Source of the DNA: Rhizodiscina lignyota | Taxonomy: Eukaryota | Direction: 5' to 3' | Assembly: GCA_010015805.1 (NCBI GenBank) | Contig: ML978128.1 | Location: 558,001 to 622,000, forward strand | DNA length: 64,000 nt | Translations under genes and position numbers: made by a program | Shown: positions 1 to 64,000 of the stretch, piece after piece | Numbering within the stretch: the first letter of the stretch is position 1 | Layout: each line of letters starts with the position of its first letter | Notes under the pieces: generated by a model | What the model was told of the DNA's origin: nothing | Database searches by the model: none | The model's input: only the letters and a program-made list of their open reading frames with translations

Positions 1-216
1 TCTGCTTCCGCTGACGTGCCTGTCGAGAGACGACAAGCTCCGCCTTTGCTGGATTCTGTTCCCGCCAATGTGCCCGATGAAAGGGGCCAGGCTCCGACAC
101 TGCAGGACTCTCTTCCCGCCGTTGTGCCTGCGGAGAGAAGCCAAGCACTGACACCCTCGCACTCTGTTCCTGCCGATGTACCTGTGGAGAGGAGTCAAGT
201 TTTGACCGTGCCAACC
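1..216 (+). repeat. Degenerate 54-bp (18-aa) coding tandem repeat, at least 4 units
   Basis: SASADVPVERRQAPPLLD / SVPANVPDERGQAPTLQD / SLPAVVPAERSQALTPSH / SVPADVPVERSQVLTVPT, starting at 1, 55, 109 and 163. Confidence 0.85.
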
Positions 217-705
217 GCTGGTTCTAGTCACAATCAACCAGATCCAGAAGCCGACACCCGCGTCTCGCGAAAGAGGCCCAGGCCCAGCGACACCAATACA
301 AATACTGGTCCAGAACCACGCAGACAGCGCCGAGCAGTTGAACACAACGTTGAAGTTAACAAGCCGCAGAATAACAACCGTCAAGTTATTGCAACTCCTG
401 GCACTCGCGAGAATGGTGCGCGAGCAACATCCACCCCAACTGTTGGAGGCAGCAACTTCGAAATCGAAGACGAGGAAGACCTACACAGGGCACTGCGCCT
501 GAAGACGCTGGATCAAGACAAGATCATACTGGAGCAGCAGAAAGGCAGACGTGCGCAGATAATCGAGGAGATTGGCCAGACGAACGATACGCTCCAGCAG
601 CGGAGAATCGACATCGAGAAGGAGAAAGTGAAGATCTACCAGTTGTTCAAAGCGAAGCAAAAGGCGAAGCGTGCTGCCAATGCGCAGGCTTTGGTGTTTG
701 CATAA
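1..705 (+). CDS. Partial (5'-truncated) hypothetical protein with 18-aa tandem repeats and a C-terminal coiled-coil-like segment; may continue past the stop
   Basis: Frame is open from base 1. Four SxPAxVPxERxQ repeats, basic NLS-like patches (RKRPR, RRQRR) and a charged heptad-like C-terminus. No recognisable family. Confidence 0.55.
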   Translation, partial: SASADVPVERRQAPPLLDSVPANVPDERGQAPTLQDSLPAVVPAERSQALTPSHSVPADVPVERSQVLTVPTAGSSHNQPDPEADTRVSRKRPRPSDTNTNTGPEPRRQRRAVEHNVEVNKPQNNNRQVIATPGTRENGARATSTPTVGGSNFEIEDEEDLHRALRLKTLDQDKIILEQQKGRRAQIIEEIGQTNDTLQQRRIDIEKEKVKIYQLFKAKQKAKRAANAQALVFA

Positions 706-1593
706 ACGACCCTCCCTTTTTGGCAGAAAGGACAATACTTTCCGAAAGTCGACCAGATTGTTTTGGAGCAGTTGACGGGATTTAGGCGATGGACTGACAA
801 CTTGCGGTTGAAACACAGATACTACCACAAGAAGGACGAAGAAATGTGCTTCCGGGCAATTGGGTGAATGGTTTTGGAGCAGCTTGCTGCCCTCGGGGAG
901 TAAACTGGACGACTTAGTGGATATGGCCAATTGCTTGGGTTTCACCTAAACAAGAAATGCAAGTATTTAGATGTGGGGTAGGAACTGACTCAAATGGATC
1001 TTTTGCTGGTTGGCTAATAGTACTTCCCATAGAGAGGCTTTCTTCACTCATGCTTGCATATATTTGGTCAGGTACAAGGCATCTGGAAAATGTATCAAAT
1101 ATACTCAGGCAGTTGGTACAAAAGGGCTTGAGAATGTTGACTTTATTCAAATTTGCGTTCTCAAATGTGCTGTGACAATAGCTAACCCAAATTGCACTGT
1201 GTTGCCAAGCTTCAGTTCGCTATTAGCAGAAGCGTCAAACATCAATTCGCGTGTGTTTACCGAGCTTCAATTCACTGGAGCCAGAAAAATCAAATACCGC
1301 TTGCTGCATGTTTGCTGAGCTGCGATTCGCTCAAGCTAGAATCCTCAACGCTTATTGTCTGCGTGCGTATCAAGCGTCAACTAGCTGATGTCGGGCGAAT
1401 TGAACAGTAACTCTCATATATTTACAGAGCGTCGATATATCTGTTTCCGGGGTCCGCTCAGACGACACCAGGAGACTTAGCGAGATATCACTATTTCCAG
1501 ATCGAGTTAGCAATGATGTTTTCACAGTATACAATCAAACACCTTCTTATCACTATCTCCTAAAGACAGCCTGGGTATTCCGATCTCCAGCTA

Positions 1594-1671
1594 TGTTTAC
1601 AGCTTCAATCCGTCTACGCCAGACGCGTTAAGCACGCGTTTTCACGTGTTGCTCGAGCAATGATGTAAACA
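1594..1671. promoter_or_regulatory. Cluster of MCB-like (ACGCGT x2), E-box (CACGTG) and forkhead-like (GTAAACA x2) motifs
   Basis: ACGCGT at 1623 and 1634, CACGTG at 1643, TGTTTAC at 1594 and GTAAACA at 1665. Target gene is unclear. Confidence 0.3.
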
Positions 1672-1970
1672 AACCTAGAGTTCGCTCATGTGCCTTGAGA
1701 CGACTTGGGAATTTATCACATGACGTAAATGGCACACTGTTCGTGAGAAAGACGCGGTAAAATTGAAACTTTTATTGGTACAGGTCATGCTATGCTTGAT
1801 CAATGGGTATCAAACCCCGAAACGCCGTCAAAAACCCACCCCCACCCCACCCAGGACCGGCCACCCCATCCGTCATCCAGACATTTTGATTGCTCGTGCA
1901 ATCACTTCGCCGCCGAGAGCTCATTTGTCGGTCGCATTAGAATCTGTATCTAAGAGAGCCTATAAGATGG

Positions 1971-2897
1971 TTATCCAGTTCCAACAGCGTTGTCAGGGTC
2001 AGGGAAGGAATAACCTCGTGTGAAGAAGTCGGTCGGTTTCGCCTGCGGCTTCCTAGCCTCCTTCGAGAACAACTTCTCCAGGTTCTCGTTCGGCTCGGCC
2101 TTGCGCTTCTTCTCGCGCTTCTTCTCCTCTTCTCGGACGACCTTCATGATCGCCTCCGCCGATGCACTGTTGATCATCGGCTTCTTCTCAGGCATCGTGG
2201 GCGGGTTGGCCTTCTTCTTCTTGTCTGTAGTTGTGTCGACGTCTCCCTCATTCGCTTCCGCGCCCTTATTGCGCTTCTTGGACTTCTTGGCAGGCTTGAG
2301 AGAATGAGTCAGGCCCTTTTCCCTGAGCGTCTTGATGCGGAGCTGCAGTCTTGCAATGTCGGTTTCGTCCGTCGGAATGATTGGGATGACGTCATTAGGC
2401 GCGAATGCCTCCTCGCACTGCCAACACTTCTCGCTGGGTATTTCCTTGAGCACAGTCGTAGAGAAGGCGTGGCCGCAAGGGACAAGGTAAACACCCTTAT
2501 GTCCGGCACCAAGAGGCTTGCCCGTGATTGGGCACACCCAGCGCTCAGATTTTCCGACCTCCTTCTTTCCTGGCTTGCCTGCCTCGACCTCAAGCTTCAC
2601 GTCCACGAGATCCTTCAATCCCTTGACATTGCCTGCCAGAACACGCTCAGCGTGGATCCTTCGCGAATCATCTTCCTTCAGGATGAGAAGCTCCAGTAAG
2701 TCCTGCTTGTTGTACAGCTTGCCCGTGCAGTCAGAGGTGATCGGTCGCTCAAGAGGCTTGTTCGAAATCGGATCAGTCGTCCAGCCGTACTCTTGCTTCT
2801 CGAGAAGTTGCTCTTTGAGCTGTGAGGTTGTGGGAAGTTTCGCCGCTTCTTTGACAAGCTCGCGGCGCGTTGGGATGCTGCCACCGTCGTTGCCCAT
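1971..2897 (-). CDS. rtf2: Replication termination factor 2 (Rtf2/DUF602) RING-like protein
   Basis: Family-diagnostic N-terminus MGNDGGSIPTRRELVK (ATG at 2897), then CPITGK...VPCGH...CWQC and a Lys-rich tail. Intronless. Confidence 0.92.
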   Translation of the reverse strand: MGNDGGSIPTRRELVKEAAKLPTTSQLKEQLLEKQEYGWTTDPISNKPLERPITSDCTGKLYNKQDLLELLILKEDDSRRIHAERVLAGNVKGLKDLVDVKLEVEAGKPGKKEVGKSERWVCPITGKPLGAGHKGVYLVPCGHAFSTTVLKEIPSEKCWQCEEAFAPNDVIPIIPTDETDIARLQLRIKTLREKGLTHSLKPAKKSKKRNKGAEANEGDVDTTTDKKKKANPPTMPEKKPMINSASAEAIMKVVREEEKKREKKRKAEPNENLEKLFSKEARKPQAKPTDFFTRGYSFPDPDNAVGTG

Positions 2898-4788
2898 GAT
2901 GGATGGTAGTGTAGGTTGTGTTTGATGGGGCAATGTCGCGGTAGCTGAGAGGTTGTGAGGTTGTTGTTGGAGTTCAGATCTCTGGGCACAATTTAAAGAT
3001 CAAAAGTGGGGCCGGTTAAACTCCGGGATCTGCGGAAACAACCGTTTGGAGCTTCGAGTGCACGTGGAAAACAGTCTACACCCAATTTGAACATGCTCTA
3101 ATGCACGAGGCTCTAACTGGATCCGGTACTGTGCATGTCGAAGTGAGGACATATTCGGCAGAGACCTCGTCCACCACCAAACTCCATGGCTGCGGATTTC
3201 CTCTTACGAACTGAGATAATCATATGAACTCTTGTATCACATAATGCTCGAACGCTCCTGTGATGACAGATGGGCCCTCGTGATTAAAAAGACCAGATCG
3301 ATGACGATTCCATGCCGCAAAAGTTTTGTCCAGGCTCACGATTCAAATTGTCAGGTGATAATGTGCACAGGAATGTCGACTGTGAACCATGCAAGTTAGA
3401 CCTTTACAGCAAACAAACCGGCATTTACCGCAGTCGTACGATATCATGAGAGTACCTCTGGGAACCATAAAAGTCCAGTTTAGTCTATCGGATGGGCATT
3501 ACCACTATGACCACAATCGCGGGCTAGGGCTGACTATGTGTCTGTGTAACCCTTCCTGAAGAAGCTCCTGGATTCATCTGCATCGCTCGGAGCTTTCGGA
3601 AAGGCGACATGAGTGACCTTCGGCGCTCTTGATATCCCAGTCGCTCTGGCGCTACCTTACTCTACTTACCTACCGAGTACGCGCTAGACCCCGTCTTTTT
3701 CGTGAGATTAGATGTTAGATCTAGCGCGCCCTGCGAAACGTCGATTTCAGGTCGAGCTGAACCGACGGTCTTCGCGGGCTGTGGCTGCGGAGTGGCTAGA
3801 GGCGGCTCTAAACCGAAGCATGCCTCCAAGCATACATAGCTGAATTTCTTCAGAAGCATTTGTGTCCAAGCTCTTCTGGCCGTTTCCCTTCGAGACAGTG
3901 AGTTCCACAGGTCTTGGCTTCGATTTGGGGGACGCCGTCTCAAACGTGGGTATCGGACACTACGCATGCAACGTGGCGACCGCGAATGAACGCATGATCC
4001 GCTCCGCACCTCAAGCAAATCATCCGCGCCATCGCCGATCAAGCTGCATGGGTGTCTCTGACGAGCAAAACCCAGGTCATTCCCGGACAAACGAACGACT
4101 TAGCATGTTGCCCTGCGGGCAGGAGATCAAGTCTATGCGTCGTGCACTTTTTGCGCCCTCGGGGACCCGCTTACACGATCCAAACCGAAGCTTTGAGCTT
4201 CGCGTGATTCCATTTCAGTTGTTTCATTCCCTTTCGTTACTTTACTCACTGGATTTGATGTGCCGAATTCTAACTATCACACATGGAGGTCAAGGATCTT
4301 ATCCGTCAACGTCATAAGCACACCACCTCTTCACGAAACGAGACCATTAGCACGGCGGCAGCATAAGCTACGATATCCGACCTCGCCAGCCTAGTATCGT
4401 GACCGGCCACTCTCCATTATTTCATCCTCAGCTTCGACACTCCACGCCTTGTTCATCTCTCCTCCTTTCCCCGCGTTACGGATGTGGCCGTCATCTCAAT
4501 CCTGCGCTACCTTCACGAGAGTGACATCTTCGCGCGGTCATCTCGTCTCTTTAGCAACAATACGATCAATCTCCTACCCTTCCTACGAAACCGCCGCAGA
4601 ATCACTTCAATATCTATTATTGCCGAAACGGATTGGACGACCTTCATCGTAAGCTCGAAGCCGACACATTCCGAGGAGGATACATTAAACTTGCTGGATG
4701 AAAGTGGCCGATGCTGGAGGATTGCCTATTCGCTCCTGGTGAAGGGCCTTCCTCAGAGAAACGCGCGCCACTTGGCAATAGACTCTCC

Positions 4789-6569
4789 ATGAGCGACAAT
4801 GGAGTCGTTTTAGGGCTTGAGGGTCGCGTGGGCCTGTCTGCTCACGAGGACGCAAGAGCTCTAGTTCGCCTGATACAATGCTCTCAATGCTCTCGACCGC
4901 TTCGAACGCCGGTCACACTTCCGTGTGGACACTCAGTGTGTCGCGACTGCTTGCCGCAACCACATCAGCGAGAGAACATTTCGTATCCGGATACGCCAGA
5001 CAGGCAGACGGGAGTTCGATGTCCAGTCCGATTATGTGAACAGGAGCATCCCGTGGGCGAAGTCAATGTCGATGTTACTTTGGCAAAGATTATGGAGCTG
5101 GTGTGCACGATGGTTGACAAGGCACGGACAAATGCGGAACTCTGTCCCACGCTGGTAACGGAGTTGCTTGCGAAAGATGATTTGCTCTCTGAGAAAGAAT
5201 CCGAAACAGAGAAAATGGATGAAGGGCGCTCGAATACTTTCTATGGTGGACGATTATTGTCTACCTTCACCATGGCCGAGTTAGGGGAACTCGACTTCCG
5301 CGCTGACGTACGATATGAAAGTCTCTCGGACAACGAGGATCAGTATCGACAATTGGACCTTGAATTGTTGGAAGAGATTCGGGAGACAACTCAAAAGGAG
5401 CTTGATTGTCAAATCTGCTACAATGCAATGCTCGATCCGGTCACCACTTCCTGCGGTCACACTTTCTGTCGGCGATGTCTCACGCGAGTTCTGGACCATT
5501 CAAGCTACTGCCCTGCCTGCCGCAGATCACTACCAATACCGCCGTCATTATCGCAGCAACAAAGCAACGAACGCATTAAGTCCCTGCTGAACAACCTTTG
5601 CCCAGAGACAATTGCGGCCCGCGCGGAAGCTGTGGCGCTTGAGGAAAGCAGCGGCATCGGCGAGCTCAATGTGTCCCTCTTCGTCTGCACATTATCTTTT
5701 CCTCAGATGCCTACGTTTCTTCATATCTTCGAGCCACGGTATCGACTGATGATTCGGCGAGCAGCTGAAAGCAATAGACAGTTTGGCATGCTCATGTACA
5801 ATAGATCCCGTACCTCTCAAGGCGATCTTGGGGTGACGGACTATTGCATGTACGGCACAATGCTTCATATACAGCATCTACAAATGCTACCTGATGGCAG
5901 AAGTATCATTGAGACACGTGGCTTGCACAGATTCAAGGTTTTAGAAACAGGGATGCGAGATGGATACATAGTGGGTCGCATTGAAAGAGTTGAGGATGTC
6001 AGCTTGGCGGAGGAAGAGAGACTTGAGGCGGAAGAAATACGAGTACACACGCAACCGCCTGATAGTCCCATGGAACCGGAATCAAACGAATCAAGCAATG
6101 GCAATGGGAGATCAAATAATAACAGGCCCGATGTCGATAGCCTGACCACGAGACAGTTGCTGGAAAGAGCAATGGACTTCATCGTCGAGATGAGGGGGAA
6201 CAGTGCTCCTTGGCTTCACCAACGCATTCTCGATGCCTACGGCGAGCCTCCAACGGACCCCGCAAACTTCCCCTACTGGTTTGCGAGCGTTCTTCCGATT
6301 GCTGATGAGCAGAAATATCTGCTCCTTACTACCACAAGCGTCAGACAAAGACTCAAGATTGTTGTAGGGTGGATTCGGAGGCTGGAGGACCAGAGATGGT
6401 GAGTCCTTCCTATTCAAGAGCACATTGTACCAAAATTGTTAGTATCTTTGACTAGCCTTTAAATGCACTGTTTCTCGATGTCATCATTTTCATTTGTTGG
6501 GGTATGATTGGGCTGATCAGAGTGCGTCTGGCTGACAGGTACTCTGCAAGCAATTGTACAGTTCTCTAA
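4789..6569 (+). CDS. LON peptidase N-terminal domain and double RING-finger protein (LONRF/CrgA-like putative E3 ligase)
   Basis: Two C3HC4 RINGs (CSQC..CGHSVCRDC..CPV; CQIC..CGHTFCRRC..CPAC) and a LON-N domain (FPQMPTFLHIFEPRYRLMIRR). Start at 4789 or 4711. Intron 6399-6538 (GTGAGT..GCTGACAG) leads to the last exon WYSASNCTVL*. Confidence 0.9.
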
Positions 6570-7723
6570 GCTCTCTTCCTCCTCTATTTCGTCAATCCTT
6601 GGCCATGGTGTGCGTTCTCATTGCATTGTACATCGCGTCAGCGCTCTAAGCATTTGCTTCCGCGCTCATAGAAGGAGAACATACGGCTCAACGAAGCACA
6701 AAGCTAGGTTTCGAATGGGACTCTTCGGCTAGTGGATTTACTAGAGATCTCAATCGCTATTTCTATACGATCACGACCGACGAGACACGAATGCGGCCAT
6801 ATGAGGGAAACGATAGGGGATTTTGTATCAGTGGACAGTAAACGTACATAGAGGCAAGGAAGTCTCCGAAGCACAAAGATGGCAGGATCCACATAGATCC
6901 TAAGCAACAAAAGGACTACAACGGCCTGTATTTGCATTGAGGGTTGGAGCGATCTGTAGCATTGGGCGGCGCCGTCGAGGATGAGGTTCTCATGGAACGG
7001 CTGCTCAGCTGACTTTGTATATTGTATTTTCCATGTCAATAGAATTCCAACTTCTAAAGACAACCTACATACAACTTCGCTATCTCTTGCTGACCCTATA
7101 AGATGATTGGGATTCCTTTGGTAGAATCCCCGTTGGAGCCTTGGCCCTTATAACAAAACAATTGAACAGTAGATTGCGGCCTTGACGTTTCTCATGATCC
7201 CTGACCCTCATCAATGCCCCCACCTGAACACAATCTGGTCTCAAGTGTTAAGATAGTTGGCGAACACATTTGTCCAACGGTGACGTGCATCATTCATGCT
7301 GATCTCCTTCATCAGGCAAGGATTTGGCCGTTAACGGTAACGGGGGCGGCGCCTCTCACAATCAATTGGCTTGGCACGGGAGTACGAGCTTTGAAACAGC
7401 AAATAATTACTCGACCAGAAGCTTCTCCCACAAAGAAACAGAACTCTGATCGAAGTTTCGGGTACCTGACTTGCGGAACTCAAGACATTTACCGACCGTG
7501 ATTGCTTGTGAGCTGTCGAACCAGCCACCTACGTCCTCTCCTTCGCCGCATACACTCGGTTTCCAGCGCATTACGAAGCAGACCTCGGACTTCGACGAAC
7601 ACTACGTGAGTTGCTCTATGCAAACTCGCATAGGCTATCGTCCACATGATCGAACGATACCGACCATTTACTCTTACAATCGGGAGATGAAGGTTTGCGG
7701 CGTGGGGTTGATGTTGGCCGCTC

Positions 7724-10700
7724 ATGACAACCCCGCGAGTAGTGATACCCTCCTCGACGGCACAGTCGCAAATGTCTGTGCAAGTTGATACCCCCTCGAC
7801 CGTCGAGAGCCAGAACACGCTGGTACCACCCTCGAGAAGAGATGGCAGGGCACTTTCCGCAACCAACATCCCCTTCCCTCCAAGAGGTACATCTTATGGC
7901 GCTTCAGGACCTCCGCCGGGGAGCTTTAGCTCTGACATGCGGTCTATAATGTCAAGAACGGAAACACCACGACCGGATTTCAGCACACATACAAGCTACA
8001 ATGACGAAGACGCGCGAACGACGTCGGAGCAGAGGCAGGCGGAGCTGAGGGACAAGATTGACAAGGAGATCAAGATCAAGATTGGATCTGAGAATCTGCT
8101 GGAGGCGCTGAATTCGAAGAGCGCAAAGCAGTCGAAGGATCAAAAGTTCCGCGTTGAGCAAGAATTGAATGCCTCGAATCGGAAGCTTGCTCAACTGAAG
8201 CTTGATCTAGAAGCCGAGTCGTTACGGGGGAAGGCTACACAAAACAATGAGGGCAGCAGATTGTCATACCTTTTTAGAGGTCCGCCCGGGAGGCCCCCAT
8301 CACGACAAGCACTCATGGATGGTGAGTCCGAAGAGCCAGAGGCGGAGACTGAGTCACCTACGTACGTCCTTGCAGAGATACTACAAGCATTGGAAGCGGA
8401 AGGTATGCCGCCAGGTCACTATGTCAACAACGCAAATAAGCTCGTGGACCTCTTCAAACGACATCCAACGCTCAAATACGACTTGACATGGTCGATATTC
8501 GGCCTAAGGATACAAACAATATTGCTCAGCGATAGTCGGGAAGTAGTTGCAGCTGGATATCGGATGATGAGGACCGCCATCACAGATCGCAAATCCCTGC
8601 AGACAATTCGGTCTCTGCATACCGACTACTTGGTCATCCTCTCTTTGGTCAAGGAGAACAAGGCCAACGTGGAGCGCGAACAGGCTTTGAAATTCGTTCG
8701 AGCCTTCCTCGATGTCAAGGATGGTGTGCTTGAGATCTCACGAGCAATTGTGCGCATTCTCGTTGCAATTGCGGAGCAGGGTGAAGATAAGCTGAGAAAC
8801 ATATCCATACTTACATTATCCGAAATCCTCGTGTTAGATCCTACACTAGTAGTTTCTGCAGGCGGAATCGGTACATTGACCGATGCCCTGGGAGATGGGA
8901 GCTATCATTCCGCACAGAGTCTTTCGAGTGCCTTCCTCTACCTTGTGGATGTTCCCAGCAGGCGGCAATTCCTCAAGTCGGGACAAGAGCTTACAATGCC
9001 CTTTACGGCATTCACAGAATCCCCTGTCGGACATGTTCATGAAGGGCGTCTGAAGTCTAACGCAAAAGTAATTGCGACGCTGCTGAAAAGCTGGCAAGGA
9101 CTCATTACACTCTCGATGAACGACTTCTTGGCCATTCGATCATTAATGTCCTCGCTTTACATACCCATAGAAGAGGTACGAGACGTACTGCTAGATCTCT
9201 TGATCAACATTCTCGGGATCCGACCGCCGTCCTGGGGCTCATCATACCTCGCCGGAAGGCGTCTCACGACATATGCCAGAGTGCCCAATTTGAAGATCCA
9301 AGCTGCTGCTGGCGCATCAGCGGCTCCCGTTGCTGATTCCGACGATCGCATGGATTTAGTAGAACACTTTACTGCCGTCGTCCTTGGGTCTTTGCTCCAT
9401 GCTGGATTACTGGAGGCGCTTCTGTATGCAGAAGAAGACCCACTAAGCGAATTGCTCAAACGCAAGGTGACATTAGTGCTTGGCGAAGTTTTGCGTCTTT
9501 CAAATGAACTTCTGCCGTCGTCTTGGAGCTACAAACTGCAGGTTCTTCCGAATCTCCTGAAAACAGCGACAAGTTTCAGACAAGAAGTACGATTCGTAGC
9601 GACGGGGACAATCTACCAAGTCGACAGTGTGAATCGGACTCTATACCGCTCAACGTCGACCGCCGTACACCATTCGAGGCCTACCATCGGTGTCCCAGGA
9701 AAGTCGAAATCATCGGAGACGGCGAAGGCGCAATGGGGCCCAAATATGGATGAGGCAACCTTCAGAGGGCTACTGCTCAACACTGAAGTGCTGCAGTCGA
9801 CAAAGTACACTAAGTGGAAGTGGACTTACGTTCAGCAGATCGTTGAGGGCCCGCTTCTGAATCCAAAACGTCTTGAGGAGGCAACGAAAGGGATGAAATG
9901 GGTTCAGAGGCTGCTCAGCTTCTACCAACCATTTAAGCGTCGCTTCTGCGACGTAAGAAATACAAAACCAAATCAGAGATACACGAGGATTGGCTGCGCG
10001 CTTCTCACCACACTCTTGCAGAATCCCGAAGGCATCAAGATGCTTGCCGAGAGCAAATTAATCAGGCAGCTCGGCGAGTGTCTTTCTATCTACGATCGTG
10101 CTAGTGGTCTGTCTTCCACAGACCCTCTCTTTACGCCAGAGCGCATGATGGACACCCTGGATGCTGGATACTTTGCTCTTTTGGGTACGCTTACCAAAGA
10201 CGAGAAAGGCATTCAGATTCTGGAAAGATGGAGATACTTCAACATTCTGTACCATTTGGTAGAAGTGCCTGGCCGAGACGACCTTGTGATGACGTTGTTG
10301 AACAATCTGGACTACACCCTCGACACGCACTGCCGGATCCTCCTCTCGAAATCGATGACTTCATGTTCGAAGGAGGTCCGCATATTCAGTACTCGGCTGT
10401 TGAGGAAATATGCAACGCAGACATTGTCATCTACCTCCGATGATGTCAGTTCTTCAACGGCAGAGTGGGCGATCAAGCTGCTTGCTACACAGCTGTACGA
10501 TCCAGAGATTGAAGTTAGCGAAGCCGCAGTCAAGATCTTGGAAGAAGCGAGCAACCAGAAACACTCCCTCGAATACATTGTCAAATGCCGACCGTCACTG
10601 GATCACCTGGGCGAGATTGGTGCGCCACTGCTACTTAGATTCTTGTCGACGAGCGTGGGATACCATTATCTTGATGGCCTGGACTACATTTCCAGGGAGA

Positions 10701-11857
10701 TGGACGATTGGTTCTTGGGCCGCAATGACAGTTACGTTCAAACAGTTGAAGCATCGCTTCAGCGTGCAATGTCCGACTTCTCAGAAAAGTCGAACCCGAA
10801 AATGCCAACTACTGGTGTGGACGAGACGCTCGAGGTGCAAGATTATGGTCTCGTGCCTACTCACTTCTACCGCGAGCTCGCTCGCACAAAGGAGGGTTGC
10901 AGGCTGCTCGAAGAAAAGGGCCATTTCGACGAGTTCGTCACAACGATTCGAGACTACGAAATGGGTGATGACGATGCGGAGACAATTATCAAAGTCAAAG
11001 GATGTCTCTGGGCTGTTGGGAATGTCGGCTCAATGGAGCTTGGTGCGCCCTTCTTGGAGAAGTCTGATATCATCAAAGATATTGTCAAAATTGCCGAGGA
11101 GTGCACGGTGATGAGCCTCCGAGGCACTGCTGTGTTCGTTCTTGGCTTGATCAGTCGAAGTCTGCACGGCCAGGAAATCCTGTACGAGTATGGCTGGGAC
11201 GGAACAGTCAATATTAGGGGCGAGAGCATGGGCTTGTGTGTGCCGCTGCAGTTCGATAAGCTCTTCTCGGTAGGTACTCTGTTCTCATGCTGTCTCTGCC
11301 GGACGCTAATCTTACATTAGATCCAGCCATGGTTCCCTCCACATTCCCGCACTAGGTTTGCCACACACATGCCGCCTACCATCTCCGCTCCTCGTTCTCA
11401 GCGCTCAGATACCAAAACATCCGCTACTTCAGGAGGAACGACAAACTCCGAAGTACTCGATCCCGATCCGATTACCTCGCGAATATTGCGTCTGGTTACC
11501 GACCTAGGCAATACTGTACTGGCAAAACGTGCAGCAGGCGACCTGCATACCATCAAAGCCAAGAAGCCACCCCAGTTTCAGGATGCAGAAGTCTTCAAGA
11601 AGGTTATGCGAATCCTAGAGCGACACCACTTCCGATTACCGGTGTGCCGCTTCGTCATCGACCTATTCGACCGGCGCGTCTTGAGAAAAGTCGTCCTTGA
11701 GGAGGACGATGACGACAGCAGCGAAGTAAGTCCCATATCCCCCACCGAGAGCAGAGCACGCACTCTCACCGAGAGCTCTACCGGAACCAGAGGAAGCGCA
11801 AAGTTCAGCGCGCGAGGGGAGATAGGAAGCGACAGCGATGATGATGATGGAGGATGA
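7724..11857 (+). CDS. avo3: TORC2 subunit Rictor (Avo3 / S. pombe Ste20 / pianissimo)
   Basis: N-terminal HR1 domain (KEIKIKIGSENLLEAL) and Rictor motifs EREQALKFVRAF, LATQLYDP and LWAVGNVGS..SLRGTA. Intron 11270-11320 joins the two ORFs in frame. Exact start is uncertain. Confidence 0.93.
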
Positions 11858-12303
11858 GAGCAGCGTCCGCCAGCATCCTGCAAAAGTTTTCTGCTCGGCG
11901 TTTGTGGCGTTGGTGTTTTCATGTTGAGAAAATCCTGGTCTGGGGACCATTGTCGGTGGTACATCTAAGGTCTCACACTGTCGGATGGCGAGTTGGAGCA
12001 TCGGTCAGCATGATGCCCTGCTCTTGACATGTAAAGCATAGCGTCGAGATTCTGTATGTTCCTGTAGCATTTATTAGCCACCCTTGAAAGTAACAATTGC
12101 TCTTTCCATCTCGGTGCGAAATTTCCAAGTGATGTTCTTCCAACGGGTGCCTTCTATTGCTCGACAGTCGATGTGCGCTAGAGCAGAGGCTCGATCACTG
12201 AGTCTGGCGTGGTGAGTGAGGTCAAGATCTTATTAGAAGAAAACTCCTTCGACCCCGTCGGTGCAAAGATTCAGAAGACTGCTACGACCCAGGTCTATCC
12301 TCT

Positions 12304-12795
12304 TCGGACTATGCCGGACTATTGCCCAGGAATGGACTGGAACTGGAAAAGGCTGTCTTACGTCGCCTCCTTGGCAAGATTTTAGAAGTCATTCGATTAC
12401 AGTGGAGCCGCTCTTCCATTATGCTCGAGCATTTCAGCGTGAGGGCTGAGACATGACAAGCGCTCTTTCAAAGGCCGGCTCTTATCCTTGGTATCCTGTG
12501 TTGTCGATGCTAGTCATTCGTCAAATGCCCCGCAGCATGTTGTGGAGCCTCTTGGAGTCCAACAAATAAGATCTACTCTTGGTGGAAGTGTAGCATACAG
12601 TTCGCAGCACGTGAGAATCCTAAAGGCGGTTTGCGATCAGAACACTTATAAGAATCCCTACAACTGACAGAAACCATTCTGTCGAGCTATTAGTATCCGG
12701 ATCACCGGCTGCTCCTAAAATCTTATGCACGGACAAGATTTGATGGCTTACAACGGTTTTTTCATGGCACGACGCCCCCCATCGGTGGCCTCCGC
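12304..12795. promoter_or_regulatory. Two CGG-N6-CCG sites (UaY/Ppr1-like) upstream of uricase
   Basis: TCGG-actatg-CCGG at 12304-12317 and TCGG-tggcct-CCGC at 12782-12795. The A. nidulans UaY consensus is TCGG-N6-CCGA. GATAAG/CTTATC (AreA-type) motifs occur at 12481 and 13041. Confidence 0.45.
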
Positions 12796-13254
12796 CGACA
12801 TGGGTGGATACTCCACCATCACAACGTCACGGCAAAGCACATGAGAGTAGGGCGGTAACCTAATTCCCCTCCAGCGGCAACGTTCTAGACGATACGGAGC
12901 GGCAAGATCACTCCGCCGCTGTTCATTTGCCGGATTGAAAAAAGGAATTGCACAAAGGCGGGAAGAGCTCAAGATCGTACTGCTTGGATTGTCTTGTGGC
13001 TTCGATTTGGCTCGACGGAGCTGCCCGACTGCTGATCCTTGATAAGGATCAGAGCTTTCTAGGGCGCCCAAGGCGTTGAGGAGATATAAGGACGGCTGCC
13101 CTTTGGATAGAGGACTTATTTCTTCTCATCAGAGTTCAATTGACTTTTGAAAAGCACTACTCGCATTTCAGTTGCCTCATCACTACCGCCGCTTCTCGAG
13201 CATCATCACCCACGAACGACGATAATTACTACTACCACCACCACCACAATCGCA

Positions 13255-14237
13255 ATGGCAGAACTTGGATACGCCCGCTATGGCAAGGACAACATCCGTC
13301 TGTACAAGGTCCACCGTGATCCTCAGGACCCGCGCAAGCAGTCTGTTGTGGAGATGACCATCTGTACTCTGCTCGAGGGCGACATTGATACATCGTAAGC
13401 ATTCCATCGTCCCATTTACCATGTTCGTGACCTAACTCGTACCCTCACAGGTACACCAAAGCCGACAACTCGGTCGTAGTGGCCACAGACACACAAAAGC
13501 AAACCTGCTACATCCTCGCAAAGCAACACCCCATCGACCCGCCCGAGCAGTTCGCGGCAATCATCGCAAACCACTTCGTCACCACCTACTCCCACATCCA
13601 CGCCGCACACGTCAAGATAATCCAGCACCGATGGACACGTCTGAGCGTGCAGGGCAAGCCGCACCCGTACAGCTTCTTCCGCGACGGCGAGGAGCTGCGC
13701 ACCGTCGAGTGCGTCGGGCGCGACAGCAAGCATCCGCAGGGCGCTGGATTCTCAATCAAGAGCGGCATCGACAAGCTGCTGGTGCTGAAGTCGACGGGCT
13801 CGGCGTTCTACGGCTTCCACCGCGACGAGTATACGCAGTTGCCCGAGACGTGGGACCGCATCCTGTCCACCGAAGTCGCTGCGACGTGGCAGTGGGCGCC
13901 GTTCGCGTCGCTTGCCGACGTCCAGGCTATCGCCCCGACGTTCAACAAGGCGCATGAGGAGGCGCGCACCATCACCCTCGAGACGTTCGCGACGGACGAG
14001 AGCGCGAGTGTGCAGAATACCATGTGGAAGATGAGCGAGCAGATCCTGGCGGCGGAGCCGAAGGTGGACTCCGTGGGCTATAGCCTGCCGAACAAACACT
14101 ACTTCGAGATTGACCTGAGCTGGCATAAGGGGCTGAAGAACACGGGCAAGGATGCGGAGGTGTATGCGCCGCAGAGCAATCCGAATGGGTTGATCCAGTG
14201 CACTGTGAACAGGAAGGGATTGAAGGCCAGACTTTGA
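13255..14237 (+). CDS. uaZ: Uricase (urate oxidase), peroxisomal
   Basis: ARYGKDNI, YTKADNSVVVATDTQK, LLVLKSTGSAF, SASVQNT and SLPNKHYF motifs. Intron 13395-13450. C-terminal PTS1 -ARL. Confidence 0.97.
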
Positions 14238-14540
14238 GGAGGAGATCGGATGGATAGAGGCTGCATAAGTGGCGTTCTCGTCTTGGAAAACTGTTCGTCT
14301 TGGAGTCTGGACTAGCGACGCCTTTGGGCCTTTTCAATGAGATATGACTATTGTATCATATTGACATATATAAATATATAATGGATGCCATTGTTTTCAC
14401 TCGCTGTACAATTCCTCCATGCCATTGGAAGTGAAGATGCTATTCCTCGCAGGACATATATACAACGCTCAATAGACCATTCCATCTCTTCTGCGCCGTC
14501 CAATGCATCACAGTATCATACATCCTCTCCCCAACCAATG

Positions 14541-15243
14541 TCATCTCTTCTCTTTCGCGGCTTCACCCTTGCTATGCGCCTCCACCATCACCCCCGGCGT
14601 CTCCCCCATCAGCATTCCCACCTCCTTCCTCGTCGGCTCATCCGCCGCAAAGCGCAAAAAGTTCTCCTTGTACGGATGCACCTCGCCCTCAAAGCACCGC
14701 AGCCTCATCAGCCGCGTATCCTGCAGCTTGTTCTTCGGCAGCATGCCCTTCACCGCGCGCCGCAGGATCTCGCCGCCGCCCCACTTCTCCATCAGCCGCT
14801 CGAGGGAGATCTCTTGGAGGGAGCCGGGCCGCGTGGTGTGCGTGTAGTACTTTTTCTGCTTGAGCTTGTTGCCGGTCACGCGCAGGTGCGAGCACGAGGT
14901 TACGACGACGTAGTCGCCGCAGTCGGTCGAGGGGTCGTAGATGGGTTTGTGCTTGCCCATGAGGAGGAGGGCGATGCGGGAGGCGATGCGGCCTAGGGGC
15001 GGGGGGTCTATTGAGGCGAGGGGTTCTGATGGTGGTGTAGAAGGAGATGTGCTAGTTGCAGAGGAGGTAGCGGAAGAGACGGGAGCAGCCCAGGTGGAGG
15101 AAGTCGGGGAGAGGGAGAGGTGGTGCCATGCGCGGCTGTATGCGAGACGCGTCTAGATGGGGGAGTTAGATCAATCCATTGACCGAAAAGGCAGTGAGGA
15201 TTAATTGATAGCTGAGACATACTCTTCCGATTGTTTGTGACAT
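14541..15243 (-). CDS. MRPL23: Mitochondrial ribosomal protein uL13m (yeast MRPL23)
   Basis: Exon 1 (15243-15223) encodes MSQTIGR. After intron 15222-15153 comes TRLAYSRAWHH...LGRIASRIALLLMGKHKPIYDPSTDCGDYVVV...AVKGMLPKN. Confidence 0.93.
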
Positions 15244-15641
15244 TTTGAGAGGTAGAAAAGGTGATCGAAGACGTCGAGGAAAATTGAAGATGCCCCGAAG
15301 GGCGTTGGTCGTTGGTCGTACGTCCTCCTCGCTGGGGAATATAGGCGCGAAGGATGTTCACTGGATTGAAAACACAGGATACTCAGTGAAGAAAATAGCG
15401 GACTTCCCTAGGGAGAATTGGTGTACGCGGTGCTATCACGATCTTCATCCCCATCTCGGTGGTGACTTTGATGCCAAGCTTCAGAGCTCCAATCGGCACT
15501 TGCCGAGCTCCGGCTTTCTGTTGCTTTCAAATCGACATCGCCATCCTCGGCCGGGGAGTCGTCAAGTTTGCTCATCATGCTCGAGAGAGCTTTGCAATTG
15601 TTCTTCCACTTGCAAACTTTTCCTCAGCACCGTCTGCAGCC

Positions 15642-16614
15642 ATGATTCCCTCATTTCAGGTAAGCTCTTCCGCCTACACCACTTCCATACTAACTCATTT
15701 CATTGTATCAATGCGTTTCGAAACGGTCACGTTAACCCTAGGAACAGACGACCTTTGCGGTCCCTCTCAGCTGCGAGTCTTGTATTAAGGATGTTTCGAC
15801 GAGTCTGTACAAGCTGAATGGTGCGTTTCCTATTCTGGCCATTCCTCCTTATCACGATATGCTCGTATGATATGTTTCCAAGCTGCTGATTCAGAACGGA
15901 GATTGCAGGTATCAACAAGGTAGATGCAGATTTGAAGCAGCAACTTGTTTCCGTGGAAGGAACTGCCGCGCCGTCGGCCATTGTCGCTGCTATCCAAGAA
16001 ACGGGCAGAGACGCTATACTGCGAGGCAGTGGGAAGGCAGACAGTAAGGATTGCCACGTCATTCTCACATGACGGTCATGCCATAAGTTCTCACGCCATG
16101 AACAGGTGCTGCTGTCTGCATCCTGGAGACACACTCGAGCAAGGTGAACGACCATGTCCGCGGGCTGGTACGCATGGTTCAAGTGTCTGCGAATCTCACA
16201 ATCATCGACTTGACGCTCAGAGGGGTCAGCCCAGGTACATATCACGCGACTGTCAGGGAGAGCGGGAATATCTCGGACGGGCCGGCATCCACAGGCGGGA
16301 TCTGGGACGCACTCCAGGCCAAGAAAGACGGCAGGCCGTCCCGGGGCATCTTCGGGACCGTTGAAGTCGGCAAGAGCGGACTCGGCACGGTATTCTTGGA
16401 CCGGCCGATTCAGATATGGGAGATGATCGGGCGGAGCATTGTGGTGACGAAAGTGAATGACGGAAAGAAGCTGGACAAGGAGGACCCAGATACACTCGTG
16501 GGAGTAATTGCACGGAGTGCTGGAGTATGGGATAATGACAAGACTGTATGCAGCTGTTCGGGCAAGACGGTGTGGGAGGAGCGCAAGGAGCAAGTCGACA
16601 AGGGAATGCTGTGA
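15642..16614 (+). CDS. CCS1: Copper chaperone for superoxide dismutase
   Basis: Spliced from exons 15642-15659, 15748-15820, 15909-~16043 and ~16105-16614. HMA domain (FAVPLSCESC), SOD-like domain, and ARSAGVWDNDKTVCSCSGKTVWEE with the CxC motif. Confidence 0.95.
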
Positions 16615-18101
16615 ACACAAGCAAGGCTGAAGGCTGGAGACTTCTGACAGCTGTTCTTGACGAAGGAATTAGCAGTGAGATGAGGCTTGTCAGAAGTGCT
16701 TTTGCAAAAGCTTGGCTGGAATATGGTGTATGATAGAGACCTGCCACGCCACGTGTTCCAGGGGCATGAAAGTCTTTCGTAGGAAGCTTAGCAGAAGCTG
16801 TACGCGAAAAGCTATAGGGAGCTCGACAAGCAACTGGACGCTGCCACGGCTTCAGATACCTCTGGCAGTGGCAGTATCACCGTAGTGGGCCGTTTCGTTC
16901 ATGCGCACGTCAGAAGAAGGCAACTCATCAAACTGCTTGTGGATGATACCATTCTGTAACGGGAAGTCTTGCAAACAGGGTCCGTCCCCGTGGTGTCACG
17001 CACAGCGACTTTGCAGCACGTTCTATCCAGAAGGCGAATTAGGCGGCATTTGGAATTCGACACGAGGCCGGAAAGGACGGACAATGAAGCTCTCGAGAGG
17101 CGAGCAGAGTCACGATGGCCGTCGAGCGAGTCCAGTGAGGCTCGAGGAGTAGCCGCCGGTGGTGTCGCGAACGGACGGGGGTGCCCGCACTAGCGCAGCC
17201 AATCACGACCCCGCACCAGCCCCTCCGTTACAAAGTGCTTCGAGGCCTCGTCTGCAATTCGTTCACAGGGACAGGCCCGACGAGGCCGTTGTGTGCATTC
17301 TGCAAGCCAGCCCGCGCCCAAAGATCCCAAAGATCACACAGATCCCAGAGACCCGGCTGGAGAGTGCGTGGGAGCTCACGTTTCCTCCTAAAATTACGCC
17401 TGCCATATCTCCCTCCCCCTCCATTGGTGGCCGCACAAGCTCTCATTCGACCTATTCTATCAGGAACCTGACGACTAAACGACCCTCCCGTCCTCCTCTG
17501 GCGCGCTTCTACCCGATACTCCCTCGAATCGCGTGGCGGCCGTCTTCTTCTCCTGCAGCCCGCGTTGCCAGATTTCTGTCGCTTCTGCTTCTTCTGAACA
17601 TCTGCCTCCACATCACCTCCTCACTCGAGCCGTTAGCCGCCTTACCTGCAGCACGAACTCTCACTCTGCCGGTGCTGAGCGGGACCTTGCACATCGATTG
17701 CTAAATTAATACCACCTCCAACCTCACCTCCCTGCTCCTCACTGTCTCGCAGCCGCTGCTGGACTCATTTTGCGATCTGCCTCGAGTAACCACGAGTAAT
17801 CTTGGCTGAGATCAGTTGGTAAAGATCGCAAGAGAAGGTGCAACCCGAGGACGTTACACATTGACATCACCGTCCCGAACATCAAAAGTCTAAACCGGCA
17901 CGCGGAACCCCTCAAGCCCCGGCGGCTATCGTACATCAGAGTCGAGATATTACCAGGAGTTGGGAACATACTTGTCAAGTTAGCTTGAAGACCAGCTACT
18001 ATCTCGTCTCCAAGAGCTTGGTACGCCATCAATTCGATCTTCGCGCCAGAAATTTCAGAGCCGTCGCGAGACCTGAGCGTTGAAGCTCTCGACAACTCGC
18101 G

Positions 18102-19844
18102 ATGTCTCTCAAGCAGGTTAGTTGCTGCTCACTGCATCATACGCGATAAGGTCACTAACTGGGTGCAACAGGAAATCGAGACGTGGGTCGCCGCGCTCGC
18201 GGCCTACGATAACAACGAATTCGACGTCTCCCTGAAAGCCTTCGAGCAGATTGCCGATACATCAAAGATATTATTCAATTGCGGTGTCATACATGCCACG
18301 CTGGGTGAGCATGAGAGAGCTGTATGTTGGATCTGTTCCGCGAGATATTGGGCACCTTACTAAAGATTTGACAGGTCGAGTTCTACCTCAAGGCCATCGA
18401 GCTGGACAAATACCTCGCTGTTGCGTACTTCCAGCAGGGCGTGTCAAATTTCTTAATGGGCGATTTTGAAGAAGCGCTGGCCAACTTCAACGACACGCTA
18501 CTCTACCTGCGGGGAAACAACAACATCGACTACGAGCAATTAGGACTGAAGTTCAAGCTCTATTCATGCGAAGTACTCTTCAACCGCGGTCTCTGTTATA
18601 TCTATTTGCAGCAGCTAGATGCTGGTATGCAAGATCTTACGTTCGCTGCGAAAGAGAAGGTTGTACCTGATCACGAGGTCATCGACGAGGCGATTCGAGA
18701 GCAAGCCGAAGGTTATACCGTCTTCTCCATCCCCGTGGGCATTGTCTACCGCCCCAACGAAGCGAAGGTGAAGAATCTCAAGACAAAAGACTATCTTGGC
18801 AAAGCTCGTCTTGTCGCTGCTACGGACCGCAACAATGCTTTCACCGGCTTCCAGGGCGCAGAGCTGAAGAACAGGAACAATCCCCAGACTGCGAAAGACG
18901 ATAGGGAAGTGGAAAAGATTTCCTTCGCCGCAACGAACCTCGTCAAGCCGAATATCAGTTCTCGAGCAAGACAGCAGTCAGAACCGCCGCTCAACAGGAA
19001 CGTATTCCCACCTACCCCTCCGCCGGAACAGGATGCTCGTCCTGCGCCTCCGGAGAAGGAAGAGAAGAAGTCCGGGACCATGTCAAGAGCTGAAAGCGTC
19101 AAGGCGGGACCGAAGCCGAAACCGCTCGACCTCAGCGTTGCTGGCTTTGAGAAGCCGAGAGTCGGCACTGTCCGCTCTGCCAGCGAGAAGCCTCGCGGCA
19201 CTCGTGAACGAGAAATGGACCGCAGTGCTAGCAGGCGCAGCAATGGCAGCAGTTCTAATAGCGATCGTCCAGCACCGAAGCGAAGACCGACGAATGACAA
19301 TGAAGATGAGGGTGATTATGCAGAGGACGTCTATGATATGTACGGCAACCAAAGCAGTGCTGGCGCACCGAGAAGGAGCAAGAACGGACCCAGCAGATTC
19401 ACCTACATCGACGAGGAAGAGGAAGATGATGGTTACGATGACTACGATGAAGCCGACTTCGAAATAATGAATGCCCGCCGCTCCCAGCGCTCCGACCAAA
19501 TGCGCGGCGCACCACGCGGCCCTACACGCCGCGGCACCGGCCTCTCAGACCGCGAGCGTGATCCCCCGCGCGACACGCTGCGCAAGATCCGCGTCAAGGT
19601 GCATGCCGACGACACGCGCTATGTGATGATCGGCCCCGCGGTCGAGTTCCGCGACTTCGTCGATCAGATCCGCGTCAAGTTCGGCCTGCGGACGGCCTTC
19701 AAGATCAAGATCAGGGACGAGGAGGATTTCATCACCATGAGTGATCAGGATGATTTGGAGATGGCGATTCAGACAGCCAGAGACCAGGCGAAGAGGGAGA
19801 GGGCGGAGATGGGGAAGATGGAGGTGTGGCTGCAGGAGGTGTAG
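18102..19844 (+). CDS. noxR: NADPH oxidase regulator NoxR (p67phox-like; TPR + PB1)
   Basis: MSLKQ|EIETWVAAL..TSKILFNCGVIHATLGEH|..YLAVAYFQQGVSNFLMGDFEEALANFNDTLLYLRGN; IDYEQLGLKFKLYSCEVLFN; C-terminal PB1 (IRVKVH..DFITMSDQDDL). Introns 18117-18171 and 18322-~18374. Confidence 0.96.
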
Positions 19845-20838
19845 GGTGCGAGCTGGGCTCGGTTGCTAGCAGGAAGCATATATAGATAGGGCATTTGGGA
19901 GGGCGTGATTTGGGCGACGGCTGGCGTTTCGGCGGCAAATTGGTAATGAATATGCTGGGCGACTGCATGAGCTTTTTGAGCGAGATCTGAATGCTTTTCT
20001 ATTATTTTGGGTTCACTCGGGCCTCACGTGGGCCTGCGAGATGAGCGAGATCTAGTCCGAGGTATAAATATATTTCGATATCCAGGGCCAGCATACATAT
20101 TGAACAGATCCTATGGGTACTTGAACTTGAACGATGCATGCCATGCTTCCCCCTTCTGGCGAAAGAACAGCGTCGGTCCGAACATAATTTACCGTGTTAT
20201 TACCTTGGGGCGCAAGAACACTACCAATCTGCACAAATGGTGTTCCTCGCCCTGTCGCCTCCCAGTAGAAGAATACTGTTCCTTTGAACAAAGGGCTGTT
20301 ATCGTGTCATACTATTATTTACATCAACACTTTCATATTCATGTTCATTTCACCGCCGGCGGCGGAGGTAAGCAACTGTGGCTTTCTACATAGGGTCCAA
20401 GCCAACGCCCCAAGCCTCCATATCTAGAAGATTTGCGCGAGTTTGGCAAGTTTCTTTGATCTATACATAGGGTCGAAATTTGCATGTCTTTCCATTTGGA
20501 GGACTTGCGAACAATTGCAAGTTTCTTTTAACTCGGTATATCGAGCCATGCCTAAGGCGGCGCACTCTCTGCTCATTCGCTGATGTCTCTCATCTTGTCT
20601 CCATTGATGATGGTGCTCAACATGGCTGTGAACGCCTCGTATGGTTTAAAAAGCATGCCTGCTCTTCTCTTCTGCCATTAATCAATGCTTCTACAATCGT
20701 TTGTACTGAGTTTTAATTTCAATCGAGCAAGCATAAAACCTCGCGGTTTGGGCGGGCGCTTTCGATCGTTACTTTGATAGAAATTTACGTAGGCATGTCC
20801 GACATCTCGCTGTTCTCACACGTACTGACAGCCGTAGA

Positions 20839-22041
20839 ATGGTCCGACTGTTCTCAATGGATACATTGCTCATTGCTTCCATCGCCTTGATGGGAGTTGT
20901 TGGAGCCGTTTCTTACCCTGACTGCCAGGCCGTCGCTCCCCATCAGAAGACTCTCAACGACGTGCGCACAGCGAACATCTCCGCTCCAGCAAGCCCATTC
21001 GGCCTGATCTTCAGCAAGCAGAGCGATCGAGCCTTTGTCGCATTGAACACAACTCTCGGCGTCTTGGACACCAGTTCGCTCAAGCCAAAATTGATGCATC
21101 AGATCCCAGTGCCGGCGGAATACCTGGACCCTTCTGGTGTCAAAGCAATCTCCCTGACACATGACGGCCGGTATGTGATCGCGTCCACATATATCGGCGC
21201 CGTTATCGTCAATGTCGAAAAGGCAGTGGTAGGTAGCTCGGACGCCTTTGCAGGCGCGCTGGTCGGTACGGCGGGGAACAGTTCTATGCAGGTTACTATA
21301 ACGGCAGACGACAAATACGCCATTGTCAGCCAGGAGTACGGGATCAGCGACGGCATCGGAGCGCTTGAAGTGTTCAAGCTGCACGAGCCCACCGGGTACG
21401 GAAGTGGAAACGTAACCAGCACGTACGTCGGCGCTCTCTTCTTGGGCCGCGCAGTCCTCGGCACGGCGCTGTCGTCAGATGGTCGTACACTCTACGCAAC
21501 GAGTGAGCTTGCCGTCACTGACACGCAAATTGGCGCGAATGGCTCGGCCCGAGGCAACCTCAGCGTCATCGACGTGGAGACGTTGAAGACGGATCCAAGC
21601 AAGGCGCTTTTGCACAACGTCCCCGCTGGCTGCGATCCCGTCAGAGTCTCCGTCGCTCCAGATAGCTCAGTCTGGGTGACCGCACGCCAAAGCAACCACC
21701 TCCTCGCCTACGACGCTAAGAAACTTCTTTCTCAGCCTGAGAAGGCGTTGATCGCATCCGTCCAAGTTGGCACAGCGCCAGTCGGTTTGATCTTCGTCAG
21801 CAGCAAACATGGAAGTCGCATCCTCACTGCAGACTCGAACCGCTTCGACCAGTTAACTACCACGGGAATATCAGTGGTAGACTGGCGCGCGGCGCTTCGC
21901 GGTAAACCAGCAGGACTCGGCAAGATCCCGACAGGGCTGTTCCCACGTGAATTTGCTATAAGTCCAGATGGTCGTACAGTCCTCGTGGCTGACTTTGATT
22001 CATCCCAAGTTCAGGCTATAGATGTAGACAGTCTTCCGTGA
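20839..22041 (+). CDS. Secreted beta-propeller protein (YVTN/YncE/lactonase-like)
   Basis: Signal-peptide-like N-terminus and repeated blade motifs (LTHDGRYVI, ITADDKYAIV, LSSDGRTLYAT, ISPDGRTVLVAD). Coding region is intronless; probable 5'UTR intron at 20789-20837. Confidence 0.8.
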   Translation: MVRLFSMDTLLIASIALMGVVGAVSYPDCQAVAPHQKTLNDVRTANISAPASPFGLIFSKQSDRAFVALNTTLGVLDTSSLKPKLMHQIPVPAEYLDPSGVKAISLTHDGRYVIASTYIGAVIVNVEKAVVGSSDAFAGALVGTAGNSSMQVTITADDKYAIVSQEYGISDGIGALEVFKLHEPTGYGSGNVTSTYVGALFLGRAVLGTALSSDGRTLYATSELAVTDTQIGANGSARGNLSVIDVETLKTDPSKALLHNVPAGCDPVRVSVAPDSSVWVTARQSNHLLAYDAKKLLSQPEKALIASVQVGTAPVGLIFVSSKHGSRILTADSNRFDQLTTTGISVVDWRAALRGKPAGLGKIPTGLFPREFAISPDGRTVLVADFDSSQVQAIDVDSLP

Positions 22042-22328
22042 AGAGGTGCGTTTTTAAGTAGAGTTGAAAAGGAAGCACGAGAGCTCAAACACTTGATATG
22101 AGAAAATGGAAAGACGAGTTGGAAAGTCGGAAGCTTGGTATTGGGTATGACGACCGACTTTCTATGTAGAATACAACTCCAAAATAAACCCCAGCTCAAT
22201 TCCAGAGGAAGAGCTAAATCCGTATGCAAAACATTCCACGAATCTCAAGAATTCAATTGAACCCGCCTTCCGTAACGCTCAAATGCAATTTGGTATCGAG
22301 TAACAAAAGTGCTGTAGCGAAAACAAGC

Positions 22329-24452
22329 TCACTGAGCAGCTCCCGGTTCCTTCCTGGGCTTCTTCGGGAAGAGCAACTTATTCGCTTTGTCGTAGTGGGA
22401 GTTCTGCTTGACCATGTCGATAAACTCCTTACCGTTCGTCTTCTCGCGGCCTTTGAAGATAGCCAACAAATCCTTAATCATGATGCCTTCCGCAGGAAGA
22501 ACCTGACGAATCTCCTCAGGGGTCGGCGGAGGTCCAGTGGGCGGGGGAGCCGGCTTCTGAACCGGAGGCGCACCAGGGCTCGCCGCCCTGCTCGGACTAA
22601 CTGCACGTGAACCACCTGGCGTACCACTTGGCGAAGCGCGGCTCACCGCCTTCTGCTTCTTGATCTTTCGTCCACTTACACTGACTTCGGTATCGCTGCC
22701 AGACCCAGCGCCAGCTAGGCGCTTATTGATGCCAGCGATGGATGGCGCACGCGATCGGTCTGCCGCATCAGGTGACAGCTGTCGCGAGGCAGCAGTGGCG
22801 CCAGGAGGTAGATGCGACTTCTTTTGCTTCTTGCGCGACGACTCGTTGCCGCTGACATCGGAGACGATCGGCGAGCCTGGACGCTTCAGAGAGCTCGAGG
22901 ATGCCGTCTTTTGCATTGGAGGAGCTGCATGCTTTGATGCTCGACCTGATGGAGTGTTTGTGCCCCTAGTGGAGTTGCCTGGCGATGGCTTCTCCTCCTT
23001 GAGCTTGTCGTTATCCTTGCCTTCTTCGTCCTTCTTCTTCTCCTCGTCTGAATCCGAATTATCCGAGTCGCTTTTGCTTGCGTAGGGGTTGTCTTCGCTC
23101 TCGTCATCGTACTCAAAGTTGTGCTCACGCTTCATCAAAGTCTTTCGAGTGGCCTTCTCCGCCGCCTTCCGAGCCTCCTCAGCCTGCTTCTCACGCTCAG
23201 CCTCCTCGTCAACCTGCTTCTCATCGACAAGATTGAAGGTGTTTGCGCCCAATTGCTCTTTACGTATCTTCTGCGCTGCGTCCTTAACCTCATCATTTTC
23301 ACCTTCCAACAATGGATTCTCCTCGTCATCCGCAAACTCTTCTTCGAAGTTGAAATCGATGTCATCCTCTTCACCGCCACCAGCACCTTCCCGCTTGAAA
23401 GCTTGTCTCTTCTGTGCTTCGGAAGTCTTCATCAACTCGTTTCGCTCGCCGCGACGGAGAGACATTTCCGTCCTCGCCAAACCACCCTCTTTCATGGCCA
23501 ATTCCATCTGCTTTGCCCTCTGCACCTTCTCGTTCATAGACCAGCGGTCCTCTTTGAACTTCTTGCTCATGCGCTCCTCAGCTTCTTCCAGGGTGTAAGA
23601 CTTGAACTTGCTCTTCTCCTTGAACCTATAATACTTCTCAAGAGGGAAGAGCCTGAACTGTGCGGGTTCGTTCTGTGGGACTAACGCCATATGGCATTCC
23701 GAAAGTGCAGCCTCATACGTGCCTTGCCAGACGCTTTTGCCGCTGAAGTCTTCCAGATGCCACGGAATTGCTTCTTCGTAACGTAGCTGGGATGCTTTCA
23801 CAGCCTCCGGTGTGTCATCAGCCCTGAAAACTTGCTCCGTCTTCTTCTGGAATGCCGGTGGCCTCTGTGTCTTCCCGGTCGGCGCAATCTGTGCCTGATT
23901 TTCTTCCCGAATACGTCTCCGCTCAGCCTTTTGCTGGTCCAGCCTCTCACGCTCCGCGACATCTGCCAAATCCTCCTTAATGTCCAGCTCCATAGCTGTC
24001 TGGCCTGATCCGACTGGCGGCAAGCGTGGGTCTCGTCGGTGTAGAAAGACTGGTCGCATGAATTGCTCTTGATTACCCGGATCTACCTTGGCCTTCGACT
24101 GCAGCTTGAAGATGTGATGGCGCACCCCTTCGAGCAGTGCACGCTTCGTAGTAAACAGTGGGAACTCTTGTGGAATGCCTTCTGGCTCTTTTAGAGCTGG
24201 AGGAGCCGTTGTGAGTGATCGCGCACCATTGACGGGGGGAGGAGGGCGCGTGCCCGGCGTAGACGCGTTCTGAGAAGGTCCCGCGGGTGTCCCTGGTGCA
24301 GGTCGATTGAGAACTGATCTACGCGCAGGCTTTCGTGCGGAGACTAGAGGGTTGGTCTTCGGCTTGGGCCGACGGGCGGCTGCTGCAACGCCATTCGGCG
24401 TTGTGCTGGGTGGGCCTGCTGGCGAAGGCCCGGCAGGTGAGGCACTGCTCAT
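22329..24452 (-). CDS. TFG1: Transcription initiation factor IIF alpha subunit (RAP74)
   Basis: PVFLHRRDPR, KKTEQVF, LRYEEAIPWHLEDF..WQGTYE, TLEEAEERM, EEEFADDEE and a C-terminal winged helix. Confidence 0.93.
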   Translation of the reverse strand: MSSASPAGPSPAGPPSTTPNGVAAAARRPKPKTNPLVSARKPARRSVLNRPAPGTPAGPSQNASTPGTRPPPPVNGARSLTTAPPALKEPEGIPQEFPLFTTKRALLEGVRHHIFKLQSKAKVDPGNQEQFMRPVFLHRRDPRLPPVGSGQTAMELDIKEDLADVAERERLDQQKAERRRIREENQAQIAPTGKTQRPPAFQKKTEQVFRADDTPEAVKASQLRYEEAIPWHLEDFSGKSVWQGTYEAALSECHMALVPQNEPAQFRLFPLEKYYRFKEKSKFKSYTLEEAEERMSKKFKEDRWSMNEKVQRAKQMELAMKEGGLARTEMSLRRGERNELMKTSEAQKRQAFKREGAGGGEEDDIDFNFEEEFADDEENPLLEGENDEVKDAAQKIRKEQLGANTFNLVDEKQVDEEAEREKQAEEARKAAEKATRKTLMKREHNFEYDDESEDNPYASKSDSDNSDSDEEKKKDEEGKDNDKLKEEKPSPGNSTRGTNTPSGRASKHAAPPMQKTASSSSLKRPGSPIVSDVSGNESSRKKQKKSHLPPGATAASRQLSPDAADRSRAPSIAGINKRLAGAGSGSDTEVSVSGRKIKKQKAVSRASPSGTPGGSRAVSPSRAASPGAPPVQKPAPPPTGPPPTPEEIRQVLPAEGIMIKDLLAIFKGREKTNGKEFIDMVKQNSHYDKANKLLFPKKPRKEPGAAQ

Positions 24453-25127
24453 GATGCTGAAGCGACTGATACTCTAAGCGATGGAGTGTTGAGATGCCCC
24501 TGGGTTGCCCTGCGGGTGGAAAGGTAGGGCAGATGCCCTGAGGATTGATTGAGCGGGCCGCAGTGAGATGCAGCAGCTTCCGCGGCTGATCAAGAAGCGC
24601 GCTTTTGTACTGCGATCGCCAACTGTGGGTCAATACGCTTTATGCACTATCGTGAGATTCAGTGGTGTTGCTGAATGTTTGATTTGTGGTGAGTGCGGTA
24701 TTGTTAACGGAAGCGTGTGAAAGCTCCATGAAAGCGGAGTGAGAGGCAGCAGGTCTGAATGGAGCTTCTCGGACGGGAGTTTCTTTTCTCCGGGACGTGC
24801 ACAGGGATTCGTGTGACGTTGGTGTTGCTTTAGCGCTAGTCTACTCTCTGCCGAGCTCCGATTGGCCAAAGCATTGTATTTCTCTTTTGAATTTCGACGT
24901 CGCGTGCTTCCACTTGTTGAACACGGAAATTTTCAAGATCTCTCAATTCACGTTGTATCATCCAGCGAGAAAAACAACATCGTTCTCGAATTGGTGACAT
25001 ACTTGTCGTTATACGTTTCGTCACGCCTTGTGTGGGCGAGGGCGCATGCGAACACTCCAGTAAACGAGCACTACGACGGAAATGCTGGGCTCCATCAATT
25101 AGCAAGAGCCTCAGACAACAATCATAA

Positions 25128-27376
25128 ATGGCGACTGGCGGACCTGGCGGCGGCGATGAGGAGGACGTCGAACAACAACTGCGCAATTTGATTCTCAGCA
25201 ATCTCCGCGCTCGTGCTTCCAATCCCGAACCGGCAAGAGATCAAAGGATCACTCGGGGAGGACCAGCCCCAAGGGGCCCAAATTATCGGAGACCACAGGA
25301 AGAAGCTGCTGGTAGCCCAGGCTACCCGTCCAATTTTCAAGGCCAGAATCGATCTCATCTCTCCTCCAACTACTCTCAGCAGCCCTCCCTCAATCCGCAA
25401 ACTGACTATTCTGGCCGTGTGGGTCATCTGCAACCACCCAACGCACCAACTTCGAGTCCTCTGAATCAGGCTCATGATGGATTCAGTCCCGCTGGGGTTG
25501 AATTTGGGGAAGACAACGCGCGCCGCTCGTCTTTACCTAACACCAATGCCCGAGCAGCCAATGACCCAAATTCTTTCGCTTATGGCCAGTCCTCTCCAAT
25601 AGATGGTCAACGTATCTCGCACCGACCTGCGCTTTCACTCAACACGCCGAATGCAGAATCACCGCGACCTCCTCCTAGATCCCGCAAACTCTACCAGCCT
25701 CATCAAAATCCTCCGTCAGCGGTAGCCTTCATCGCTCAATGCAAATACCTTGATAAGGTCGCGGAGTTGGAGATTCCCAATATCCAAATGAGCTTCGATG
25801 AATTCACCCAAAAGGACAACTTCCGTGCCATGCTTGAGCATGGCTTCCAGCAGGCGGTAACCAATTATGGCCACCCAGGTTTCCAGATACTCTCACTACA
25901 AGGCTTCGGGAGCTTCACTACTGGTTTCGCTACCAAGGACTCTGACATCGATCTCGCAATTGTGCTGGATACGGATGTCAAGCTTCCCATGGAGAGAAGA
26001 ATTCAGTTGGAGCACGATTTGCCAAGGCTTCTGGAGAAGACGCTTCTTGACGCTGATTTTGGTGCTCGCCTTCTGACTCGGACGCGTGTGCCTATCATCA
26101 AAGTATGTCAACTCCCAACAAAGGAATTGTTGGCTGCTCTTCGAGAAGAGCGGGGCAAGTGGGATGCTTTGCCAGAAGATGAGCAGTATCCTTCGGCGGC
26201 CAGAAAGGGCGAGGAAGACGAAGGAGCGCAGGATGTCAATCACGATGACACCGAGTGGAAGTGGGAGGGCAACAAGGCTCCTCCTTCGGAATTCATCAAA
26301 TCAGGTAACGCCAAGTTAGACGCGTCGTCGCAACCGCATAAGGCTACCAAATCTCCGAATCTCGAAGTGGAACCACGCGAACAACGACAGGTATCATCGT
26401 CAACCGACTCGAAACCGAAGTCTCCTTCGAAATCTCCATCTAAAGCGAAGCCTTTTCTCCGTGAGAGACCAGCTGGACGACTGGACTTTCCCAAGACAGG
26501 CGTTGGCATTCAGGCCGACATCAACTTCACGAATCCTCTTGCTCTTTTCAATACCCAGCTTCTTCGATGCTATTCGATGTGCGATCCACGAGTACAGCCG
26601 ATGGTACTCTTCGTCAAGGCATGGTCAAAGCAGCGCAAAATCAACAGCTCTTACAACGGCACGCTTAGCAGCTATGGCTATGTTCTCATGGTCTTGCACT
26701 TCCTCATACACGTTGCGAACCCGCCAGTACTGCCAAACCTCCAGTTGATGCAGGCATCCAATCCCGAGGGGCCGTGGAATTCCGAACTTCAATGGCGCCG
26801 TCCTGAAGACACTCGAATCGTGGAGGGCTGGGAAGTCCGCTTCTGGCATGATGAGAAGCACATCAATCATCTGGCGCAACAGGGAAGGCTGGGACAGAAC
26901 AAAGAGCCCCTCGGAGTATTGCTGCGCAACTTCTTCCACTACTACGCTACGCAAGGACCCTCGGTTATCAGCCGTGGCTTCTCGTGGGCTCAGAATGTTA
27001 TAAGTATACGGATGCCTACGGGGCTACTTTCGAAGCAGGAGAAGGGCTGGACGGGATTGAAGACTACGATCACGCACGGGGTAAGTCTCTGCATTCACCG
27101 TTATATGTAAAGTTTTATAACAACTAGGAACAGCGAGAAATCAAGCACCGATACTTGTTCGCGGTCGAAGATCCCTTTGAGCTGGATCACAACGTCGCTC
27201 GCACAGTGACACATACCGGCATCGTGGCTATTCGAGACGAGTTCCGACGAGCGTGGCGGATACTGGTTGCTGTAGGAAATGCAGCCTTCCCTCTAGAAGA
27301 GGGATTCTTCGACCCTATGATCGAGACTGTGCCTGACGAGTCTAATGATCAGAGAGCGAACACACCAAAGGAATGA
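25128..27376 (+). CDS. Cid1/Cid13-family non-canonical poly(U)/poly(A) polymerase (TUTase-like)
   Basis: FGSFTTGFATKDSDIDL, TRVPIIK, QADINF, KINSSYNGTLSSYGYVLMVLHFL and AVEDPFELDHNVAR. Intron 27081-27127 (or -27133). Confidence 0.9.
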
Positions 27377-29004
27377 GAGGCTATTTCAAGTGCTGCGAAC
27401 ACTGATACCTCATCGATGGGGGCAAAGCTACCCTCTGCTTAAAACTGCGTTAATTACTTCTTGTACCATTAGATCGTCAGCCTGAGTCTCCGATTTCGGG
27501 ACCCAGCTTTTGCATTCTCAAGGCCTGTTCTGCGTACTACAGCTAGAGTCAACAAGCCTTCTCTTCAACCCCAAGCTTTTCCTAGCCCCAGTCCGCCCAA
27601 AAATAACCCCTCGTGATGCTGTGCACTATAGACTTTCGGGAACGCCGAGAAATAAGAGTCTCGGAGCGTTGCACATAACCGTTACAGTCTTGGTAGTGGC
27701 GGCCTAGGAGAGGCGCGCATCAGCCGCCGCTCCAAGCCATCCTTCTTGTCCCACGTATGCTGCAGCAATTCCAAGGCCGACAACCACTGCATGATCCTCG
27801 TCCGCAGCAAACGGCCAAGAATCGATAATCCGCTGGTTGGTGGGGATTGAGGATGCAAAGAGCTGCGCGGCGTATTGCCCACCGAAGTGAAAGCGTGAGA
27901 TCTGGTGCTCAAGGTTCGACATCCTGGCTGCGGAGACGGTTATGAGCTGGAATAGGCTGGCTATACAGGCTCCGCTCTTTCCTGCCATTTTACGAGTTCT
28001 AGAAGCCTTCATCTTGCCGATCTCGACCAGTTCCTGTGTAGCACAGACGTCGCCTGTCTGAGCCCGGCCTTCGGTATCAAATGGCCCACAATTCAGTCTC
28101 TCCAGGAGATCACCCTCTCGCATTTCCACTCTTTGTGTACAGCCAAGCTCAGCAGCTCGTATCTTCTGTGCCTCAGGCTTTTAACGGAAAGAAGCGCTCC
28201 AATAGACTCGTTAGGGTAAATTTCCCCGCAATTTCTCGTGCCCTGCCTGGTCTTTCATACCCCAGCTTTCCCAGGGTTTCATCGGAAGCAAGTCAGCCAA
28301 CCATGTAACTTGTCTCCTATCGATGCTGGATATGCTGCTTATTGGTTGACTCGCTGGCCACATGCAGGTTTAACAACACAAACCTCTTAAATCAGGAGGC
28401 ATATACTGTGTTACACAGCACCACTGAATGCTTACTGCTACGAGCGCCGGATCGGACTGATTCTGTGATTCTGCTAAGGTATTGTGCAACGAGGGAATTA
28501 CGCCTTATGAGCACACGAGACAATGAACCTTGTTGCGCTACCGTACATCTCAAGGGCTGGTTTTCGTGAAACCCCGTCCCGAGCAAGCAACATGTACGGC
28601 TACAACCGTATCTAAGGGCTCCAGGCTCAGACTATACTCGGCTAAACAACCGGCTTCGGTGAACATCCACTGAGTCGGGTCTGGCAGCCCACGGCGAGCA
28701 GGTGCCATTGGATCTGCGGATTGGCGAAATGATGTACTAGAACGATCGAGGTAGGTAATCCTGCTGAATGCTCGGCGCAGACATGGCCACGCGCAACATC
28801 GGCATGGGTATGGGAATAGTCTGACTCCGTGGTCTCGGGGATGGCCTTAAGATAGGAGAGCCCCCGCCGGATCTGGGGTGGCTTCTTGTATTCTGTTCGA
28901 GTTGAGGATCTTGTAGGCCTCATGGGACATTGAAAGCAAATTACTGAGTGATCATTGAACGAAATTTGGACTCGTCGCGCGGATAGGCGCTGAATTTGTT
29001 CGAG

Positions 29005-30978
29005 ATGTATACCTGTACGGCCTTTCGAAATCCGAAAACATACCTTATATCGCATGCTAACAACAGCCAGTCTACAATGTCTACGCCATTTGCAGCTTTG
29101 CTGCCATTGGTAAGCTTCCTTATGACAAGACCATCGGGAGCATCCTAACAAGATCCAGGCGGTGGCTTGTTCGGTTTCGATATCTCCTCCATGTCAGGTG
29201 TCTTGGGCACCAATGCGTACAAGAATTACTTCAACAATCCCGTGAGCTACCGCCAAGGTGGTATCACGGCTTCTATGCCTGCTGGTTCGCTCGTCGGTGC
29301 TCTGGCCTCCTCCTTCATTGCCGATAGGTTCTCTCGTAAGGCTGCTATCCAGATCTCTTCAATCATCTGGATCGTCGGCGCTATGTAAGCGTCTATTCAG
29401 CGCGCGAATTATCTCAAGTCTGACACGCGACAGCCTCCAAACTGCATCCAACGGCGTGGCACTTCTGTGCGTTGGTCGTGTCGTCGCTGGCCTTTCTATC
29501 GGTATCGCCTCTGCGGTCGTTCCAGTTTATCAGGCAGAAATCGCGCCTAAGGAGATTCGTGGACGTGTCGTGTCTCTCCAGCAATGGGCTATCACTTGGT
29601 AAAGACCCAAGAGCAATTCTTCGCTCAAGATTTAGCTGCTGATGTAGTCAAGGGGCATTCTCATCCAGTATTTCATCCAGTATGGCGCCTCCTTTGCTGG
29701 AGGCGGGCCAAATAATCCCACCCAAGGGTAAGTTGAGCTCCCAAGTCTGCATTGTGCGCATATTAACATTTGTTAGCACTGCCGCATTCCGTATCCCGTG
29801 GGGTGTGCAAATGTTCCCCGGCGTCATCCTTTTCTTCGGCATGTTCTTCTTCCCTTACTCTCCTCGTTGGTTAGCCTCCAGGGATCGGTGGGAAGAGGCC
29901 ATTCGAGTGCTCGCGAACCTACACGGCAAGGGTGATGTGAACCATCCGAAGGTGCTCGCAGAGTACCAGGAAATTGAAGAAGCTCTTCGATTCGAACGCG
30001 AAGAAGCTGTCAGTAGCTTCAAGGCGCTGTTCGAGCCGCGCATCGCTAAGCGTGTCGTTCTTGGTATGAGTATCCAAGCGTGGAGCCAGCTTTGCGGTGT
30101 GAGTACACTTACTCTTCTTCTCCATGACCTAGCAGCGGCTGATGAATCTCTAGATGAACATTATGATGTACTATATTGTGTATATCATGGAGGGTGCAAA
30201 TATCGGAGATCCTCTGCTTACCGCTTCGATCCAGTACATCATCAACGTTGCTCTAACCCTGCCAGCCATTATCTGGCTCGACAAATTTGGTCGTCGCCCG
30301 GCGCTCCTGCTCGGTTCTTTCGGGATGATGACCTTCCTCTTCGTTTCGGGGGGTCTGCAGGGTGCTTATGGCTCACCGAATCCACATACCCCGCCGGACA
30401 ATTTGAAGGATATCTCTTGGATATTGCTGAATCACCGATCTGTTAGTAAGGCTGTCGTCGCAATGTCTTACCTGTTCGTGGCCACATTCGCGACGACTTG
30501 GGGCCCCACCAGCTGGACTTATCCGTCGGAGATTTTCCCGAGCAAGGTCAGAGCCAAGGCAGTCAGTTTGGCGACCGCTAGCAACTGGGCCTGGAATTGC
30601 GCTCTGGCTTTCGCTGTGCCGCCCCTTCTGTGGAGCATTAACTGGAAGATGTACATGTGAGTGTCTCAGAGTCTCTTTCATCCTTGCCGAACATCATGCG
30701 ATAATTCTAACGCCGCCAGGATTTTTGCCGCATTCAATGGTGCAGCGTTCATCCACATGTTCCTCACTGCACCGGAGACCAAGGGAAAGACCCTTGAGGA
30801 GATGGATGAGGTCTTTGACTCTGGTCGTCCCGCCTGGAAGTCCGTGCCCAAAGGAAGTAGGCTCGATAGGCTCCAGGAGGACATTGAGAAGGGTAATCTC
30901 AAGGTTGCTGGGGGCGCACTGGATGCAGTCAGGAACGATTCTGTCGAGGAGCATGTGCATGCTGAGCCAAAGACCTAA
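29005..30978 (+). CDS. MFS sugar porter, HGT1-like high-affinity hexose transporter
   Basis: GGLFGFDISSMS, ADRFSRK, VPVYQAEIAPKEIRG, SPRWL, DKFGRR and PETKGKTLEEMDEVF. About 7 introns. Start inferred as MYT|FYNVYAICSFAAIGG (intron 29015-29070). Confidence 0.92.
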
Positions 30979-32838
30979 GGTTGCACAAGATTGAGCAGAG
31001 TCCATTAAAAGGGATATTATTAGGTCACGTGATATCCGGATACTTGAAGGTATAGTAGAATATGGGCAAGGCTGGCACAAGCGCGGAGAGATCTTCGTGT
31101 AAGAAATTGATAGGTGAATAAGAATGGAAATTTGTAACGATGTCTTGCCTTACACGATGAAGCTCAGCCTTATCGAGTCAACTCTATCGAGTCAAATAGC
31201 TACTCCACGATGGCCAATCAGTGGCTCTTAAGAGGTCAATCTTGACTGGTTGATAGTATTTCTTTGCTCGAACACCTTAGCTGATTGGAAGAATTGCTCG
31301 TTGTTTTTGAGATCGTCGTGGCCACGCTCCTAAAATGTCTGATCTCTATGGCGGTTAGCCAGCCGAAGGAAGCCGTATAAGAAATGCGCCCAAGCGTGGG
31401 GGTGTATATCAACCCTGGAAACAATACTTTACTCAGGGTCTTATATGCGGATCTTAGAAGACATTTACGATCTGAATGGTTTCTCGGGCCTCAAGGTTTG
31501 GATGTTGCTGTCTGACTTGCAGTTGACGGGCGTCAAACAGGGCAGAAGCAAACGGAGATGCTGCCGGCAAGCTACTGCAGCTCTCAAGTCACGGAACAGA
31601 AGGGTTTGCATGCGCCGCGCCATTAGATGCCCAATGACATGTCGCAGATGTGAAATCGCCCAACATGCAGAAACGATGCAGCACACCGCCTCTTACACGT
31701 GCCACTGAGGAATGCTGTTCATCTCAGGCTGTAGAAGACTTAATAGCACAGCTAAGAGCGCTTGTAAAGGATATGGTTCTCGCTTTGTGCAAGAAGAGAC
31801 ATCTGATTCTCAACGAGCGCGGGATGAGGGCGTTCGACCCGCTGACAGGCAGTTTTGCGGCGAAGGAGGACCCCTGCTCGCCAGTAAAAATGGATTGGAG
31901 TCAGCGAAAGCGACGACAAGGACGGGGATCGAAGCGCGATTCACACAAGCGCCAATTGGGCACCTCGGGTTGTCAATCTGGACCAGGAGGAGACTAGACC
32001 GCATCATTCTAATTCTGCCTTCGTTCACAACGTCAGCCTCAAGCGGAATCGAGATGGAGAGGTTCAAGCAGCAGAAGGAGAGGAAATTGCAGTATGAGTC
32101 GAACGGCAGGGCAAACAGAAGACCAGTCATGGACGGGAGGCTTGTATTCGACACAGTCACCACGTGAGACTAGAGCGACAATGTTTGATTCACTAACAGA
32201 AACTCGCGTGCCTTGCTGGCGATTGTCGAGCCACTCTCACCGCCTTGCGCATCCCTGTTCGGGATTAGCGTCGTCCCCGCCGCTCGCCGTAAAAAAGTGC
32301 TTTCCCTCACGCGAACTTTCTCCTCCTCAAGCAACCACTACAGACAACGAAGTCGCAATATACATCAAAATAAGTTACCAGTCAAGCCTTCACCCACCCA
32401 ATCCTCGTCGAGAAACATGTCGCCGACTGCTTCTGAGTTCTAAACTACCGGCCGAGGGGTCCGTATGGGCCTCTCGGTGCGGCCGTTCGCTCAGACGTTC
32501 AACGACTCTACGAAGATAAACAAACTCCCTTGATTGCTCGAAGCAATTTTGCTCGCCATCGGGAAATACTGCCAGGTGCCTGAGAAAAGAGTACCTGCTC
32601 AATCTGCGATCTGTTTCACTGTTTGATCTCAAACATCGACGAATTTTTGCGACTCGAATCCCCCCTCACGGGAGAGCAGGGTCTCAATAACAACAAGTCA
32701 CATTCATTCAATCGTCTAAGGACGATTTCCAATAGAATCCAGCAGAGACCCTCATCCCTCCCGCCCTATCTCCATCTTTCGATACCCCAGACCAATCCTA
32801 TACAGACGACAGCCTTCTCCCACGGTAAATCCGCAACA

Positions 32839-35166
32839 ATGTCGCGCAACACTTCTTCCGAACAGGCCCTCTCGCCAACAACGACCATGGAGTCCAGCAA
32901 CATGGACAGACATGATTCATTCCAACACTCATCTAAGCGCACTTTCAGAGCACGAAGCACTAAAACGACATCGAAGCGCAACGCAAAAAGCAGTGCGAAG
33001 AAGCACGGTAGTCGTGGAGCTGAGGGAGTCTCAGAAGAGGAAGGTGACGCTGCAGATGAAGAAGACAGTAGCGCTGAACAAGATGACAATGAGGACGACG
33101 TCGAAGAGCCAGAGGTTCTTGCCCCGTCCGATCGCATCAAGCCAGCTAAGCACCACTTGAACGCCTCCAAGATGACGAAGCTGAATCGGGCGGGGCGCAT
33201 CAATGGCGGTGATATTGCCAGTAAGAGTAAAAAGAGAACGTTCAGTGATATCAAGAACAACTCTGTTTTGAGTGAGGAAGAGGATACCCGTGACCAAACA
33301 CCTACTGCGTACCCTCGAAAGAAATCGCAACGTCGCCTCAGCAACACCCACGGTTTCCTCACGTACGATGACAACCTACCGGCTTCAAGCCGAGCGCTTC
33401 AAGCGGCAATTGATTCATCATCAGATGATGATGATGTCTACAACGCTGTCGATCTCATCAGTGACTCTGATGATGACGAGAAGTCTATGGAGAAACTCGA
33501 GGAGAAAGCCATTCTCGAGTCTGAGCTCGAAGACCCCATAACCCCACGGGCTAAGGGTGCTGAGAGCGACGACGACAGTGATATTGGGGACATGGATTTC
33601 TCAATGGACCTCAGCACCATGGGTGCCAACAGCTTTTTCGCAGAGCAGATGGACCAGCTGCATGACGACCAGACTCTTCTACTTCTGCGCTATCAGTCGC
33701 CTTCGCCGCAGCCAAGTCCTACGACTAGAAAAGTTCATTTTGCCGATCTCGCCAGCGAAGCCCCTGACTCGAGCGAAACATCGTCTGATACGGCCGAGCT
33801 GCCTGATATTTTCTCTCATGTTACAATGAACTTGCCTATGGTCCAGAGCATACCACGAGTCGATGATAATGATTCTTACTACAGCAACAGCAACAGCGAG
33901 GATGGTTCATACTGGGATTGGAGAGAAGAGGATGCCAGTCAGAACGCTCCAACCGCAAATGATCCACAGCGTCTGACCATGGAATTCTCTGCTATGCCGA
34001 TTCCGGTTACAGATGACGATGAGGCTGGTGCTTCAAGCGGCTATGATTGTATGATGAATTTGTATTCGTTACTGAGTTGATGCTTACCTTTTCAAACAGC
34101 CGACAGCAGCGGTGACACAACGGAGGATGACATGCCTCCCCCACCATCTGTCACCACTCCCAAAGCGACACTTCGATCATACAAACCTCCCGGCCGAAAG
34201 TCTACTTTCAGGCACGCTGGCCGCCCTTCCAGATCGCTCCCAATCCTCGGCCAGTTCGTCCTTGATCGTAGTAAAGCTGTCGCCTACCGTCACAAGTCTA
34301 TGGGAATTGTTGTACATCCTCCCAGAGATCCAAACCATGAGCTTGCACGCTTTTTCCCTCCCAGCGACACAAGTGGTAGTGTCCAGAACAGTCCCCAGAC
34401 CCCCTTCCAGAACTTCAATCCAGAGGATAGCGACTTCAGTGACGTATCTCGCAACCCTTTCTCCGGAACCCTTGACGTTATGTTCAGCGGCATGTTTGGT
34501 GGTGCTTCTAACCAAACCTACAACTTTGGCGGCCAGGTCATTGGTCCGCCCGAGGCCTTCTACCCGTTCAAGTCCATCGACTCTACTGGAAGTGTCTTTG
34601 ATTTAGATGATGGGAGTTATGATGACGACGACGATGACGATGACTACGAAGATCAAATGGATATTCACGATTTCATCCAATTTGGTGGCAGCGAAGATGA
34701 GGATGACGAAGACGTGGGGATGAGCTATGTTGAGACGACTGCAGCCGAAGAGAGCGATGCTTTCAGTCCCACTTCTCCTGCTCCAACAGACGCGTCATCC
34801 GCCATGACACCTTTCCGCGCCAATAGCATCTCGATGTCAGAGATGATGTTGACGCCTGCACCGTCGCAAAGCATGCTCGAACACCTTGATCGCGGATTTG
34901 TCACTTCCTTCCGCAACAACCAAGATCGGGCGAAGCTTCTTTCCAGGCAGCCTCACGGTTCTCTAGCGTATGCTTCAACACCCCAAGCAATTCGCTCTGG
35001 CTACACCGACTCCGTCATTACGCCGATGCGAAAGCAGAAGTCCTCACGAAAGGATGCCGCCAAAATGAAGATGAGTGGCAGCGGTGCTTCCCCTAGCAAG
35101 ATTGGGAAGAAGAGAGACATGAAACCTCCCAGGCGCCCAAAGTTGCCTCCAAGAGGCTTCTTCTGA
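32839..35166 (+). CDS. Acidic low-complexity nuclear protein, possibly an Ifh1/Crf1-like ribosomal-protein gene regulator
   Basis: Two long ORFs joined in frame by intron 34049-34099, giving GYD-S-DSSGDTTEDDMPPPP. Acidic tracts and a basic C-terminus. The family call is inference. Confidence 0.75.
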
Positions 35167-36484
35167 TAATAAAATCTTGTGACAGTGGTGACTGTTTCAT
35201 GATCGAACTCGTTCGCTGGTTTACGACATAATGATACCACGGCCAAAAGTCCCTCACGGGATCGAAAAGTTCGCTTTCCTTTCGTTTTCCCTTGCGATTC
35301 TGATACATAGACGCAGAACTGATGAGAATGGCGGCGTTGCGTCCCACCTCTGATGTGGTGCGTCTGTTTCTTTGCTCTCATTCTCCTTGTGTTACTGAAA
35401 TGCGCTCTTTCACTTCCTGGGATTGGCATCGAAGACAGGCGTAATGGTAATAGCATACGATTTCAAAAGCTTTTTGTCTGTTCGTTGGAGGTGTGCAGAG
35501 TATGAGGGTTGGAAGTGATACCCTGTGCTTCGGCGCCGTAGTGCGGTTTCCTTTGATAATGCATCAAATGATCGTTCTGTTTTGCGTGGGATTTTCTTGC
35601 GCTTGGGTGAAACGCGGAATGGCAATGGGAATGTATGAGTATTCGACCATGTCTTGCAATGAAGAAAAGTTCAGATCACGATTTTACATCCTTCATATCA
35701 ATTATCTGTGCCTGGGAAGGTAGGAACCGTCGTACCTTCCGACCTGACGCTTTAAAGATTGTGAGGCTATCATCGTGAGGTGTGTTTAATATGAATGTTG
35801 TGTGGCACGCCTGTGCACCTCGAGTATCCCTGGAGCGACAGCTTTGGGTAGTGTAGTACCGAATTTTAGGTGGGATGGGTCCCTAGGATTGGTTGGACGG
35901 CGGGCGCCTCTGTGGGGTATGTAGCTCCCGCGAAGGAAAGCATCGCATACCAGCGGCTTAGGAAGTTGAAGCCTAACCATATCGATGTCACGAAAGCTCA
36001 TGTTAGCGCAAGAATTTCTCCTCCGGTTCCACACGCGTGTACAAAGAGTTACATCTCATATGGTTGAGAAGACGGACCCAACTGCTGCACTGTTCACATG
36101 CCCTACACGTATCGTAATTTTACCCTCTGTGCGCAAGCCACTCGCTAGGTACCTGTTCCTGTACCATCCTCTTATCACGGGCTGACAACCGCCGAGAATA
36201 TCCGTGCCGATATCGAACCATTGAAATCTAAAACCCACTCACCGCAACGAACGCCGCCCGACTTCGCCCCAAGCTTGCCCCGGGCAAGAATATCTCCTGG
36301 ATCATTCATTTGGGAGATCTATACTCCTCATAGCTTTGTCTTCGGTCAATTGACGCCGCAGCACCGCACAATTGTATCGATTGTTTAACTTTATTAGACG
36401 AATAGCTCCAAACCACGCCGCCTCACTGTCATTCATCGAGTTCGACGTTCACACCTGAGAGCGTACCTGTGGGGGCGAGGGGAG

Positions 36485-39400
36485 ATGCAGACATCATGTC
36501 TACTAGCTATTCGCTCTGCAGCAGCATCTTCACGGCTCGTAGCGACCCGCCCGCGACCTTCTGCAAGATATAGCTGTCGTAATGCAGCGAAGCGCGGAGT
36601 CTTGTCTCACAGGAGACCGTTCTACTCGAGCTCTGCATCAGAGGTAAAAGAAGATGGACCATCCGATGTCAAGAATGCCAAATCGAATCCTCTCAAACCA
36701 CTCGATACCTTCGCTCGACGACATATTGGACCAGATGCGGACTCTACGGTGGAGATGCTAAAGGCTTTGGACCCGGCAGTGGAGACATTGGATGACTTTG
36801 TGAAACAAGTCCTCCCACCAGACATACTGTCTTCCCGAAACCTGAAGATCCAAGGGCCACAAGAATTCAGCGATGATGGATATACGGAGACTCAACTGCT
36901 GGCGCGGCTGCGAGAAATCGCAAAGCAGAATAAGGTCACTCGGAGCTATATTGGATGTGGATATGCAGGAACAAATGTGCCGGAAGTCATAAAGCGCAAT
37001 GTGCTTGAAAACCCAGCGTGGTATACAAGCTACACTCCCTACCAGCCGGAGATTAGCCAGGGGCGCTTAGAATCGCTTTTGAACTTCCAGACGATGGTAT
37101 CAGACCTGACTGGACTAGCCATGGCAAATGCTTCTGTGTTGGATGAACCCACGGCTGCTGCGGAGGCGATGACCCTGTCCGTAAATGCGCTCTCCATGTC
37201 TCGGCAGAAGAAGGAGAACAAGACATACTTTGTATCTCATCTTGTTCATCCGCAAACGATCGCTGTCCTTGAATCGCGTGCCCAAGGATTTGGGATCACG
37301 ATTAAAGTCGGAAACGTTCTTGCAGAAAGTAGCAAAGCCGTAAGCGACCTCGGCGATTCTCTGATCGGAGTCTTAGTCCAATACCCGGATACTGAAGGAG
37401 GCGTAAGCGACTTTCAAGGACTTTCTGATATGGTACACAAGCAAGGAGGCACAGTCAGTGTTGCAACAGATCTTCTGGCCTTGACCCTCCTCAAGCCGCC
37501 AGGAGAATTTGGTGCCGACGTAGCGTTTGGCAACGCACAACGATTTGGCGTTCCTTTCGGATATGGCGGTCCTCACGCAGCCTTCTTTGCGTGTAGCGAC
37601 AAGCATAAGCGCAAGATACCTGGCCGACTGATCGGATTGAGTAAAGATAGGATGGGAAATCCAGCTGTCAGACTGGCCTTGCAGACTCGAGAGCAGCATA
37701 TCAGAAGGGAAAAGGCGACCAGCAATATTTGCACTGCACAAGCCCTCTTGGCAAACATGAGCGCATTCTATGCATGCTATCATGGACCAAAAGGCCTCAA
37801 GAAAATTGCTGAGCGTGTGGTGACCGCAGCGAGGACACTACAAGCTGGCCTTGGAGAGTTGGGATTCGAGTGCGGCAGCGAGCCTGTTCTGTTCGATACA
37901 GTAGTTGTGGAAGTGGAGAGTCCCGCGAAGATAATCAACCGGGCGGTCCAAAAGCATGGAATTAATCTGAGAGCCTTGGATGATGGCCGTATTGCCATAA
38001 CGCTAGATGAGACCGTGAATGAAGCCGACATCAACGACATCCTATCGGTCTTCCGCGAAGAAGCGAGGATCTCAGAGGAGAAATTGGACCTTAAACAGGT
38101 CGCTCGAGAGCTGCGTCCATCGAAACGGCCACTACCGGACCAGTTCAAAAGAACATCATCTTACCTCACACATCCAGTCTTCAACACTCATCACTCAGAA
38201 ACCGAGCTTTTGCGATATATGCATCATCTCCAATCAAAAGACCTGTCTCTCGTGCACTCGATGATACCTCTCGGGTCATGCACAATGAAACTCAACGCTA
38301 CAACAGAAATGGTACCGGTCACTTGGCCTGAATTCTCATCCATTCATCCTTTCGTCCCTGTGGAACAAGCGAAAGGATACAAGATTCTCATTGATGAGCT
38401 TGAGAAAGACTTGGCAGAAATTACGGGCTTCCACTCGGTCTCACTACAGCCAAACTCAGGCGCTCAGGGCGAATTCGCGGGTCTCAGAGTGATCCGCAAG
38501 TACCACGAACAAAATCCGGGCAAAAAGCGTGACATTTGCCTCATTCCTGTATCAGCGCACGGAACGAACCCAGCATCGGCAGCCATGTCGGGTATGCGCG
38601 TCGTAACACTGAAATGTGATCACAAGACGGGCAACCTGGACATTGAAGACCTGAAAGAAAAATGCAAGAAGCACTCCGAAGAGCTTGGTGCAATCATGGT
38701 GACATATCCTTCAACATTTGGCGTATTCGAGCCGCAGATCAAGGAAGTCTGCAAGACTGTACATGAGCACGGCGGACAAGTGTACATGGACGGTGCAAAC
38801 ATGAATGCGCAGATTGGTCTCTGCAGTCCTGGCGAGATTGGTGCGGATGTGTGCCATCTCAACCTTCACAAGACATTCTGTATTCCTCACGGCGGTGGCG
38901 GACCTGGAGTTGGACCCATTGGCGTTGCTGAGCATCTTGCTCCCTTCCTTCCTGGGCACCCTCTCATTGCAACAGGCGGCGAAAAGGGTATTGCTCCCAT
39001 CTCTGGAGCACCATGGGGCAGCGCCAGCATCCTTCCCATCAGCTGGGCTTATATCAAGATGATGGGCGCTCGTGGCCTTACTCACGCAACCAAGATCACT
39101 CTCCTGAACGCAAACTACATCCTTTCACGTTTACGGCCACACTATCCGATCCTGTATACCAACGCCAACGGTCGCTGTGCACACGAATTCATTCTTGATG
39201 TGCGCGCGTTCAAGGAGTCTGCCGGAATCGAAGCAATTGATGTCGCCAAGCGTCTACAGGACTATGGCTTCCACGCGCCGACTATGAGCTGGCCTGTCGC
39301 TGGTACCCTGATGATCGAGCCGACTGAGAGCGAGAGTAAAGAAGAGCTCGACCGGTTCTGCGATGCACTGATCAACATCAGGAGTGAGATCAAGGAGATT

Positions 39401-39717
39401 GAGGATGGCAAGATGCCACGTGAAGGCAATGTCTTGAAAATGGCACCTCATACTGTAAAAGACTTGGTGAGAGATAATTGGGACCGAGTCTATGGGCGAG
39501 AGAAGGCAGCGTGGCCAGCGGAATGGTTGAAGGAGAAGAAGTTTTGGCCGAGTGTCGCGAGACTTGATGATGGTAAGTGGAGACTTCTCCGATCCGAAGG
39601 ACAAATGACGTCGGCTAATAATGAGCAGCTTATGGGGATATGAATCTCTTCTGTACATGCGCCCCGGTGGAAACGATTGACGACATGACCGGAGCAGCAG
39701 CTCCAGCGCCAACCTGA
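36485..39717 (+). CDS. GCV2: Glycine dehydrogenase (glycine cleavage system P protein), mitochondrial
   Basis: Arg/Ser-rich presequence, [34 protein letters not shown] and the PLP motif [18 protein letters not shown]. Intron 39573-39628 leads to [15 protein letters not shown]. Confidence 0.97.
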
Positions 39718-41419
39718 AATATGTCGCCTGAATACTCTATATGAAATGGATGTCAATGCATCATAACGGCGTCTTGGTCGCAATGTTCTTTTCAACAATA
39801 CCCTCGTCGCCGGGAAAATCGTATTGCTTTGTGGGGCTAGCGTTTAACACCGCGGCCCTTTATTTTTAATTTCTTGTCATCGGGTGCTCTGCATGGACCA
39901 GGTTCGAGATAAGATGAAGGTCGATCAACAGAAAGAGCGAATGCTGAATCTCACCAATGATTCCATGCTTTCGGAATCACACCTTGATTCATTTATCCGC
40001 AGCATGAAAGTGATCACGAGAAAAGGCTTTCCCCTTCTCTCAACCTAAGGCCGATTCTCTGATTAAATAATCCCATTCGCTGCTCTTGATTGGCTTACGG
40101 GTAACGGAGTTGCTCGCGTTAGAAGCGAGCCTGTATCGTGCCCTGTTCCTTGACGGACATCACCGTTTCCGAGACGGAATCGACTAGGTGCTGACGGTAG
40201 ACGAACAAGCCTTTTACCCCAGTCTCTCAACATAGCTAAATGTTACCACTTGCCTCCGTCGTGATCAGCCGAATCTGCCTGTTCGCTTGCCTTTCCCCTT
40301 CCTGGCCGAAGGAACGTTGGCATTTCAATCATCGGTTCATCACGAGTGAGGTGGAGAGGCTGCTTGCCGGCCCCGGCACGTCAGTGGCGTCCGGTACGGC
40401 GGTAGTGGCGCGCCTTCTCCACACTCCTCCGCGTGTCGTTCTGCCGTGCTAGCGAGCTTCCCTTTGTGCAGTTCGTCCTTTCTCCTTGTGTTCATCGCTC
40501 ACGGAGCTCTGTATACCCTTTCCTGGCCTCCCCTGTCTTCCTCTCGCTCTTGCCGGCTTCAGACCGAGCTTCAGCGAGTTGGTAATGGCGCGCTCCCCTC
40601 GATCGTCAGGCACGAGGACGGTTGCAAGGAAATTTCGGACGCGCCGGTGCAGAGCGAACGCCTAAAGAACCAAGAAGTCCGGACTGATGGTCCCGCATCG
40701 CGTTACCATGACCAACTCCTGCAGCCATGCCTGCTTCCCCGCAAAAAATACGACGTCGATGGGGATCAACTCTGCCATCGCGTCATGGCCTGGACGACTT
40801 TTTGCAGTTCGCGATGCAGGGTAGGTTACTCGAGGTCACGCTGCCTCTTAAGTCGTACCGCCCTTAAGCTTTTGCTTCTGGCGCTCTACGCGAGCTTCTG
40901 TTGTTGAATTTACGCTCAGTTACATTTCTATTCTGTCAATTCGCCCTGGAGTGGACGGCCAGCTGCAGTTTTGAATAGGCGTTACCTATTGCGGCACGCA
41001 ATTCACACATTCCAGCTGTCGTGAACCTTAGCTTGTCAGATTCCTGGGGTCAGATTCCGGCTTTAGCTAGAGAGTCAAACTGGTAAGTCGCGATTGGGAC
41101 TTGTCACTTATTTCAATCACGACGGTGAAGGTCCAGACCTTCAACTAACTCACGATCATCCACTCCTTTGGGACTTGTGCACGCGAGTCTCAATTGAGTC
41201 TCTTCACATGCGATATCTACTTATGTCTTATAATTTCTGGAAGCTCTTTAATGCAGTTCATGTATTTCTCGCTCTTGGTTTCTCAAACAAACATGCTGCT
41301 CTGGTTCGTTTGCTAATAAATTCGGTAGCGAGGAATCGGACCAGTTACACAGCTGACGAGACCCACTCGTCCCCGCAGACGTTGTGTTGACACGTGCGAC
41401 GTTAACCACCAGGACCAGA

Positions 41420-44400
41420 ATGCTGTCACCTAACGTCCTCCTCCGCATCAGCGTGATACCGCTGTGGTTGTCGTTGGTGTACGCAGAAACCTACAATACG
41501 CGCTTCAAGGATGTCACCTGGGATAACGAAAATTGGCGCATCACGAATACAGTGCTGGATCAGGGTCATTATCAATCGCGACTGAGTCTTGCAAATGGCT
41601 ACTTTGGGATTAATGTCGCAGCTGTGGGGCCATTCTTTGAGGTGGAGTCTCCAGTTTATGGGGACGACATAAGTGGGTGGCCAGTGTTCAACCGGAGGCA
41701 GACTTTTGCAACTATCAGCGGCTTTTGGGACTCTCAACCAACGGCGAACGGCGCGTCGAACGGTACGAACTTTGAATGGCTGAACCAATATGGCGGGGAG
41801 AGCATTATTGCAGGGGTACCGCACTGGGGAGGCTTGATTGTGGTGTCCAGTGGCGGATCTGTGCTGAATGCCACTGTACCGGCGGAGCAGATCTCGGGAT
41901 ACTCTTCAGTTCTGGATATCGGAGCGGGCGTACACAGCTGGCGATACACGTGGACTCCGGATGGGGAACCTGCTCTGGATATCGAGTACTCAATGTTTGT
42001 TCACAAACTCTATGTGAATCAAGCAGCCGTACAATTGACGATTACGCCATCGAGAGACGCCAATGTCACGGTCGTGGATGTTTTGAACGGAGATTGCGCA
42101 GTTAGGACAACGTTTGTCGACAAGCAATTCGAGAAGGATTCGGCCACAATCTGGAGTGCCGTGAAACCGCGTGGAATTGACAATGTGGAAGCGTACATCT
42201 ACTCCACTTTGGCTGGAGACTGCGAAATGTCAGATCGCAAGCAAGTTGTGGATGAGCCATATATCGGAGCCAACGAGTCCTCAATTGCGCAGTCTGTCCG
42301 GATTGACCTCACAGCCGGCCAGCCTTCGACAATCGAGAAGTATATTGGCGCGGCCTCATCGGATGCTTTCAAAAACCCGCAGCAGGTTGCTCGCAACGCC
42401 TCTGCCGCGGCAGCAAAAATGGGCATCAGCGCACTGCTTGAATCACACATTCGAGAATGGGATTCAACCATGAGCGAGGATTCTGTGGACGACTATTCTT
42501 TTCCAGAGAACGGCAGTCTACCCAACGACGCGAATATTGTTGAACTACAGATACTGTCGGTGACGAACCCTTTCCACCTCCTACAAAATACGGTTGGCCA
42601 AAACGCAATTGCGGCAGCCGGTGGTAACGAAAAGCTCAATATCAACAGCATCTCGGTCTGTGGGCTTGGCTCTGATTGCTATGCTGGTATGATCTTCTGG
42701 GATGCGGATGTGTGGATGGCGCCCGGTCTCGTTGTCTCTCATCCGGAAGCTGCGCAACAGATCACGAACTACCGGGTCGCTAAACATGCCCAAGCGAAGC
42801 AGAACGTCAAAGAGGCCTTCACGTCATCTCAGAATGAAACTGGAAAATTCACTGGCGGAGCGGTATTTCCATGGACGAGCGCTCGATTTGGCAACTGCAC
42901 CGGCACTGGGCCCTGCTTTGACTACGAGTATCATATTAACGGAGATATCGGTCTCCAGCTTTACAACTACTGGGTTGCGTCTGGCGATCAGGACCTTTGG
43001 AAAAACTCATTATTCCCGGTGTACGATGACATTGCGTATTTCTTTGCGGAGCTTCTGACATACGACAAGAAGACTGGGAAGTATAGCCTTACGAACGCTA
43101 CAGATCCTGTGAGTAAATCAAAACGTCTAGTCAAACATGTGCTCACAACAAGCAGGACGAATATGCGAATCATATCGATAACCCTGGGTTCACGATGCCA
43201 CTGATATACACTCATATTGAGAACGCGAACAACTTCCGTGTCCGTTTAGGTCTCCCAGCGAATAAGACCTGGGCTGAGATTGCTAAAAACATCAATATTC
43301 CTGTTTCTGAGTCTGCCGACATCATTCTCGAGTACTCGGGTATGAATGGCAGTATTCAGGTCAAGCAAGCCGACGTCCCGCTCGTGGACGATTTTCTGGA
43401 TTATCCCAACAACTTTACGCTATCAGATCTCGACTACTATGCAAGCAAGCAATCACCAAATGGCCCAGGTATGACATATGGTGTCTACAGCGTCGTGGCA
43501 AATGCTGCCAGTCCGAGTGGCTGCTCAGCGTACACATACGAGATCTACGGCAACGAGCCTTATGTTCGGGGACCTTGGTTCCAATACAGTGAACAGCTGA
43601 TCGACGATTTCACCACAAACGGTGGGACACATCCAGCTTTCCCATTCCTCACAGGAATGGGTGGCGCTAATCGTGTGGCCGTCATTGGGTATTTGGGATT
43701 CAAATTCATGCCAGATAGCTTCAACATCAATCCCCAGCTTCCGCCTCAGATCGAGAACTTGAAATTCCGAACGCTATATTGGCAAGGCCATGCCATCAAT
43801 GCTACCAGTAATCAAACTCATACGGTGCTGACTCGCCTCCCGAAGTCTCTCAAGAACGCCAACCCTGCTTATAATGACAAGCCGATCAATGTCACTTTTG
43901 GCGATGGCAGTAAGCCGATAAGTCTCCCACCTAACAAATCTATCACCATCGAGAACCGACGGCAGTCCTACAATCTTACCGTCCCGGGTAATCTGGCACA
44001 ATGCAAGCCTGCGTACTGTCCGCAGAGTTACGTTCCTGGACAGCTTCCAATCGCAGCAATCGACGGTGCGATATCGACTCCATGGCAGCCGAGCGACCCC
44101 AACAAGACTGCTTCTGTGACTGTCGATCTGACCTCTCAACCATTCCAACCCGTCACTGGCTTTTACTTCGATTGGGCACAAAATCCACCAAAGTCATATT
44201 CAATCAGTTTCTCGAACGCAAGTAGCATGGAAGCAGCCAATGCAGCTGCATCAGAAAAGGGTGCCGCAACTGTGAGCAGCAGTGCGCACATTAAAGTCAG
44301 CAGCCCGTACAACGCGTCGAACGCGGACGCGCTGGTACCATACAGTAGCAACTATACGAGCGTCACTTTGGATAAGCCGGTCTGGTCTGGAAAGTACGCA

Positions 44401-44556
44401 ACTCTGAGCGTTCTAGGGACTCAGGGAAGTGAGACAGATGTCGGAGGAACTGTCGCGGAGTGGGCCATTATCGGGAGCGGAGGGAAAGACTCGGCGAAAC
44501 GCGACGTGTACAGGCCAAGGAGATGGGCGCACGGGGTTGAGGACATACATGTATAA
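41420..44556 (+). CDS. treA: Acid trehalase, glycoside hydrolase family 65, secreted/cell wall
   Basis: Signal peptide, YQSRLSLANGYFG, YAGMIFWDADVWM, DYEYHINGDI, TDP|DEYANH, VKQADV and GGTHPAFPFLTGMGG. Intron 43109-43155; probable 5'UTR intron starting at 41083. Confidence 0.95.
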
Positions 44557-44747
44557 ATCAAGCTGTATATATCATGATTATGAGTATGAATGATGGACGG
44601 AAATTAAAGCGATGGCGCATGTCTCTCATTAATCGTTAGTCCGTGAGGTCTTAGGTCTCATTCTGTATAAGTACATCCATGTTGATCATCGAGAACGAGA
44701 TAAGCCCTCGAACCTTATCGATCTCGTCCTTCAAGAGTTCCCCTGCT

Positions 44748-45195
44748 TCAAGCATTTCCCAACTCTCCCGGATGGGTATGTGTCTGGGGTCCCAATCCGG
44801 TGTGTGTCTGTGGGCCAAGTCCGGAGTTTGTCTGTGGTCCCAATCCAGTGTTTGTCTGTGCCGCCAATCCGGTGTCTCCGGTTTCTCCTTGCAGCGTTCT
44901 GTTCACTTTTTCCTCCGCCGTATCCGCTGGCGTGACTCCTGCGCCTGTACCGTGATACCTTCCAGTCTCCATCTCATCGATGCCGCGTGCGGCAATGTTG
45001 TGGTTCTTGCTGTGTGGTTTATCGGTGCCAGTTACGGAATCCGCAAAGGAGTTGATGTCGCCGCGAATGGTTTCGCCCGCACCCTGTATTAATGTATGTT
45101 AGAAGAGCTAATAAGTGAGGAATGAGAGGACATACGTGAACCACACCCCAAGCCTTCTTAATCGCATCACCGGCCTTCTCGCCTGTGTTCGACAT
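44748..45195 (-). CDS. Small hydrophilic Gly/Thr-rich protein (about 131 aa) with C-terminal 8-aa repeats
   Basis: Exon 1 (45195-45136) encodes MSNTGEKAGDAIKKAWGVVH. After canonical intron 45135-45084, GAGETIRGDINSFAD... runs in frame into ORF 44748-44972. Confidence 0.8.
44780..44875 (-). repeat. 24-bp coding tandem repeat x4 (TGLGPQT[HN])
   Basis: Plus-strand units at 44780, 44804, 44828 and 44852 (consensus (g/t)tgtctgtggtcccaatccggtgt). Confidence 0.9.
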
Positions 45196-45999
45196 GATGA
45201 AGTCAAAGTAGACTTTGAGAATTTGTCCTAGGAGGATAGTTTACGCAAATCAATTTCTTGATTTATTGATGAAATGTGCAGAGGGAGGCGAATTGAGACT
45301 TGCGTTGAATCAAGGAAGAGCTTCAGAAGGGAGATGTGGAGAAATCTATAGAGCAAGAGGAAAGGACTCGTGAGCAGGAGCACGAGCTATGACGTATTCT
45401 GCTGCGAACCATGCCGTGACCGAGAAAGTGTCATCGCAAATCATTTCATTGGCGAATGCCGAACTCTCTCTGCACAGGAGCCATTCACATTCTTCTCTCG
45501 AGTCGTTCACGTCAATCGCGGAAGCTGGCGGCAAGATGATTTCAATACGAAGTAGAGCCATCGTGAGGCGCAAGGGGCGTCGACGCGTGGCGGAGGTATC
45601 GTACGATAGCGCCGGGGGACGCGACGCGTTCAAGCCGTGTTCCACCTACCTTCAGGGGGAGATAAATGCCTACTCCAAATATCTGTGTCGAATATTTGTT
45701 CTTCAAGCGTGTATTATTGTGAAGAAACCGTGACAGCAAATGTGAGTCCTTATACTGATGGACAGCCAATAGATCAACGCTTTCAGCGATAATACTACCT
45801 TCTTGAAACCGTTTAGCGCATGACTGCGTAAAAGCCCGTCCGTACATCTACTACTTAATACGGTCACACCTCCCGCCGACTGTGTTCTCGAACCCAAAAT
45901 CTTATTTCTTTCGTAGCAGTTAGCAAACTGCAATATTTCACTGTCACCAGTGGATTTCGGCCGAGTTATTGAACTCTACAGCTCCTGAAAGGATTAACA

Positions 46000-46632
46000 A
46001 TGGGCGCCGTTCGACAATTCCAGCTGTCTACGCCGCGGAAGAAGCGGGATATCGGTCGTGCTCCTACTGTCCAGTTAGCTGATCCTGTTTTCAACCAGCC
46101 GCTGTACACAGTTGAGCGGCATGGGGATTCCGAGGTAGCAATGGTCTACAAAGTCGAAATGAGAGACGGTCAATCCGAGGTTCTGAAAGACGATGTGGCG
46201 AAGGGCGAGTGCGTCGGCGCCGTGAAGGCGGCCGAAGCGCTTGGCGGCAGCACGCAGTTCATGTTCGGGAACCCAGACCGCGACCTGGACACACAGTGGA
46301 CGCAAGTGACGAAACAGTCCAGATTTACGAGGATAAACGACTTTGTTGTACGAATTCCGGATCCCGTGGGCAAGCCCGCAGAATTGCACTGGAAGCATAC
46401 GAAAGATGTTGGAGGACTTCTCCAGCGTCTTGATACCTTGAACATGAAGCTTGTAGACGAGTCTTCCGGAGATATCGTTGCACGCTTCGTCCACAAACCG
46501 TCGATTTGGGTCATGGAAGGCGTTTTCGAGATGCATGAGGACTTGGGCGAGGAGTGGGACTTGCAAGTGTTCCTGTCCTGTCTTGCCGTGCTGAAATATA
46601 ATGGCTTATTCTTCAATTTGAATGTGTTGTAA
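46000..46632 (+). CDS. Hypothetical protein, beta-rich fungal family (possibly DUF6593 or tubby/LURP-like)
   Basis: Intronless 210-aa ORF with good start context (ACAATGG), a WKHT..MKLVDE..IVARF pattern and a terminal hydrophobic helix. Confidence 0.7.
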   Translation: MGAVRQFQLSTPRKKRDIGRAPTVQLADPVFNQPLYTVERHGDSEVAMVYKVEMRDGQSEVLKDDVAKGECVGAVKAAEALGGSTQFMFGNPDRDLDTQWTQVTKQSRFTRINDFVVRIPDPVGKPAELHWKHTKDVGGLLQRLDTLNMKLVDESSGDIVARFVHKPSIWVMEGVFEMHEDLGEEWDLQVFLSCLAVLKYNGLFFNLNVL

Positions 46633-46880
46633 AATTGTCAGGCTTCAGCTGTTTTGATATTCTTATTTCATGTGGGATACGGATGATGCATGAGATGATG
46701 TTATGTCTTCCAAAACGACCTTTCATATGCTATATAGGCGCCAAATCATTGAAGGGAGTCTCCGAGGCTGCTGTGAGAAAGGCTCACAGTATGAAAACCA
46801 AATGTTGATGCTGCTGTCAAATCATATCGATAAAAAGATACTTGATATGTCTCGCGCTTTCGTAAGCTTGGAAATGAGCA

Positions 46881-48629
46881 TCATCTCTCGGCCGACCATG
46901 CAATGAGCGCAGCGCCAACGCCGCTGCCATCTTTCGCTAGCCCTATTCTTACCCTCCTTTCGCCATGACGACCAATCTCAGGGATATCGCGGAGCGCAAG
47001 TCGGAGGTACTCTTCAAAGTTGGGAAACAGCTCAAACAGCGACCCATCGACACCAATATCGATCACCTCTTCTGCTGGAATAGTGTCTTCGTCGCTAATT
47101 GGTTCCCATCCGCTTTTGCCAACCGCGGCAGCAGTCGCATTTCGCTTTGATAACCACGAAATTCCGATTGCGGAGCAGGCATGGGTCATCGCTTGCCCGA
47201 AACGACGCCTCAGCGCTCGGTAAAGGGGGAAGAGAAGACCAAATATCGTCCACTGCGGCTTTGAAGAAGCCTTGACGTTGGAGACAGGCTGAAGTCGCCC
47301 GGATTGTATCAAAATTCCCGCAATTGCAATTGCCGACAACCTAGCAGCTCGACGTCCTATTGCAATAGAAAGAATCCGAACGGCCATGGCATCCTGAACA
47401 GAAACATTTATTACGCCCAGAATTCTTGAAATGACTTCTTTTGCGATATCAAGTCCAGGACTAGCATCGCTTGCAACGAAGGAGAGTAATGAACTATCGA
47501 TCGAGTCCGACACGAATAAAATCGATTCTGGAGGCACCTTCATGTCCAAGGCCGGGGGCTTTTGTGCCAGTAGAAGCAGTAGGATCCGCCGAAGTAATTC
47601 TCCGAGATACATTCCGGATATTTGTTTCTCGAAAAGCTGCTCTCCTGGGTTCACAGACTCTCTATCAAGCGATGCGTCATATATCGTAGAAGGCACAGCA
47701 ACTAGTTTATCATCAAATCCGCCCCATTCAGTGTTGAGGATCATCATATCGTCTGGTTTATACGACGCAAACTCGGGCCGATTAAGGAGCTTCGCGATAT
47801 TTGCCATTCGTTCGACGTAAGCGCCGTTCGTGCCTGTACCAAAGATTGCGCCTGCCAGAGTGCCTGATGTTCCAGGGGCAGTGTACGACCTCGCAACAAG
47901 GGTCCCAACCGTGTCGTTCGTCAGCGCAGTGACCACAAGAGGAAGATTCAGCTCGTCCATCGCCTCTTGGAGCATGGCACAAGGGTCGCGGCCAATGGCA
48001 TCCGGGATATCGAATGACTTCGTCCAGTACAGCACAGTCCCCTCGTCGAGAGCATGTTGATCAAAAGTAAAGCTGAAAGTGAATCCTAACCTTCGAAAAT
48101 GCCTCAGTCTGTATTCTTTCGTTAGAGGTGTATCCTTTGCGATTCGACTCCAAGCATCCAGATCTTCTTGGTGATCTTTCTCCATAAACGCCCTGACTTG
48201 AACAGCGATAAATCGGAATAAGTCTTTGTACGATGTACCGGTCATGAGATTTCGTGGAATTGCCGTTTTAGATTGAGTGAGTGAATAAGTTGAATCCCCA
48301 TGAAGTCTGACGGAACAGACTCGCAGATTTGTGCCACCAAGGTCGACGGCAAGACATACGCCTGTCTCCGTGCCATTAGGAAGATTCGTTACATATGAGG
48401 GGATCTGGCACATCGGCGCACCGTCCCGTTTCAAGCCGTCATCTGTTTGGATGTGTTATCGATCTTTGCGGGTTGAAGCAGGGAGGTGAGAATCCAACTC
48501 ACTGAGTTGTTTGACAAAGTATCTGGTAGCCTCCCCGATATTATCTCTCGATACCTCAAACTCTTCGGCTATCCGCTTGACCTGTGAAATCACGCCCCCG
48601 CACTCTTGCTCAGAAGAATAGAGCGACAT
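46881..48629 (-). CDS. Hexokinase-family sugar kinase, divergent glucokinase (GlkA/Glk1-like) paralogue; candidate glucosamine kinase
   Basis: LAVDLGGTNLRVCS, LGFTFSF, NDTVGTL, IFGTGTNGAY, NTEWGGFD, FEKQISGMYLGE, IGVDGS and KDGSGVGAALIA. Exon 1 is 48629-48503, intron 48502-48443. Confidence 0.92.
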
Positions 48630-49058
48630 CATAACTTAATTATCGAAAATTCCCACTCTTATCATGCCGAGGTGAGCCCATGGCGATGGAGGTGGCTTGC
48701 AAATATCCATAGAAGCTGAATACCAAAATGCTTACTAGTCCAAAGAAGATTCTTCTGTGATTCCCATCACATTGCTGTTTTTTCTATACAACATTAACCA
48801 AATTCAGCCAAAGGCCGATACAACCGGTGTTTGCCGGTGTGGAGAAGTTCGTGTTGGGATATGTTGAGATTTCCCCACTTATTCCCACAGCTATCACTAT
48901 GCTCGTCCTTCTCCATTATGGAGAGCACTTGGCCGGCTATGGACTTGAACCATGAGGTTTGTCCGAAGTGTTGATAGCCTCGAAGACAAAATGTGACATA
49001 TCGACGACATGAGACACGGCACATACGGTGAACTCTGGCCGGGCAGCGCATAATCAAC

Positions 49059-51144
49059 ATGTCGGAGGAGCAACACCATGAACGGGCGGACGAGCATGCA
49101 AGCTCCACAGTCCAAGCTCCAGGGGACCGAAATAATGAGTTGAAGGCGCGAAAAGCTTGTAGTAGGGCTCTATCTCGCCGCCTCTCAGGTCATTAGCTGA
49201 CATAATCAAGTCAACTGTAGGAGACAGAAGGTTCGCCAGCCTGCCAGGCCACGTGTGGAAGCTGAAAGATCTGTATGTGCGATACTGACCGTCTCTCTTC
49301 ATCAGATGAAATGTAGGATCGATCATGGTGCATCTTGTCGACGGTGTTTGCGTGCTGGAGTACCATGTATCTTTGTACCTCGAGCAAATGCAAGTAGTGT
49401 CAAGCTCTTGAACGTCCTACTACTCGAGATGCTAACTTTCCTGACTAGGCTGCTTCTCACCACGAGCAGTATATCTTTCCCACGGAGCTTAATGCGGATG
49501 TACTACCTTCAGAACGCACCAATTCGATGCTTAACCGCCTTCAGAGGATCGAAGAGTATCTTGGGTTCGTGAATTCCGAAGGAGATGGCTCTCCAAGTAC
49601 GATGGAACCTACGAGAGGGGAAATCGATAGCCCAGGACAGGAGTCCCTCGGCACCTTATGGTCTGCAATCGCTGTTCTGAAGCGAACATGCGCCAACGAG
49701 GTTGACCCGAAGGCCTGGCAAAGGGATACGATAAAACAATTGTGGCTCACGTACAACCCCCCGTAAAACAAACCCGACGAGGCTGGAAATACTAACACAG
49801 TAACAGCTTCCATGACTCCATGCCTGGACTCCATTTCCTCACCAACAAGCAAACATTCTCATCCCCAAAGCCCCTCTTACTAGCGTCCATGCTCTACTGC
49901 TCAAGTCTACGAGGAGCTGCGGAAGTAGCTGTTCTCGAGCCGGAGTATTTCAAGGTGCTCTGCAACTCTATTTCGCGACTGTGCATCCCAGGCAGTGAGA
50001 TTGGCCAAATTCCAGAGGACCCTGCTCTGGCCGAAGAATGGGCTTTTCAGACGATACTGGGAATCATACTTGCAGGTCTGCTAAAAGAAGCCGCTGTCAA
50101 AGAGACGGGGATCTGGATTCCAATTGGTTATCGACTAATCCTCGAATATTCTCCACCGAATACGGATGAAAGATCTCGTGAATGGCAGCGGCTCTTTGCT
50201 GGGCTTCAGGTAGGTTGTGAAGCCTTTTCTACCTGACCACAATACTAACTAAACGTTCAGATTGTCGATTTGGAACATGCCTCGCTCCACTTATCTTGCC
50301 CCATCATCCCTGTCGAGGCACCACTACCCCGACTTCAACTTCCTATGCGAGGCCAGCTGTATAGGTTATCTCGTATGATGCATACCGGTCTCACCCATTT
50401 TACAGGCCGGGGACTACCGACGATTTGGTCTTGCTTTTCAGATGCACCCTTACGTATAGTTGAGTCTGCGACCACCTTCAGCGGAGTCGATGCGGCTGTG
50501 ATCCGAGACTGGGCTCGTCAACTTGACGAGTGGTTGGTAGAATTCAGCAGCCAGGTGTATGAATCCGAACACGAGAAGAAACTTGTCTTTCGACAGTACA
50601 TATTGCACAGACTTTTAGTCCTCTCCATATACCATCCTGCGCGAGGATGCAACCTCTTTTCAAACTCCGCATCTCCAAAAGAGCAATATGAGCTCCTGCT
50701 TTCTGCGCGGGCTGCTATCAAGCTACATCGAGATGACTTCTCGATTTGGTCGAATTGGGACCTTGTGATGATCACATGGGCTGCACTTATTGTACTTCAA
50801 GGCGTTCAAGGGGGCGTTGGCGATCCTGATGGTTAGTGAACATCACACTGGGCTGAGTTGCAGGCTTGCAGCCAATATAAATTTGCTAACGATATATCAC
50901 AGACTTGGAAAACGTCGATGTCCACCTGAAAATGCTAAGGCGCACAAACGAACCCAAACCGGGCCTCCGCGAGAAGCTGGCTTGGCGTCTGGAGCAGAGC
51001 CTCGAGGGCCTTCATTCGCCGCTCGCTGGAGAGGCCGCGCTTGCCGGACAAGATGTCATCGACAGCTCCTGGTATATCTTCGACGAAGGCAGCTTGCAAA
51101 ATGCTGGATATCAGCTATGGCCGTACGATAACCAGATACAGTGA
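49059..51144 (+). CDS. Zn(II)2Cys6 transcription factor (7 exons)
   Basis: Splicing 49059-49161 / 49211-49230 / 49306-49389 restores KACINCRRQKMKCRIDHGASCRRCLRAGVPC. Further exons 49449-49750, 49807-50209, 50261-50831 and 50903-51144 are all in frame. Confidence 0.9.
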
Positions 51145-51369
51145 CGCAGCAGCTGGTCGTGGAACGGCTGTCCACCATACCGCAATGCGAGAGACGGTTA
51201 GGTAGCAACATGATCGGGTTTCACTCAATATTTTGATTATGCTAATGTAAAGTAGAATGGTTCCATCGCGCCTTCATCTCGAATACCCATATCTTTTCCA
51301 TATTCTTTGCGGAATTCAGAACCCCGCAAAGATGTAGCAACAAATGAGAACTGTCAATGCTCTCCTTCG

Positions 51370-52606
51370 TTATTGTTCCGGCAATGCAAGACGAGAGGAC
51401 ATACTGTCAGGTGTAAGATCGGCGCAGCATTCTTCGTCTCTTGACACTCTTTTTGCTTTAGAGTCTGGTGTCTGGGGCGGAGTGGCGAGAGACCACGTTC
51501 GCAATCTCAAAGGAAGTTTCTGTTCAAAACCTCGTCCCATTGCGACCTCTTCGATGCTCTTAAAATACTTTGGTTGCATACAGTTAGTAAAATTCTAACG
51601 TCTAGCTTGATCTCTACCTGATCCGCATTTCCAAGAGACAACAGGAGAGAATGGCTTACCTTTACAGTTTTGACTTGCATTTCCAGTGTAGCATCCTCAT
51701 CTACCACGATCATCGAGTAGGAGTGAAGCTGAAGGCACGATAATGTACACATATGGCTGACGCCTCCTTCTACGGCTCGCTGTAGAGCGAGTGCCTTCGC
51801 CGTACCCGTGACGATGATGACCACTTCCTTTGCCTAGCCTTCCAATCAGCGGCATGATATACCTGCGCCTCCACGAACGATACTCACTTCCATGATCGTC
51901 TGTACCCCTACAGTTAATGCCATCTGTGGGACTTGGAGCATATCTCCATCGAAGAAGCGCGCATTAGCTCGGACGGTATCCATCGCCAGGGTCTTAACTC
52001 TTGTCCGCGACGCAAGGCTCGATCCAGGCTCATTGAATGCAATATGTCCGTCTGTACCTACGCCGCCTAGGAACAAGTCGATGCCCCCAACACTCTTGAT
52101 CTTCGCCTCATACATAGCGCATTCTTCCTCGAGGTCCAATGCGTTACCATTGAGGATATTGACATTATCGGGGTTGATATCCACCTGAGAAAAGAAGTTC
52201 CGGAACATAAAGCTATGGTACGACTCTGGATGCTCTTGAGGCAGACCGACATATTCATCCTTGAATTCAATCGTGTTACTCTTGTGCCGACTGGAGATGG
52301 AGATGGTTGCTAACCATGTTGAACGTTATGACATTTTTGAAAGATATCCTCCCCGCTTTGTGCTCCGCTACAAGAATTCTGTAAATTTCAAGCGGACTAC
52401 TTCCTGTTGGGAGTCCGAGGACGAATGGATTCTCAAGCGTCGGCTGGAAATTCCGAATGCGGTCTGTCGAGGGAGATTAAATCGCCTTATTAATACGAAC
52501 TTCTCTTCTCTTATTGAGATATAAAGGCAAAGTGTAATTTACCTATAATGTAGTGTGCAACATATGCCGAGGTGGAGTCAGGCTTTGCTCGTATGATGAG
52601 TCTCAT
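51370..52606 (-). CDS. NAG1: Glucosamine-6-phosphate deaminase (NagB/Nag1/Dam1 family)
   Basis: MRLIIR..|[86 protein letters not shown]. Four introns. Confidence 0.96.
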
Positions 52607-53291
52607 TCTGCAATGAATGCAAAACAATTGATATAGAACACCGCGGGCACGAATTGGACAAATTTTCGAACAGGTATAAACGAGTCTCCGGAGAATTTAC
52701 TGCTCACAAATATTCATGAATAAACTCTGCAATTATTCAACTATTCACATTCTAAAACAAACCCGGCAAACCGGCAATGTTCACCGGGGCTTCAAAAACC
52801 CACAAAAAAAGCATATTACTTCCAAAAAATCCCCCGATACCCAGCTTCACTTGCGCGGAGCGTTGACCATATTAAGACATTGCGGAGAGTTGTTGCGTGG
52901 ATATGATTGTCGCTGAATGCTGATGATTGGCAGCAGCTGCGGCGTGGTGATTTGTTGCGTATTGCGTGTCTCTCAAATTGAGACCAAAATGTTGCATTAG
53001 TCCAATGTCAGAGCTTGAGAAAACGAATTTCATCATTTGCAGATAGATTCTTTTGATTTCCTATAGTACAAGGAGAAGCGTTAACCTTATTTGGCCACGA
53101 CATATTGCGACCGCGGATGTGATCCCGAACTAGCCAGAGCATCCACGCGTAGCAGCCCTTCCAAGGGCTAGACTTCCACAGATCCAGGCTTATCCTTACA
53201 TCCACAAGCCTTGAGTTGGACCCGGTCCGAAGTGATCGGTGCTGTAGCGATAGTCCCATACACTCAGCCGCGCCAGCAGCTAGAGTGCTCA

Positions 53292-55642
53292 CTAAATCGG
53301 CAAACTCCATCCCATCGCAGCCCAGTTCAACTGATTCAAATCGAAGTCGAATGGAGCCTGTCCGGGTATGTGAGGATATACTCCCGGTGCTGTTCCTGCG
53401 TAGCCGCCTACGCCTCCCATGCCAAACAATAGGCTTTGATTGCCAAAGTCCGTAGGCATCGACATGGGAAAGTCGGCAGATCCCATGCCCATAACACTGT
53501 TTAATTGATCCGTGTCAGCAGTGTTTTGCGCTGCTTTCGTTACCTTTTCTCTGATGCGTGACACCATCTTTGGTGGGTTCAACGGCTCTCCTGATTGTGT
53601 GGACGCTGCCTCGTGAGCCTCCCAGGCTCGGAGGACAAGGCTGCTCATAATATTGTGGAAAGGGCCATCGCTTATGTCTAGGTCGAAGACGAATCGAGCC
53701 TCGTAGTTGTCGCTCATAAGTCGCCAACATTGCTCAGCTTGCTCACTGAGAGGTCGCCTTTTCAGGTCTTGAATGATGTGGATGTATGCAGGAAATGGGA
53801 AATAGAAGTGAGCCAGCCAAAGGTATCCTTTCGTGAGTGGTGAGGTCATGATCTTCGTATCGCACTCAAGCATGCTGAGCGCGTATGAAATGGCATCCTC
53901 AAGCTGTGCTTCAGTCTGATGCGCAGATGACTTTGAATATCTGGAATAGTGTTCCACGAGGCGGCATTTAGCAAGGTATCCCCTCGTCATCCAGATCGTC
54001 ATGAAGTGGAGGGGGCTATCTGGGTCACAGAACTGGAGATATTTGTCCTCGATCATCTTCTCCAGAGCGACCAGCTCACCGCCCTCTAGATCGTGAGCGT
54101 GCTGAACACCCTTGGCAAAAGCCTTCAAAGCGGGATTGGCAAAATCAAGATGGAACCGGGTATGGCGGACAAACTCCCCCAGTTCACTGCGCACCGCGAC
54201 GAAAAGTGCCTCAGTGGACCTCTCTTGGACCGCTGGTGGCTCTTTCATCTCTGGTCGAAGGTCCGAGTCATTCACGTTGAGAGGAATCTTGCAATCCCAG
54301 AGAGGAGCTAGCATTGCGGTTTTGCAGATGGCGAGCTCGCCGATGCGAGTGTCGAAGAGTGTGAGCGACCACCAAAGTCGTCGGCGCATTTCGGCTTCAA
54401 GAACGCTGCATTTGGCACAGGCCGACTCGCTGTGAATGCCCATGCGTTGCGCAATGCGAAGTGCGATGCCAAGCATGGAAGATAAGGCTCGAGGATCTGT
54501 GCCTGATCTGACCGAGACCTAATATAGTTGGCAAGTATGTAGATAACGACATGACGGACTTACCAAGTAAAGATATAATGCGGTCAAGCAATCGCGATCG
54601 CTAGACCGCAAAAATCCGCAGTTCAACAGAGCTTGCTGACAGCCGAATTGGTATCTCGGCAAAAGATCCCCACTCGACGAACCAAACATGGACTGGGAGT
54701 CCTGTGGGGTAAGACTTTGAAGTGACATGCAGTAGATGCTGAACATGAGCGCTTCCAGGTTGGGGCTGACTTTTGTTATGTCGCTGGCGGCTTCTATGAT
54801 GCGTCCTTGCAGGCTGGGAGTGTGCGTGACCTTGAGTAGTGGGTCGACATTGTCTAGGTACATCTGCCAAAGCCTGAAGATCTGGACAGGCTCCGGGTGT
54901 AGAGTAGAGAGGTCGACATTCGTCTTGCGTGACCCAAACAGGAGGTGGTCATTATCTTCAAATAATTGATCATACAATTTCCTCACCACAACTTCACGGA
55001 CATCATCTTCTGAAGATTCGCTGTCGTTATCGGCGCCTCGTGGCTTGTCAATTGTCAGTAGAGCTCAAATCACATATGTCTTAAATCATACCTTATGATT
55101 CATGGCGTGCCATAAGTTCCTGAGAACATTAGTCATCTTGCGACAGCTTCTTGGAGAGTGCATACTTGGATTTATGTGCTCTCCTAGGCTTAACGATTGT
55201 CGAGTGAGATGAGCTACCTGGCCCCTCTACTTCTTGTTGCTCATCATCGGAATCATTGCCGCTCTGCGCATTGGGAGACTCCTTCTCTCCAACTTGATCC
55301 TTGTGGAGCGGTTCAAATTTGATATTGTTCTGGCGGAGCAGCTCCTCGTACTTATGAAGACGTTCCAGCAGCTCTCGCTCAGGAAACCGACGTCTTCGCC
55401 GGCGCGGGTTCAACGTCGCAGGCACACATTGCGCCCCAGATTTGATGCAGTTTGCGCAAGGAAACTTGCGACTAAATTACGTGGAGCAAATTAGCGTAAC
55501 TGACTTAATGCTTGCACCACAGGATAACGTACTCACACCTCACCTTGCGCTGCTGACAAAGAACACATGCAAGGACCCGCTGCGGTTTCGAAAGTTTTGA
55601 GGACGAGTCTGGAGTAGGCGCTGGTGTGGGCACTGTCGACAT
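53292..55642 (-). CDS. Zn(II)2Cys6 transcription factor with a fungal-specific TF (middle homology) domain
   Basis: Spliced CVLCQQRKVRCDRKFPCANCIKSGAQC (intron 55532-55472), LHPEPVQIFRLWQMYLDNVDP, GIALRIAQRMGIH..EMRRRLWWSL and PLNVNDSDL. Confidence 0.92.
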
Positions 55643-55990
55643 GACTGCAGTACTCTCGGCGAGGCGCCGAAGCTACAGCGATACTCAAACAAGAGGCGAA
55701 CGTGTGCACAGTTTTGGAAATTCAAGAATGAGAAGACAGCTAGATAGAAACAGGTAGCCCCATTAGGCAACAGCCGCACCAGAAGTAGGATGATAGACGC
55801 GTCGTCGAGGAAGGGATCGCACAGTTTCGACTCAGGCGTATCGGAACGTCAGCGCGTCAGAAACGCAGCGGAAAGCCAATTGAAACTCTGCAAGGCTGAT
55901 ATGCGGCTCAAACCATCGCAGGGGTAGGTGTAGCCTAGGCCTTCATTGATCGCACGAGTTGTAACAGATGAGGTGACCGTACAGTACTAC

Positions 55991-56073
55991 TCGGGTATTT
56001 GAAGCGCCCGAAATTTGGATGGAGGCGAGCATCACGTGAGCGTCTTTTCTCCTCGGGGGTTTCTAAAGTCCGA
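55991..56073. promoter_or_regulatory. Two TCGG-N13-CCGA inverted repeats, candidate Zn2Cys6 binding sites
   Basis: TCGG-gtatttgaagcgc-CCGA (55991-56011) and TCGG-gggtttctaaagt-CCGA (56053-56073) in the divergent promoter of the TF and the MFS gene. Confidence 0.6.
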
Positions 56074-56247
56074 CAAGCACTGAAACTTCCTCGTCACTCG
56101 GCCTCCTGAGCGATACCATGGTCTAAATCTAGCGGTTGTTTAGCGGAATTGCTTCAAAAAGTGTCCGGAATGAAGAGGTATGTAAATCATAGCCTGTCCA
56201 ACATCTCCTGGCCGGAGAATTCTTAACTTGAAGTGCATTGAGTAACC

Positions 56248-58094
56248 ATGTCTACCACAGCTTCTGTACAATCCGCCAACAAGGCACCGGCAGCAGAGGC
56301 GTCTCAACAAGTCGACGAAGTCAACGAATATGAAGATGCCGAAAAGAATTTCCGGCCAAAGTCCCTGAAGTTTTGGACAATTCTCTGTGGCATGTACTTG
56401 TCGATTTTCCTTGTTGCATTGGTAAGTCCGCTGCACTTCGATCACCAACCAACGCCAGACCTAACAATTCAATAGGATCGGACGATCATCGCGACCGCCA
56501 TTCCAAGGATCACCGACGAATTCAATTCAATCGAGGATATCGGCTGGTATGGCAGTGCATACATGCTGACTGGCGCCTGCTTTAATCCGGTCTTCGGCCG
56601 CATCTACAAGCTCTACTCGACAAAATGGGCATTTCTTATTTCGATTGTCATCTTCGAGGCAGGTTCGGCTCTCTGTGGTGCCGCTCCAAACTCTACTTCC
56701 TTCATTGTTGGACGTGCCATCGCCGGGTTGGGATCTGCCGGCATCTTCTCAGGCGGATCAATGCTCATACTTCCACTCGTTCCTCTTCGCAAACGCCCCG
56801 TTTTCACCTCCATATTCGGTATGATTTTCGCTGTTTCCTCAGTTCTTGGACCTATAGTTGGCGGCACGTTTACTGACAAGGTGTAAGTCTCTGATTTACC
56901 TGGTAACCTTGTGTGCTGACTCTTTGCAGGACGTGGAGATGGTGTTTTTATATCAACTTGCCGATTGGTGGCTTTACGCTTCTTGCCATCTTTCTATTTG
57001 TTCACATCGAATCACCCGAGCGCGAGAAGCTCACGGTCTTCGGCCAGATCAAGCTTCTTGATCCCATCGGAATTCTGTGCTTCTTCCCATCCATGGTGTG
57101 CCTCATCCTCGCTCTTCAATGGGGAGGGACCATCTATCCCTGGTCGGCACCAAAGATCATCGGCCTTCTTGTCACCTTTGCCGTCCTATTCATCATTTTC
57201 ATCATCGTAGAAGTCTTAACACCAGAGACTGCCATGGCCCCAACTCGAGTTGTCCTAAACCGTTCCATTGCTGGTAGCATGGCTTTCATATTCCTGCTTA
57301 TCGGAGGCATGATGGGCGTGGTCTACTATTTGACGATCTGGTTTCAAGCGGCGAAAGGTGACTCAGCCATGCACTCTGGTATAAACTTGATACCCACCAT
57401 TCTGGCAATGGTCGTCACGAGCATCTTCGGCGCCATAGTCACACAGAAGATTGGATACTATGCCCCGGCTATGCTGCTTTGCCCAGTGGTGTGCTCAGTT
57501 GGCGGGGGTCTACTCTCGACACTCTCGGCGAGCTCAGGCCACAGCTATTGGATCGGCTACCAGGTTCTTTACGGCCTCGGCATTGGAATTGGCTTCCAGA
57601 ATGCCAACTTGGCCGCCCAGACCGTGTTACCGCGCACTGATGTCTCTCTCGGTCTGGCCCTGGTGATGTTTTCACAGCAGCTTGGCGGTTCCGTCTTCCT
57701 TTCTGTCGGTCAAAATATCTTCTCGAGCAAGCTTGTGGACAGCCTCACTGGGGTTGCGGGCCTCGATGCAGAAGGTCTTGTCAACACGGGTGCGACCGAT
57801 CTTCGTAGGATTGTGCCGCCAAGTGAGCTCAATACTGCTGTCAACGCGTACAGCTACGCGTTGACCAGAGTCTTCATTCTGACAGCAATCCTCAGCGCCT
57901 GCGCAGTTCCGGCCGCTTTGGCCGTTGAGTGGAAGAGCATCAAGAGCAAGAAAGGCGCTGGAGGTACCTCGAAGGCTGCCGAAGCCAAGGCAGAAGAAGG
58001 CGAGCGCAAGAGCCAGAGTGCCTCTGAGACTGGTACACATGGTGCCTCCACTGTAGAGATGCCGCCGAGCGAGGATAGGGAGAAGGAGCTGTGA
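56248..58094 (+). CDS. MFS drug:H+ antiporter, DHA2 (14-TM) family; toxin/metabolite efflux pump
   Basis: [60 protein letters not shown] and [13 protein letters not shown]. Introns 56422-56475 and ~56883-56929. Confidence 0.95.
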
Positions 58095-59228
58095 TGTTAG
58101 TAAGAATGATTGATGAAGGTGATTAAGGAAAGTTGAGGGCTGGGCCAAGCAACCAGCGAGATACATAGCCAAGAATTTGTGAAAAGCATTGTTTACATCA
58201 ATCGTCAGCCCGCTTGAAGAGAACATGGCCATCGTCTATTGAATTCTTGTCCCAATCCGACGATGAATGACTCGAGTAGTGTCGACAATTGGTACAGCCC
58301 AGCACTTTCTGGAGGCTATGGTGGCGCTCTGGAAGAGTCGTGACTCCGACTTTGAGAATTTCTCGTATCCAATGCCCGCAGGCTTTGGTATTGTGTCGAG
58401 TATTTGCCTGATAGTGGAGCTTCAGTAAATTTGGCAAGGCGCACAAGAGCAGAACTTGAAAGGTGATCGGAGGTGGGAGATTTGAGTTGATCGGAATCGT
58501 CAATCATGCTGCGGGACCGACCCTGGCCATAGTGATAGATGGGCAATAGCTCAGGCGGGCTGTAGATGTATCTTGCAAAGAGACTCGTGCTTTACCCGAA
58601 ACGGCAATCTTACCCTGGTCACATTTGAAAATACATTAGTCGCGTGGTGTAAGTGGAGGCGCTGTGGGTGAGATTTGTGGCTCGCCGCCTGAGGCTAAGC
58701 AGTTTGGCTGCTGACAAAGGGGCCAACACCAACATCTGCCCCCACGGGAAAGACTTGACTTGCGCATGATGATAGAGATCGCAAGAACGCCTCGCCAAGG
58801 CGAAGCGGAATCCTGCTTTCCTCTGCCGCAGAGCTCTTGCGATCTTCGACGACAGTTTGTCTGCTCGTCTCTCTCTCTTGTCAAGCGCCGTCGCTATCGG
58901 CAAGTCCACAAGGCTGAGTGACGGCAATGGGTACTGACTTCCTCACGGGGAGACATCGTCTCTATCTCGCCCCATGAGGATCTTTTTCCACTCCGCTTGC
59001 TAGTTGCGCATAGCTATCACCGTGATAAAGAGACTCTCCAATGGCTGTACAATGGCATCATATAAAGTGTGGCAGATCTTCCGCCTTTTTAGCAGCTGCA
59101 TCAAGCAGATACTAGTAAAAGCATCTTCATTCGTTTCTGCCATTCGTTACAGCAGGCCCAACTTCAAAATCTCATTTCAATTCGTTTCAAACCTTCGTTT
59201 TCGTCAAACTCCGCGAAGAAAAGGAACA

Positions 59229-59532
59229 ATGCGTATCCTCAACATCCCCCCATCGAAGCCAACACCAAAGCCACCTACGACAAGCTCAGGCTCTTAATAC
59301 AACTCATCTTCAAGTGCGGTCTCTCAACAGACAACAGTCATCCTCAGACTATCCCTCGCCATGGCTTCAGCTAGCAAACGTTCAGATTTCCCGCGTGGAG
59401 TCTGGCAATGAAAGCAGCCAGTATCGCAGCAACCAAATTCCAAAACCGCGAGCATCGATCTCAAAGGTTCGAAATCCGGCCGCGCAGAGCAGCTCCATTC
59501 AACTCTTCGATGGAAACCTCCAGCCGAACTAA
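59229..59532 (+). CDS. Possible small spliced ORF (about 73 aa, Ser/Gln-rich)
   Basis: TATAAA at 59061, ATG at 59229 and a putative intron 59233-59314 (GTATCC..CTTAAT..AAG) joining in frame to ORF 59314-59532. No homology recognised. Confidence 0.25.
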
Positions 59533-59926
59533 AAGAGCTTGGACATTATGGGGATTTGGTTTGTTGCATGGCACCATTTTCAACAAAAATTGTAGATCTA
59601 TTTTGGGTCCTCTTACCTATCACTCTCTTTATGTCTTCTACCATAGACTACATCTCTCCTGTATCACTAGACCGTACTAATAGTAATACGTAATCCTGAT
59701 AAACCGTGTTTGTAACAGAATGAGTCCTAGTCAGAGTGCATCTTCAATTCATCGTGTTCAACCTTCGCGAATGTTGGAGAACTTCTGGTGCAGAAATATC
59801 AAATCAGTTGATGAAGGTTGGGAATATTGCGAGTTTCTACGTAAAATAATACGCCAGCAGATTAACATGATGCTACATGTCACCGTCAGTCGCTGGAAAC
59901 GGTTGCAAAACACAGCGCTGACTAAC

Positions 59927-61432
59927 TCAATGCCCCGAGGATGGTTCAGGCCTGGGGTCGAGCACCCTCAACAGCCAATAGGCTGCAACATTTGCGCCGT
60001 TCTCCTCTGCCATCTCCTTTATTCCGAGCCTTTCAAAGTGGGTTACGAACTCTTCGAAGCCCGGATGCATCGTGCTGTCGCGCTCACTTTGCTGGGGGCC
60101 TATGTTGTTCGCTCGCAAGGGCAAGTTCAGCAACCAGCTAGGCGAGAAGGACGGCAAGAGCAGGAGCAGGGCACCAACACAGAGCCTCCGACAGATGTAC
60201 CATAATCTCTGACCCCGTTTCCTGCTTTCGTTAATGGCTCTCAGCATATTATCCTTCGAGCCGGAGCTTCCCTCGACTGAAATGTAGAAGTCAATGTCCT
60301 CGTCCCTGAGATCTCCCAGGAGTGATCCTGGGGGCGTCTTCCCATTCTCGTCCCGACTCTCACGCCGCTTGTCGTGATAGTACTCATACCATGTCAAGTC
60401 CAACAAGACCATGCGCAACTTGTCAAGGTAGGTGTTCACATTGTTGGTGCATGTGAACTTGGCGAGATTGTAGAGAGCCATGTGCTCTGGGAGTTTGTTG
60501 GCGCCAGTCGTATTGACGACTTGGCCATCCGGATCGAGCATGCGTCCGCCCAGGCTGAGTACCTGTGAGTGTAAAAGACACTTGTACGCGGAATAGAGAC
60601 CTGGGTCCCTGCGAATTGCTTCCACCAAAGGAGAAATTTGCTTGCTCAATCCGATGTCAGAAGGAGATTTGGCACGGTTCCTGGCGCTTCTATAAGGATC
60701 AGAGGGCGGCCTTGCCGGTGAGGTGGGAGTAATCGGAGGCAATGGTTCCTGGTCTCGTGGCATAGCATGAATTGGAGGCCGGCCAGGTGTTTTGGCAGGA
60801 GTTTGTAAGCCGTGTGCGTTTACGCTTCCAGGCTCAATGGGTCGCGGAATGCCGTTTAACCCAAGATTTCCATCTCCAGCCTCGGCATCATCGTTCTCCC
60901 TACCTGCGGAACCGTCGAAACCATTGTCCCTGGTTTCGAACAAACTATCCTGACTGTCGCCCACATGCCCAGGACCTTCGTGCCCGTCTAAGACATCCCC
61001 ACCATCACCACCATCACCACCAGCAACACCCGCAACACCCGCAACATCGAATCCGACTGCATTGTTATTGGATTGTCCACCTGCGTTGTCAGGATGATCC
61101 CGCTTTACTTTCTTCTTTGCTGGCGTATCCGTTCCGCTATAGTCCGGCGGATCATCATTCGGCCTCAAGGTCGGAAGCTGATCTGGGTCGTCCGGGCGTG
61201 ACCGCTGTCGCAAGATTCTTGGCCGTGGAGGAGATGTTCGCGGCGTGATGTCTGTGTGGGAGGGATGATTATTGTCTCCTTCCCTGTGAGCCCTGGCATT
61301 ATCGTTCCCTTCCATCGCTGTTGTTGGAAGATTGCCCATGCACCACTCATGGAACTTTTGTCTATCCTCAGCGGTCTGGGACAAGGTGGTGCTCGGCGGA
61401 GCGATTGAAGATGTTCTGATATAGTCCAGGAC
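59927..61432 (-). CDS. Hypothetical protein with a disordered Pro/Gly/Asp-rich region and a helical C-terminal domain; upstream exons probable
   Basis: Frame is open for about 500 codons and is preceded by a branch/acceptor (GCTAAT..CATAG). Small upstream exon candidates lie at about 61.5-61.7 kb. Confidence 0.65.
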   Translation of the reverse strand, partial: VLDYIRTSSIAPPSTTLSQTAEDRQKFHEWCMGNLPTTAMEGNDNARAHREGDNNHPSHTDITPRTSPPRPRILRQRSRPDDPDQLPTLRPNDDPPDYSGTDTPAKKKVKRDHPDNAGGQSNNNAVGFDVAGVAGVAGGDGGDGGDVLDGHEGPGHVGDSQDSLFETRDNGFDGSAGRENDDAEAGDGNLGLNGIPRPIEPGSVNAHGLQTPAKTPGRPPIHAMPRDQEPLPPITPTSPARPPSDPYRSARNRAKSPSDIGLSKQISPLVEAIRRDPGLYSAYKCLLHSQVLSLGGRMLDPDGQVVNTTGANKLPEHMALYNLAKFTCTNNVNTYLDKLRMVLLDLTWYEYYHDKRRESRDENGKTPPGSLLGDLRDEDIDFYISVEGSSGSKDNMLRAINESRKRGQRLWYICRRLCVGALLLLLPSFSPSWLLNLPLRANNIGPQQSERDSTMHPGFEEFVTHFERLGIKEMAEENGANVAAYWLLRVLDPRPEPSSGH

Positions 61433-62564
61433 CTATGGAAACAGCTGATTAGCACGCAGAAGTATTCTTTGAAAATACGTGGTGGCCTCATACCCCAGGG
61501 TCTTCCTCAAGTGCCTGATAAATCTGCATCAGAGGACGCAAGACCTTTTCTACTCGAGAAACAGTGGTGTGGGAAACCGGGCCTGCATCCATAGTATCGA
61601 CATCCATAATATTCTGTAGGTTTTGATACCTTGTTTGTGACCGAAGAGGTTGATGTCATGTACTGGGCTGGGTAAAGAGCACCGACAGGCCGCAACTTCT
61701 GTAGAGGGGACAGTTGGATGTGATGGATGATGAAATTGACATAGAAATTATTCTCTGAATACATTTCGGTCAATCATTTGTGTTGACTTGTGTCCGTAAA
61801 GTGTGAAACCTCCATTCTGAACACACTTGCGCTCCAGCGAAACATGATATCTGAGTCTGGTGTCCTCCAGATAGTAGCAGTTTGCTCGCCGCTCTTTGTC
61901 TGATGTCTCGCATTTCGTGTAGACGCTGACGATAACAGTCAATGATTTGAAAAGAGGACAGATATTGATTGAAACATGTGCCCGATCGAAATAACCACAG
62001 GTGTTGAAAATGAGACACGCGATATCAAGTTAGGGTAGTGAGGATAGATGAAAGAAATAAAGGAAAAAGTAGAAATGGCTGTCTGCATTCGCCTGCATCA
62101 CGAATGGGAGACTCTGATCCGCCTACTTCCTGCTGCTCCGTACGTTTGTTCCCTGAGCCCCAAGCCCACTCTACGAAACGGCACAATCGTTGGCTTGGAA
62201 AGCAGAGGAGGAGAAGTTGAGAGCTAGGAGGACATGAGCTCCCCAAGACGTCTCTGCCCCATATGTATGTCTGCAGTGAGGCTAAAATTGCAGTGCACAT
62301 CAGGGCGGGCAAAAGGGCGAGTCGGCGAATCGCCGGCTACATGAATCAATCTACACGTGCAGCCACCGCGATCCCGGCATCAGACGTCACTTCCAACGTT
62401 CCAATTCAGTCTGTCTATCGCATATCCCTCCAATGTGACACATTCAAGCGTCCTCCTACCGAACACTTATCCTCACCGTTGTGTCATTGTCTCCAGACCC
62501 CGAATCTCACGATCCCCATCTCCATCGCGCGCCAATTCCTGCATTCTCAGACCGGCATTCCACC

Positions 62565-62960
62565 ATGCCGCCTCCTCGCAACAACGCAGACCCAACGCCG
62601 CACCCGCACCGCCAGACGCTCAAGTTCATCCTCGTGCTGCTCTCCGGCTTCCTGTTAGGCGTGCTGCTCGGCATGCTGTCGACGAGCCTGGTGTTCTACT
62701 TCGTGCCCGCGCCCTTCCTCGAGAACGTGCTGAAGCAGCGGCGGAACAAGTTCGACGAGCTGCTGCAGATGCGGCGGATGTGCAAGAGCAGCGAGGGCGG
62801 GTTCGTGGAGAAGTACGACCCGGTCGAGAACGTGGTGCAGATCTGCACGTGTTGGCCGCGAGGGTGGAGCGAGCTTGGGGGGTGGATGGTTAGCTGTGCC
62901 AGGGTGGAGTTGGTGGGGTGGGGAGAGGTTGGCAGCTGGGGCTTGGGAGAAGAGACCTGA
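62565..62960 (+). CDS. Small single-pass membrane protein, hypothetical
   Basis: CACCATG start, hydrophobic FILVLLSGFLLGVLLGMLSTSLVFYFV and strongly G/C-ending codons. Confidence 0.55.
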   Translation: MPPPRNNADPTPHPHRQTLKFILVLLSGFLLGVLLGMLSTSLVFYFVPAPFLENVLKQRRNKFDELLQMRRMCKSSEGGFVEKYDPVENVVQICTCWPRGWSELGGWMVSCARVELVGWGEVGSWGLGEET

Positions 62961-63691
62961 GAGTATTGGGATGAATTGGGCGAGTGGGTCTTGTTAGAAT
63001 TGATACAGCTGGCTTGTTGGAGTCGGTTGGGCTATTGTCATACATCACAGACGAGGACGTCAGCTCTTCGCCATGATATCATGGCGAACGCGGGATACCG
63101 TTCACACCTTGCGAAGCGGCAGTTTCTAGACCATAACTTCCGAGGTGTGCAATTGCCCGAGAGCGCCGTTCTGATGCATCACGATTAGGAGAGAGCATTG
63201 GAATTAGTCCCGGCTCAAGACATCCATCAGCAGCATGTCTGATGACGGCTGACATGATTGGTCGCCAATAATGAGTATAAATCTCACACCACGTCACATT
63301 GACATCCAAACTGATTGCTTTCAGGACTGGTGAGAGAGAAGATTGCGTAGTAAATTCTATATGCCCACTATTACTGTGGAAGACATTGGCCTGCCGTTTA
63401 TTGCTCAAATCACACTCATCAATGATCTAGGTATCCTCCCTAATGAGTGAGGCCCGTTACCAGCATTCCCTTCCGTCAGTGTATTCTATTAATACAAGCA
63501 GACGGTCCATATTGTCCTGTCCTCAGAAAAGACTGAAAAAATGCTCTCGGGAGCGCCCTCTAGACACTCTACCGATCAAGCCACGGCTAAGAAAATCCTG
63601 CAAATCACTTTGACCACCCGTTTGGTGCAATTTGACGACCACCGCCATTACGTCGTCCGATCTCTATACGGAAGCCCAAGGAAAATCAAAC

Positions 63692-64000
63692 TTAGAAAAT
63701 CTTGGCGAGTCTTTTGCCCTTCATGCTCCATCTCTTCGACGTTGGAACACCAGGATGCGCCTCGACGCCATTCGTCCCCGATGCTCCTGTCCCGCCGCTG
63801 CTTGTCGAGTTCGCCCTGCTACGACCAGACGTCCCTTCGGGTTCGACGTACATGCTCTGCTTCCCTGCGCGAGAAACGTGCTCCGGGAGCTGTGCCAGGT
63901 ACGAATCGATGCGCTGATTGCGCTGGATGTTGCGCTCGCTTGCAATTTGGGTGAGGGGCGTCATCGCGTATGCTGCGGTTGTTGGTGCGGCACCGGGATT
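63692..64000 (-). CDS. Probable 3' end of a gene starting beyond the window
   Basis: Minus-strand frame is open from the window edge to TAA at 63692, ending ...KRWSMKGKRLAKIF. Family unknown. Confidence 0.45.
   Translation of the reverse strand, partial: NPGAAPTTAAYAMTPLTQIASERNIQRNQRIDSYLAQLPEHVSRAGKQSMYVEPEGTSGRSRANSTSSGGTGASGTNGVEAHPGVPTSKRWSMKGKRLAKIF

Follow-up and report, generated by a model that had tools for sequence, protein, structure and literature searches.

A candidate glucosamine-utilisation cluster in Rhizodiscina lignyota that joins a glucokinase-like kinase, a Zn2Cys6 regulator and a second deaminase

Gene layout and gene models

Three adjacent genes encoding a hexokinase-family kinase, a Zn2Cys6 transcription factor (TF) and a NagB-type glucosamine-6-phosphate deaminase lie within the stretch of Rhizodiscina lignyota DNA analysed here, a contiguous 64 kb referred to below as the window (Table 1). 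The start codons of the kinase and TF genes are 426 bp apart and read divergently, and the stop codons of the TF and deaminase genes are 225 bp apart in convergent orientation, reproducing the arrangement, with a divergent gap of about 430 bp, that an earlier note had read from the same DNA. That note had also claimed that the window holds neither a GlcNAc-6-P deacetylase nor an Ndt80-type gene. A Pfam search of 214 stop-to-stop ORFs of at least 90 aa, which genes made only of short exons could escape, agrees with it, giving no match to amidohydrolase/deacetylase families or NDT80 (PF05224) at E<=1e-3 in the window. The trio has no linked sugar transporter in the window, where the nearby MFS gene is of the TRI12 type.

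Table 1. Genes and candidate regulatory features of the cluster (window positions)
Feature	Position	Strand	Remarks
Kinase gene, hexokinase family, GlkA-like	46881..48632	-	two exons: 5' exon ~48510-48632; large exon to stop at 46881
In-frame stretch of ~160 nt in kinase insert	47094..47255 (approximate, from residue numbers)	-	spliced out as intron in public model
Divergent kinase/TF promoter region	48633..49058	.	426 bp; from sequence and gene starts
Candidate Zn2Cys6 element CCGATACAACCGGTGTTTGCCGG	48815..48837	+	three CCG/CGG half-sites including one TTTGCCGG; minus-strand CGG-N6-CGG starts at 48815
Zn2Cys6 TF gene	49059..51144	+	several short introns; zinc-cluster codons ~49158-49368 in three exons
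NagB-type glucosamine-6-phosphate deaminase gene	51370..52606	-	five exons; group A, cluster-linked paralogue
Candidate element CCGGTTTGCCGG	52763..52774	-	in tandem TTGCCGG-TTTGCCGG; ~160 bp upstream of deaminase ATG

The kinase ORF (46881-48413) contains the motifs PSYVT..PNGTE, LHGDSTYSLTQSK and AKDGSGVGAALIA and matches Hexokinase_1 (1.3e-58) and Hexokinase_2 (4.6e-67); adding the 5' exon moves its start to 48632/48629, with a tblastn span of 48629-46884. The annotated 'hexokinase [Rhizodiscina lignyota]' (P0001) is identical to this ORF at 466 of 522 aligned positions, with 53 positions gapped, and the two do not differ except within one 53-residue stretch. The residues absent from the public model are exactly the 53 encoded by the in-frame stretch listed in Table 1, where the frame is open throughout and the translation aligns with an equal-length coding stretch of a 560-aa Colletotrichum homologue (P0002). 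Judged from the DNA, this stretch is probably coding rather than intronic. P0001 scores 226 bits against PF00349 and 229 bits against PF03727 (cut-offs about 24), and in alignment with human HK1 it keeps the FTFSF serine loop, WTK, NDTVGT with the catalytic Asp, GTGTN, TEWG and FEK, whose residues we take to fill the catalytic and sugar-binding roles.

For the regulator, the annotated protein P0121 matches the largest window exon at 99%, with HSPs at 49210-49398, 49449-49757, 49805-50830 and 50902-51141. The Zn_clus domain (PF00172) scores 23 bits on this partial model and 29 bits on the C. graminicola protein P0126. From the DNA, the first Cys codon falls in a further 5' exon that the partial annotation omits; this N-terminal exon matches the N-terminus of P0126, and with it added the window TF contains the six-Cys pattern CX2CX6CX5-12CX2CX6-8C. 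The zinc cluster reads ...KARKAC / INCRRQK / MKCRIDHGASCRRCLRAGVPC, a full CX2CX6CX7CX2CX6C with two short introns inside.

The deaminase protein (P0242) matches PF01182 (6.4e-23; 82 bits versus a cut-off of 27), and its residues 1-260 align with residues 1-260 of E. coli NagB (1cd5) at 355 bits. The two are identical at D72, D141, H143, E148 and K208 (E. coli numbering), which we take to be the NagB active-site residues. Also kept are S151, R158, K160 and Y254, presumably the NagB allosteric site for GlcNAc-6-P.

Ancestry of the enzymes, recurrence of the trio and a common promoter element

The 120 best relatives of the window kinase are all glucokinase-like. For the window kinase, the score is 290 bits against yeast Glk1 (6p4x) and a lower 245 bits for Hxk2 (1ig8), and Glk1 is its top-scoring single-domain relative of solved structure. 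With hexokinases as the root, a kinase tree unites the canonical Pezizomycotina glucokinases in a clade of 18 rows (SH-aLRT 99) and places the window kinase in the sister clade of 39 rows (SH-aLRT 86, below the star threshold), where it groups with 12 Sordariomycete rows at 99. The sister clade holds every other cluster-linked kinase bar that of locus L030, an unresolved row. A second tree of 125 rows yields a canonical GlkA clade of 60 rows (support 99) with no linked member (0/60), and all 28 linked rows lie outside it. The window kinase was rejected as a canonical GlkA orthologue, since it lies outside both the 60-row and the 18-row clades and the Dothideomycete GlkA rows form a subclade of their own. 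The GlkA-like character that the earlier note had read from its motifs is thus that of a paralogue, not of the housekeeping GlkA.

With canonical GlkA/Glk1 (yeast Glk1 structures 6p4x and 6pdt) the window kinase shares the fold family and the catalytic and sugar-binding motifs, but it is 45-50% identical to Dothideomycete glucokinases versus 56-61% to Colletotrichum cluster kinases. The cluster kinases further differ by a clade-specific insert of about 80 residues ahead of the last conserved block and by Thr or Ala at the otherwise invariant Pro after the FTFSF serine, the sole fixed change near the pocket. Their clade evolves fast, with long branches in both trees. Every sugar-contact motif is as in ordinary glucokinases, and for this reason nothing in the kinase speaks positively for glucosamine (GlcN) over glucose.

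In the deaminase tree, 49 rows make up group A, where 29 are linked and the window deaminase is among these, and the other 76 rows make up group B (support 96). Group B tracks the species tree and includes a second R. lignyota deaminase (P0286), placed next to Aulographum among the canonical Dothideomycete deaminases and encoded on a different contig from the window; the second copy for which the earlier note had suggested searching the genome does exist. Since this second deaminase is of the canonical type, a canonical GlcNAc cluster appears to be present elsewhere in the R. lignyota genome. Canonical group B also takes in two linked deaminases, those of L030 and L026, and groups A and B have only one fixed difference.

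The closest relatives of all three proteins belong to one set of taxa (Colletotrichum, Verticillium and Plectosphaerella among others). Among named genomes, taking equal 'longest contig' size as a same-contig proxy that says little on adjacency for Mb-sized contigs, the three occur together in five further species (C. falcatum, C. sublineola, C. truncatum, Plectosphaerella plurivora and Stachybotrys elegans). By the same proxy, pairs only were found for kinase and deaminase in 13 more species, for kinase and TF in four more, and for TF and deaminase in four more. Locus tags place the deaminase (COL5a_000165) close to the kinase (COL5a_000167) in C. fioriniae, and the TF (J7T54_002717) next to the kinase (J7T54_002718) in Emericellopsis cladophorae. 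Direct synteny comes from metagenome contigs retrieved with the TF (the L-numbered loci). The deaminase lies immediately downstream of the TF, in convergent orientation, in 10 of the 14 non-redundant lineages whose contigs continue downstream for at least 500 bp, and the kinase lies upstream in six of the eight with at least 1,300 bp upstream, as well as in L029. The co-conservation by which the earlier note would have its proposal judged is therefore borne out, with a pairing that is not universal: the deaminase is absent in 4/14 TF lineages and the kinase in 2/8. Five window neighbours of the trio have no homologue in the related loci.

What else accompanies the trio in these loci? A Sugar_tr transporter, Hxt-like by automatic label, stands beside the cluster in L006, L008 and L030, and the three are 59-96% identical to one another; L001 has an amino-acid permease beside the deaminase and no sugar transporter there. 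Pfam found no amidohydrolase, NDT80 or GH3 match in 111 of the 197 ORFs of at least 110 aa from L001, L006, L008, L020 and L030. The window locus was also considered as a canonical GlcNAc cluster and rejected, there being no adjacent Dac1-type deacetylase and no Ndt80 gene in the 214 window ORFs or the 111 ORFs of the five loci.

Both cluster promoters of the window carry a candidate Zn2Cys6 element. The pattern CCGGN{0,2}TTTGCCGG has two matches in the 64 kb, one per cluster promoter, compared with 0.02 expected, a post hoc figure for a motif found in these very promoters. Elements of the CCGATACAACCGGTGTTTGCCGG type recur between kinase and TF in L006, L008 and L023 and upstream of the kinase in L014, and CCGG-N5-CCGG occurs upstream of the deaminase in L006, L008 and L030. 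Non-redundant loci totalling 146 kb contain ten CCGG-N4-6-CCGG sites, of which eight lie within cluster promoters (10.9% of that sequence; again post hoc); in the related loci none lies upstream of a cluster-linked transporter. The spacing CGG-N6-CGG stood out in cluster promoters (23 occurrences; 10/18 promoter intervals) and is contained on both strands in CCGG-N5-CCGG. Hap1-type Zn2Cys6 regulators bind the direct repeat CGG-N6-CGG, and the likeness to them lies in this spacing; unlike theirs, the sites described here are predicted, the TTTGCCGG context of their half-sites is peculiar to this cluster, and CCGG spacing is N6 and N4 in the window versus N5 in most loci. Two marks of a co-regulated cluster, synteny across lineages and a common cis-element in the promoters, are thus both found, with motif statistics that are post hoc, and the common element supports a predicted shared regulon of the trio.

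Proposed function and alternative readings

We propose the following model. The trio would form a self-contained, pathway-specific module of hexosamine catabolism, most likely for free D-glucosamine from chitosan or deacetylated chitin, a reading towards which we lean without great confidence. The GlkA-like kinase paralogue would convert imported GlcN to GlcN-6-P, and the NagB-type deaminase paralogue would convert this in turn to fructose-6-P and ammonium. The Zn2Cys6 factor would activate the divergent kinase/TF promoter and the deaminase promoter through the TTTGCCGG / CCGG-N4-6-CCGG elements, acting on its own gene as well and hence being autoregulated. In several other fungi, the Hxt-like transporter of the cluster would probably import the sugar. 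A module separate from the canonical GlcNAc cluster (Hxk3/Nag5, Dac1, Dam1, Ngt1, Nag3, Ron1) is the best explanation of the locus. The separate GlcN regulon with its own Zn-cluster activator that the earlier note had put forward gains support from the paralogues, the synteny and the common motif; that free glucosamine is the substrate, that flux runs in the catabolic direction, and that the TF binds the element and responds to GlcN or chitosan, we infer from sequence.

A conserved, co-regulated module might instead feed another substrate into GlcN-6-P, either GlcNAc or an N-acyl-hexosamine with Dac1 encoded elsewhere, or mannosamine or a related amino sugar. Synteny and a common motif reveal a module, not its substrate; the deaminase is a standard NagB with the putative GlcNAc-6-P allosteric residues S151, R158, K160 and Y254 in place, and L001 has its permease where other loci have the sugar transporter. 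However, the deacetylase is absent from the window ORFs and from those scanned in five long loci, the kinase appears to descend from glucokinases rather than from any lineage that annotation labels GlcNAc kinase, and the organism retains a second, canonical-type deaminase. The linked transporters are, moreover, of the hexose type and not of the MFS_1 type to which Ngt1 belongs, and we regard another substrate as unlikely.

It is also conceivable that the kinase paralogue serves mainly as a sensor or regulator of the neighbouring TF, leaving catabolism within the module to the deaminase alone. Such a role could be modelled on the non-catalytic hexokinase-like proteins of Aspergillus or on Nag5 of Yarrowia, a moonlighting kinase on record (PMC8658026), and the long branches, the insert and the fixed substitutions adjoining the sugar loop would suit it. 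Catalytic and sugar-binding motifs are nevertheless all intact across the clade, and a sensor role is itself compatible with catalysis; we regard this reading as improbable.

Could the module run in the anabolic direction? The NagB reaction is reversible, and the near-identity of group A and group B deaminases means that the direction is not fixed by sequence, so that the enzymes might make GlcN-6-P from fructose-6-P and ammonium or buffer GlcN-6-P, with the kinase supplying hexose phosphate for the cell wall under particular conditions. This is quite improbable: GlcN-6-P is made by Gfa1 in fungi, and a pathway-specific Zn2Cys6 factor with an Hxt-like importer is the usual layout of catabolic nutrient utilisation. 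Least credible of all is a chance adjacency of a housekeeping glucokinase and an ordinary deaminase around an unrelated regulator; fungal genomes are gene-dense and three neighbours in one genome prove nothing alone, but the arrangement recurs in 10/14 (TF and deaminase) and 6/8 (TF and kinase) independent lineages and in many named genomes, none of the five other window neighbours compared is common to the related loci, and neither the kinase nor the deaminase is the canonical copy.

Relation to known amino-sugar systems

Described GlcNAc clusters include HXK1/NAG5-DAC1-NAG1 of C. albicans and hxk3-dac1-dam1-ngt1-nag3-ron1 of T. reesei, as given by Kappel et al. 2016 (PMC4950302). Like them, the cluster proposed here brings together amino-sugar catabolic genes, with a hexokinase-family kinase, a NagB-type deaminase ending in fructose-6-P and an in-cluster regulator. 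Unlike them, it has a Zn2Cys6 regulator, a kinase descended from glucokinase, a deaminase that forms a distinct paralogue in R. lignyota and its nearest relatives, and, where one is linked, a Sugar_tr/Hxt-like transporter; their deacetylase, GH3 gene nag3 and Ndt80-type regulator were found neither among the window ORFs nor among those scanned in the five long related loci. We rate the cluster as an undescribed variant of the fungal amino-sugar cluster. Our literature search found no described example of such a kinase-TF-deaminase GlcN cluster, and the earlier note had likewise been aware of none.

Kinase and deaminase together are reported to be enough for growth of engineered yeast on GlcN, as in S. 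cerevisiae expressing YlNAG1 (PMC6240059). For A. fumigatus, a study of dacA and nagA deletion mutants describes NagA as required and DacA as dispensable on GlcN, with growth on this sugar supported by a single canonical deaminase (PMC12584764). Such generic use of GlcN follows the same two deacetylase-independent steps that we propose, GlcN -> GlcN-6-P -> Fru-6-P + NH4+. It differs in employing a housekeeping hexokinase and the deaminase of the GlcNAc pathway, whereas here dedicated paralogues are clustered with a regulator of their own. A dedicated GlcN module is not obligatory, because ordinary hexokinases already phosphorylate GlcN and A. fumigatus makes do with the one canonical deaminase it has.

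Fungal, insect and nematode material is rich in chitosan and partly deacetylated chitin, and chitosan also serves as an antifungal and in plant protection. To our knowledge, the uptake and regulation of chitosan monomer use in filamentous fungi have until now been accounted for only as an offshoot of GlcNAc utilisation. If correct, our model would give glucosamine use its first pathway-specific regulator, together with a candidate binding site, assign a function to the 'second glucokinase' and 'second deaminase', widespread genes that pass for housekeeping in automatic annotation, possibly explain differences in chitosan tolerance among fungi, and offer an example of a primary-metabolism cluster born from duplicated housekeeping genes. 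The hypothesis is directly testable in tractable species that carry the trio.

More tentatively, and with belief falling a little short of even, we speculate that Pezizomycotina possess an anciently duplicated GlcN/chitosan regulon, comprising a GlkA-derived GlcN kinase, a second NagB deaminase, often an Hxt-like importer, and an autoregulating Zn2Cys6 activator acting on tandem TTTGCCGG repeats. This regulon would run parallel to, and independently of, the Ndt80/Ron1 GlcNAc cluster and would have been retained patchily, notably in plant-, nematode- and insect-associated lineages. If true, it would explain a chitosan-induced gene of Pochonia chlamydosporia labelled 'glucokinase', for which log2 induction of 6.5-8.3 is reported (PMC8518118); if that kinase is of the same clade, this induction is the one hint towards glucosamine as the substrate. 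The same source reports chitosan induction for GH75 chitosanase and MFS genes whose accession numbers lie close by.

Architecture of the kinase, regulator and deaminase genes

Our analysis of open reading frames (ORFs), Pfam domains and public protein matches confirmed, in intron-bearing fungal DNA, the three-gene arrangement described in the earlier note: a GlkA-like kinase and a Zn2Cys6 transcription factor (TF) diverge, with 426 bp between their starts, and the TF converges on a NagB-type glucosamine-6-phosphate (GlcN-6-P) deaminase, with 225 bp between the stops. The kinase ORF matches Hexokinase_1 (1.3e-58) and Hexokinase_2 (4.6e-67), and its large exon is that of the public "hexokinase [Rhizodiscina lignyota]", P0001, bar 53 in-frame residues missing from the public model (466/522 identical, 53 gapped), which traces the window to this species, a Dothideomycete, or to a strain nearly identical to it. 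The stretch encoding them (~160 nt) is open throughout and contains the hydrophobic run WTIFGLLFPLY...; because the 53 residues align with a coding stretch of equal length in the 560-aa Colletotrichum homologues, the public model has probably called an intron in error.

In the public record the TF, P0121, is flagged as a partial model and begins VNCRRQK. An upstream exon present in the window (MSEEQ...KARKAC) carries the first zinc-cluster cysteine and matches the N terminus of the full-length C. graminicola relative P0126. With this exon, ...KARKAC / INCRRQK / MKCRIDHGASCRRCLRAGVPC form a complete Zn2Cys6 pattern that two short introns interrupt, and PF00172 was detected on both P0121 and P0126. 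The deaminase, P0242 (PF01182, 6.4e-23), aligns residue for residue with E. coli NagB over positions 1-260 (355 bits). D72, D141, H143, E148 and K208, which we take to be catalytic, and S151, R158, K160 and Y254, presumably allosteric, are all unchanged. As the earlier note had also observed, the window lacks two genes of the fungal N-acetylglucosamine (GlcNAc) cluster: Pfam searches of all 214 stop-to-stop ORFs of at least 90 aa found no amidohydrolase-type deacetylase and no NDT80 domain.

Coordinates of the trio, of CCGG-type matches and of other genes in the window
Feature	Position	Strand	Remark
CCGG-type match CCGGATCACCGG	12697-12708		within ~750 bp upstream of uricase gene
CCGG-type match TTTGCCGG	12926-12933		within ~750 bp upstream of uricase gene
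Uricase gene	13431-14234	+	
Sugar_tr transporter	29.2-31.0 kb		
GH65 gene	41357-44553	+	acid-trehalase-like; C-terminal F5/8 type C domain; ~2.3 kb from kinase 3' end
CCGG-type match	44869		
210-aa ORF	46000-46632		no Pfam family; between GH65 gene and kinase
Kinase ORF	46881-48413	-	holds the kinase motifs quoted in the earlier note
In-frame stretch spliced out in public kinase model	47094-47255	-	53 aa
Kinase gene start	ATG 48632/48629	-	extension by upstream exon
CCGGN{0,2}TTTGCCGG site	48824-48837		between kinase and TF
TF gene	49059-51144	+	encodes P0121; 99% on largest exon; from HSPs
TF 5' region with upstream exon	49059-49230	+	exon missing from P0121
Deaminase gene	51370-52606	-	encodes P0242
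CCGGN{0,2}TTTGCCGG site	52763-52774		~160 bp upstream of deaminase ATG
Fungal_trans-type regulator	53295-54518 and upstream	-	
MFS transporter	56476-58091	+	TRI12/drug-efflux (DHA) type

Conservation of the trio across fungi

The TF is strongly conserved: its largest exon shows 65-80% identity between Colletotrichum, Aspergillus, Talaromyces, Nectriaceae, Xylariales and some Dothideomycetes. As a proxy for a shared contig in named genomes we used equal size of the "longest contig" in protein listings. By this proxy all three proteins lie together in C. falcatum (65,930), C. sublineola (64,120), C. truncatum, Plectosphaerella plurivora and Stachybotrys elegans. Thirteen additional species match for the kinase with the deaminase, four for the kinase with the TF, and another four, two Talaromyces among them, for the TF with the deaminase. 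Near-adjacent locus tags join a deaminase to a kinase (COL5a_000165/COL5a_000167) and a TF to a kinase (J7T54_002717/J7T54_002718).

Gene order was examined directly in metagenome contigs encoding TF relatives (34 loci, labelled L001 and so on), with kinase and deaminase located by tblastn after loci at least 99% identical had been merged. Of the 14 lineages with 500 bp or more downstream, 10 have a deaminase directly 3' of the TF and in opposite orientation; the four without it there are L013, L016 and the groups of L020 and L027/28. Where 1,300 bp or more were available upstream of the TF, a kinase lies there in six of eight lineages, divergently in L006, L008 and L023 and co-directionally in L014, L026 and L030, and was absent from the L020 group and L028; a kinase fragment is also found in L029. 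Shared contigs by proxy, locus-tag pairs and metagenome lineages thus bear out the co-conservation across fungi on which the earlier note had made its proposal depend. The TF homologues of L020 (with L019, L021 and L022) and of L027/L028 are 38-50% identical to the window TF and have no kinase or deaminase within 6.5-10 kb, which suggests that they are paralogues or that the cluster was lost there.

What belongs to the unit? Five other neighbours in the window were compared with the 34 loci and had no homologue there, so the conserved unit is exactly the trio. Rejected as members on this ground were two unknown ORFs, the GH65 gene, the second TF (of Fungal_trans type) and the MFS transporter, whose type is moreover that of a drug-efflux pump. 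The Fungal_trans-type regulator is divergently paired with the MFS gene, and the two look like a separate regulator/efflux-pump unit. The GH65 gene and the 210-aa ORF are conserved beside the trio nowhere else.

A Sugar_tr transporter adjoins the trio in L006, L008 and L030; they share 59-96% identity among themselves and are automatically labelled as Hxt-like. The Sugar_tr gene of the window was rejected as their counterpart, being only 28-34% identical to them. In L001 an amino-acid permease (AA_permease_2; 3996-5547, minus strand), not a sugar transporter, adjoins the TF-linked deaminase. Among 111 of the 197 ORFs of at least 110 aa from L001, L006, L008, L020 and L030 (ORFs overlapped by longer ones being omitted), Pfam gave no match to amidohydrolase, NDT80 or GH3.

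In its working the trio would resemble the fungal GlcNAc cluster without belonging to it. The deacetylase and Ndt80 regulator that define that cluster proved absent, on testing, from the window and from the scanned ORFs of the five loci, and the kinase and regulator of the trio come from other lineages. The available portion of Kappel et al. (PMC4950302) describes neither a Zn2Cys6 gene nor a glucokinase paralogue in the GlcNAc cluster. In the full-text literature outside subscription-only papers we found no description of a fungal kinase/deaminase/Zn2Cys6 cluster specific for free glucosamine (GlcN).

Kinase and deaminase lineages

Of the 5,577 significant relatives of the window kinase the best 120 were compared; the nearest after R. 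lignyota itself are Colletotrichum proteins of ~560 aa (56-61% identity), followed by proteins of Plectosphaerella, Verticillium, Emericellopsis, Stachybotrys and Magnaporthaceae (50-56%); Dothideomycete "glucokinases", from the class to which the window itself belongs, are only 45-50% identical. Against solved structures, yeast Glk1 (290 bits) scores above Hxk2 (245 bits). In a FastTree phylogeny of 125 rows (the best 120 relatives and five kinases from metagenome loci), a canonical clade of 60 rows (support 99) tracks the species tree, and outside it fall all 28 rows that could be labelled cluster-linked, that is, found alongside other trio members. We also built a rooted tree (IQ-TREE quick search, LG+G4) of 66 rows chosen from ~270, with seven hexokinase representatives as the root, one of which, P0434, is essentially yeast Hxk2. 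Here the canonical GlkA clade comprises 18 rows (SH-aLRT 99), and its sister clade of 39 rows (SH-aLRT 86) takes all linked kinases except that of L030, whose placement is unresolved; within it 12 Sordariomycete rows join the window kinase in one group (SH-aLRT 99). Pro follows FTFSF in all 60 canonical rows and Thr in 48 of the 50 rows of the window kinase's clade, with Ala or Thr in the 10 remaining non-canonical rows; the window clade also has an ~80-residue insert ahead of the last conserved block. The phylogeny that the earlier note had proposed thus upholds its reading of the window kinase as a glucokinase paralogue; by its place in the trees it is not the housekeeping enzyme.

The protein database holds two R. 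lignyota deaminases, so that the second copy sought by the earlier note does exist. P0242 lies on a 1,870,748-bp contig, matching the kinase and TF, and P0286 (351 aa) on one of 1,995,651 bp. In a FastTree phylogeny of 128 rows (the mollusc sequence P0241 left out), P0286 falls beside Aulographum in a group of 76 rows (group B, support 96) that tracks the species tree. The other group (group A, 49 rows, support 80) takes 29 of the 32 linked rows, and in it the window deaminase is sister to a Sordariomycete clade of 37 rows, ~317 aa in length (support 96 and 98). Colletotrichum likewise has a group B deaminase, P0331. One fixed position separates the groups (A171 in A, S171 in B), and with this single difference a changed specificity of group A is therefore unsupported; by their residues both groups appear to be ordinary GlcN-6-P deaminases.

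L030 and L026 keep the kinase, TF and deaminase content with a more distant TF (36-39% identical). Because their deaminases fall in canonical group B, that of L030 beside Paraphoma, the pairing of this TF family with a deaminase may be older than the deaminase duplication or cut across it. Horizontal transfer of the whole trio from Sordariomycetes was considered: the window kinase and deaminase are sister to, and not nested in, the Sordariomycete clades, and the trees therefore show no transfer. Patchy retention of the trio is as good a fit.

A candidate promoter element and the glucosamine reading

Direct CGG repeats are a known type of Zn2Cys6 site. A scan of 18 cluster promoter intervals for paired CGG/CCG triplets, covering every spacing between 0 and 15, singled out CGG-N6-CGG, which occurs 23 times in 10 of the intervals. 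On closer reading these sites take the form CCGG-N5-CCGG, in many cases as tandem TTTGCCGG; gTTTGCCGGnTTTGCCGG, for example, lies between kinase and TF in L006, L008 and L023, which are related lineages, and 5' of the kinase in L014. CCGGN{0,2}TTTGCCGG occurs exactly twice in the 64-kb window, with 0.02 expected by chance, the motif having been derived from the very promoters on which it was scored. The same holds for CCGG-N4-6-CCGG, of which eight of 10 sites in 146 kb of non-redundant loci lie within cluster promoters, 10.9% of the sequence (binomial P ~7e-7); in the window, two of four sites fall in 1.3% of the sequence. The window elements have spacings of N6 and N4, as against N5 in most loci, and no such element lies ahead of the cluster-linked transporters. 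We infer that the trio TF binds CCGG/CGG-repeat elements. L020 carries CCGG-N4-CCGG ~875 bp upstream of its TF. The CCGG-type matches upstream of the uricase gene may be another Zn2Cys6 site (purine regulon) or chance; the other remaining match in the window is at 44869.

We propose the following model. Free GlcN would be imported, phosphorylated and then deaminated to Fru-6-P and ammonium, and a dedicated, autoregulated Zn2Cys6 activator would control the trio. This reading, the simplest and in essence that of the earlier note, we regard in its entirety as somewhat favoured. The chemistry of kinase plus deaminase is known to be sufficient for GlcN use, since S. cerevisiae grows on GlcN when given a deaminase alone, as the accessible text of PMC6240059 states; in A. 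fumigatus on GlcN, according to the portion available of PMC12584764, NagA is required and DacA dispensable.

Three points count against the GlcN reading: no feature of the kinase sequence positively favours GlcN, this sugar is already a substrate of housekeeping kinases, and the association of the trio is not universal across TF lineages. A different amino sugar might be the substrate of the kinase, which we consider unlikely. A sensor role for the kinase, whose catalytic and sugar-contact motifs are all intact, seems to us improbable, and a module running in the anabolic direction distinctly improbable. Chance adjacency of the three genes is essentially excluded, and by our overall, unitemised estimate the trio is very likely a real co-regulated functional module.

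A hint bearing on the GlcN reading comes from Pochonia chlamydosporia. In the accessible part of PMC8518118, chitosan induces a "glucokinase" (RZR61856.1; log2 6.5-8.3) among the most strongly induced genes, together with a GH75 chitosanase (RZR61845.1) and an MFS transporter (RZR61846.1) whose accessions are 10-11 away, which suggests a chitosan-utilisation neighbourhood. The published qPCR primer for this kinase translates as ALIIQS, and the short string IIQS, too weak as evidence, is shared by 12 of the kinases compared, all outside the canonical clade. P. chlamydosporia also has a homologue of the trio TF, P0236, and its chitosan response would be suggestive of GlcN use by the trio if the induced kinase belongs to the same clade.
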